Virus record (IMG/VR): IMGVR_UViG_3300027905_000005 | Location: 1 to 21,910 of that record | Origin: a virus | Strand: one strand, 5' to 3' | Length of the DNA stretch: 21,910 nucleotides | Shown: one piece after another, positions 1-21,910 of the stretch | Position numbering within the stretch: the first letter of the stretch is position 1 | Layout of the letters: each line of letters opens with the position of its first letter | The notes under the pieces: generated by a model | The model's input: only the letters and a program-made list of their open reading frames with translations | Told to the model about the DNA's origin: nothing | The model's database searches: none | Program-made: the position numbers and the translations under genes

Positions 1-37
1 AAGGAGGCGCGCAAACACAAGCCTGGTCTGTTGCGGA
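1..37. repeat. Terminal direct repeat, left copy. Most likely the assembly overlap of a circular or circularly permuted genome.
   Basis: AAGGAGGCGCGCAAACACAAGCCTGGTCTGTTGCGGA at 1-37 is identical to 21874-21910. The unit length of 21873 is divisible by 3, and an ORF stays in frame across the join. Confidence 0.9.
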
Positions 38-387
38 ATCTGGCAGCACAGGCGGCTAAGACGCACGCGGTACGCCAAGAGTTGGAGAAAGAGAGACTCC
101 GTAAAATGCCCGTCATTGAGCCACAGACGCCACCAGAACCATTGGACCTCACGCGGCGGTGGGATCGTATCCGCCAGGAGCTTAAGGCGAGGCTTACCCC
201 GGAGAGCTATGAGAACTGGTTCGCCCGAACGCGGCAGATTCAGCAAGACGCGGACAGCATGACCGTGGTAGCCAACGGTGACAATCAGGAAGCCGATTTC
301 ATCGTGGACGAGTACACGAATCTCATACGCGAGATTTGCGCAAAGCTCAACGAACCCAGTCTGATTATCTGGAGGGCGGGAAAATGA
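1..387 (+). CDS. Replication initiator, 3' part (wrap-around continuation of 20980..21910). The C-terminal domain resembles DnaA N-terminal domain I.
   Basis: Frame 1 is open from base 1, so the track ORF 31..387 is only a truncated view of it. RWDRIRQELKARLTPESYENWFARTRQIQQDADSMTVVANGDNQEADFIVDEYTNLIREI parallels E. coli DnaA domain I ([50 protein letters not shown]). Stop TGA at 385-387. Confidence 0.65.
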   Translation, partial: KEARKHKPGLLRNLAAQAAKTHAVRQELEKERLRKMPVIEPQTPPEPLDLTRRWDRIRQELKARLTPESYENWFARTRQIQQDADSMTVVANGDNQEADFIVDEYTNLIREICAKLNEPSLIIWRAGK

Positions 388-629
388 TATCGCCCGAATT
401 GTCGCAAGTCCTCACCGCACGCGAAACTCTGATGCTTGTGGCTATCTCGTTCGTCTCTGTTTGTTCAACCGGTTTTTTGTTGCTCTGGATTGAGCTTCGA
501 AGATGCGGCCATAGCCTTGCCGATTTGGTGCGCGTCCTTCGAGAGCATCAGGTTGCCGTGTCTTTCCCAGGACGCCCGGACTGGAACCGCGTTGAAGAAC
601 CGGCACAAAGGGGGACGCATGACTGCTAA
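384..629 (+). CDS. Small membrane protein, 81 aa, one predicted TM helix.
   Basis: ATG 384 overlaps the rep stop (ATGA), with GGAGG at 371-375. Hydrophobic stretch LMLVAISFVSVCSTGFLLLWI. The track ORF start at 336 lacks an RBS. Confidence 0.5.
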   Translation: MISPELSQVLTARETLMLVAISFVSVCSTGFLLLWIELRRCGHSLADLVRVLREHQVAVSFPGRPDWNRVEEPAQRGTHDC

Positions 630-771
630 TCCTGAACTCGAAAAACTTCCGAGCATCGATTACCTACTCGCGCGAATCCACGAAACCGATTTGCGCATGT
701 TGGAGCTTGCCTGTTCGATCTATCGCGCCCGAGTCGAAGGGAAGGAAGAAGTACAACCGAGGCGCGCGTGA
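619..771 (+). CDS. Small hypothetical protein, 50 aa, helical.
   Basis: ATG 619 is preceded by AAGGGGGA at 607-614 and overlaps the upstream gene by 11 nt. It is the internal Met of track ORF 436..771. Confidence 0.4.
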   Translation: MTANPELEKLPSIDYLLARIHETDLRMLELACSIYRARVEGKEEVQPRRA

Positions 772-1190
772 TCGGCGCATGTGCTCTTTGTGGCCAGCTC
801 ATCGCAGGACGGCCAACGGAGCTTAGAATTCTGAACGGCCCGCTGGGAACGGACCCGGCAGAGGAAGCCCGCCAGATCGAACTACAGGAGTTCGATGCAC
901 TCGCGGCGGAAACGCTGAAGCACATCGCGGCCCGTCACCCGGCAGAGAGTCAGGAGCTTACCGCCGTGGCGAACCTTTCGAGCAAGGTCTACGCCATGCG
1001 GAATTGCAGCTCATCGGACGAAAACTTTTTCTTGCTCCGCTCCATTTGGGCGGATACGATTTGCAGGGCAGTGTTTGCCCGGTTCCCGATTCAGGACGCG
1101 CGTGCGACCGGCGACGATTCGTCTTCGTCTTCGTCTTCATCGGGTTCAGGATCGTACGAAAAGAATTCGCCCAAAAACTTTTCCAACTGA
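768..1190 (+). CDS. Hypothetical protein, 140 aa, with N-terminal CxxC and a C-terminal poly-Ser run.
   Basis: GTG 768 overlaps the preceding stop (GTGA). CALCGQ lies near the N-terminus. The last 100 nt overlap the 3' end of the convergent gene 1091..2473. Confidence 0.45.
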   Translation: MIGACALCGQLIAGRPTELRILNGPLGTDPAEEARQIELQEFDALAAETLKHIAARHPAESQELTAVANLSSKVYAMRNCSSSDENFFLLRSIWADTICRAVFARFPIQDARATGDDSSSSSSSSGSGSYEKNSPKNFSN

Positions 1191-2473
1191 GGGCGCTTGA
1201 CAGCGTCCGCGAGAATGGGCGCGGCTTGTGGGTTCATCGCAAGCAACCCGAGCACGCCCACGGCCCCGTGAGGCTCAAGAAAGCGGTAGACTTCGAGCCC
1301 GCCCGGATGCCACTGACAGACGAACGCGGCGAAGTCAAAACCATTGATCCCTTCGCCGATCTTGATGAAAGCTAATTCCGCAACCTCCGCGATTCTGTCA
1401 GCCATGTTCATGGGCGCGGGCGGTGTCTGTTGCACCGGCGCACCCGGCGCGGATTGAGCAGCGCGGCCAGGGGCGCGGCGCTCTATATCGATATCGAGCC
1501 TCGCCTTTTGTTGCTGCAAAAAAGTGACCCCCTGAATTATTTCGGGAATGAGAACGGCGGCGCTCTTGAGCACTTCCGACAAACCCGCAAGCATGTTATC
1601 ACCAGCGACGGCAGAGACGGCGGCAACCGGCCCGCGCGTTTTCTCGATGAAGCCCTGTATCCGTTCCCACGTCTGGAACGGGTCCTCATTGCGGCCCGCA
1701 GGGTTGTTGCGTCCCAGCTTGACTAAAACCAGTTCCGCGATTTGATCGGCGCTCACCGGCGCGGAGGCGGGAGACTCAGGGCGCAGCAGCTTGGCAATCG
1801 AGATGCTTTGTTCGATCATGTCTTTCGGGTTTTGTGTTCCCTGCCCGATCAGCTTAAGCAGCACCTGGCCGATTACTTCACGGCTCACCAGTTCACTGGA
1901 GCCCGCAGGCGCGACTGCGACGGCGGAAGGCGTCACGGGTCCATCGCGTTCGGTCCGAACGCGTGGTGCGCCCGCAGCGTCCCGTATCAAGGCCCCCTTT
2001 TCGATGAGTCGGTTTATCTCATCGATGTTTTCCGAGGCACCCAAACAGAGCGTGCGAATGTCATAGACCGGCTCACGCTCAGGGTCATCAAGAGCGAAGA
2101 TGAGCGTAGCTACTTCGGTCTGGCCCTTGTCGCGCAGTTTGTCGTTCAGCCGGAACTGATATTTCCCGCGTCCGAAGTTTTTCAGGACGAAATCGGCGTT
2201 CATTTCGTCGGGTTCGAAGGTTTTGCGGATGGTGTGTTCTTTCACTCCGATCAGCCCGAAATCGATTTTCGGCAAAAGCCTGTAGATGGAGAGATTCAAC
2301 CCGCTTTTGTTGGGATAGCCCGCCAGATATTGATCGAAGTCTTCCGGCTTCTGAAGTGCCAGCCGAAACCGCGAATAATCGAAAATGCGCCCCTTGGAAC
2401 GGGGTTTTCCCGCCCGTGGCACGGCATTTTCCTGCCTGTTCGATGCCGTTTTAACCGGCGCTTGCGTGGCCAT
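1091..2473 (-). CDS. Hypothetical protein, 460 aa, with an acidic C-terminal tail (DPEPDEDEDEDESS). Function unknown.
   Basis: ATG at 2473-2471 is preceded on the minus strand by GGAGGA with 8-nt spacing. The longer track ORF reaching 2716 has no RBS and would overlap the divergent gene. No recognisable catalytic motif. Confidence 0.7.
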   Translation of the reverse strand: MATQAPVKTASNRQENAVPRAGKPRSKGRIFDYSRFRLALQKPEDFDQYLAGYPNKSGLNLSIYRLLPKIDFGLIGVKEHTIRKTFEPDEMNADFVLKNFGRGKYQFRLNDKLRDKGQTEVATLIFALDDPEREPVYDIRTLCLGASENIDEINRLIEKGALIRDAAGAPRVRTERDGPVTPSAVAVAPAGSSELVSREVIGQVLLKLIGQGTQNPKDMIEQSISIAKLLRPESPASAPVSADQIAELVLVKLGRNNPAGRNEDPFQTWERIQGFIEKTRGPVAAVSAVAGDNMLAGLSEVLKSAAVLIPEIIQGVTFLQQQKARLDIDIERRAPGRAAQSAPGAPVQQTPPAPMNMADRIAEVAELAFIKIGEGINGFDFAAFVCQWHPGGLEVYRFLEPHGAVGVLGLLAMNPQAAPILADAVKRPQLEKFLGEFFSYDPEPDEDEDEDESSPVARAS

Positions 2474-2641
2474 TCGTGAAATCCTCCATACCCTACATAC
2501 AGTACAGTAAGCCCCGAGCTTGCGGGAGTCGCGCGCGAAGCGAAACGATGAAGCTTGCCACGTCCATCGGCAGTATCGGCGATCACGCGATTCGACCCGC
2601 TGTTTACCCAGCCCGTGCGGATCGAGGAATTCAATCGCCCG

Positions 2642-3865
2642 ATGCTTTCCGATGAAGTCGAGACGGCGCAAACCGTGTCGCTCATGGATGAACTTTCCGA
2701 ACAAGACGCGGCCCACCGGCTTGTGATCGATGCCACGGCGCGCGCCCTTGATGAAGATGGTTTGACGTTCGATGCTTCACCGCTGGAAAAGACGGTAGCG
2801 ATTTACTGGTTCCTGAAAAGGAGTATCAGATATGTACCCACCGAAGGCACCAGCCCATTAGTCGATCAGACTTTGATTCCACCAGCCACACTTTTGGCGA
2901 TGCCAGATCCGGAGGGCGACTGTCCCCAGTTCTCAATGCTGGCATCGGCCATGCTCCGCGTGTGTTGCATTCCGAGTTTCTATAAGACCATCGCGGCGGC
3001 GGAAGAGTACCCGAACACCTACAGCCACATCTACAACATGGTGGACGTTGGCGGCGGTTCGTTCATGCCTTTCGATTCGTCGAACGGCCCCGCCCCCGGC
3101 GCGGAGTTTGCGCACCCTTATAAGGCGCGCGTGTGGCCACAGATAAGAAAGATCACCTGTGACGGGACCGCACCTTCCCGCGATCGAGGCGTCACGAGTG
3201 ACAGGGCGCCCGCGACGATGGGCCGGCCCGTCACGCGTGACGCGGCCGGAAGCTTTCAGCCGCGGCAAGTCACGAAAGGAAATCGAGCCATGCAGCGAAT
3301 GAGAAACGCCCCCGTGGGAAATCGCAACGCTATTCTGAGACGCGGGTTGCAGCATGGCCACCTGTTCTATCCGCTTCAGGGTTTGCGGCGACTCGGCCAG
3401 GACGATGGCAGCGATATAGCCGATACGTTCTCATCCGGCCCCGGTTCAGCCACGCCCGATTACTACACTCCGGCCACGACGAGCGGCCCGACGTGCGGAG
3501 TAGATATCGCGTGCGGTTCGAACCCGACAGCGGCGGAACTGGCCAACGCGGGGTTTCCCCTGGCGACCGCGATTGCAACCGCACCCAGCCCCGTCACCGG
3601 CAATTCGTCCCCGAGCCCCACCACACTGGCGGCAGCTCTCGCAGCCGACGCCACGCAACTGGTTTCGCCGATCATCAAGGCGGCAACGCAGCAACAGCCG
3701 TACTACATCACGAACCCGCAGACCGGCCAGTCAGTTCTCTACAACCCGAACACCGGAGGCACGGCGGGAACATTCGGCGCAAGCCTTTCATCACTTAGTC
3801 CGACCACGATTCTGATAGGCGTGGTTCTCATCGGAGCCCTGGCCATGTTCAGCGGGAAGAAATGA
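2642..3865 (+). CDS. Transglutaminase-like cysteine-protease-fold protein, followed by a low-complexity linker and a C-terminal membrane anchor.
   Basis: Cys/His/Asp arrangement GDCPQFSMLASAMLRVCCIP ... YSHIYNMV ... PFDSSNG with transglutaminase-core-like spacing. ATG 2642 has GAGGA at 2624-2628; the alternative TTG at 2555 is the track start. C-terminus TTILIGVVLIGALAMFSGKK. An internal Met at 3290 has its own RBS-like AAAGGAAA. Confidence 0.55.
   Translation: MLSDEVETAQTVSLMDELSEQDAAHRLVIDATARALDEDGLTFDASPLEKTVAIYWFLKRSIRYVPTEGTSPLVDQTLIPPATLLAMPDPEGDCPQFSMLASAMLRVCCIPSFYKTIAAAEEYPNTYSHIYNMVDVGGGSFMPFDSSNGPAPGAEFAHPYKARVWPQIRKITCDGTAPSRDRGVTSDRAPATMGRPVTRDAAGSFQPRQVTKGNRAMQRMRNAPVGNRNAILRRGLQHGHLFYPLQGLRRLGQDDGSDIADTFSSGPGSATPDYYTPATTSGPTCGVDIACGSNPTAAELANAGFPLATAIATAPSPVTGNSSPSPTTLAAALAADATQLVSPIIKAATQQQPYYITNPQTGQSVLYNPNTGGTAGTFGASLSSLSPTTILIGVVLIGALAMFSGKK
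3152..3273. promoter_or_regulatory. Repeat array A: four sites phased at 39 bp, lying in frame inside CDS 2642..3865.
   Basis: ATCACCTGTGAC at 3152, GTCACGAGTGAC at 3191, GTCACGCGTGAC at 3230, and a GTCAC half-site at 3269. GGGCCGGCCCGTCAC at 3220-3234 and GTGACAGGGCGCCCGC at 3198-3213. Confidence 0.8.
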
Positions 3866-4584
3866 TCCGCAACGTTTCCACGCTGAGAGCCACAGGCCCC
3901 GCTTACCGGCGCAAGCTGGGACAGACGGGCGCACTTGCCGCGATGAACTTCAACCCGATCACGGCGGGCATCAGCGTGGGAGTCGGACTGGCCAGCACCG
4001 CCGTTTCCGACTGGATGAACTCGATTCAGCTCTCACACGACGCGGACACCGCAACAACTCTTATAGTGAACGGACTGGCGACACAGCTTGCGAATCTGGA
4101 CTCCGCTTACTTTGCCGAGAACCCGCCATCGTGCGCCGATCAGCGCGCGGCGCTCGATGCGTACGATGAGGCATGGGCATGGCTTCAATCCCCGGCAGCG
4201 TGTGGAAATCCGAGTTACGGACGTGCCGGCAACGCCTGTATCAGCGATAGGGCCCCAGGCGGAAAGTTCCCATGGGCAACTTACTACCGCACACCCATAG
4301 CGAACGATCCGCGCCTGGCCAATGCGGGATGCGACACCAGCCAGCAAGTCATTCTGCCGTCACTCACCACGGGAACTTATCAGCCGACCGGGATCACGGC
4401 GGCGGGACAACTCGATAACACCACACCGGCCCCGACGCAAACGCAAACGCAAACACAGCCCGCGGCCGCATCGTCCGTTCCAGCGGGATCGGCCGCAATT
4501 CCCCCGGCAGCTATTCCCGCGTCTATCTCACCCGTTTTGATTTACGCAGCACTGGGACTGGGAGCCCTTTTCTTAATCCGATGA
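3862..4584 (+). CDS. C-terminally anchored Cys-containing protein with a TQTQTQ / Pro-Ala-rich stalk. Putative virion or membrane protein.
   Basis: ATGA overlap with the upstream stop; alternative start at ATG 3943. The C-terminus ISPVLIYAALGLGALFLIR is a hydrophobic helix followed by a basic residue. Confidence 0.6.
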   Translation: MIRNVSTLRATGPAYRRKLGQTGALAAMNFNPITAGISVGVGLASTAVSDWMNSIQLSHDADTATTLIVNGLATQLANLDSAYFAENPPSCADQRAALDAYDEAWAWLQSPAACGNPSYGRAGNACISDRAPGGKFPWATYYRTPIANDPRLANAGCDTSQQVILPSLTTGTYQPTGITAAGQLDNTTPAPTQTQTQTQPAAASSVPAGSAAIPPAAIPASISPVLIYAALGLGALFLIR

Positions 4585-5117
4585 TGCACACCCTGAGAGG
4601 ACCGGCCCGCCGAATCGCCATCGTCCAGGTTCCGCGCACGCAACTGAACCGGCTGGGAAGAATCGGGAGCATTCGAGAGGAAGACTGGTCGATTATTCCG
4701 AGCGGGTTTACACAGCTCACCGATGAACCTTACATGCCCGCGCAACCGACCGACGCCAGCGGGCAGAAAGTAACCAGCCCGCCGACAACTTCACAGTGGA
4801 TAGCTTCCATTATCCAGGCGCAATCGACGGCGCGCGAATCGACCCCCGGCACTTTGATCTATACCCCGGCGCCACGCGTGGCGGCGCCCGTCGTGGCGCG
4901 CTGGAACAGTTGGGCGGGTCCCTGCGCCACCGCCACACCCGGCGATGCCAGCTCGAGCGCGGGAAACGGCAACGGCACCGTGACCGCAACCGATTCGACG
5001 GCCACACCACCAGCGGCTACCGGACTGAACATTCCAGGAATCCTTTACGTGGCGGCGGCGTTGGGCGCGTTCGCATCGGCGGCGTACTTACTTGACAGTC
5101 TGACGGGAAGGAAATAG
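4581..5117 (+). CDS. C-terminally anchored Ser/Thr/Pro/Ala-rich protein.
   Basis: ATGA overlap with the upstream stop. C-terminus NIPGILYVAAALGAFASAAYLLDSLTGRK. Confidence 0.55.
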   Translation: MMHTLRGPARRIAIVQVPRTQLNRLGRIGSIREEDWSIIPSGFTQLTDEPYMPAQPTDASGQKVTSPPTTSQWIASIIQAQSTARESTPGTLIYTPAPRVAAPVVARWNSWAGPCATATPGDASSSAGNGNGTVTATDSTATPPAATGLNIPGILYVAAALGAFASAAYLLDSLTGRK

Positions 5118-5123
5118 GAATCC

Positions 5124-6269
5124 ATGGCACAAGGCGGCAGCGGCACGACTTTAGTTTTAGTGGCGGGCGCGGGCATCGGCGCTTATTTCTACTGGCCTGA
5201 AATTTCCGCGTGGCTCACGTCGATGGGTGTTCCGCTTCCGGGTTCGACACCGGCCCCGCCCGCGCAATCGAGCACACCGTCAACCCTTCCACCGGCGACA
5301 CCCCCCGGAGCGCAGACCACCAACAGCACGCCCGTGGTGAATCAGTGGCAACCGGCGGCGGGTTCCGTGCCCATCGGAAATTCAGGTTGCTATTCCTATG
5401 CAGGCGTCATCAGTTGCCCGCCCGGAATGACAGCCCCGCCCCCGGCGCAACCCGCGAACAACTGCCAGCCAGGGTACACGGTCGATGCAAGCGGCATCTG
5501 CACCGAATACACGGACGCGCAGATAGTCGCAGGGTTGAACTCGATCCAGTGGAGCGGCCTTAATAACATTCCCGCCGAGCAGATCAACCGCATCGATCCG
5601 CAACTGTTGGCCGAATACACGACCATGACCGGCGTAACACCGGGCAGCGTTCTTGCCTACATGCTGGGACTGGGAGGGGCAGCAGCCAGCGGAACGCAAG
5701 TCACCGGCACGGACGGGAACCTTTACATCATGCAGGGCGGTTTGTTCATGCGTCAGGCAAAGGGAACCCTTTCGGGAATTCGCGGCGCGCGTCTGGGAGC
5801 GATAGCGGCGGCGCTTCCGGTCACCAACGACATTCTGATGAAGGCCAGCTATGACCCGGACACCGCAGCCATCTTAGGCAGCGATCCGCGCGGACTGTTG
5901 ACCGTGGCTCAGTGGAATTATTTCTACTCTCAGGCCAGCGGCGTTCTGCAATCGAAACCCACACATCCGTTTGGAGAGCAGGGCGCGAAGATCAACGCAC
6001 AGCAGTATCAGGCGCTCAGGCAGCAAGCCGGGTTGCCCGTGAAGCTGGGAACGATTCACAACTCGCGGCCCGGAGCCTTTCCGCTGGGAAGCATTCGAGA
6101 CGGAGCCAGCCGCACACCGTTTTCGTATCCAGGCAATCGGAACATCTACCGCATACCAGGGCGCGGCGCGGTTCCGCAAAAGATGGGAACGATTTCGAAT
6201 GGCGGCGGCGATCATCGCTGGAGTCGAAGCCCGTTTCCCCGGCCCGCATGGTGGCGAACCGCTGAATGA
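5124..6269 (+). CDS. N-terminally anchored protein, 381 aa, with a Pro/Thr-rich stalk and a Cys-containing globular part. Putative virion/membrane protein.
   Basis: ATG 5124 is preceded by GGAAGGAAATAGGAA. N-terminal hydrophobic helix TTLVLVAGAGIGAYFYW. The longest ORF in this interval. Confidence 0.6.
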   Translation: MAQGGSGTTLVLVAGAGIGAYFYWPEISAWLTSMGVPLPGSTPAPPAQSSTPSTLPPATPPGAQTTNSTPVVNQWQPAAGSVPIGNSGCYSYAGVISCPPGMTAPPPAQPANNCQPGYTVDASGICTEYTDAQIVAGLNSIQWSGLNNIPAEQINRIDPQLLAEYTTMTGVTPGSVLAYMLGLGGAAASGTQVTGTDGNLYIMQGGLFMRQAKGTLSGIRGARLGAIAAALPVTNDILMKASYDPDTAAILGSDPRGLLTVAQWNYFYSQASGVLQSKPTHPFGEQGAKINAQQYQALRQQAGLPVKLGTIHNSRPGAFPLGSIRDGASRTPFSYPGNRNIYRIPGRGAVPQKMGTISNGGGDHRWSRSPFPRPAWWRTAE

Positions 6270-6697
6270 GCATCAGAACCCCAAGACGGCGAAGGCTGGG
6301 AGACGATCCCAGCGCATTCGGCGCAACGTGTCAGCCTGCTTGCAGTGCGGGCGGGACTCTTTGCCCGGACCCGTCAGGGTTTCTTTCATCCCTGAATCCG
6401 TGTTGCTCGTCGATCTACAACGCAGCCCCCGGCGACGGATATTGCGGAGGCGGTTCGAGCCCGACAGTAAGCGCGATCAGCAGTCAGGTGGGAGGCGCAC
6501 AGGACCCATGCACGGCGGGCGGGTTGCTTTGTCCGCAACCCGATTCGACCGGCGCAAGCCTCAACCCGTGTTGCTGGTCGAGCGCGGCGTCAGCCACCAA
6601 CACGGCCCCGCCCGCCACGAGTTCGATTCTGCTATGGGGCGGCGGCGTGCTCATCGTCGGACTGATTTTATTCGGAGGAGGGAGTAGGCGCAGATGA
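6266..6697 (+). CDS. Cys-rich, C-terminally anchored protein with an internally duplicated Cys motif.
   Basis: ATGA overlap. Motif pair CSAGGTLCPDPSGFLSSLNPCCSS / CTAGGLLCPQPDSTGASLNPCCWS. C-terminus ILLWGGGVLIVGLILFGGGSRRR. Confidence 0.6.
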   Translation: MSIRTPRRRRLGDDPSAFGATCQPACSAGGTLCPDPSGFLSSLNPCCSSIYNAAPGDGYCGGGSSPTVSAISSQVGGAQDPCTAGGLLCPQPDSTGASLNPCCWSSAASATNTAPPATSSILLWGGGVLIVGLILFGGGSRRR

Positions 6698-7143
6698 TAC
6701 GCAACGTCCCCGAGGCCGTGGGTGTAATCGATCGGTCGATTCTGAAATGGAGATCGCAGCACCTTCGTGGCGCGTGTTGCAGCGCGTGCGGAGCCACGGG
6801 CGGACATTGCGGCGAAACCGGCCCGCCCATCGGCGCGCCCGCCCAGCACACACACAAGACGTTCGGCGTTTTGGGCGACGTGCAATGCGATCAGGACGGC
6901 AACTGTTACGACAGCTCAACCGGCGAACTGCTTTCGAGCCCGGCGGAAGCGGCGGCGGGAAACCCGGCCTACATCATGAGCGGCCCGAATCCGACAGCGC
7001 AGCAGATAGCGGCGGGAATGCCATCGGCGGGAATGCCCTCTACCGTATCGTCGGTTTCGGCGTGGTTCTCTAACAACTCAGCCACCCTTGTGGGTTTGGG
7101 CGCACTCGTCGGAGTGCTGGCCTTCGTAAGCGGGCGCAGATGA
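6694..7143 (+). CDS. Cys-rich, C-terminally anchored protein.
   Basis: ATGA overlap. It starts MIRNV, like the gene at 3862. Contains CCSACGATGGHCG. C-terminus ATLVGLGALVGVLAFVSGRR. Confidence 0.6.
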   Translation: MIRNVPEAVGVIDRSILKWRSQHLRGACCSACGATGGHCGETGPPIGAPAQHTHKTFGVLGDVQCDQDGNCYDSSTGELLSSPAEAAAGNPAYIMSGPNPTAQQIAAGMPSAGMPSTVSSVSAWFSNNSATLVGLGALVGVLAFVSGRR

Positions 7144-7847
7144 GCAAACTACGCGGACAAGCCAAGGCCGAATTTCTGGCGCGCATGGCGAAGGGACGGA
7201 AGAAGGCGGCGCGCGGCAACCCGAAGGCCAAAAAGAGCGTGACGGGCCGGCCCAAACACAAAGCTGCAGCGTCACGCAACGCGGGACCCCGCAGCGTGCG
7301 CAAGAGCAAAAAGGCGATGAAAAAGTTTCTGCCTGGGTTCAAGCGCAAGAAGCGGCGGAATCAGGAAGACAGCATCGAGAGCGCGGCGGAAAAGTTCGCT
7401 GAGTTCCACGGCAAGCCCCCGGGCCGCATCGTCGAATACGAACAGGGTTACAACTACCCGGAGAACTACGCGGAGATGGGCAAGCTGAAAGAGCTTCGGT
7501 TCGACCTGAATACGCTGAACCGCGATTTCCCGCTTTCCAATTTCAAGGACTGTCAGGCGGTCTGCACACCGGACGGGAGCAACATCTATTTCATCGGCGG
7601 CGATCAGCGCATCGACTTCGAGGCGCTCGATATCGCCAGCGACAAAGATTTCGTGGAGCTTGGCCCATGCCGCTACATCATGTACCACACCGTGAAAGGG
7701 TTCCACGATTTTGACCCAACGGACTACTGGCACCGATTCGGCGAAGAGAACAACATCTTTCCGGTTCTGGCCTACGACCGTTTGAACCACACGCTCTTTT
7801 TGATCGGCGGAGACTACCGCGTCAGACCCGAAGGAATCGTGAACTGA
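7140..7847 (+). CDS. Protein with a highly basic (Lys/Arg-rich) N-terminal region of about 75 aa and a globular C-domain. Putative internal / DNA-associated virion protein.
   Basis: ATGA overlap. N-terminus KGRKKAARGNPKAKKSVTGRPKHKAAASRNAGPRSVRKSKKAMKKFLPGFKRKKRRN. The C-domain carries a repeated FIGGDxR motif (IYFIGGDQRI, LFLIGGDYRV). Confidence 0.6.
   Translation: MSKLRGQAKAEFLARMAKGRKKAARGNPKAKKSVTGRPKHKAAASRNAGPRSVRKSKKAMKKFLPGFKRKKRRNQEDSIESAAEKFAEFHGKPPGRIVEYEQGYNYPENYAEMGKLKELRFDLNTLNRDFPLSNFKDCQAVCTPDGSNIYFIGGDQRIDFEALDIASDKDFVELGPCRYIMYHTVKGFHDFDPTDYWHRFGEENNIFPVLAYDRLNHTLFLIGGDYRVRPEGIVN
7239..7275. promoter_or_regulatory. Repeat array D: two half-sites inside CDS 7140..7847.
   Basis: GTGACGGGCCGGCCC at 7239-7253 and GTCAC at 7271-7275, in the same 39-bp phase as arrays A and B. 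Confidence 0.7.
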
Positions 7848-7859
7848 AGAGGAGAACCG

Positions 7860-8642
7860 ATGGCAAAGGCATTGAAAAAAGTTCGCGTTGCTTCCAACCC
7901 TCACCGGAAGCCCGCATCGAAGAAAAGACCGAACGCTAAGAAAGGGAGTCACACGCACCACATGGCAAACAACAAGAAGAAGAACAAAGCGGCCAGTCAC
8001 CACAAGAAGAAGGGCAACCCGGCCACGCATCACAGACGGCGCGGGAAACGGAACCCCAGCCTATCGGGAATCATCGGAAGCCCGAAAGAAATTCTCATCA
8101 GCGCCGTGGCGGGAACGGCTGGTTTCGTGGCATCGTCGCAGATTCCGCAGTTGATTTTGCAGGCGAACAACACGGGACCCATGGGCTACGCGGCGAACGC
8201 AGCCACCGGCGTGGCCATCACGCTGGCGGCGGGCGCATTCGCGGGACCCGTTGCAGGGCGCGCCGCTATGGTGGGTTCGCTCGTCATGCTGGTGGACCGG
8301 CTGATAACCGAGAACCTTTCGAGCATCGGCCCCTATCTGACGATTTCAGGCGTGGGCGACGCAACGGCCACGCACCGCATGGGAACCATCCGCGATGGTT
8401 ACTATCTTCACCCCACGATGGTGGACGGACAGGGCAACATGATCGTGCCCGATCCCGTCACCCAGGCGGCTATTGCCGCAGTGCTGGCAAAGTACCCGCA
8501 GATCGCGGCCCCGCTTGCCCAGGCGGTTCAAACGGGCGGCAAGATGGGCGCGGTAAACCCTTCCGGCCTTCGCAGGCACACGGCAAGCGGGCAGCTTTTG
8601 AGCAGCCGTTTCCAGAGCAGATTTAATCAGGCCCTCAATTAA
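7860..8642 (+). CDS. Protein with a basic, His/Lys/Arg-rich N-terminus followed by 2-3 hydrophobic helices. Putative membrane-embedded DNA-binding virion protein.
   Basis: ATG 7860 has an AAGAGGAGAA RBS. N-terminus RKPASKKRPNAKKGSHTHHMANNKKKNKAASHHKKKGNPATHHRRRGKRNP. Hydrophobic segments ILISAVAGTAGFVA, GVAITLAAGAFAGPVAG and AAMVGSLVMLV. Confidence 0.65.
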   Translation: MAKALKKVRVASNPHRKPASKKRPNAKKGSHTHHMANNKKKNKAASHHKKKGNPATHHRRRGKRNPSLSGIIGSPKEILISAVAGTAGFVASSQIPQLILQANNTGPMGYAANAATGVAITLAAGAFAGPVAGRAAMVGSLVMLVDRLITENLSSIGPYLTISGVGDATATHRMGTIRDGYYLHPTMVDGQGNMIVPDPVTQAAIAAVLAKYPQIAAPLAQAVQTGGKMGAVNPSGLRRHTASGQLLSSRFQSRFNQALN

Positions 8643-8678
8643 GGGGCAGCAGCAAAAGACAGGAAGAGGAAAAGAAAA

Positions 8679-9233
8679 ATGAGCAGCAGCCCCAGCGTAT
8701 ACGTCCCCGGAAAAGTCAGAACGATTCAAAGCCCGTACTACGATACCTACCTCGTCAGTTCGGGCGGAACCGTCAACGCCGGAGGACTCACCAAAATGTT
8801 CGGCAACATCCAGGGTGTCGGAGGGATCGGCCCGAACATCACCAACATGCAGCAAGCCTTTCAGCTCAGTGGCGGCGAGAGCTTTTTACTCTCGTCGTTC
8901 CGTTGCGTGTTCATCGGTTGCGCCCTTGCGGACGTGAACAGCTTTTTCATCAACAACACCGTGCGCCTCATCATCGGCACGGGAAACTTTGCGTACGCGG
9001 ACGCGCCCGCCGAATATTGGGCATCGGGCGCGGGAGCCTACGGAGGGACCAGCGCGGCGGCGACCAACGGGATACCAGACCCGCGCGCCATCGTGCCTTT
9101 CGATGTCGATCCCATCGAGTTGACCGACGGCGTTAACTTTCACGTGGAACTGATCGGCGTGGCCTTCAGTGCGACGGCTAACTTTACGCTCCGGGTGTAT
9201 CTGGACGGCCAGAAAACCCAGCCCGCGCAGTAA
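8679..9233 (+). CDS. Beta-rich structural protein candidate, 184 aa, possibly a capsid subunit.
   Basis: Strong purine-rich RBS (AGGAAGAGGAAAAG). Followed by a structured 84-nt spacer. Composition is typical of beta-sandwich virion proteins. No motif-level identification. Confidence 0.55.
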   Translation: MSSSPSVYVPGKVRTIQSPYYDTYLVSSGGTVNAGGLTKMFGNIQGVGGIGPNITNMQQAFQLSGGESFLLSSFRCVFIGCALADVNSFFINNTVRLIIGTGNFAYADAPAEYWASGAGAYGGTSAAATNGIPDPRAIVPFDVDPIELTDGVNFHVELIGVAFSATANFTLRVYLDGQKTQPAQ

Positions 9234-9317
9234 GCGTCCACCATCGTTCGGAACCGGCGAGGGGCACCGGCGCGCCTCGTCAGTTCGGGCGAGTAACCGA
9301 ACATCGAGAGGATAAAT

Positions 9318-9731
9318 ATGTCTCCAACAGGAAGCCCCGCAAGCGGCGGCGGCGCGACTGCGCAGCCCACGTTTGTGGAAGAACCGGCAACATACGTTTT
9401 CAATTACACCCTCAGCTCAGGACAGGCGGTCACGCGCGTGGCGGTCAACATCGACCGTGATTCGGATTTTGCCCTGACGGGCATCAACGGAGTGAGCACT
9501 GGAGGCTACACGCTGAATGTTCGACTCCCATCCGGGCGGCTCATCGGCAGCGCGCAGATGATTTCAACGCAGTTCGTTTCGTCGAACCCGAACCAGCCCA
9601 CGGCCATCGGTCCCCCGCCCATCTACCGCGCGGGTTCGACCGGCCCCGAACTGGACCTGACGGATACGAGTCTGGCAAGTAACACGCTGCAACTTATTTT
9701 TTCGGGCATCCGCAGACTGAGAACGCAGTAA
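9318..9731 (+). CDS. Beta-rich structural protein candidate, 137 aa.
   Basis: ATG 9318 is preceded by GAGAGGA. Clean ORF with no competing frame. Confidence 0.55.
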   Translation: MSPTGSPASGGGATAQPTFVEEPATYVFNYTLSSGQAVTRVAVNIDRDSDFALTGINGVSTGGYTLNVRLPSGRLIGSAQMISTQFVSSNPNQPTAIGPPPIYRAGSTGPELDLTDTSLASNTLQLIFSGIRRLRTQ

Positions 9732-9750
9732 CAGAACGAAGGAAGGGGAA

Positions 9751-10308
9751 ATGCTGAATAACCCGTGGATCGATCCGCGCGGCGTTGACTGGACAGACAG
9801 CCTGAACCCGTTGACGAAGCCCGGATGGAGCCTGAATAACAATCAGTTCGCTTTCGAGTCGTTGCAGGACCCGATTTTCGTGGCGCTTCGAAACGCCATC
9901 GGCATCGAGGCGCGGATATGGGTATGCCCCGATCCCGTGAACCAGAGCATCGCGCCGCAGGTTACCAGCGCCTACAACGTTCCCGCGGAACCGAATACGT
10001 GGGTATGGGCGCTCAATGCCATCAGCAACCCAGGCACCACACCGGACCCGGCAGGATTCTATGTGCAGGTGTCCGACTCTCTCACCGGCGCGAATCTTTT
10101 CAGTTCACCCGTGCTGAATAGCAACCTTGACGGCGCGCGGACCACGGCGGGCGATGCGAAGCAATGCCCCCTCATCCTCATCGCGGCCCCAAGACTCTTT
10201 ATCCCCCCGGCCTATCCCATCGTCACGATTGTGAACTTATCCATGAGCGCGCAGACCTGCATCGTGCAGTTGTTTTGCGCAATCGAAACGGACACGGTGT
10301 CAGTCTGA
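9751..10308 (+). CDS. Beta-rich structural protein candidate, 185 aa.
   Basis: ATG 9751 is preceded by GGAAGGGG. Stop at 10306-10308. Confidence 0.55.
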   Translation: MLNNPWIDPRGVDWTDSLNPLTKPGWSLNNNQFAFESLQDPIFVALRNAIGIEARIWVCPDPVNQSIAPQVTSAYNVPAEPNTWVWALNAISNPGTTPDPAGFYVQVSDSLTGANLFSSPVLNSNLDGARTTAGDAKQCPLILIAAPRLFIPPAYPIVTIVNLSMSAQTCIVQLFCAIETDTVSV

Positions 10309-10802
10309 TGGCAGGCAGTTATATTACTTCGAGCCCCGCCGTTCTCAGCCCTTACAACCTACAGCTTGAGCAGCGGCGGAACACTCTGGCGACGGCGATC
10401 CGCTACGCCCTCACGCCCGGATGCAACCCCATCACGGGCAAACCGAACCTCACGCCCAACCAACTGCGAAAGCAGCTTCTTTCGGTTCCGATCAACGCGA
10501 CCGTGGCGGGAGACAATCCGCTCATCCCCACGACTTCCGGCCCCATCAGCATTTACGAAGTGGTGATCTGGAACGCATCGGCCGCACCGGTGAACCTTAC
10601 TTTTTTCCAAGGCGGATCGGGCGGCATTCTGTTGTTGCCTCTGCCGAATTTTCCAGCGACTACAGGGTTTACGCTTGGGTTCAACGGTTCTTTCGATCAA
10701 CCCCATTTCGAGATCGACAGCGGGCAGCAGTTCGTTTTGAACCTTTCGACCGCTGGCCCCGTTACCGGGATGTGCCGCTACAAGATTCAGAACGGCACAT
10801 GA
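10308..10802 (+). CDS. Beta-rich structural protein candidate, 164 aa.
   Basis: ATG 10308 overlaps the upstream stop (TGATG). It is the internal Met of track ORF 10164..10802, whose upstream part overlaps the previous gene. Confidence 0.5.
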   Translation: MAGSYITSSPAVLSPYNLQLEQRRNTLATAIRYALTPGCNPITGKPNLTPNQLRKQLLSVPINATVAGDNPLIPTTSGPISIYEVVIWNASAAPVNLTFFQGGSGGILLLPLPNFPATTGFTLGFNGSFDQPHFEIDSGQQFVLNLSTAGPVTGMCRYKIQNGT

Positions 10803-10811
10803 TGAGGCGGC

Positions 10812-10926
10812 GTGACACTCCGGAGGCGCGCGGCGGGCGCCCTGTCACCGTGACGGGCCGGCCCAGGCACGCGCCGGCAGCGTCACATGTGACGAGTCGA
10901 CGCGTTGAAGGCCCCAGCTCAGTCAC
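10812..10926. promoter_or_regulatory. Repeat array B: fills the intergenic gap upstream of the capsid-candidate gene.
   Basis: GTGAC at 10812-10816. GCGGGCGCCCTGTCAC-C-GTGACGGGCCGGCCC at 10833-10864. GTCACATGTGAC at 10882-10893. GTCAC at 10922-10926, abutting ATG 10927. Spacings are 38-40 bp. Confidence 0.8.
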
Positions 10927-12030
10927 ATGCAACCGCTGACTTTCAAGGGCGCGCTGAACGTCGGGCTTTTCAAACTGCCGTACCAGGTCCCCAACCCTTC
11001 TTTCATCACGCCATATCGTTGGATGCCCGATTCATGGAGTTTGTCAGACGACATCGCAGGGACCACGCGCACGCTCAGATTGTTGCGCCTAACGGCCCCC
11101 GTGGTGAACGTCCTCTCTAACACCGGGCCATCAGCGCCGAACGGAGGGCAAGGAAGCATATGGGGCGCGCAGGCGCTACGCGGAACCCTGGACGGCCTGA
11201 ACAATGCCGACGCGTGTCTGTATGCCACTCCGCTAACCGGAGGCCCCTACGCGTCCGACGACAATCTTTTCGTGCCACTGTCAACAACCGGCGCGCCCGC
11301 TGGAGGATTCGGCGCGAACCCGGCCATCGTTCCGCTGGCGACGGACGCGGGAGATGTGAAATTCGCATCGTACGGCGAGGACATCACCTTCACCACTCAA
11401 TACCGGCTGTTGACCCCGGCGACCTTCACGCCACAGCAGGGATGGTTTGTTTCTCCATCGACTCCGCTCTTACCGCCGAACCTTCAAGCCTACTGGCCCG
11501 ACGCGCCGAACAAAAGAAACCGCAGCATCAATCAGGGTCTTTTCGGACTGACGAACATCATAGATTTTTTTCTCAGCGCGGACGGTTCGACGCTCACCCA
11601 GGCGACCATCGAGCAAAGCCCGCTCACCGGAAATTCGACGGTGGATTCACCGATGTACCAGCAGCCGAATCAGGCGAACGGGTTCTACATCACCGCCGAC
11701 AATTCGGGAGGCCCCGCCCCCGTCATACCCAACGGCTCACCGATCTTTTTCATTGCGGGCGATCTTAGCGCCTGGTGGGAGCTTGTCTTTTTCGCGGCGG
11801 GACCCGGCGTCAACCCGAACGATTTGGGCGGCTATGGCCCGCCGTGGGATTACGCGGCGGCCCCGCAGATCACGAGCGATGCAGAGGGGAATATCTACTA
11901 CCTGCAAAACAACGTGGCCACACCCGGATTCATGGACGTGTACAGCGGGAAGCTTCCGGGCGGCGGCTCATTCGGCGGAACTTTCGTCAGCTTCATAGTT
12001 CCCAATCAACTGGCAGGAGGCAACAAATGA
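10927..12030 (+). CDS. 367-aa virion protein; major capsid protein candidate. Size is compatible with a double jelly-roll, but the fold is unverified.
   Basis: ATG 10927 is the first start after the in-frame TGA at 10906-10908. It sits directly behind the repeat array 10805-10926. Long clean ORF just upstream of the fibre gene. No sequence motif identifies the fold. Confidence 0.55.
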   Translation: MQPLTFKGALNVGLFKLPYQVPNPSFITPYRWMPDSWSLSDDIAGTTRTLRLLRLTAPVVNVLSNTGPSAPNGGQGSIWGAQALRGTLDGLNNADACLYATPLTGGPYASDDNLFVPLSTTGAPAGGFGANPAIVPLATDAGDVKFASYGEDITFTTQYRLLTPATFTPQQGWFVSPSTPLLPPNLQAYWPDAPNKRNRSINQGLFGLTNIIDFFLSADGSTLTQATIEQSPLTGNSTVDSPMYQQPNQANGFYITADNSGGPAPVIPNGSPIFFIAGDLSAWWELVFFAAGPGVNPNDLGGYGPPWDYAAAPQITSDAEGNIYYLQNNVATPGFMDVYSGKLPGGGSFGGTFVSFIVPNQLAGGNK

Positions 12031-13901
12031 GCGCACCGATTCTTACGCACGCGGCGACCACCTTGGGGTTGAACTTTCAATACCCACTCCAGAGCACGCA
12101 GGACAGCGAACCCACGGTAGAAATCGTTCCGGGCGCAAGCGGCCAGGTGCTCACGTCGAACCCGGCAGCACCGGGCGGCGTTGACTGGGAGACACCGAGC
12201 CCCGGCTTTACAAATCCCATGACCACGAAAGGAGACATCATCGCGGCAGGCGTTGGAGGGACACCGGCGCGGGTGGCTGTAGGAACCAACGGTCAGGTGC
12301 TCACGGCGAATTCAGCGGCGGCGGATGGCGTTGACTGGGAGACACCGAGCCCCGGCTTTACAAATCCCATGACCACGAAAGGGGATGTGATCGCGGGCGG
12401 CGTGGCGGGCGCACCGGCGCGACTGGGAGTAGGAACCAACGGCCAGGTGCTCACGGCGAATTCGGCGGCGGCGGATGGCATCGACTGGGAAACGCCCTTC
12501 ACAAGTCCGATGACTACGAAGGGCGATTTGATCGCGGGCGCGGCGGGCGGCATCCCGGCGCGCGTGGGAGTGGGAATCAACGGCCAGGTGCTGACCGCGA
12601 ATTCGGCGGCGGCGGACGGCGTCGATTGGGAAACACCCAGCGCGGGTTTCGCCAATCCGATGACTACCAAAGGCGATCTGATCGCGGGCGCGGCGGGCGG
12701 CATCCCGGCGCGCGTGGGAGTGGGAATCAACGGCCAGGTGCTCACCGCGAATTCCGCGGCGGCGGACGGCATCGATTGGGAAACAGCGGCAACGGGAACC
12801 GTTACTAACAGCAGCGGCGCTCTGACGGCGGACCTTCCAGTTTTCGGCAATGGGGCGGCGGACGTAAAAGTAGGAACAAAAACCGGAAACACCGATAAGC
12901 TGGTAACCCAGGCAGGCGCGGCCACCAGCGGCGCTCCATTGCTCTATGACGCATCCGGCAACGCGATAGCAGGGAGCAAGACCGGCAACACGTCCGAACT
13001 CGTCACAGCGACTGGCGCGGCCACCAGCGGCTATCCGTTGCTCTATGACGCATCAGCCAACGCCATTGGCCAACAGCCACGCGGGAACACGACAGTGGTA
13101 CAGCTTGCCGATTCCACGACAAACCCGACCAGCGGAGACCTAACCAGTTTCGACGCCAACGGGAACGTGATGGATTCCGCGATTCTGGCCAGCGCTGTGG
13201 CTCTGACGGCAAACGTCGTACCCAAAACGCGCAACGTAAATACAGCGGCCCCGCTTGCGGGCGGCGGCGGTCTCAGCGCCGATCTGAATTTGACGATCGC
13301 AACCGCAGGCGTGGGAACGCTAGGCGCATCGAGCCCGGACGGAACGACTATCGCCGTGACAGCGGGAGTTTATCGCGTGCTGACTCCGGCAGCGCCGAGC
13401 GGCGCTGCATTCTCACAGGATGCCCCATGGTTCACCACATCGAGTTCGAACTGGCAAAATCTGACTCTGTTTTGCCGTATCCGAGGTTGGACACTTTCGG
13501 CATTCCCGGCGAGCTGGACGGTGAAGATTTTGTTTCTTGCCGGAAGCCCCGTAATCGGCAATATGGTCATCCTGAAAACGATTGCCGCAGGTCCCACCGT
13601 TGGCGTGGCGGTTATCTCCACCACTTCAGTAACCATCGGAGGCGTGAGCAATCCGACGCTGGTAACTCCGTCGATTGTGACGACGGACGCCATCACCCTG
13701 GCACTCGACAACGCGCATGAATTTTATTTCCTGATCTTTTTCGCCAACAACGCGGCGAACGTGGCGGTAAGCCTGGGAGCAACCCCGGCCACGACCGGCA
13801 ACACTTTCGATATCTCCGGAGATCAAACCGGCATCAGCAGTCTACCGGCACTGGGAGCCGGAAACGGCAGTGTAGGGATCATGGGTCTATTCTTCCCATA
13901 G
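12027..13901 (+). CDS. Fibre / spike (receptor-binding) protein with tandem 50-aa repeats.
   Basis: ATG 12027 overlaps the upstream stop (ATGA), with GGAGG at 12016-12020. There are 4.3 repeats of GQVLTANSAAADG(V/I)DWETPSPGFTNPMTTKGD.IAG..G..AR.GVG.N, then two 33-aa repeats (KTGNT..LVT..GAATSG.PLLYDAS.NAI). The track start 11775 lies inside the previous gene. Confidence 0.7.
   Translation: MSAPILTHAATTLGLNFQYPLQSTQDSEPTVEIVPGASGQVLTSNPAAPGGVDWETPSPGFTNPMTTKGDIIAAGVGGTPARVAVGTNGQVLTANSAAADGVDWETPSPGFTNPMTTKGDVIAGGVAGAPARLGVGTNGQVLTANSAAADGIDWETPFTSPMTTKGDLIAGAAGGIPARVGVGINGQVLTANSAAADGVDWETPSAGFANPMTTKGDLIAGAAGGIPARVGVGINGQVLTANSAAADGIDWETAATGTVTNSSGALTADLPVFGNGAADVKVGTKTGNTDKLVTQAGAATSGAPLLYDASGNAIAGSKTGNTSELVTATGAATSGYPLLYDASANAIGQQPRGNTTVVQLADSTTNPTSGDLTSFDANGNVMDSAILASAVALTANVVPKTRNVNTAAPLAGGGGLSADLNLTIATAGVGTLGASSPDGTTIAVTAGVYRVLTPAAPSGAAFSQDAPWFTTSSSNWQNLTLFCRIRGWTLSAFPASWTVKILFLAGSPVIGNMVILKTIAAGPTVGVAVISTTSVTIGGVSNPTLVTPSIVTTDAITLALDNAHEFYFLIFFANNAANVAVSLGATPATTGNTFDISGDQTGISSLPALGAGNGSVGIMGLFFP
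12141..12790 (+). repeat. Coding tandem repeat, period 150 nt with one 141-nt unit, about 4.3 copies.
   Basis: Units begin with GG(C/T)CAGGTGCT at 12141, 12291, 12441, 12582 and 12732. Long stretches are identical at the DNA level between units 1 and 2 and between units 3 and 4. Confidence 0.9.
12879..13076 (+). repeat. Coding tandem repeat, period 99 nt, 2 copies.
   Basis: KTGNTDKLVTQAGAATSGAPLLYDASGNAIAGS / KTGNTSELVTATGAATSGYPLLYDASANAIGQQ, with the shared DNA core GGCGCGGCCACCAGCGGC...TTGCTCTATGACGCATC. Confidence 0.85.
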
Positions 13902-13917
13902 AGCGAAAGGAGCACGA

Positions 13918-14118
13918 ATGGACAAGGAAATACAACACAAGCCCGCCCCGAAAGACGAGATCGAGCGCAAGCACCCGGTACACCGGGCTTTGCATTTGCT
14001 TCTGACCCACGCGGCGGTTCAACAGCCCGAGATCGCCAAGGAAACGGCGAAGATCAAAGACGCGCTGGACGAAGAGTTTTTGAAAAAACCGGCAGCACCG
14101 GCAGAAGGAGAAGAGTAA
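13918..14118 (+). CDS. Small helical, charged protein, 66 aa.
   Basis: ATG 13918 is preceded by GAAAGGAG. Confidence 0.5.
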   Translation: MDKEIQHKPAPKDEIERKHPVHRALHLLLTHAAVQQPEIAKETAKIKDALDEEFLKKPAAPAEGEE

Positions 14119-14121
14119 ACC

Positions 14122-14541
14122 ATGGGTTCGAATTTTCCCCCAGGCACACCACCAATCGGCTACACCGAAGCGTTTTCACTAACCGGACTCGTTGCGGCTC
14201 TCACAACCCGCACGATGTACACCGCGCAGGTTGCAGGGCTTTACGCAGTGGGTTTTTGCTGCAACATCGTGGCCACGAACAAAGCGGGAACCATTGCCTG
14301 CACGCTGGGAACCCCCCACGCTGGCACCGTCGTCGTAGGCGTAGCGCCAGCGGCCCCCGGCGATACTCAGACAGCCATCGAGCAGGACCCGGCCTTAGGA
14401 GGCGCAACGCCCGTCGATGGGTACAGCGCCATGATTCCCGTGTGGATGAATGCGGGCGATGTGGTGACCTTTGCCACCGCCGTGGGAGGTTTAACAGGAA
14501 CCACCTACAACGTGTACGTGGCGGTTCAGCGCCTGCTTTAA
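14122..14541 (+). CDS. Small beta-rich protein, 139 aa. Possibly a fibre-associated or receptor-binding accessory protein.
   Basis: ATG 14122 lies 3 nt after the upstream stop and is preceded by GGAGAAGAG. The C-terminal segment (GYSAMIPVWMNAGDVVTFA ... YNVYVAVQRLL) loosely resembles the end of C1q/TNF-like jelly-roll domains. Confidence 0.5.
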   Translation: MGSNFPPGTPPIGYTEAFSLTGLVAALTTRTMYTAQVAGLYAVGFCCNIVATNKAGTIACTLGTPHAGTVVVGVAPAAPGDTQTAIEQDPALGGATPVDGYSAMIPVWMNAGDVVTFATAVGGLTGTTYNVYVAVQRLL

Positions 14542-15509
14542 CCCCGCCGATTCCGGCGAGGAGGACCTGCAGCAACACCGGAAACGGCGATATCGGCCGT
14601 CACCGTTCGAAGTGGCGATGGTGACCGGCGCGGCGCGCCGTTTCCGGCGATGGTGGACGTCGCAGGCAGCTCCGTTTTCAGCGATGGGGGATCCAAATCC
14701 ACTTCACCGATAGCAGCCAGCAGCGCCCGCCGTTCGAGCAAAGGCATTCGCCGAATCTTATTCACCCACCGCAGCTTTTTTCGTTTGATCCGTTCCCGTG
14801 CGCGGAAGTCCCCGCCGAGATACGTATAGTCATGCAGCGCCACCGGCTCAGGAAAGTTACACCAGAGCCATTCCGTTCGAGGCGTTCCCCCCCGCGTCAT
14901 AGTCTGATACTGCACCGTATCCCAGCCCGAAAGAAATTCGGCGTAGCGTTCGGACCAGTAACCCGAGATCATCACCCGGCAGGGCAGGCGGCGCAGAATC
15001 GACAAGAGCAACATATGGTCCAGGTCGTTCAGCTCGCATCGGTAGATATCACGAGGACCACGCGTTTCACGCATGTAGGGCGGATCACAGTACACCAGCT
15101 CCGAGCCCCCGAAGGGATAGGCCGAAAGGAAGGGAATCGCATCACCGTGGAACAAATGCCACGCGGGTCCGGCCACGTCGTTTTTGGCGATCCCGGCCCG
15201 TTTTCCACTTTTGAACAGCCCCACAATCGCTTCAGGTGCTTTCGGCGCGGCCTTCCCAATAGCTGAGGACCCGGAAACGCGAGAGCGCGATCGCTCAACG
15301 CCGGAAATGGCGATTCCTCCGGCGGAATCGCTGAAAGTGACGAGGGGATCCAAATTCAGATCGATTCCGATGTTCAGCAGCGCGGGTTTCTTCAGGCGCA
15401 TGATGGCACCCCCGCCCAGAAACGGTTCGAGGTACACGTCATGCGGCGGCATCCGGTTAATGATGGTCTGAAAAACACCGGCCCCGTTCTTTCCGCCCGG
15501 ATACGTCAA
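14538..15509 (-). CDS. N6-adenine DNA methyltransferase, Dam-like (D12 class).
   Basis: N-terminal YPGGK, motif I EPFLGGGAI and catalytic DPPY (LVYCDPPYM). TTG start at 15509 has GGGGAGG 5 nt upstream and overlaps the stop of the upstream methyltransferase (TTGA). Confidence 0.85.
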   Translation of the reverse strand: MTYPGGKNGAGVFQTIINRMPPHDVYLEPFLGGGAIMRLKKPALLNIGIDLNLDPLVTFSDSAGGIAISGVERSRSRVSGSSAIGKAAPKAPEAIVGLFKSGKRAGIAKNDVAGPAWHLFHGDAIPFLSAYPFGGSELVYCDPPYMRETRGPRDIYRCELNDLDHMLLLSILRRLPCRVMISGYWSERYAEFLSGWDTVQYQTMTRGGTPRTEWLWCNFPEPVALHDYTYLGGDFRARERIKRKKLRWVNKIRRMPLLERRALLAAIGEVDLDPPSLKTELPATSTIAGNGAPRRSPSPLRTVTADIAVSGVAAGPPRRNRRG

Positions 15510-16321
15510 AGTGTGCCTCCCCGGGTGACAACGCCCCGCGCGGCGTCACGCTTGCGTTCCATCCGTTTCCTACAGGCGGGACCCGCCGATATCGCCTTGC
15601 CCTTCACAGGGCGCGCGCAACCGCACACACACAACCGGATGGAATCACCCGGCACCGGCGAAACGACAGCCCCCGCTATGAAGCGCGCCACTTCGAGATG
15701 CACCCCGTTACCCACGGCCCGATACTTTGCGCCGAGCGTGAAGGAAGGAAGATCAAAATCCGAGGGCAAGCCCTGCAATGCACAGAAGGCCCCGAAGTCC
15801 CGGCGCGTTCCCCCCGTCGAAGCCAGCAAAGTGGGAGCTGGCATCGACGGCCCCGACGATGGACGCTGCAGATAGAGCACGTATCCGGCCCGATGGCCGA
15901 ATTGAAAGTGACGGAGGCGGCGTTGCCCCACGCCCAAATGTTTGGCGTCGATATCGATTCTCTGATGGCTGTAACCGGCAATCGGAACGTCAGGGCACCC
16001 CGGCACGTTTTCGAGGAGCCACCAGCGCGGGCGCACTTCGAGAACGACCCGGCGGAACTCCCGCAGCATTTCGACACCGTACCCGCTGGGAGCCCCACGG
16101 CGCGCGCGCGAGAAGTCCGGGCAGGGTGAACCCGCTATCACTCCATCGAAGCGGCCAGCGGGCGCGTGGAACTCTCTTATATCCCCGCCGAAAATCAAAT
16201 TGGGACCCCGCACAACGCTGAACCCCTGGGATTCGAACCCACGTCCCAGCAGATCGATGCCTGGAAAGAGCGAAAGAACCAGTTGTGACGAGTAGCTACG
16301 TTTCCGGCGATGTGCGCCCAC
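15506..16321 (-). CDS. DNA (cytosine-5) methyltransferase, compact at 271 aa, with a Cys-rich C-terminal tail.
   Basis: Motif I LFPGIDLLGRGF, motif IV GSPCPDFS, motif VI LLENVPG, motif VIII-like HLGVGQRRLRHF, motif X YRAVGNGV. The C-terminal CVCGC...C could be a zinc ribbon. The GTG start at 16321 is uncertain because the RBS is too close. Confidence 0.85.
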   Translation of the reverse strand: MGAHRRKRSYSSQLVLSLFPGIDLLGRGFESQGFSVVRGPNLIFGGDIREFHAPAGRFDGVIAGSPCPDFSRARRGAPSGYGVEMLREFRRVVLEVRPRWWLLENVPGCPDVPIAGYSHQRIDIDAKHLGVGQRRLRHFQFGHRAGYVLYLQRPSSGPSMPAPTLLASTGGTRRDFGAFCALQGLPSDFDLPSFTLGAKYRAVGNGVHLEVARFIAGAVVSPVPGDSIRLCVCGCARPVKGKAISAGPACRKRMERKRDAARGVVTRGGTL

Positions 16322-16440
16322 GTCCCTCGATGATCGTCAAAAACGGCGATGAAGTCAAGCGGTACAATCCGAGGCGTGGCGGGTTGCCCGTGCTTAATCC
16401 CGGCTCATGACACTCCAACGCGAGGCCAGCGCACCCGCCC
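16322..16440. promoter_or_regulatory. Divergent intergenic region between the methyltransferase operon and the plus-strand accessory block.
   Basis: 119 nt of non-coding sequence between divergent starts. It contains a -10-like TACAAT at 16363-16368 (plus strand) and TTGACG on the minus strand at 16335-16340. No convincing paired -35/-10. Confidence 0.3.
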
Positions 16441-16707
16441 ATGAAAACCCCCGGAGAACTGGCCCTGATTCACTTACCCGCCGATGTTTCTAAAAAACTT
16501 CCCGAAGCATGGCTTTCAGGTCCGATTCATTCGACCATCGCGGGCGATGGGAAAACGCACGCACTCCACATTGTGAACCCGCTGGAATACAAACCCGACG
16601 GTGAAAACTGGAGACGCTACGACGGCGCGCCACAGGTGCTTGCCCGTGAAAAGGCCGGAATCTATGAACTCGAATTCCTGGACACCTGGCCCCGAACCCA
16701 TCAGTAG
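16441..16707 (+). CDS. Hypothetical protein, 88 aa.
   Basis: Clean ORF starting at an ATG; no obvious RBS. Confidence 0.45.
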   Translation: MKTPGELALIHLPADVSKKLPEAWLSGPIHSTIAGDGKTHALHIVNPLEYKPDGENWRRYDGAPQVLAREKAGIYELEFLDTWPRTHQ

Positions 16708-16719
16708 TACAATTCCCCC

Positions 16720-16941
16720 ATGCAACGCGGCGAGCTGGTAGCCCTGATCACAGAAGCCAAGAGCTACCGACAGGATCACGCTCTCCACATCCCGGAGCCC
16801 GAATACCTGGCCGACTGCATCATCCAGCGTTTCATCGTGATCGAAGACACGCAGGTATACATACCCCCGCTTGAAAAAGAGATGACCGGATTGAAGGCCG
16901 AACAGGCAGAGCGAATCCGGCAAATCCTGGGCGAAAAATAG
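16720..16941 (+). CDS. Hypothetical protein, 73 aa.
   Basis: Clean ORF starting at an ATG; no obvious RBS. Confidence 0.45.
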   Translation: MQRGELVALITEAKSYRQDHALHIPEPEYLADCIIQRFIVIEDTQVYIPPLEKEMTGLKAEQAERIRQILGEK

Positions 16942-17205
16942 AGTTCGTTCCGCTAACGGGTGTTATGTCAACTCTCATGAAGAATCAGCAGCTTGACCCG
17001 TGCGCCCTGCACCACACTTAAGCAACCCAGTACCCGACCACAAGATGTAGTGTGGACACCGGGCGGAAAATATGCACAATCGGGGTATGCGACCCATTGA
17101 CCTGGTGAAGCACTTCACCCGAATTTTGCTCATCCCCAGCGCCCGAAAAAAACTCCTGTTTTCGCCAGCGCAAAATCCCAAAACCAAACCCACCGCGAGG
17201 CGCGT
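16942..17205. promoter_or_regulatory. Largest non-coding gap, 264 nt, locally AT-richer. Candidate promoter/operator or origin region.
   Basis: Two TTGACC hexamers at 16993-16998 and 17097-17102. A 16-bp perfect palindrome GGTGAAGCACTTCACC at 17104-17119 sits immediately after the second. A 7-bp inverted repeat CCACACT/AGTGTGG lies at 17012-17018 / 17049-17055. Only antisense shadow ORFs are present. Confidence 0.4.
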
Positions 17206-17445
17206 ATGACCCGCTACGGATCGGAATATTCAAGCGTCCGTTGCGGAAACTGCCGGAAGACTTACGAAGTCCCCGACGATCCGGCGCTGAGATACGCGGC
17301 GGTTCAGGCTCACAAACTTGTTTGCCCCGAGCGCGACAAGGTTGCAGAGCAGCACCTGGAATTAGTCAAGGACTTCGAAGAACAGCAGCGGCGCGCGAAG
17401 CGACCGGCGCGCCCATGGTGGAAGTTCTGGAGGCGCGGCGCATGA
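17206..17445 (+). CDS. Small Cys-containing protein, 79 aa, possibly a zinc ribbon, with a basic C-terminus.
   Basis: ATG 17206 follows GCGAGG. Contains CGNC...C. Tail RRAKRPARPWWKFWRRGA. Confidence 0.5.
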   Translation: MTRYGSEYSSVRCGNCRKTYEVPDDPALRYAAVQAHKLVCPERDKVAEQHLELVKDFEEQQRRAKRPARPWWKFWRRGA

Positions 17446-17654
17446 CCATGAAACAGCTTTCCGATGTGAGCTTGGGACGAATGCGCGACCAGATTCCCTT
17501 TCAGCTCGAATCGATAACGCTGGAGATCAGCAAGGAAGCCAGCGCCGAGGATATAGCGCGTGTGTTGCCCCTTTTGAAAGTGGTTCTCAAAGCGGGTTCG
17601 CTTGAAATCTCGATCAACGGCGATGAACTCTACAGCGGAGCCATCATCGTATGA
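17442..17654 (+). CDS. Hypothetical protein, 70 aa.
   Basis: ATG 17442 overlaps the upstream stop (ATGA), with GGAGG at 17429-17433. It is the internal Met of track ORF 17241..17654. Confidence 0.5.
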   Translation: MTMKQLSDVSLGRMRDQIPFQLESITLEISKEASAEDIARVLPLLKVVLKAGSLEISINGDELYSGAIIV

Positions 17655-18022
17655 CCGCACCCCCCGGCGCTCGATTGTTGGAGTACATGCGGTTCCGTCT
17701 CTTGTGGCCAGCCGAGCCTTTCCGTGGAGACGGATACGATTTTGAAAAAGCTTTCGCTCACTTATTCATTCGCGTGATCGTCAACGGCGAGTGTGTGCGC
17801 AAAGTGCGCCTGCTCGAATTGCCGGATATCCCCGTTCAACAGGACAATGGGCGCGGCACCCAGCTTTTCGGCCTTGCTGTTGACTACCCCGTGTGCCCTG
17901 GCGACGAGATCAGCGCGCGCGTCGATACTGATGAACCCGCAAGCCCCTGGACCGAAGGTTTCACGCTCCAGGCGGAATGCAGCATCACCGGCGAACTCGC
18001 CATAGAGCGAGGCACCGCATGA
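17651..18022 (+). CDS. Hypothetical protein, 123 aa.
   Basis: ATGA overlap with the upstream stop; clean ORF. Confidence 0.5.
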   Translation: MTAPPGARLLEYMRFRLLWPAEPFRGDGYDFEKAFAHLFIRVIVNGECVRKVRLLELPDIPVQQDNGRGTQLFGLAVDYPVCPGDEISARVDTDEPASPWTEGFTLQAECSITGELAIERGTA

Positions 18023-18255
18023 GAGCAACCATTCGCTTTTTCGTCAACCGGAAGCAAAAGGAATCGTTCACGGTCCCCGACGCTAACGCGTGGCTTCACC
18101 AGTTCAAGAGCTACCTGGAAAGCCACAGCGAAATAATCACCGAAGCCCACATGATCGAAATCGAGTTTCTGGACGAGCCCGACGTAACCCAGCGGTTTAT
18201 TCGTTTCGGAAGCGATCCCAGCATGATGGTTTTGCCGATTCGCGTGGAGCCATGA
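18019..18255 (+). CDS. Hypothetical protein, 78 aa.
   Basis: ATG 18019 overlaps the upstream stop (ATGA). It is the internal Met of track ORF 17977..18255. Confidence 0.5.
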   Translation: MRATIRFFVNRKQKESFTVPDANAWLHQFKSYLESHSEIITEAHMIEIEFLDEPDVTQRFIRFGSDPSMMVLPIRVEP

Positions 18256-18259
18256 GCCC

Positions 18260-18619
18260 GTGCCGATCCGCAAAGAACACCGCCGTTTTTACGGCGCGCA
18301 GTGGCGCGCCTACCGGCTGAAACTCATCGCGGAAGCGGGCGGCGAGATTTGCAGCAAATGCGGCATCGAGCTTGCCCAGGGGATCAACGGCGCACATCAG
18401 GACCATGACCCTCAGAACAACAACAGCGCGGTTCTGATGTGCCCCAGTTGCCACGCAACCCACGACGCCCCACATCGCATAGCGATACAGCGACGAAGGA
18501 AAGCGGCCACCGAAGGGCAAGGCTGGCTTTTACCCGAGCTGGAATGGTCCCCATTCGCAGACTGGGAAATACCCGGCTGGGTCTATGACCGGCTGAAGCA
18601 GAGCAAGCTTTTTGACTAG
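18260..18619 (+). CDS. HNH endonuclease.
   Basis: CSKCG ... HQDHDPQNNNSAVLMCPSCHATHD, i.e. a Cys pair, H-D-H, Asn, and CxxC-H. GTG start at 18260. Confidence 0.75.
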   Translation: MPIRKEHRRFYGAQWRAYRLKLIAEAGGEICSKCGIELAQGINGAHQDHDPQNNNSAVLMCPSCHATHDAPHRIAIQRRRKAATEGQGWLLPELEWSPFADWEIPGWVYDRLKQSKLFD

Positions 18620-18629
18620 ACTGGGAGCC

Positions 18630-18818
18630 ATGAAGAAACTTTCGGACGAGCAGTTAAGGCGCGAGGCATTCCGAAATCTGGCGGGCGCTTTCGGCGAAGT
18701 GCTGGACGTGCTCACGGATCAGGCGGCGCGGCGAATCGTCGAGATGGGAACGGCCCCGCTGAAAAAGGCACTGGTAGAAGCCATCGGACCCGCCCCGAAA
18801 AAGAAGGCCCGCCCGTGA
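18630..18818 (+). CDS. Small helical protein, 62 aa, with a basic C-terminus.
   Basis: ATG 18630 follows GGGAG. The track start TTG 18612 overlaps the upstream gene. Tail PAPKKKARP. Confidence 0.45.
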   Translation: MKKLSDEQLRREAFRNLAGAFGEVLDVLTDQAARRIVEMGTAPLKKALVEAIGPAPKKKARP

Positions 18819-19486
18819 AACGCAATTTAACAGATCGCGCGAAACGTTACCGCGCGCAACAGAACAAGCCCCCCGGCCCGAAGCGATGCAACTTTTGTAC
18901 GTCCCGGCGAAACGTGGACATCGACCACATCACCGGCGACGAGTCGGACGGCGAACCCGAAAATCTCATGTGGCTCTGCCGACCGTGCAACGCGACAAAG
19001 GCGTTTCACCAGGCACGAAATAAGATCGGCGTGCGCACCCGGCAATACAACCCGGAAGGCAGGGCGACACTGGCAAAGTTCAGACACGCGGCATCGATTT
19101 TGCTGGGAAAGATCAAAGGGAGCGTGGCCAGCGCCACGGCTTACATTCGCGGCACCCCACCGGAGAAACGCGCGGAGTTCGCCGAACAGATGGCCCAGCA
19201 CAACCCATTTGTATCGGAAGCCCAGCGCCGAAAGTTTTATGCGATGGCCGAGCGCGGCGAAATTTCCCCGGCCACGGTCAGGAAGTTCGAACGCGACACG
19301 CCACCCGGCGCGCTACCTCCGTTCGCTCACAACCCGCCCACGTTCGCACAGTACGCCCATGGCGTCTCGATTCACCGGCGCGGGAGCAAGGACGAGGGCG
19401 GCGCGATCATCCACGCCACGCCCCCGGCAGTGCGCAGCAAGTACGCCCGGAAAATCGCTTCGATCAAACGACAGCGGCGCACGTGA
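18815..19486 (+). CDS. HNH endonuclease with a C-terminal extension of about 140 aa.
   Basis: CNFCTSRRNVDIDHITGDESDGEPENLMWLCRPCNATK, i.e. CxxC, D-H, N, CxxC-N. GTG 18815 overlaps the upstream stop (GTGA). The extension contains SEAQRRKFYAMAERGEIS. Confidence 0.75.
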   Translation: MKRNLTDRAKRYRAQQNKPPGPKRCNFCTSRRNVDIDHITGDESDGEPENLMWLCRPCNATKAFHQARNKIGVRTRQYNPEGRATLAKFRHAASILLGKIKGSVASATAYIRGTPPEKRAEFAEQMAQHNPFVSEAQRRKFYAMAERGEISPATVRKFERDTPPGALPPFAHNPPTFAQYAHGVSIHRRGSKDEGGAIIHATPPAVRSKYARKIASIKRQRRT

Positions 19487-19582
19487 ACACCGTTTGCAAA
19501 AGCGCGCGGGTTACTCTCTATGGGTTACTGATGTTCTGCCTTGCGGGTTTTCTCTGGCTTGCGATTGAAGGGTACAGGAGTA

Positions 19583-20104
19583 CTAGCGGCGGGAGAAAAA
19601 GAAAAGGCCGAGAGCAGCCACCCCGATCATGACCCATGCCCCTGAAGGAACGTCAACGACACCCGCCAGGTAATCCGTCGAGCTGTTCATCGAATCTGAA
19701 AGCTGGGAATCGATGGAGCTGGAATCGGGCGCGCTCCCGAGGGAAAGAAGATCGTCGGAGGCGTTGAACCCGGTTTGTTGCGTCACGTTGGAAATATAAG
19801 AGGCGGTATCATTGCCGGCACTTGCGGGAGCCCACGAACTGATGAGTTCGCCTACGTTCGTAACCGGGTTGCCGTTGACATCGGTTCCGCGAACCGCGTC
19901 TAACTGAATCTGGTTTGTGAGTGCCTGGTAACCGGAATCGTAGGAACTGAAGACAGCGAAGCCACCCGGCCCAGCCGTGGCACCGGGTTGACCCGCGTAC
20001 ACCAGATTGCCCGGATTGTTGTTTGTATAAGCGACCGAGCCCGGATAATACCCTTCCTGATTTTGAATCGCGTTTGCCAACGCAGTGACGGCCAGCGGAT
20101 TCAT
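19583..20104 (-). CDS. C-terminally anchored protein with an NNNPGN-motif domain. Possibly a cell-wall-interacting or lysis-related protein.
   Basis: EGYYPGSVAYTNNNPGNLVYAGQPGATAGPGGFAVFSSYDSGYQAL ... ELISSWAPASAGNDTASYISNV. C-terminus GAWVMIGVAALGLFFFSRR. The ATG at 20104 has only a weak RBS. The alternative GTG at 20350 lies inside the repeat element. Confidence 0.55.
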   Translation of the reverse strand: MNPLAVTALANAIQNQEGYYPGSVAYTNNNPGNLVYAGQPGATAGPGGFAVFSSYDSGYQALTNQIQLDAVRGTDVNGNPVTNVGELISSWAPASAGNDTASYISNVTQQTGFNASDDLLSLGSAPDSSSIDSQLSDSMNSSTDYLAGVVDVPSGAWVMIGVAALGLFFFSRR

Positions 20105-20335
20105 TCCCGATGCAGCGGCCCCCAGGCGGCGCGACAGGAAGGCGAGGAAGGAGTGGGGACTATCGGCCCGCCGAGGGCGGGCGGGAAGGCCCCGCAGCCC
20201 GCCAGCAACGTACACCGATGGACTGGCAGCGGCCCGGATCACACGATAAGTATATGTGACCGAGCTGGACCCCGCGCACGAATCGAGGAACAGGGGAATC
20301 TTATTCCCCGTGGACGCGGCGCGCCCCACGACATT

Positions 20336-20396
20336 GGGCCGGCCCGTCACCCTTTTTTTGTGACCCGGCCGGGTTTCTTCAGCCGCGGTTAATCAC
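20336..20396. promoter_or_regulatory. Repeat array C: lies in the divergent region between 19583..20104 (minus) and the plus-strand replication side.
   Basis: GGGCCGGCCCGTCAC-CCTTTTTTT-GTGACCCGGCCGGG...CAGCCGCGG..AATCAC. It is colinear with array A positions 3220-3273 apart from the inserted T7 tract. Confidence 0.8.
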
Positions 20397-20669
20397 GTGC
20401 GAGTGGGTCAGTGGGTCCCGTCGCTTCACCCACAAACTCACTCGGACGCGAAAGATTTTCCTCTACCCTCTAAAGACAATAAAGACGGGCGCGCCGAAGT
20501 GTTGTCGCCCGCGACCACAAATCTGGAGTGGCGGGCGGGAACAAACAAAAGGCGAACGCGTGTAGTAGTGGACAACCACACTGATGAGCCCAACCCGCTG
20601 AGGCCATTCGATGAGGCTCAGAAAGTAACTGAAGTTATACCGGGAACCGACGAAAAAGAAAGTCCTTGA
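20397..20669 (+). CDS. Questionable ORF, 90 aa. The region may instead be non-coding regulatory sequence or RNA.
   Basis: GTG start buried in a 45-nt hairpin, no RBS. Third-position GC is visibly lower than in the well-supported genes. Confidence 0.25.
   Translation: MRVGQWVPSLHPQTHSDAKDFPLPSKDNKDGRAEVLSPATTNLEWRAGTNKRRTRVVVDNHTDEPNPLRPFDEAQKVTEVIPGTDEKESP
20400..20444 (+). other. Extended stem-loop: 9 bp + 6 bp with a symmetric 2-nt internal loop.
   Basis: CGAGTGGGT-CA-GTGGGT-cccgtcgcttc-ACCCAC-AA-ACTCACTCG. The single G-T wobble would be tolerated only in a plus-strand RNA. Confidence 0.5.
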
Positions 20670-20694
20670 CAGTTGGGTGACTGTAGCCTGAGAC
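20666..20694 (+). promoter_or_regulatory. Candidate promoter for the replication operon.
   Basis: Perfect -35 TTGACA at 20666-20671. A GTGAC half-site lies in the spacer at 20677-20681. Weak -10 TGAGAC at 17-nt spacing. The downstream ATG 20709 has almost no RBS. Confidence 0.3.
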
Positions 20695-20708
20695 TACCAA
20701 TAGAGCCC

Positions 20709-20876
20709 ATGCGCAGCTTTCCGCCCGAGACAATCGAGCACCTGAGAAACATGGCCCTGATTCGTGAAGCGCGCAAGCGCAAACGAACCCGCGTCATCAG
20801 CGACCGCGCACGAGCCGGGAAGAGACGGCGGAACGAACGTTACCGCCAAAAACAGAAAGAGGAGCAGCCCCGATGA
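20709..20876 (+). CDS. Small, very basic protein, 55 aa. Candidate DNA-binding regulator.
   Basis: Internal ATG of track ORF 20673..20876. Sequence REARKRKRTRVISDRARAGKRRRNERYRQKQKEEQPR. Confidence 0.45.
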   Translation: MRSFPPETIEHLRNMALIREARKRKRTRVISDRARAGKRRRNERYRQKQKEEQPR

Positions 20877-20998
20877 AAAGGCCACCCCCCCAACAAACCG
20901 CGTCGGTAAAACGCGATCACATTGACCTGAAGCCAGCGTACCAGATCAGGCTCAGGCAGGAAAGGAAATTCTACTGCCTATGGCCAGCCCAGCTTTAA
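20873..20998 (+). CDS. Possible 41-aa ORF, below the track length cutoff.
   Basis: ATG 20873 overlaps the upstream stop (ATGA), with GAGGAG at 20859-20864. It overlaps the rep start by 19 nt. Translation MKRPPPQQTASVKRDHIDLKPAYQIRLRQERKFYCLWPAQL. Confidence 0.3.
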   Translation: MKRPPPQQTASVKRDHIDLKPAYQIRLRQERKFYCLWPAQL

Positions 20999-21910
20999 AA
21001 CCGCAGGCCCCACGGCCCCAACGCATCCAACCGATCCGCGAGGGCGCGGAAGACGGCATCAGAGGTTTTACCAAACAGCCCCACGAATACGAGTACCTTG
21101 TGACCGGCAACAAGCTTTCCGGGTTGCTGCAATCGAACTTACTCTACTGGATCGGGCGCAACACATGGGGCAAAGCGAATCGGCCCGAATGGGCGCGCCT
21201 GTCCATCACCGAACTGGCCAAGCTGTGCGGCGAAGTGGAACGCAAGAGCGTGGCCACGGCCCTGGCCGATCTACTCGAACGCGGCATCATCGCAGCGCCC
21301 GACCGCAACGGTTGCGCGGCAAACACGCCGAAGATGTACAAGCTGTGCCCGGAGAACTGGCGGAAGGCACCGAGCTATAAACCGCCCGTCGATCCCGAGC
21401 TGGTCAAACTCGCAAAGCAGGTGGAGGCGGGATGGCAAGCGGACGCGGAAGAAGACGAACACCCCGAACGGATCGTAGCGCCCGGAAAATCTTCGAAGCC
21501 CATGACCGTGGCGCTCCCCCGCAAAGACGCGGAGCCGTTCCCGGTCAGGATCGTGTACTATTGTGAGTTCGACGAGCCGGTATCTTTCCGCGCGCGTCCA
21601 GGCCGCAACGGTCGATTGAATGTCACCGCTTGCCGACCGGCAGCCACGGCCCCGCCGTGTAGTCCTGCACAACTACACACGTTCGCCAATCCTTCGCCAC
21701 CCGTTGAAGAAAACACGGAGCTTGCGCGATACCGTGCTTACCTGTTTCCATTGGTCATGAATTTGTGGGACACGGGAACCGACGAAGCTTTCATCCGATC
21801 AGTTTTCGAGCTGGCGGCGGGCGCACCGCTTGGAACTTTTCAAGACCAGGTGGCGCTCAAATTTCCGAACCCGAAGGAGGCGCGCAAACACAAGCCTGGT
21901 CTGTTGCGGA
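20980..21910 (+). CDS. Replication initiator / replisome organizer, 5' part. It continues through the junction to 387, about 426 aa in total. The N-terminal region resembles the winged-helix domain of phage lambda O / replisome-organizer proteins.
   Basis: ATG at 20980 is the first start after the in-frame TGA at 20923-20925. The ORF is open to the window end and in frame with 1-387. The segment LLYWIGRNTWGKANRPEWARLSITELAKLCGEVERKSVATALADLLERGII matches the pattern of phage Rep-O N-terminal domains (aromatic-x-R-x-T-W/Y-G, then 'is..eLa..tg.s...v..al..L...g.I'). Confidence 0.65.
   Translation, partial: MASPALKPQAPRPQRIQPIREGAEDGIRGFTKQPHEYEYLVTGNKLSGLLQSNLLYWIGRNTWGKANRPEWARLSITELAKLCGEVERKSVATALADLLERGIIAAPDRNGCAANTPKMYKLCPENWRKAPSYKPPVDPELVKLAKQVEAGWQADAEEDEHPERIVAPGKSSKPMTVALPRKDAEPFPVRIVYYCEFDEPVSFRARPGRNGRLNVTACRPAATAPPCSPAQLHTFANPSPPVEENTELARYRAYLFPLVMNLWDTGTDEAFIRSVFELAAGAPLGTFQDQVALKFPNPKEARKHKPGLLR
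21874..21910. repeat. Terminal direct repeat, right copy.
   Basis: Exact 37-nt copy of positions 1-37. Confidence 0.9.

Follow-up and report, generated by a model that had tools for sequence, protein, structure and literature searches.

A complete circular genome with a conserved predicted jelly-roll gene and no detectable packaging motor: a candidate membrane-associated virus-like element

The window analyzed here is the whole of a 21,910-nucleotide stretch (IMG/VR record IMGVR_UViG_3300027905_000005, positions 1 to 21,910). An initial annotation, made from the sequence alone, described its plus-strand genes at 2642-14541 as a virion-like block with no recognizable packaging or morphogenesis genes. 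What kind of element carries such a block, and how might it enclose its DNA?

A circular genome and its relatives

The window begins and ends with the same exact 37-bp direct repeat, and an independent JGI contig (L001) reads across the junction with the two ends joined there. The window is therefore a whole circular genome of about 21.9 kb and no fragment; the repeat is an assembly overlap, and with it counted once the circle measures 21,873 bp. The block comprises 18 consecutive plus-strand genes, whose open reading frames lie where the initial annotation had placed them; most have overlapping stop and start codons and Shine-Dalgarno motifs. The following features lie outside the block.

1..37 (no strand): direct terminal repeat, identical to 21874-21910
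20980..21910, then 38-387 on the circle (1..387) (+): replication initiator of 426 aa spanning the junction (ORF on the rotated circle)
1091..2473 (-): soluble conserved protein of 460 aa (homologous clusters, AF2)
14538..15509 (-): D12-class N6-adenine DNA methyltransferase (Pfam MethyltransfD12, E 1.4e-6; phrog_56, E 3.7e-24)
15506..16321 (-): C5-cytosine DNA methyltransferase (Pfam DNA_methylase, E 1.2e-16; phrog_116, E 2e-22)
18260..18619 (+): HNH/Endonuclease VII-like nuclease of 119 aa (Pfam Endonuclease_7, E 7.8e-4; several HNH PHROGs)
18815..19486 (+): HNH nuclease of 223 aa (17 HNH PHROGs, best E 1.2e-5)
19583..20350 (-): C-terminally membrane-anchored lysozyme/transglycosylase-like protein (PHROGs; transmembrane helix at 228-246)

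The N-terminal domain of the initiator is winged-helix and O-like (phrog_678 'replication initiation O-like', E 6.7e-6), and its C-terminal domain, at residues 351-411, is DnaA_N-like (Pfam DnaA_N, E 6.3e-5). Pfam, PHROGs and TRF thus agree with the initial recognition of a phage-type initiator, HNH nucleases, methyltransferases and a repeat-containing fibre. The protein encoded at 19583-20350, which is kept in relatives, carries a domain common to tape-measure, endolysin and injection-transglycosylase PHROGs (2276, 873 and 7182; best E 1.5e-14), making it a candidate wall-degrading enzyme for entry or exit.

Relatives of the window are syntenic elements of 18-24 kb, and synteny is kept in seven contigs (L013, L014, L016, L029, L030, L032 and L034). 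No relatives were found in IMG/VR, INPHARED or PLSDB, and a plasmid search returned no match among 72,556 plasmids. The window belongs to a large coherent family overlooked by virus, phage and plasmid databases.

Packaging genes and the structural-looking block

A scan of all plausible gene frames of the window for the Walker A pattern [AG]xxxxGK[ST] gave no match, in agreement with the earlier reading by eye; the only two matches in the window lie in off-frames, at 19434(+) and 18251(-). Neither was a conserved P-loop seen in any relative. Searches of the window genes against Pfam, PHROGs and NCBIfam detected no terminase, portal, protease/scaffold or major capsid protein, and no FtsK/HerA ATPase, polymerase, helicase or integrase. 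One product, the 460-aa protein, is alone in the genome in being large, conserved and soluble while matching nothing named. It combines an alpha/beta N-terminal domain, a helical C-terminal domain and an acidic tail, and its homologues form 53 clusters, all on contigs of about 20 kb (longest contigs mostly 18-24 kb). It has no Pfam, PHROG, NCBIfam or PDB-sequence match, and its AF2 model (pLDDT 73, with residues 30-180 and 350-440 confident) found no match by Foldseek against the PDB (best E 0.056). This protein had been singled out for a fold check, and no fold of portal, terminase, HK97 or ATPase type emerged. The reported absence of packaging and morphogenesis hallmarks is thus upheld by motif, profile and structure tests, and the element is predicted to encode no DNA-packaging motor.

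The genes of the block are listed below, all on the plus strand.

2642..3865 (+): transglutaminase-like cysteine protease/hydrolase with a C-terminal membrane anchor (Pfam Transglut_core, E 1.9e-5)
3862..4584 (+): membrane protein of 240 aa, C-terminal anchor (transmembrane helix 221-239), family-conserved
4581..5117 (+): membrane protein of 178 aa, C-terminal anchor (transmembrane helix 153-171), family-conserved
5124..6269 (+): conserved protein of 381 aa with a weakly hydrophobic N-terminus (best hydropathy 1.2, residues 4-22)
6266..6697 (+): variable Cys-rich protein of 143 aa, C-terminal anchor (transmembrane helix 121-139)
6694..7143 (+): small protein of 149 aa, C-terminal anchor (transmembrane helix 129-147)
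7140..7847 (+): core protein 1, basic N-terminal arm and conserved C-terminal domain (charge count, alignment)
7860..8642 (+): core protein 2, Lys/Arg/His-rich N-terminal arm followed by Gly/Ala-rich hydrophobic helices (charge, hydropathy)
8679..9233 (+): core protein 3, predicted single jelly-roll of 184 aa, candidate major shell protein (AlphaFold, conservation)
9318..9731 (+): conserved protein of 137 aa, second most conserved structural gene (53-86% identity)
9751..10308 (+): conserved protein of 185 aa (38-82% identity among relatives)
10308..10802 (+): conserved protein of 164 aa (42-76% identity)
10927..12030 (+): variable protein of 367 aa, found in the closest relatives only
12027..13901 (+): fibre/spike protein of 624 aa (tandem repeats, PHROGs)
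13918..14118 (+): small ORF of 66 aa with a Shine-Dalgarno motif, poorly conserved
14122..14541 (+): conserved protein of 139 aa that closes the block (six relatives, 32-48% identity)

The product of 8679-9233 was modelled as an all-beta single jelly-roll (AF2 pLDDT 77, pTM 0.75), a fold for which this gene had been proposed as one to check. It is the family's most conserved gene, with 79-92% identity compared to 31-60% for other genes. Its homologues form 82 clusters at 90% identity, whose longest contigs mostly measure 18-24 kb, and an exhaustive profile search extended the superfamily to 389 clusters at 50% identity, all of unnamed metagenomic proteins. The best Foldseek matches are all jelly-rolls (small-virus capsids, the Pam1 cement protein and TNF/C1q) and are weak and non-specific (best E 8.6e-4 to 1.6e-2, TM 0.3-0.45), and the model would fit a trimeric surface protein of TNF/C1q type just as well. 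Capsid structures of P23-77, PRD1, PM2 and SPV1 are absent among the best 50 PDB matches. An N-terminal transmembrane anchor is present in 30 of the 74 jelly-roll protein homologues, which fits a lipid-associated shell. The initial annotation had counted four small beta-rich proteins; the modelled jelly-roll bears this out, while the other three are so described by composition only. Among these, 9318-9731 has only a marginal match to a PHROG 'virion structural protein' (E 0.082), and 9751-10308 and 10308-10802 match no family in Pfam, PHROGs or NCBIfam.

The two genes immediately upstream of the jelly-roll gene encode proteins with basic N-terminal arms by charge count; the initial annotation had noted two proteins with protamine-like basic N-termini. 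The arm of core protein 1 contains 26 Lys and Arg in its first 70 residues (net +15), and alignment of its C-terminal domain revealed invariant residues F89, H90, H189, Y196 and H198; the protein has no family match in Pfam, PHROGs or NCBIfam and no PDB match. The arm of core protein 2 has a net charge of +27, and this protein is a candidate DNA-to-membrane linker. The two basic-arm genes and the jelly-roll gene form a triad that is kept in the divergent group L008, where core protein 1 is recovered by hmmsearch (6.4e-12) and a homologue of core protein 2 occupies the same position (E 2.9e-4).

The first six genes of the block contribute most of its membrane proteins. Of the 'at least 7' membrane-anchored proteins counted initially, five have firm C-terminal transmembrane helices, while 5124-6269 and 7860-8642 are only marginally hydrophobic; membrane association of 5124-6269, which shows 43-57% identity among relatives, is possible but marginal. 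Basic residues follow these C-terminal anchors; in the jelly-roll variants the anchor lies at the N-terminus instead. In the transglutaminase-like protein (transmembrane helix at 385-403), Cys94, His129 and Asp145 are invariant in seven relatives, and its residues 247-301 share a segment with 6694-7143 (hhalign 96%). Across the family 3862-4584, 4581-5117 and 5124-6269 are conserved; 6266-6697, present in close relatives only, and 10927-12030 are not.

The 367-aa protein had also been put forward as a fold candidate, but it is not conserved in the family: its slot holds unrelated genes of 335-491 aa in other relatives, and we rejected it as a capsid protein on these grounds. A sister assembly carries a TGG to TGA change at 11445, inside this gene. 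The neighbouring fibre gene contains 50-aa tandem repeats at 12140-12785 (TRF period 150 bp, 4.4 copies) and 33-aa repeats at 12862-13059, and a repeat indel distinguishes assemblies. The fibre matches PHROGs 33513, 32934 and 23837 (virion structural) and 38058 (tail fibre), and shows weak similarity to Streptomyces phage proteins. The variability of both genes points to host recognition and not to a capsid, and the 367-aa protein is probably part of the host-recognition apparatus.

A dif-like site and the probable host

Profile searches found no integrase anywhere in the family. The window carries the following intergenic site.

16946..16973 (+): dif-like 28-mer CGTTCCGCTAA-CGGGTG-TTATGTCAACT, candidate attP for host XerC/XerD

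At 22 of 28 positions, including the entire right arm, this 28-mer agrees with the dif predicted for Ca. Solibacter usitatus, and in 500 shuffles no sequence got nearer than 8 mismatches. It forms a conserved 28-bp island at a syntenic position in five relatives; its central region, CGGGTG, is unlike known dif centres. One relative, L032, is integrated beside cellular genes in a 253-kb bacterial contig, as a single integrated copy with one junction read. A canonical dif (ACTTCCGATAATGTATATTATGTCAAAT), identical to the predicted Solibacter dif at 25 of 28 positions, lies 240 bp from its rep gene. Compared with the window site, it occupies another place and points the other way with respect to the structural genes. 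The dif beside integrated L032, together with the conserved dif-like 28-mer of the window, suggests XerCD-mediated lysogeny and an acidobacterial host. Use of host XerCD and dif, an option that the initial annotation had not raised, is the most likely explanation of the missing integrase. Shine-Dalgarno motifs, the DnaA_N domain and peptidoglycan-directed enzymes all point to a bacterial host, which, judged solely from dif similarity and G+C content, probably belongs to the Acidobacteriota.

Nature of the element and its closest known systems

Our preferred reading, held with moderate confidence, is of a jelly-roll virus-like element of soil or peat bacteria, temperate, tailless and membrane-associated, whose entire genome the window represents and whose DNA would be condensed and not pumped. 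We infer a virion here for an element known from its genes alone, on contigs none of which is known to derive from virus-enriched samples. [quoted passage not shown] The triad 7140-7847, 7860-8642 and 8679-9233 would constitute the particle core, with three to four conserved proteins of small size and five to seven that carry membrane anchors completing a shell on a lipid membrane. Judging by their charge, the basic arms may condense the 21.9-kb DNA, so that it would be enclosed by co-assembly or wrapping and not pumped by an NTPase. The variable 367-aa protein and the repeat fibre would recognize the host, the lysozyme-like and transglutaminase-like enzymes, both anchored in the membrane, would attack the cell wall at entry or exit, and the two methyltransferases would shield the DNA of the element from restriction. 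Fibre repeats, a phage-shared lysozyme-like domain, HNH nucleases, methyltransferases and an O-like Rep appear to be accessories of viral type.

A non-viral integrative or plasmid-like IMEX, whose block would encode cell-envelope proteins (adhesins, surface fibres, membrane proteins, a TNF/C1q-like jelly-roll protein) or serve transfer via membrane vesicles ('plasmid vesicles') in place of a true capsid, is unlikely. Capsid, portal and terminase families went undetected, the jelly-roll model resembles TNF/C1q and receptor-binding domains as much as capsids, membrane-anchored proteins are numerous, the initiator is of theta type, Xer-dependent integration is also known for non-viral elements, and virus-detection pipelines did not call the family contigs viral. 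However, variability is usually greatest in adhesins and receptor binders, whereas here the jelly-roll is the most conserved and the 367-aa protein and the fibre vary. The close association of the basic-arm genes with the jelly-roll gene, which extends to divergent relatives, the narrow genome size (18-24 kb in most relatives with large contigs), the phage-type fibre repeats, lysozyme domain and HNH nucleases, the lack of any match in the plasmid collection and the lack of a conjugation or partition ATPase also argue against it. Some satellites encode their own fibres or capsid-modifying proteins, and an element of this kind, with its own structural or host-range proteins and a motor, possibly also a capsid, taken from a co-infecting or co-resident virus, would account for the complete absence of an NTPase and recognizable morphogenesis genes and for a temperate life without an integrase. 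We nevertheless regard helper dependence as rather improbable: the conserved structural-looking block of 12 kb, more than half of the genome, goes far beyond known satellites, the usual hallmarks (integrase, primase, helper-sensing regulators) are absent, the size distribution is tight, and no tailed or double jelly-roll (DJR) virus genes lie within 7 kb of the element on the 253-kb contig.

That the window is a divergent member of a known lineage with hidden hallmarks, either a tailed phage or a DJR or two-single-jelly-roll membrane virus of PRD1, PM2 or P23-77 type, is very improbable. The circular genome of about 20 kb, the many small membrane proteins and the small jelly-roll gene followed by a small conserved gene together bear a superficial resemblance to P23-77 (VP16/VP17). 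However, these lineages all need a P-loop packaging ATPase, and Walker A is absent from the window genes and relatives; 12 family profiles aligned to 21 P23-77 proteins with hhalign gave nothing above 10%; none of the three capsids is among the best 50 PDB matches of Foldseek; the fold of the 460-aa protein is not that of a portal, terminase or HK97 protein; and the only protein of DJR size, that of 367 aa, is not conserved. Together, P-loop absence, hhalign, Foldseek and the variable 367-aa gene largely refute this explanation.

For the preferred reading, the closest analogue of how a motor-less jelly-roll/membrane particle might work is provided by the Portogloboviridae (Sulfolobus polyhedral virus 1, SPV1). 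Like the element, SPV1 has a circular dsDNA of about 20 kb. It has jelly-roll capsid proteins and a small basic protein that coats its DNA, and to our knowledge it lacks a packaging ATPase. The likeness concerns the working principle and not membership, as the hosts of Portogloboviridae are archaeal and hyperthermophilic, whereas that of the element is predicted to be bacterial (Shine-Dalgarno motifs, DnaA_N, dif/XerCD, peptidoglycan enzymes). The ICTV profile of Portogloboviridae describes a lipid layer covered by a protein shell, together with a nucleoprotein core (PMC8459092). Thermus phage P23-77 (Matshushitaviridae/Halopanivirales) is like the element in its bacterial host, circular dsDNA (about 17 kb), internal membrane with many small membrane proteins and adjacently encoded small jelly-roll capsid proteins (VP16, 173 aa); its structural protein VP11 and virion-associated lysozyme/transglycosylase are further likenesses. 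In P23-77, however, the packaging ATPase ORF13 adjoins the capsid genes, whereas the element has none, and the two share no profile similarity by hhalign and no specific structural match.

In its integration the element resembles IMEX such as CTXphi, VGJphi, TLCphi, dif-integrating gokushoviruses and Vibrio DJR prophages, which lack an integrase, carry a dif-like site of 28 bp whose arms are of XerC and XerD type and whose centre diverges, and integrate at the chromosomal dif, as L032 lies beside one. IMEX occur among non-tailed phages (PMC12715192, PMC7062461). The cargo of the element is of a different, undescribed kind, and its hosts are probably Acidobacteriota in place of Vibrio and enterobacteria. 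The element also resembles the Finnlakeviridae (FLiP, phiCjT23), membrane-containing tailless bacterial viruses in which no packaging ATPase has been identified and of which phiCjT23 is described as temperate in one account (PMC9719478). The genome of these viruses is ssDNA of about 9 kb, their Rep is of the rolling-circle type and their capsid protein is a double jelly-roll, whereas the element has 21.9 kb, a theta-type O-like/DnaA_N initiator and a predicted single jelly-roll protein of 184 aa.

A complete circular genome without a P-loop NTPase

Positions 1-37 of the window exactly repeat its last 37 bases, and L001, an independent JGI assembly of the same element (21,948 bp), breaks at about window position 13,993 and continues across the window ends; the window is therefore a complete circle of 21,873 unique bases. 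Its G+C content is 55-64%. Scans of the window for tRNA genes and Rfam families found none, and scans for iterons and promoters gave nothing notable. ORFs were found at the positions reported in the initial annotation, and the gene for a 426-aa replication initiator (Rep), which crosses the window junction, becomes visible only on the rotated circle. The block at 2642-14541 comprises 18 genes in one orientation, with stop/start codon overlaps and GGAG/AGGA-type ribosome-binding sites at most of them. The domains listed here, which include the replication initiator, HNH nucleases, methyltransferases and repeat-containing fibre gene named in the initial annotation, are all that Pfam, PHROGs and NCBIfam recognise in the window.

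Domains recognised in the window (by Pfam/PHROGs/NCBIfam searches unless stated otherwise)
2642-3865: transglutaminase-like core
12027-13901: fibre repeats (PHROG annotations: virion structural, tail fibre)
19583-20350: lysozyme/transglycosylase-like domain
20980..387: O-like replication initiator with a DnaA_N domain at its C-terminus
Two genes: HNH nucleases
One gene each: D12 and C5 DNA methyltransferases

The fibre gene contains 4.4 copies of a 150-bp unit and a second repeat of 99 bp. In the transglutaminase-like protein the Cys94/His129/Asp145 triad is invariant across seven relatives; residues 247-301 of this protein are homologous to residues 59-106 of the anchored protein encoded at 6694-7143 (hhalign 96%). 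C-terminal transmembrane helices are clear in five proteins of the block and marginal in two others, so that five of the "at least 7" membrane-anchored proteins initially proposed stand firmly and two only marginally. The lysozyme-like protein, encoded outside the block, also carries such a helix. The two predicted basic N-termini are borne out by residue counts, with 26 Lys+Arg among the first 70 residues of the 7140-7847 product (basic protein 1, net charge +15) and 23 among those of the 7860-8642 product (basic protein 2, net charge +27). Across the relatives of basic protein 1 (alignment A5), the arm varies in length from about 45 to 170 residues and bears an amphipathic motif, KLxGxAKxxFLxRMAxGRxKA, which occurs twice in some of them, while the C-terminal domain is constant, with F89, H90, H189, Y196, H198 and F200 invariant.

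The genome encodes no P-loop NTPase. A six-frame scan of the window for [AG]xxxxGK[ST] returned two matches, both in non-coding frames, and the matches to the Walker A motif in the ORFs of all related loci were scattered, none being conserved. Searches of the window against Pfam, PHROGs and NCBIfam revealed no terminase, portal, protease, scaffold or known capsid protein, and no packaging ATPase, polymerase, helicase or integrase. The claim that the element lacks a Walker A motif and any packaging or morphogenesis hallmark gene thus survives both tests. Concerning the markers of Caudoviricetes, neither the P-loop-containing large terminase (no Walker A motif in the genes of the window or its relatives) nor the portal and HK97 capsid proteins had a family match, and the small proteins encoded at 9318-10802 are too short for a portal or HK97 fold. 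The FtsK/HerA-type (A32-like) packaging ATPase of Tectiliviricetes and double jelly-roll (DJR) viruses was likewise missing by Walker A motif and family match, and the DJR capsid family (PRD1, PM2, Autolykiviridae) had no match in Pfam, PHROGs or NCBIfam. The conserved jelly-roll protein described below is single and 184 aa long according to its model, and the only soluble protein of DJR size is a variable 367-aa protein (10927-12030).

Being the only large conserved soluble protein without an assignment, the 460-aa product of 1091-2473 (minus strand) was where a portal, terminase, HK97 or ATPase fold could most easily have gone unnoticed. Its model, built from 39 sequences (pLDDT 73), has a confident alpha/beta N-terminal domain and a confident helical C-terminal domain, and Foldseek found nothing similar to it (best E 0.056, TM at most 0.22). 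Fold searches on the predicted structures of the 184-aa and 460-aa proteins thus gave no HK97, portal, terminase or ATPase, consistent with the initial annotation. Four family alignments, run as profiles against all sequences of the PDB, had no match, and an all-against-all profile comparison of the small proteins gave no detectable paralogy.

The 367-aa protein was considered as a capsid candidate, an idea that was not borne out: both it and the fibre occur in the closest relatives only, unrelated genes of 335-491 aa taking their place elsewhere. For want of conservation in the family, the 367-aa protein was judged an improbable DJR capsid and rejected as a candidate. By their distribution, the 367-aa protein and the fibre behave like host-recognition genes, unlike a capsid protein. 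L001 differs from the window by a G to A change at 11445, which replaces a Trp codon by TGA in the 367-aa gene, and by the copy number of the fibre tandem repeat from 12368 onward; these differences are population variation in two variable genes.

A conserved module around a jelly-roll and two basic-arm proteins

The product of 8679-9233 was modelled with AlphaFold from a 38-sequence alignment as an all-beta protein of 8-9 strands and one helix (pLDDT 77, pTM 0.75). Foldseek found nothing below E 1e-3 in the PDB, and the best weak matches (TM 0.3-0.4) were all jelly-rolls, namely the cement protein of cyanophage Pam1, capsids of small RNA and ssDNA viruses, and TNF/C1q domains; predicted viral structures gave the same picture. 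The model clearly places this 184-aa protein in the single jelly-roll fold class, one of the folds that the initial annotation had proposed to look for in it. As modelled, the fold per se fits a capsid protein and a trimeric TNF-like protein alike. The extreme conservation of the protein across relatives (79-92% identity, versus 31-60% for the other genes) favours a shell protein and speaks against a receptor binder.

Among 74 full-length close homologues, 30 (P0001, P0013, P0017, P0034, P0041, P0058, P0074 and others) carry an N-terminal extension of about 35 residues, in which a transmembrane helix precedes LHRRRxRAWA. This extension is missing from the window copy, which has an in-frame stop codon 11 codons upstream, and present in a 95%-identical relative, indicating that the jelly-roll protein works at a membrane and that its anchor is dispensable.

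The family is coherent and widespread. The 184-aa protein has 82 homologous clusters at 90% identity, 50-95% identical to the query, whose longest contigs are repeatedly 18-24 kb; contigs of the same size carry the 53 clusters of the 460-aa protein. Exact copies of the 184-aa protein of the window were present in several JGI samples, one Logan assembly and one NCBI MAG. An exhaustive profile search extended its family, at 50% identity, to 389 clusters, of which 95 scored below E 1e-10. The proteins of nearly all 389 measure 165-220 aa, and the members looked up are unnamed metagenomic proteins. Synteny is conserved, both in ORF-level comparisons and in a tblastn matrix of the larger loci of the family, with a core of Rep, the 460-aa and transglutaminase-like proteins, three to four membrane proteins, the two basic proteins, the jelly-roll protein, the 137-, 185-, 164- and 139-aa proteins (9318-9731, 9751-10308, 10308-10802 and 14122-14541), the HNH nucleases and the lysozyme-like protein. 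L008, the most divergent group found, retains only three recognisable genes, still in order, those of basic proteins 1 and 2 and of the jelly-roll protein, which identifies this triad as the core of the module. The triad is all that the 15.8-kb JGI contig Ga0315294_10004157 (L008/L009) has in common with the family; downstream of it lie genes for large proteins of 673, 670 and 782 aa and an M15 peptidoglycan peptidase, indicating that the core module combines with different accessory genes.

No relative was found in IMG/VR with the jelly-roll alignment or among the 50,697 phage records of INPHARED by tblastn with the jelly-roll protein and Rep, in keeping with the candidate new virus lineage proposed initially. 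The same two queries had no tblastn match among the 72,556 plasmids of PLSDB, and PHROG scans with 92 superfamily members and the 137-aa and basic-protein families gave only singleton matches to unannotated PHROGs. We found no earlier description of the family in the literature; the recently described 'Charybdis' elements differ in being 4.6 kb long, marine and archaeal. A Schlesneria MAG from a scan of species-representative genomes was rejected as a relative: the match covers 21 residues (profile E 1.2e-4) in a short ORF (1413-1622), and the contig carries no other family gene. Also dismissed, as an integrated copy, was L007 (ENA ERZ26871208 contig_236764_np1212, nanopore-derived, 42,569 bp). 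Since it is about twice the unit length, with many frame disruptions in its family genes and no clearly cellular genes, this contig probably represents an assembled head-to-tail dimer or concatemer.

A dif-like site and an integrated relative

One relative was found joined to cellular DNA. In locus L032, taken from the 253,311-bp JGI 3300086555 contig Ga0683291_0000105, whose 460-aa protein homologue is 49% identical, the element fills positions 1-13936 of the locus, up to the Rep gene; 240 bp further on lies ACTTCCGATAATGTATATTATGTCAAAT (14178-14205), followed by an Xre/RES toxin-antitoxin pair, MsrB, an epimerase, an inositol-phosphate synthase, a LytTR regulator, an aminotransferase and a transglycosylase. 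Judged by its sequence, this 28-mer is a canonical dif site: its central TGTATA and right arm are those of Escherichia coli dif, its left arm is of the Bacillus subtilis type (both sequences from Kono et al. 2011, PMC3025954), and it is identical at 25 of 28 positions, left arm included in full, to the predicted dif of Candidatus Solibacter usitatus.

The window contains a single dif-like site, CGTTCCGCTAACGGGTGTTATGTCAACT (16946-16973), which is intergenic, lies outside the block and matches the predicted Solibacter usitatus dif at 22 of 28 positions with an identical right arm; every site in 500 shuffled versions of the window had at least 8 mismatches. In five relatives, same-strand sites of the type AGTTCCnnnAA-CGGnnn-TTATGTCAAnT occupy the syntenic position, 6.4-8.3 kb downstream from the jelly-roll gene; they stand out as 28 conserved bp in DNA that has otherwise diverged.

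Dif-like sites in related metagenomic loci
L013: 16182
L014: 14220
L020: 15099
L029: 12470
L030: 10680
L021: 9911 (weaker site)

Attachment sites of Xer-exploiting integrative elements (IMEX) usually consist of two good Xer arms flanking a divergent centre. With its XerC- and XerD-type arms, the 28-mer of the window is a candidate attP for the XerCD recombinase of the host, and such an attachment site would explain the missing integrase. Of the features of IMEX, the window has the dif-like attP with both arms and no integrase of its own; as to integrated copies flanked by dif or hybrid sites at the chromosomal dif locus, one junction of one copy (L032) was read, dif and then cellular genes. 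In L032, dif sits just upstream of Rep, at another place than the window site and in the opposite orientation to the structural genes. Together with the 28-mer of the window, this one junction of a single integrated relative suggests that the element is temperate via Xer/dif. Filamentous, gokusho- and DJR phages include known Xer-exploiting elements (PMC12715192, PMC7062461).

The dif type, together with a G+C content of 60-62%, points to hosts among the Acidobacteriota, whose dif sites are best found with a Firmicutes-type profile (Kono et al., PMC3025954). The same study could predict no dif in Planctomycetes, which counts against the lone weak Schlesneria match.

Known systems and competing explanations

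The closest analogues in working principle are the archaeal Portogloboviridae, of which the element is not a member. They have jelly-roll capsid proteins and are not known to encode a packaging ATPase. PMC8459092 describes for them a circle of about 20 kb and a shell over lipid enclosing a nucleoprotein core. In our element the analysis shows a circle of about 20 kb, a jelly-roll (by model), basic proteins and no ATPase, the lipid layer and virion being putative. Its host signals are bacterial rather than archaeal (Sulfolobales), and SPV1 was absent from the best 50 Foldseek PDB matches of the jelly-roll model. Among bacterial viruses, the P23-77 type comes closest, with an internal membrane and capsid proteins that are small jelly-rolls. 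Our element does not belong to this group either. It has no counterpart of the ATPase that defines the group and resembles it neither in sequence nor, specifically, in structure: hhalign of 12 family profiles against 21 proteins of Thermus phage P23-77, including the ATPase and VP16/VP17, gave nothing above 10% probability, and the P23-77 capsid structures were not in the best 50 Foldseek matches. We rate the element among tailless, membrane-associated, temperate virus-like elements.

We lean towards reading it as a temperate, tailless, membrane-associated jelly-roll virus whose DNA would be condensed rather than pumped. The initial observation is correct, and the interpretation given with it is the best one available once amended: the 367-aa protein drops out as a capsid candidate, lysogeny via Xer/dif is added, and the virion is putative. 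A non-viral integrative element, whose block would encode envelope proteins or serve vesicle-mediated transfer, is an unlikely explanation that still deserves consideration: tblastn gave no relative in PLSDB, and without a Walker A motif the window cannot encode ParA, VirB4 or coupling-protein ATPases, hence no partition or conjugation ATPase. Dependence on a helper appears improbable, since phage satellites (PICI, P4-like, cf-PICI) carry an integrase, a primase or replicase and a few capsid-redirecting genes and no full structural module, whereas Pfam, PHROGs and NCBIfam searches found neither integrase nor primase in the window and a conserved, structural-looking block takes up more than half of its genome. 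That the element is a very divergent member of some known virus lineage would be surprising given the lack of a P-loop, of terminase, portal and HK97 family matches and of similarity to P23-77.

More tentatively than the jelly-roll virus reading itself, we see a substantial possibility that a truly new lineage of bacterial, motor-less dsDNA viruses is here recognised for the first time. Such a lineage would rank at family level or above, possibly outside existing realms, and would be widespread. Its virion would consist of a lattice of single jelly-rolls, anchored to a lipid membrane and enclosing a 20-kb genome condensed by two basic-arm proteins with no packaging NTPase. By analogy, it would be a bacterial parallel to the principle of the archaeal portogloboviruses, with Xer/dif lysogeny in Acidobacteriota added to it. 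To our knowledge, the known icosahedral bacterial dsDNA viruses pump in their DNA by a P-loop motor, and virus-discovery pipelines rely on packaging and capsid hallmark genes. Here, a complete, conserved and apparently common soil and peat family has a structural-looking module yet no NTPase, and no counterpart in IMG/VR, INPHARED, PLSDB, PHROGs, Pfam or NCBIfam. If its members are viruses, motor-less encapsidation of 20-kb dsDNA exists in bacteria, a new capsid-protein family becomes available as a search marker, a blind spot of soil virome surveys is exposed, and the abundant yet poorly studied Acidobacteriota gain a temperate virus system. Were the new-lineage reading true, a large part of the soil virome would lie hidden from current detection tools, with the 389-cluster jelly-roll superfamily as its marker. 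The Xer/dif link offers a practical handle, as lysogens could be sought beside dif in acidobacterial genomes and then induced.

For the jelly-roll virus that we favour, the O-like/DnaA_N initiator would recruit the host replisome, and XerCD would integrate the circle at dif. On a lipid membrane, the jelly-roll protein would assemble into a lattice, joined by the small conserved proteins and the membrane-anchored ones, while the basic arms would neutralise and condense the DNA, the genome being enclosed through co-assembly or wrapping instead of pumping. The variable 367-aa protein and the fibre may bind the host, and the anchored lysozyme-like and transglutaminase-like enzymes may breach its wall. 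Convergent with the lysozyme-like gene and meeting its 3' end is a 49-aa ORF (19483-19632) with one strong transmembrane helix (hydropathy 2.18), which could be a candidate holin-like partner of that gene.

Follow-up and report, generated by a model that had tools for sequence, protein, structure and literature searches.

The window analysed here is a stretch of 21,910 nucleotides of viral DNA (positions 1 to 21,910 of IMG/VR record IMGVR_UViG_3300027905_000005), in which annotation of the neighbouring genes with PHROG and Pfam recognised almost nothing. Its features of interest are collected in Table 1. The transglutaminase-like gene at 2642-3865, for which no relatives were found in IMG/VR or GenBank phages, joins two domains through a hypervariable linker. 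It had been called a transglutaminase-like fusion, a misleading name, since members of the family usually have the two-domain ORF. Three short repeat units (A1 to A3) are translated as part of the linker (aa ~173-211) in the frame of the gene, which stays open there, as predicted, and encodes a 13-aa periodic peptide; the array remains in frame because its period is 39 bp, or 13 codons.

Table 1. Repeat units and genes of the window, with positions in the whole stretch.
Feature	Position	Strand	Description
CDS	2642-3865	+	transglutaminase-core domain, hypervariable linker, C-terminal membrane-anchored domain
Unit A1	3159-3195	strandless	half-sites GTGAC GGGA C (GGACC) and, on the other strand, GTGAC GCCT C (TCGA/CGATCG)
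Unit A2	3198-3234	strandless	half-sites with GGGCGCCC (GCGC) and GGGCCGGCCC (CCGG)
Unit A3	3237-3273	strandless	half-sites with CGGCCG/GGCC and CCGCGG
Shine-Dalgarno-like motif AAAGGAAA	3275-3282	+	candidate SD for internal start; nucleotide-level conservation in the family
Nested in-frame ORF, 191 aa (predicted)	3290-3865	+	from invariant Met217; separate gene in L055/L056
Solitary unit B	7239-7275	strandless	in frame, basic N-terminal region of CDS 7140-7847
Locus C	10812-10926	strandless	C1 10812-10848, C2 10850-10886, C3 10889-10926 (N28)
D12-class (Dam-like) adenine methyltransferase homologue	14538-15509	-	directly downstream of the C5 methyltransferase; context only
C5 cytosine DNA methyltransferase, 271 aa	15506-16321	-	reduced target-recognition region, C-terminal CxCxCGR...ACRKRxxRKR motif
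Short element GTGAC-N15-GTCAC	15525-15549	-	last codons of the methyltransferase ORF
Vestigial unit GTGGG-N27-GTCAC	16285-16321	-	5' end of the methyltransferase ORF
Locus D, decaying pair	20312-20396	strandless	D1 20312-20350 (GTGGAC...GTCAC), D2 20360-20396 (GTGAC...ATCAC)

The original prediction read the linker as a series of GTCAC-NN-GTGAC sites (ATCACCTGTGAC, GTCACGAGTGAC and GTCACGCGTGAC at 3152, 3191 and 3230, with a last GTCAC at 3269) interleaved with the GC blocks of unit A2. The 39-bp steps were borne out, as was the location of the blocks between the sites, but the phase had been misread: the true unit is a 37-bp GTGAC-N27-GTCAC and not the 12-bp palindrome at the junction of two units. 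The left half of the first predicted site (ATCAC) belongs to ancestral I-T-C codons outside any element, and the nearest array-less relative has GTC ACA TGC at this place. Six exact copies of the 37-bp unit are present in the window, whereas 1000 dinucleotide-preserving shuffles contained 0.017 on average and never more than 1; three stand in tandem at 3159-3273, and further loci lie at 7239, 10812-10926 and 20312-20396. The block TGGGCCGGCCCGTCAC, which had been predicted to recur, has further copies at 7237-7254, 10849-10865 and 20334-20350, while GTCACNNGTGAC, allowing at most one mismatch, occurs 4 times against 0.52 expected. Junctions between units are variable (1, 2 or 9 nt in the window, 11 nt in L057), and the solitary unit B needs no partner junction at all. 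Sites of the form GTSAC are neither enriched nor avoided overall in the window (47 observed, 46.5 expected), and therefore the phasing alone is special.

Read inward on its own strand, each end of a unit is a 10-bp half-site, GTGAC-N4-C, whose last C coincides with the cytosine at the centre of a short restriction-type palindrome, the one that is classically methylated. This cytosine stands at a fixed register within TCGA, AGCT, CCGG, CCWGG, GCGC or GGCC, and 6-bp extensions such as GCCGGC and GGCGCC also occur. Position 10 is C in 6/6 half-sites of the 3159-3273 array and in all 16 array half-sites of the window, as against 7 of its 31 other GTSAC sites. When the window was pooled with 18 other loci, which share the GTGAC...GTCAC architecture with its fixed interior (27 nt in the clade of the window), the figure was 93% of 134 distinct half-sites; in an independent set chosen by protein similarity only, C was found at position 10 in 78% (56/72) of sites beside the methylase gene compared with 29% of 174 sites elsewhere. 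The compact units of L046 bracket one palindrome each (N8 AGCT, N10 CCCGGG, N11 CCWGG) and satisfy the rule on both strands. Apart from this one C, the constant sequence of a unit consists of the 5 + 5 nt ends only. The half-sites are two-fold symmetric and give the same reading on both strands, with a centre-to-centre spacing of 32 bp, or about three helical turns.

The array in the linker is identical in two independent assemblies, L011 (JGI) and L012 (Logan), so it is not an assembly artefact. Among the aligned homologues only relatives with about 78% identity have it, and the other 28 do not; judged by these alignments it is a lineage-specific insertion, shown by the same comparison to be a recent arrival in the hypervariable inter-domain linker. 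Both ends of unit A1 are intact in L009, L013 and L014. Between the window and L013, identity at third codon positions is 0.83 within the array and 0.60 outside it, and within the array third positions are as conserved as first and second. It is the anchors and palindromes that are conserved; the N4 spacers and the centres of the units are variable. This pattern, as seen between the two genomes, shows an array held by selection on the DNA and not on the peptide. It upholds the view that the repeat is a cis-acting DNA element and not protein-driven sequence, as do its copies in differing reading frames and in non-coding DNA. Analogous arrays of inverted 5-mers with other anchors were sought in family members without GTGAC units, and none was seen.

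Elsewhere the units differ between relatives. Unit B is missing in L013, which carries an unrelated segment of 184 bp at that place. The units of locus C occupy the gap from the stop at 10802 to the ATG at 10927, where L013 has a single N30 unit. Locus D adjoins a putative replication/regulatory region, and at this position L014 has an intact N28 unit and a second unit; A2 is about 88% identical to the degenerate D1, and A3 is 76% identical to D2. At the 5' end of its methyltransferase gene, the closest relative (L059) is longer by 111 bp, which are in frame and include an intact unit. The comparison shows four insertion-tolerant places that harbour units in the lineage of the window. Such gain, loss and decay among close relatives is also compatible with selfish or neutral DNA.

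Directly downstream of the last GTCAC, the predicted internal start is in place, with AAAGGAAA ahead of the ATG at 3290, and the nested 191-aa product is well supported by comparison of homologues. The corresponding methionine (Met217) is invariant in 30/30 aligned homologues, and an AAGGAA-type Shine-Dalgarno sequence, of the type used by other genes of the window, was located in 14 family sequences, always ahead of the ATG and in differing codon phases. Whether the two parts are separate genes in homologues had been put forward as a check, and in L055 and L056 the gene is indeed split, with a 196-aa gene (56% identity, full length) that begins at the homologous Met. By these comparisons the internal start is in all likelihood real, and it is an older, family-wide feature, independent of the array, which was merely inserted beside it. 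The circular elements of about 21 kb form a large, uncharacterised family, and the comparison gives good grounds for assigning them a nested or split gene. Nested in-frame genes whose C-terminal product is made beside the full-length protein are known from lambda (C/Nu3), T7 (gene 4A/4B) and phiX174 (A/A*). Like 3290-3865 these have an in-frame internal SD and ATG; the 3290 product, unlike theirs, is predicted from sequence, and the likeness concerns the neighbouring start and not the array.

The methyltransferase of the window is predicted to adopt a C5-MTase fold with confidence (pLDDT 87; best matches M.HaeIII, M.HhaI and DNMT3A), and only about 40 aa separate its motifs VIII and IX. A nearly invariant C-terminal motif (CxCxCGR..ACRKR..R) is present. 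Homologues number about 3,500, and about 25 loci were examined. Arrays abut homologues with 42-67% identity in L031, L032, L034/L041, L036-L038, L040 and L042-L046. They also abut homologues in the cultured corticovirus GXT1010, a Pseudoalteromonas phage (MK424903), and in an element integrated in the chromosome of Methylomonas sp. BW4-1 (CP184125.1, around 2,313,275-2,314,270), as well as in L052, L053 and L059 of the 21-kb family. They sit on the flanks of the methylase gene or in its terminal codons, in phages and prophages that are otherwise unrelated: the methylase is the sole gene common to the window and the other array-bearing phages, among them the inovirus L032, which has no other gene in common with the window. 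The association has exceptions. L047 has a homologue with the C-terminal motif and no arrays, and the tailed-phage contig L029/L035 has arrays and no detectable methylase. In the window itself the four arrays are 4-12 kb distant from the methylase gene, and the one at 3159-3273, about 12 kb away, does not adjoin it, although vestigial units stand at both ends of that gene. Three further matches of the pattern scan (L030, L033 and L039) do not belong here, being GTGAC-N7-GTCAC iterons that repeat every 20 bp. The literature searched contained no account of GTGAC-anchored palindrome arrays, which are apparently an undescribed kind of array.

Outside the arrays, the window contains 222 six-bp palindromes where 407 are expected, with GCCGGC and GGCGCC (2 copies each, against 20.6 and 25.7 expected) particularly rare, and of 42 copies of the most avoided palindromes, 15 fall in the arrays, which total 376 bp. 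Within the window, avoidance of the array palindromes was not significantly greater than that of other palindromes (Mann-Whitney p = 0.24), and avoidance outside the arrays was weak in the other carrier genomes when these were pooled.

Several known classes of repeat were compared. REPs are imperfect hairpins of conserved sequence that lie outside genes and are recognised by a RAYT transposase. The units are like REP/BIME elements in their size (~35-40 bp), frequent tandem clustering and scatter over the genome, but they lack a stem (pairing beyond positions 1-5 equals the expectation from composition in 71 units), copies are intragenic and in frame, and no RAYT or other transposase-like domain was found among the predicted proteins scanned. 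An origin from REP-like elements of the host was likewise rejected: GTGACGGGCCGGCCC-N17-GTCAC, the one variant scanned, gave 8 scattered single matches in 185,579 reference genomes, as if by chance, and 0 in IMG/VR. Rickettsia palindromic elements (RPEs) are 100-150 bp long, with a conserved sequence and real hairpin potential. RPEs and yeast mitochondrial GC clusters share with the units a short, GC-rich, palindromic and in-frame character, a tolerated linker peptide and variable presence, whereas the units here are 37 bp, conserved only in the 5-bp ends and one C, without stem complementarity, and tied to a methylase. Integron attC sites or cassettes (RYYYAAC/GTTRRRY, 57-141 bp) do not fit ends of GTGAC/GTCAC and a length of 37 bp, and no integrase was detected in the scanned proteins. 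A CRISPR array or solitary repeat, with identical repeats of at least 23 nt, does not fit a constant part of just 5 + 5 nt. The C-box (GACT-N3-AGTC), the operator of controller proteins in restriction-modification systems, differs in its spacing (N3, not N27), and no small HTH controller gene stands beside the methylase at the loci examined. A structured RNA was rejected after folding of all units and arrays, a complementarity analysis of 71 units and a search of Rfam, which found nothing consistent beyond the 5-bp ends; Rfam, including its CRISPR models, gave 0 matches at gathering threshold for the window and five loci.

Further parallels are found among methyltransferases. M.EcoRII and M.MspI have autoregulatory binding sites at their own genes, and known autoregulation by C5 methylases uses a single operator, or the cognate site in the promoter. 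Such a site is also described for M.SsoII at its own gene (PMC3978073). The arrays, like these sites, are cis DNA beside a C5-methylase gene and presumably enzyme-bound, but they are tandem, lie on both flanks and inside the ORF termini, and combine a constant anchor with many palindromes at a fixed 5-nt offset, with copies dispersed to other genes. The C5 methyltransferases of the Bacillus phages SPR, phi3T and rho11s are multispecific anti-restriction enzymes that act genome-wide through several target-recognising protein domains. They are likewise phage-borne and cover several palindromes (CCGG, GGCC, CCWGG, GCNGC); here, by contrast, the enzyme is almost devoid of such a domain, and it is the DNA arrays that encode the different sites. 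Modification or cutting at a set distance from an anchor, and not by local sequence, is familiar from Type IIS and III restriction-modification and from the box C/D '+5' rule of RNA 2'-O-methylation, and the rule proposed here resembles it, although it is derived from sequence statistics alone. Such an anchor-distance rule is, to our knowledge, without example among C5 DNA methyltransferases.

Our best inference from these comparisons is that the arrays are docking or target sites of the small C5 methylase. The enzyme would dock on the GTGAC anchor, probably via its conserved C-terminal Cys-rich/basic module, to which docking is assigned because the target-recognition region is very small, and would then modify the cytosine five nucleotides from the anchor. 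Methylation would allow these few anchored sites to exist although palindromes of this kind are purged from the rest of the genome. On this view a horizontally mobile methylase cassette would have the arrays as its cis-acting partner, and they may serve autoregulation, dependence of the phage on the methylase, or both. We know of no precedent for a C5 methyltransferase that measures from an external anchor. The whole explanation, with the 37-bp elements as the cis partner of the small C5 methylase, is tentative, with a probability of roughly 45%.

The internal promoter or operator of the original prediction, which would drive a nested transcript for the 191-aa product, has on its side the position of the array directly upstream of a well-supported SD and ATG, and 12-bp junction palindromes that resemble operators. 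A methylase target is nevertheless more likely, because such arrays flank the small methylase gene in many unrelated phages. The promoter reading is highly improbable: none of the other 28 aligned homologues has the array, the SD and ATG are retained in the 11 array-less relatives examined at the DNA level, and the junction palindromes are not conserved, as the solitary unit B and linkers of 9 and 11 nt illustrate. A search for sigma-70 type hexamers (-35/-10, spacing 16-18 nt) gave 0 sites in 2900-3500, and neither a sigma-70-like promoter nor a terminator was found in or near the three multi-unit array regions scanned. An ordinary 13-aa linker repeat, suggested by the open ORF and the periodic peptide, is hardly credible and is refuted by frame and codon positions. 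Unit B and the units in methylase ORFs are read in other frames, two loci are non-coding, and instead of a 13-aa repeat kept as protein and not as DNA the opposite was seen. An RNA or ssDNA hairpin array, acting as terminator, mRNA stabiliser or translational modulator of the downstream start, is very unlikely. A 5-bp stem is possible in every unit, a few units fold into structures more stable than those of shuffles (z = -2.1 to -2.7), unit ends often fall 0-2 nt ahead of an SD or start codon, and many carriers are ssDNA inoviruses; on the other hand, 71 distinct units show no more pairing beyond their ends than column composition predicts, several units, and whole arrays, have no folding advantage over shuffles, T-tract terminators and Rfam matches are lacking in the sequences searched, and units occur in both orientations relative to transcription.

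Binding of GTGAC...GTCAC by some other host or phage protein, as a dimer or tetramer that might occlude the palindromes or organise the DNA, would suit the symmetric half-sites, their spacing of three helical turns and the L029/L035 contig. It is an improbable account, since the inovirus, corticovirus, integrated-element and 21-kb-family carriers share the methylase alone, and a common host factor would need to range over Acidobacteria-type soil hosts, Pseudoalteromonas and Methylomonas. The units may also be selfish or neutral passengers without function at 3152-3273, which persist only where insertions are tolerated. They would be either small palindromic insertions that are mobile (REP-, RPE- or GC-cluster-like) or solo copies left behind by a methylase cassette that had inserted and was subsequently deleted. 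This we consider unlikely, though a serious contender. In its favour are the variable presence of unit B and of the locus C units (one in L013, three in the window), the 111-bp in-frame difference at the methylase 5' end, the decay of D1 and D2, the resemblance of the A2-A3 block to D1-D2, which suggests copying, and the position of every unit in a linker, terminus or gene junction. It leaves unexplained the rule of C at position 10 within palindromes and the specific link to one methylase family, and it is opposed by the purifying selection at the DNA level on anchors, C10 and palindromes indicated by the comparison with L013, by the few chance-like matches in reference genomes, and by the lack of transposase, RAYT or integrase among the predicted proteins scanned with Pfam.

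The reading of the arrays as methylase sites can be carried further. The enzyme would be a 'ruler' that reads GTGAC and methylates whichever cytosine lies five nucleotides off, and the arrays would amount to an inherited and rapidly evolving catalogue of otherwise forbidden restriction sites, protectable only by this methylase. Sites at the methylase gene and, as in the window, in essential genes would turn host restriction enzymes into the toxin of an addiction module, so that the phage could not lose the methylase cassette; another possibility is that the sites serve as protected decoys or sensors for restriction enzymes. That anchored methylation, the catalogue of forbidden sites and an addiction or decoy/sensor role should all hold together is doubtful, and we regard it as distinctly unlikely.

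Two carriers, GXT1010 and Methylomonas sp. BW4-1, are cultured, so the question is directly testable. If the explanation is true, this would be the first C5 DNA methyltransferase with a target set by distance from an anchor, not by local sequence. A widespread phage accessory gene would travel with its own cis-acting DNA, which displays different restriction-type palindromes at a fixed register, and restriction-site avoidance in phage genomes would be concretely linked to a mechanism by which a few of these sites are able to persist.

The sites ATCACCTGTGAC (3152), GTCACGAGTGAC (3191) and GTCACGCGTGAC (3230), followed by a GTCAC at 3269, are spaced 39 bp apart with the blocks GGGCGCCC and GGGCCGGCCC between them, and the reading frame of the TGase-like CDS (2642-3865) stays open across the repeat, all as originally noted. 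The constant element is better described as a 37-bp unit, GTGAC-N27-GTCAC. The window has six exact units, together with one N28 copy and two decaying copies (see table); in 1000 dinucleotide shuffles the exact unit averaged 0.017 copies. GTSAC itself shows no enrichment, with 47 sites against 46.5 expected. The identical array is present in two further assemblies.

Bases 1-37 of the window are identical to 21874-21910, indicating a complete circular (or terminally redundant) element of 21,873 bp. Metagenomic contigs of ~19-22 kb form the large, unannotated family to which it belongs, and almost none of the window's proteins matched Pfam or PHROG. A 708-aa ORF containing two sets of tandem repeats matches PHROG tail-fibre and virion structural families. 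An ORF of 426 aa spans the window ends and may be a replication initiator, with weak HTH_36 and DnaA_N-like matches; upstream of it is a non-coding stretch with a doubled AGTGGGTC and the decaying units (D1/D2).

Coordinates of repeat units and associated features
Feature	Sequence	Coordinates	Remarks
Exact GTGAC-N27-GTCAC units	window	3159, 3198, 3237, 7239, 10812, 10850	n = 6
N28 copy of the unit	window	10889	n = 1
Decaying copies (D1/D2)	window	20312, 20360	n = 2
C5 methylase	window	15506-16321	minus strand
ATCGCCGGAAACG sites	window	14548-14685, 15179, 15297, 16299; also 4956, 18834	
34-bp tandem repeat	window	14614-14687	
708-aa ORF	window	11775-13901	
Tandem repeat in 708-aa ORF	window	12056-12785	150 bp, ~4.4 copies
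Tandem repeat in 708-aa ORF	window	12862-13059	99 bp, 2 copies
End-spanning 426-aa ORF	window	20980-21873 joined to 1-387	= L011 2921-4201
AGTGGGTC AGTGGGTC	window	20402-20417	
Split TGase-like gene	L055	3500-4775	
Split TGase-like gene	L056	10001-11963	
In-frame array, methylase 5' end	L057	6001-6170	
In-frame array, methylase 5' end	L032	4585-4720	
In-frame array, methylase 5' end	L059	2102-2240	
GTCACATGCGCC (V-T-C-A)	L010	2307-2318	at window 3152-3163
GTGAC-N7-GTCAC repeats	L030	1186-1262	
GTGAC-N7-GTCAC repeats	L033	2003-2079	
GTGAC-N7-GTCAC repeats	L039	4754-4850	

The anatomy of the unit was derived from 71 distinct units (window and 18 other loci) and from 134 distinct half-sites. In the 71 units stem complementarity ends with the five terminal pairs, folding only sporadically exceeds that of shuffles, and the repeat has no Rfam match. 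One interior base is nearly constant: 93% of the half-sites have C at position 10, counted inward from their own end of the unit; in the window this holds for 16 of 16 array half-sites vs 7 of 31 other GTSAC sites. A short palindrome in fixed register (TCGA, AGCT, CCGG, CCWGG, GCGC or GGCC, in many cases lengthened to CGATCG, GCCGGC, GGCGCC, CGGCCG, CCGCGG, CTGCAG or GTCGAC) has this C as its central cytosine. The compact units of contig L046 bracket a single palindrome, and their interior length (N8 for AGCT, N10 for CCCGGG, N11 for CCWGG) is exactly what brings the inner C to position 10 on either strand. The 17-bp palindromes GTGAC-N7-GTCAC found with a 20-bp period in three other viral contigs (L030, L033, L039) are iteron- or operator-like and unrelated to the 37-bp units.

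The rest of the window, with the arrays set aside, shows extreme avoidance of 6-bp palindromes (222 observed, 407 expected). GGCGCC (2 vs 25.7 expected) and GCCGGC (2 vs 20.6) are at ~0.1 of expectation, CCGCGG (3 vs 18.7) and CGATCG (3 vs 16.7) are also rare, and CAGCTG, GAGCTC, GCATGC, GTCGAC and TCGCGA are missing; GCGCGC, TGGCCA and GATATC show no avoidance. Of the 42 copies of palindromes with O/E <= 0.27, 15 fall in the arrays, which at 376 bp make up 1.7% of the genome, a concentration in line with protection of anchored sites. This comes with the caveats that a rank test of the window palindromes is not significant (p = 0.24) and that avoidance in the other carriers, pooled, is only mild.

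The methylase of the window has a confident predicted C5-methyltransferase fold (pLDDT 87), with M.HaeIII, M.HhaI and DNMT3A as best structural matches. Its target-recognition region has ~40 residues, where the target-recognising domain of M.HaeIII has ~120. All homologues examined end in the motif CxCxCGR..G[KR]..ACRKRxxRRR, which is nearly invariant, and the family has ~3,578 members (E <= 1e-10). A variable dcm gene, a possible member, is reported from Pf prophages (PMC7549136). A second motif, ATCGCCGGAAACG, occurs 9 times at <=2 mismatches (1.3 expected) and is a possible operator. Seven of the nine copies lie inside the two-methyltransferase operon, one of them just past the C5 methylase start codon, and four are in or beside a 34-bp tandem repeat. 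In L052 and L053, ATCGCC...GGCGAT palindromes lie over the methylase promoter.

When IMG/VR was scanned for two adjacent units, the matches included contigs with unit clusters immediately beside a homologue (55-67% identity) of the window's methylase, on one flank or both. A second search used only the methylase protein as query and was thus blind to repeats; units or GTSAC clusters abut the gene in L041-L046, L048 and L049, and C occupies position 10 in 56 of the 72 half-sites on these flanks vs 29% of 174 sites elsewhere. The carriers are unrelated: inoviruses (L032, with Zot, G2P and coat B), the cultured Pseudoalteromonas phage GXT1010, a corticovirus, an element integrated in the chromosome of Methylomonas sp. 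BW4-1, and further members of the window's own family. The methylase is the sole gene they have in common with the window, where a vestigial unit remains at its 5' end and its last codons include GTGAC-N15-GTCAC. The association has exceptions: the enzyme occurs without arrays in L047, and the tailed-phage contig L029/L035 has arrays without a detectable enzyme. In several contigs (L057, L032, L059) the array at the 5' end of the methylase shares its frame with a start codon upstream, the period being 48 or 39 bp or the indel 111 bp; these arrays are probably translated as an N-terminal extension of the enzyme.

The TGase-like protein has >100 homologues, on metagenomic contigs of ~19-22 kb. 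Of 30 aligned sequences, 28 lack the repeat segment and span the distance from invariant Cys173 to invariant Met217 with 5-22 residues; the segment is confined to the window and its 79% relative, and this comparison establishes the array as a recent, lineage-specific insertion. Met217 corresponds to ATG 3290, from which a nested product had been predicted. This ATG is very likely a real start: the Met is invariant, and an AAGGAA-type motif, the Shine-Dalgarno type of other window genes, precedes it in 14 of the 14 family sequences where the ATG was located, in varying codon phase and encoding different residues. In L055 and L056 the TGase-like gene is split: the TGase part ends as a 227-aa protein with its own acquired C-terminal membrane anchor and a stop codon, and a 196-aa gene, 56% identical to 3290-3865, begins exactly at the homologous Met. 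The internal promoter or operator role proposed for the array did not hold up; there is no sigma-70-like promoter site in 2900-3500, and the start does not depend on the array, which landed beside it rather than creating it. In L010, the closest array-less relative, GTCACATGCGCC lies exactly at the start of the window's first unit; this GTCAC without an array means that a pre-existing GTCAC may have been the insertion or recombination site.

The main alternative is that the arrays are selfish or remnant DNA, as the turnover of units would suggest. Copy number differs among close relatives: L013 lacks the 7239 unit and has a single N30 unit where the window carries three, and L059 carries 111 bp of additional in-frame units at the 5' end of its methylase gene. 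Purifying selection on the units argues against this alternative. The ~78% relatives L009, L013 and L014 retain the three units with every GTGAC/GTCAC intact and divergent interiors. Identity to L013 at codon positions 1/2/3 is 0.84/0.88/0.60 outside the array and 0.81/0.90/0.83 inside, and constraint therefore acts on nucleotides. The 7239 unit is translated in a different frame and two unit loci are non-coding, bearing out the view of a DNA element rather than a protein-driven repeat.

No account of such arrays was found in the open-access full-text literature, an earlier description elsewhere being possible, and Rfam holds no model for them. The comparisons establish the architecture, the position-10 rule, the methylase association, the DNA-level constraint and the lineage-specific insertion. 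We infer from sequence that the enzyme would dock on GTGAC and then methylate the C five nucleotides away, and that the arrays would be the cis partner of a mobile methylase cassette. They could serve autoregulation, make the phage dependent on the cassette, or provide decoy sites.

Follow-up and report, generated by a model that had tools for sequence, protein, structure and literature searches.

Bacterial tail-anchored proteins are inserted into the inner membrane post-translationally and largely independently of Sec, and those of moderate hydrophobicity in Escherichia coli insert without a strict requirement for SecYEG or YidC (PMC6794478). In ElaB and YqjD the tail anchor is a helix rich in glycine, and the positive patch behind it ends in di-arginine (PMC5525287). 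Among viruses, PRD1 and PM2 assemble on virus-specific cytoplasmic membrane patches, and encapsidation of the circular PM2 DNA is thought to be concurrent with membrane and capsid formation (PMC6356626). Both phages have membrane-associated muralytic proteins (P7 and P15 in PRD1, P7 in PM2; PMC5380687). Sulfolobus polyhedral virus 1 (Portogloboviridae) has a circular dsDNA genome of ~20 kb that codes for several predicted membrane proteins. Its nine functionally assigned ORFs comprise seven DNA-binding proteins, a glycosyltransferase and a methyltransferase, with no ATPase among them, and it is without an identifiable DNA/RNA polymerase or replication initiation protein (PMC8459092).

Genome type and comparison with known systems

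The window analyzed here, a stretch of 21.9 kb (21,910 nucleotides), is a complete circular genome: nt 1-37 are identical to nt 21874-21910. Its GC content is ~60%, and the sizes of related contigs are concentrated at 19-23 kb. The source is an uncultivated, apparently tailless bacterial virus. Pfam and PHROGs profile searches of the genome returned no capsid, portal or terminase match, and we detected neither an HK97-type nor a double-jelly-roll capsid gene in it. Neither in the window nor in the viral parts of relatives does a real ORF contain a Walker A motif, and the genome has no P-loop ATPase.

As in PRD1 (P7, P11, P14, P16, P18 and others) and PM2 (P3-P10), many small viral membrane proteins are grouped in the structural region, and by analogy the predicted muralytic enzyme of the present virus would also sit on the viral membrane. 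The virus nevertheless shows no similarity to any Pfam or PHROG family of these phages. PRD1 and PM2 encode a packaging ATPase; the present genome does not, which counts against the lipid-containing virion proposed below. In size and topology the window resembles the Portogloboviridae, and the likeness extends to the lack of an ATPase, to a conserved protein that is jelly-roll-like and to two proteins whose arms are strongly basic. This is a likeness of gene-content logic only, with no sequence or convincing fold match, and the Portogloboviridae differ from the present bacterial virus in being archaeal and hyperthermophilic.

C-terminal anchors in a six-gene cassette

Five of the six genes in a run from 2615 (2642 in the sequence-only reading) to 7143 code for proteins that end in a hydrophobic helix, as does a lysin gene on the opposite strand (19583-20242, minus). 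Each C-terminus quoted in the sequence-only reading was found in its place, and only 1-7 residues follow each of the six helices, the last being Arg or Lys. Transmembrane calls in this work use hydropathy scales only (Kyte-Doolittle and Hessa), and by these measures no segment of the genome other than the six anchors is strongly hydrophobic. The best 19-mers of the six tails have Kyte-Doolittle means of 1.85-2.15. Summed Hessa energies of the best 19-mer range from -0.03 to +2.23 kcal/mol in the anchored proteins, compared with at least 4.2 in each of the other 27. The helices are rich in glycine (2-7 each).

GC-rich coding sequence or mis-called ORFs could in principle yield such tails by chance. 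Ala/Gly/Leu/Val-rich translations are common at this GC content, and the Gly-Gly-Ser-Arg-Arg tails coincide in part with purine-rich DNA that immediately precedes the next start codon, which may contribute to tail composition. However, the anchor design occurs in 6 of 33 real genes and in none of 171 decoys (out-of-frame ORFs of at least 60 aa), and no coupled gene follows the lysin tail. Orthologues at 35-50% identity retain the design while the residues differ. Anchors are kept in five related contigs (L001, L004, L007, L009 and L010) and in 110 of 120 homologues of the gene 2 family, and they are also present, with different sequences, in the distant relative L005. Conservation refutes an artefact, to which we assign a vanishingly small probability; the anchors are genuine, being both non-random and conserved.

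Gene 1 (2615..3865, plus strand) combines a transglutaminase-like (papain-fold) core with a tail anchor (helix at nt 3794-3850, tail SGKK; Kyte-Doolittle mean 2.15, Hessa sum 0.77). The core matches Pfam Transglut_core over aa 44-145 (E 1.9e-5; 25.3 bits, cut-off 23), and Cys94, His129 and Asp145 are invariant across four homologues. Gene 1 probably starts at GTG 2615 rather than at the ATG at 2642 taken previously, since the nine upstream residues VRIEEFNRP are conserved in relatives. An internal Arg-Arg-Leu-Gly motif (3389..3400, plus) lies just past the Cys-His-Asp core, where the protease-like domain gives way to the anchored C-terminal module; the corresponding residues in relatives are GLGD, RMGD or ALGD.

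The gene 2 product (3862..4584, plus) opens with the leader MIRNV...RRKLG over aa 1-20. A conserved helical domain follows, in which four Cys are invariant, and then come a stalk of Thr/Pro/Ala and an anchor (nt 4522-4578, tail R). The AlphaFold model of this protein has a pLDDT of 79.6, rising above 90 over aa 70-170, and a Foldseek search of the model against the PDB gave no match with E below 2.9. The gene 3 product (4581..5117, plus) has the leader MMHTL...NRLGRIG (MIRTT in L004 and L010), a stalk and an anchor (nt 5037-5093, tail DSLTGRK). Gene 4 (5124..6269, plus) is the member without a C-terminal anchor. Its product is weakly hydrophobic near the N-terminus (aa 6-24, nt 5139-5195; Hessa sum 4.2) and continues with a Pro/Thr linker and then a conserved domain with three (R/K)(L/M)G(T/A)I motifs, and its C-terminal motif HRW.SPFPRP is invariant. 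The gene 5 product (6266..6697, plus) carries the leader MSIRTPRRRRLG, an internally duplicated Cys-rich module and an anchor with seven Gly in its helix (nt 6626-6682, tail SRRR). In the gene 6 product (6694..7143, plus) the leader is MIRNV; the protein also contains a CCxxC...HC motif, a module that is a paralogue of gene 1's C-terminal half, and an anchor (nt 7078-7134, tail RR).

The sequence-only reading placed a Ser/Thr/Pro/Ala-rich stalk before every helix. The S/T/P/A/G fraction of the 40 preceding residues bears this out for three proteins (0.70-0.78) but not for the other three (0.47-0.60), and in gene 1 the stretch is not of low complexity but holds a conserved motif, PYYITNPQTGQSVLYNPNTG. 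Start and stop codons overlap as ATGA at five of the six junctions compared (3862, 4581, 6266, 6694 and 7140). The nucleotide strings shared between junctions are exact (GGCGCAGATGA at 6687 and 7133; ATGAT[CA]CGCAACGT at 3862 and 6694). They had been taken to indicate paralogous expansion, which holds in part. In the 6694 family the middle module is a homologue of the 2642 family's C-terminal half, with 49% over 59 aa in the comparison against L001 and 75% over 60 aa inside L007, and the N-terminal leader is common to several families.

The anchors are not known sorting signals

A helix and a basic cluster at the extreme C-terminus formally resemble the cleavable sorting signals of a host sortase, exosortase (PEP-CTERM) or rhombosortase (GlyGly-CTERM), as had been suggested from the letters, and the lysin tail VDVPSGAW...FFFSRR is slightly like VPEP or VPDSG variants. 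We found no LPxTG, PEP, VPEP or PGF/PEF motif in the anchored proteins, and across the five families the positions ahead of the helix show no conserved motif. None of the NCBIfam/TIGRFAM sorting-signal models passed its cut-off; the top match, LPXTG_anchor at 11.5 bits against 15.9, covers the helix and Arg-Arg part alone. The anchored proteins also lack an N-terminal signal peptide (within the first 60 aa, no run of 10 residues exceeds a Kyte-Doolittle mean of 1.93), and to our knowledge every known class of sorting-signal substrate requires a Sec signal peptide. With motif, passing model and signal peptide all absent, this explanation is largely refuted, and we regard it as very improbable.

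Among the options listed in the sequence-only reading, tail-anchored envelope proteins fit best. The products are very probably tail-anchored membrane proteins, and their architecture is the one seen in ElaB, YqjD and other bacterial tail-anchored proteins of the inner membrane. E. coli ElaB, YqjD and YgaM (DUF883), DjlC and Flk share with the cassette the lack of a signal sequence and a single transmembrane helix at the extreme C-terminus with at most 15 residues beyond it (PMC5525287; PMC6389858). Sequence homology to these proteins is absent, and here five or six families are clustered in a single viral operon.

An N-terminal leader accompanies the anchor

Most anchored proteins also share an N-terminal leader, Met-Ile-Arg/His ... 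Arg-(Leu/Met)-Gly. This is a feature at the protein level that the sequence-only reading did not have, as it took MIRNV solely for a nucleotide echo of duplication. Across six genomes, a C-terminal helix is present in 21 of 25 proteins that start with M[MS]?I[RH] and in 12 of 109 others (Fisher p 1.7e-12); three of the four leader-bearing proteins without a clear helix are marginal. Full-length gene 2 homologues begin with MI[RH] in 96 of 116 cases, and 103 of 116 have RxG in the first 60 aa. In the eight membrane-module proteins together, the motif [RK][LM]G is found 10 times where 1.35 would be expected (p below 2e-4), and the leader motif recurs at the gene 1 domain boundary. Against these counts, the ATGA overlap forces a second codon that begins with A and so partly favors Ile at leader position 2.

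The capsid-targeting sequences of phage T4 and the propeptides of adenovirus protease substrates offer a parallel: several unrelated virion proteins have one short terminal peptide in common, which directs incorporation and is then cut by a viral protease. The leader is likewise one short terminal peptide on several unrelated proteins, with putative cleavage. Its R(L/M)G motif differs from the T4 L/I-x-E and adenain (M/I/L)xGx-G sites, and the candidate protease here is of transglutaminase-like fold and itself membrane-anchored. We found no description of such a leader for cellular tail-anchored proteins, and we know of no described uniform leader and tail-anchor design among PRD1 or PM2 proteins. 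Most simply, the leader would be a virion-targeting or processing signal. That the cysteine protease domain of gene 1, with its transglutaminase-like fold, cuts behind (L/M)G is possible but doubtful.

The lysin and the genes downstream of the cassette

The sixth anchored protein is a predicted muralytic enzyme (19583..20242, minus) with a (V)IR...SRRLG leader at nt 20242-20120 and an anchor at nt 19651-19595 (tail SRR). Its start is probably GTG 20242 rather than 20104, as this yields fMet-Ile-Arg and the RRLG leader, and the L010 homologue begins MIRH. Among PHROGs it matches families of endolysins, of tape-measure proteins and of tail-injection transglycosylases (E 1e-14 to 2e-7) and, in the PDB, Gp29 (9vvp_L, E 2.4e-5) and Endolysin (7q47_A, E 0.012).

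Directly downstream of the cassette are genes for two basic DNA-binding-like proteins, a small beta-sandwich set and fibre-like proteins. The first (7140..7847, plus) codes for a soluble protein with a Lys/Arg-rich N-terminal third; it is translationally coupled to the cassette and retained even in L005. The second (7860..8642, plus) codes for a protein whose N-terminal arm is variable and very basic and closes with an invariant Arg-Asn-Pro. Beyond the arm lie a conserved hydrophobic region rich in Gly/Ala (Hessa sum 4.3) and two (R/K)MG motifs; the protein is a candidate DNA-membrane link. The most conserved gene of the genome (8679..9233, plus) codes for a 184-aa beta-sandwich protein with 84% identity to L004, against 35-57% for other genes. 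Its family comprises 460 clusters at 50% identity among 1.84 billion proteins. The AlphaFold model (pLDDT 81.7) gave weak, mixed Foldseek matches (E at least 3e-3), including single jelly-roll capsid proteins and TNF/C1q folds, with TM-scores mostly of 0.15-0.4, so that a jelly-roll assignment is weak. The protein is the candidate major capsid protein. Four further small beta-rich proteins are encoded in the genome.

A proposed membrane set of the virion

We propose, with a probability of roughly 0.5, that the cassette codes for translationally coupled tail-anchored proteins that form the membrane set of a lipid-containing tailless virion and are perhaps leader-processed. This proposal draws on the absence of terminase, portal, HK97, double-jelly-roll and P-loop ATPase genes and on the position upstream of the basic, beta-sandwich and fibre-like genes. 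Given the absence of a signal peptide and the single C-terminal Gly-rich helix with a very short basic tail, each protein would enter the host cytoplasmic membrane post-translationally and leave its N-terminal domain on the cytoplasmic side, as inferred from bacterial tail-anchored proteins. A viral membrane patch would then derive from the cytoplasmic membrane in the fashion of PRD1 and PM2, with N-terminal domains toward the capsid and Arg/Lys tails toward the DNA, and the anchored lysin would serve cell-wall passage on entry or exit.

Two features count against this topology. The positive-inside rule places Arg/Lys tails in the cytoplasm, and cysteines are frequent in several N-terminal domains, four being invariant in gene 2 and many occurring in genes 5 and 6. 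Unless these cysteines bind metal or become oxidized after release, they would fit an oxidizing extracytoplasmic environment better than the cytoplasm or a position facing the capsid. Both features agree with an enveloped, pleomorphic virion that buds, in which the proteins would be type I envelope proteins or spikes like those of pleolipoviruses and plasmaviruses, exposing the N-terminal domains and keeping the Arg/Lys tail within. The lack of a packaging ATPase also suits budding viruses, and large downstream proteins of L005 start with signal-peptide-like segments. The anchored proteins, however, have no signal peptide or N-terminal helix hydrophobic enough to export 120-390 residues, which disfavors the classical spike topology raised in the sequence-only reading. 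The highly conserved beta-sandwich protein and the four other beta-rich proteins resemble a protein shell, and the muralytic enzyme would be on the wrong side. We therefore consider spikes improbable.

That the anchored proteins are virion components at all is, in our estimate, an even bet. They could instead act in the inner membrane of the infected cell, in lysis timing, lysin tethering or release, superinfection exclusion or envelope remodelling, or as a membrane-bound platform for assembly or replication. Membrane tethering is a known means of regulating lysins, at least one anchored protein is predicted to have a lysis-type activity, and Pfam and PHROGs searches recognized no holin or spanin otherwise in the genome. 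Yet a lysis cassette would need far fewer than five or six different anchored proteins, which here measure 143-416 aa and have large N-terminal domains that are conserved. The run heads a structural-looking operon and is translationally coupled into it, while the lysin lies elsewhere on the opposite strand, and architecture and capsid-like genes are retained together over deep divergence. A role confined to the infected cell thus seems unlikely, if less so than spikes.

The lipid-containing virion raised in the sequence-only reading is a reasonable inference given the absence of tailed-phage hallmark genes and the hydrophobic segments in about seven of the eight genes at 2615-8642. The conserved block of tail-anchored proteins, together with their common short leader, suggests that this virus has a lipid-containing virion of an undescribed kind.

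Genome content and ends

Nucleotides 1-37 of the window are identical to nucleotides 21874-21910. From this 37-nt direct repeat we take the genome to be complete, circular (or terminally redundant) and about 21,873 bp long. All that Pfam and PHROGs recognize in the window is a DnaA_N-like domain (31-387), which is the only replication-related match; a transglutaminase-like core in gene 1 of a six-gene cassette (plus strand); a fibre-like repeat protein (12027-13901) matching PHROG families annotated as tail fibre and virion structural protein; side-by-side D12-class N6-adenine and C5-cytosine DNA methyltransferases (14538-16321, minus strand); two HNH/endonuclease VII-like proteins on the plus strand, one with PHROG support (18815-19486) and one weak and below the Pfam cut-off (18260-18619); and a muralytic domain in a lysin gene (19583-20242, minus strand). 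Neither database returned a terminase (large subunit included), portal, HK97-type or double-jelly-roll capsid, packaging ATPase, integrase or polymerase. A Walker A motif is absent from every real ORF, both in the complete genome and in the viral parts of its relatives, and no ATPase family was matched, FtsK/HerA-type packaging ATPases included. With no terminase, portal, HK97-fold capsid or P-loop, an assignment to Caudoviricetes is not supported. The window (megablast) and two of its proteins (tblastn) matched none of 50,697 GenBank phage records, IMG/VR scans with two proteins returned no relatives, and no tRNA was found as an integration site in the window or in five related loci.

The genome also contains several repeats. 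Within 12027-13901, tandem units recur every ~150 nt (50 aa) with the pattern ...TTKGD(I/L)IAG..G.PARVGVG.NGQVLTANSAAADG(V/I)DWETP, and there is a second repeat pair of 99 nt. The 16-mer GTGACGGGCCGGCCCA occurs in four exact copies (0.05 expected), at 3219-3234 (minus), 7239-7254 (plus), 10850-10865 (plus) and 20335-20350 (minus). These are embedded in longer imperfect repeats (3184-3275, 7229-7275, 10810-10900 and 20325-20397) that hold GTCACNNGTGAC palindromes. Two copies are intergenic, upstream of 10927 and of the lysin start, and two lie in coding sequence. In gene 1 the repeat falls on in-frame insertions shared by the window and the related locus L001 and missing from two other relatives, L004 and L007; the exact 16-mer occurs in no fetched relative. 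It may act as an operator or represent a small, mobile palindromic element.

A cassette of predicted tail-anchored proteins

The cassette consists of six closely spaced plus-strand genes (2615-3865, 3862-4584, 4581-5117, 5124-6269, 6266-6697 and 6694-7143). Five of the encoded proteins (genes 1, 2, 3, 5 and 6) and the minus-strand lysin terminate in a hydrophobic stretch and a tail of 1-7 residues whose last residue is Arg or Lys. The sequence-only reading had quoted C-termini of this design, and we found it on each of them; the two shared nucleotide strings it listed are also exact. The Ser/Thr/Pro/Ala-rich stalk that it placed before every anchor stands out in three of the six proteins and is weak in the rest. 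Two start sites were corrected. Nine residues upstream of the gene 1 ATG are conserved in relatives, making GTG 2615 the most likely start, and the lysin probably starts at GTG 20242 rather than 20104. ATGA start/stop overlaps occur at five of the six junctions examined (3862, 4581, 6266, 6694 and 7140), and a promoter and terminator scan found nothing above shuffled sequence inside the run. We conclude that the cassette is one translationally coupled operon.

The best 19-residue windows of the six anchors have Kyte-Doolittle means of 1.85-2.15. On the Hessa scale their best 19-mers sum to between -0.03 and +2.23 kcal/mol, compared with at least 4.2 in each of the other 27 proteins. The helices contain 2-7 glycines, and the proteins end in RR, RRR, KK, RK or R. 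A published rule selects tail-anchored proteins by a single predicted transmembrane helix that is preceded by more than 30 residues and followed by 15 or fewer (PMC5525287). As judged by hydropathy scales, six of six fall within these limits: the helix lies within 26 residues of the C-terminus, 118-390 residues precede it and the tail spans 1-7. A further, marginal helix is present in gene 2 at aa 30-50, where the 19-residue Kyte-Doolittle mean is 1.28.

One alternative is that the anchors are an artefact. The design was present in 0 of 171 out-of-frame decoy ORFs, and orthologues in every related locus retain a C-terminal helix and short basic tail though the residues differ, which argues against a chance origin. 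A strict hydropathy threshold is cleared by 110 of 120 gene 2 homologues; of the remaining ten, most are marginal and one is apparently frameshifted. Even in L005, the most distant relative, several proteins have the anchor design, though its capsid-like protein is only 37% identical.

Known sorting signals and other protein classes

A second alternative is that the tails are host sorting signals, as the sequence-only reading had raised in likening them to sortase, exosortase or rhombosortase signals. Sortase, exosortase and rhombosortase substrates all need a signal peptide. No N-terminal signal sequence was detected in the six anchored proteins, in which the highest 10-residue Kyte-Doolittle mean of the first 60 aa is 0.79-1.93 and Hessa 19-mer sums are at least 6.5. 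LPxTG, PEP, VPEP, [VI]P[ED]P and PGF/PEF motifs are absent from these proteins. Searching the NCBIfam/TIGRFAM sorting-signal profiles at E values up to 10 gave sub-threshold results in one protein only: TIGR01167 (LPXTG_anchor) scored 11.5 bits against gene 6 (cut-off 15.9), and the matched model positions, 9-31, correspond to the helix and basic tail. PEP-CTERM-type models were not reported even at that E value. There was no GlyGly-CTERM match, and an upstream GG occurs only in gene 1 and is not conserved. Because there is no motif, no model above cut-off and no signal peptide, we do not assign the anchored proteins to these families. We also rejected a Tat signal in gene 2 (RRKLG plus a mildly hydrophobic stretch): its twin arginine is not conserved (RQRMG in L004), and conservation of the segment after RRKLG exceeds that expected of a signal peptide.

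A third alternative is that the anchored proteins work in the cell membrane and have non-virion functions. Holins are expected to be small with N-terminal or multiple helices, and spanins to pair a type II N-terminal anchor with a lipoprotein partner. The proteins described here are 143-416 aa long and have their anchors at the very C-terminus, and the only PHROG lysis match is the lysin domain, so a holin or spanin identity is not supported. Pfam, PHROGs and NCBIfam have no match for genes 2-6, and a PDB profile search gave none for gene 2. The match of gene 1 to NKG2-D in the PDB is spurious (E 0.0014 with a per-domain E above 1). The AlphaFold model of gene 2 is confident, and Foldseek found nothing in the PDB with E below 2.9; the structure therefore offers no functional lead.

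Relationships among the cassette proteins

The claim that the cassette arose by paralogous expansion held for part of it. Homology links the middle of gene 6 with the C-terminal half of gene 1 (49% over 59 aa in the comparison with L001, 75% over 60 aa for the two L007 proteins), and genes 5 and 6 have similar leaders. Apart from leader and anchor, genes 2 and 3 have no relationship to the others. Gene 6 and its orthologues have a conserved N-proximal CCxxC, followed by HC in the window and L001, and gene 5 (6266-6697) contains an internally duplicated motif, C..GG.LCP.P......SLNPCC. These cysteines may serve in metal binding or disulfide bonding, which bears on the side of the membrane on which the domains reside.

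A shared N-terminal leader and a recurring motif

The anchored proteins have a common N-terminal leader, with Met-Ile-Arg/His followed by 0-35 variable residues and Arg-(Leu/Met)-Gly. Examples in the window are MIRNV...RRKLG, MMHTL...NRLG, MSIRTPRRRRLG, MIRNV... and (V)IRAA...SRRLG. Leader and anchor are associated: across six genomes, 21 of 25 proteins with a leader start carry a C-terminal helix (three of the other four are marginal), compared with 12 of 109 other proteins (Fisher p 1.7e-12), a count in which orthologues are non-independent and five distinct families are involved. Full-length members of the gene 2 family start with MI[RH] in 96 of 116 cases and contain RxG within the first 60 aa in 103 of 116, and the residue after RxG is most often Asp, Gln, Ala or Ser. 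The leader in L005 differs (MYSNT...GLGQ) and ends in a similar Leu-Gly-Gln. An ATGA overlap forces a second codon that begins with A, so Ile is favoured at this position. The lysin has an identical leader start, though its gene overlaps no other.

The motif also recurs internally. Eight membrane-module proteins contain 10 copies of [RK][LM]G where 1.35 are expected, including three in gene 4 (5124-6269) and two in the product of 7860-8642. A single copy inside gene 1 sits exactly between the end of the transglutaminase-like domain and the start of the module homologous to gene 6. The Cys94-His129-Asp145 triad of this transglutaminase-like domain is invariant.

A candidate shell protein and basic-arm proteins

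The 184-aa product of 8679-9233 (plus strand) is a candidate major capsid protein. Its AlphaFold model is an eight-stranded beta-sandwich (pLDDT 81.7). Foldseek matches in the PDB and BFVD are weak and mixed (E of at least 3e-3), covering jelly-roll capsids and TNF/C1q folds as well as unrelated proteins, furin among them; the single jelly-roll capsids among them are from STNV, circoviruses, geminiviruses and bromoviruses. For a capsid like those of the internal-membrane icosahedral phages of Varidnaviria (Tectiviridae, Corticoviridae, Autolykiviridae) there was no Pfam or PHROG match; the one candidate modelled, the 184-aa protein, is a single beta-sandwich, and the products of 9318-10802 and 10927-12030 are further candidates. 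Upstream of the 184-aa gene, the proteins encoded at 7140-7847 and 7860-8642 have long N-terminal arms rich in Lys, Arg and His. In the latter the arm varies up to a terminal, invariant Arg-Asn-Pro; a conserved hydrophobic region rich in Gly and Ala comes next, and a C-terminal SSRFQGRFNQ motif is retained even in L005. Downstream are four further small beta-rich proteins and two fibre-like proteins. The gene order thus reads as membrane proteins, DNA-binding proteins, shell proteins and fibres, with no motor.

We compared this arrangement to known membrane-containing viruses. In PM2, enclosure of the circular DNA is believed to accompany formation of the membrane and capsid on a cytoplasmic membrane patch (PMC6356626), and PRD1 combines numerous small membrane proteins with lytic enzymes bound to the membrane (PMC5380687). 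The likeness of the window to these phages is in gene-content architecture, and they are not homologues. Portogloboviridae have single jelly-roll capsid proteins, an inner membrane and a nucleoprotein core. The window has basic-arm and membrane proteins and a weakly supported jelly-roll-like fold, and this likeness is again architectural rather than one of homology.

Relatives and host

The 184-aa protein has 82 homologues, and a profile search of 1.84 billion proteins recovered 460 clusters at 50% identity. For gene 2, 182 homologues were found. Related contigs concentrate at 19-23 kb. Gene order is the same in the fetched loci L001, L004, L007, L009 and L010, and is not kept in the very distant L005. 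Conservation is far higher in the 184-aa protein than in any other (84% identity between the window and L004, against 35-57% for other genes). PHROGs gave it no annotated family, and a scan of 110 distant members of its family hit 15 PHROG families, each matched by one member and none with a description. In species-representative genomes this family appears only as a 21-residue fragment in a Schlesneria MAG, and we therefore assign no host.

Three related loci have features of their own. Viral genes run straight into bacterial genes in L001 (15600-18252, ABC transporter) and L007 (11527-13266, DUF3738 fusion), with no tRNA at either junction; integration, prophage decay or chimeric assembly could explain these junctions. 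DUF3738, which we take to be typical of Acidobacteriota, gives a weak hint about the host. L004 contains three tandem genes at 7987-11125. The first carries Pfam K1-lyase_C, the second and third share a nearly identical C-terminus (GVFEGTFAGFT..GHFGGGTK), and the third is a homologue of window 10927-12030 (47% identity). These sequence similarities suggest that 10927-12030 codes for a receptor-binding or depolymerase-type protein, not a capsid protein.

A proposed assembly pathway

Bacterial tail-anchored proteins insert into the membrane post-translationally, largely without SecYEG or YidC, and keep their N-terminal domain in the cytoplasm (PMC6794478). By analogy, we infer that the viral anchored proteins would do the same. 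The cassette proteins would be made in the cytoplasm and insert into the cytoplasmic membrane through their tail anchors. Their N-terminal domains would remain on the cytoplasmic side, where the shell and DNA-bound basic proteins would assemble, and the membrane patch would become the viral membrane. The anchored lysin would be carried along or act at lysis. The common leader may be an incorporation signal, a maturation signal or both. Gene 1, an anchored transglutaminase-fold enzyme whose own domain boundary bears the motif, would be the obvious candidate protease.

Two features are difficulties for the proposed topology: the conserved cysteines would suit an oxidising compartment, and the positive-inside rule favours the opposite orientation. 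A fourth alternative is that the anchored proteins are type I spikes of a budding virion, although the six proteins lack a detectable signal sequence. In L005, all four large proteins encoded downstream of the capsid-like gene (5628-12680) start with signal-peptide-like hydrophobic segments. Such starts are unusual for proteins assembled in the cytoplasm and are relevant to an enveloped virion.

A more far-reaching reading is of a large undescribed lineage of circular bacterial dsDNA viruses of ~20-22 kb that lack a packaging ATPase, terminase and known capsid fold. Their virion would contain lipid and be built of three components: a small shell protein with a jelly-roll-like fold, basic proteins that condense DNA, and tail-anchored membrane proteins. 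The last would be recruited, and perhaps matured by proteolysis, via the common MIR...R(L/M)G leader by a membrane-anchored transglutaminase-fold protease. We consider this reading tentative, with roughly one chance in four of being correct as a whole. If true, it would represent a bipartite viral sorting system without a described counterpart and a bacterial analogue of portoglobovirus-type architecture.

Significance

Tail-anchored proteins and phage membrane proteins are already known kinds. What appears to be new is the concentration of five or six tail-anchored families in one operon, the shared N-terminal leader and recurring R(L/M)G beside a transglutaminase-fold enzyme, and the setting, a circular genome without an ATPase that belongs to a large virus group unrecognized by Pfam, PHROGs and NCBIfam. 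Few membrane-containing phages have been cultured, though they may be common in nature, and how virions select their membrane proteins is poorly understood. A leader plus a tail anchor, recurring in five or six protein families and conserved in a group whose metagenomic members number in the hundreds, provides a sequence-defined and easily tested rule. The finding also supplies a candidate protease, together with a complete small genome that fits no ATPase-dependent packaging model. Confirmation would add an assembly principle new to bacterial viruses, offer bacterial tail-anchor signals as a natural toolkit, and flag a virus group that annotation pipelines built on these three databases miss entirely.
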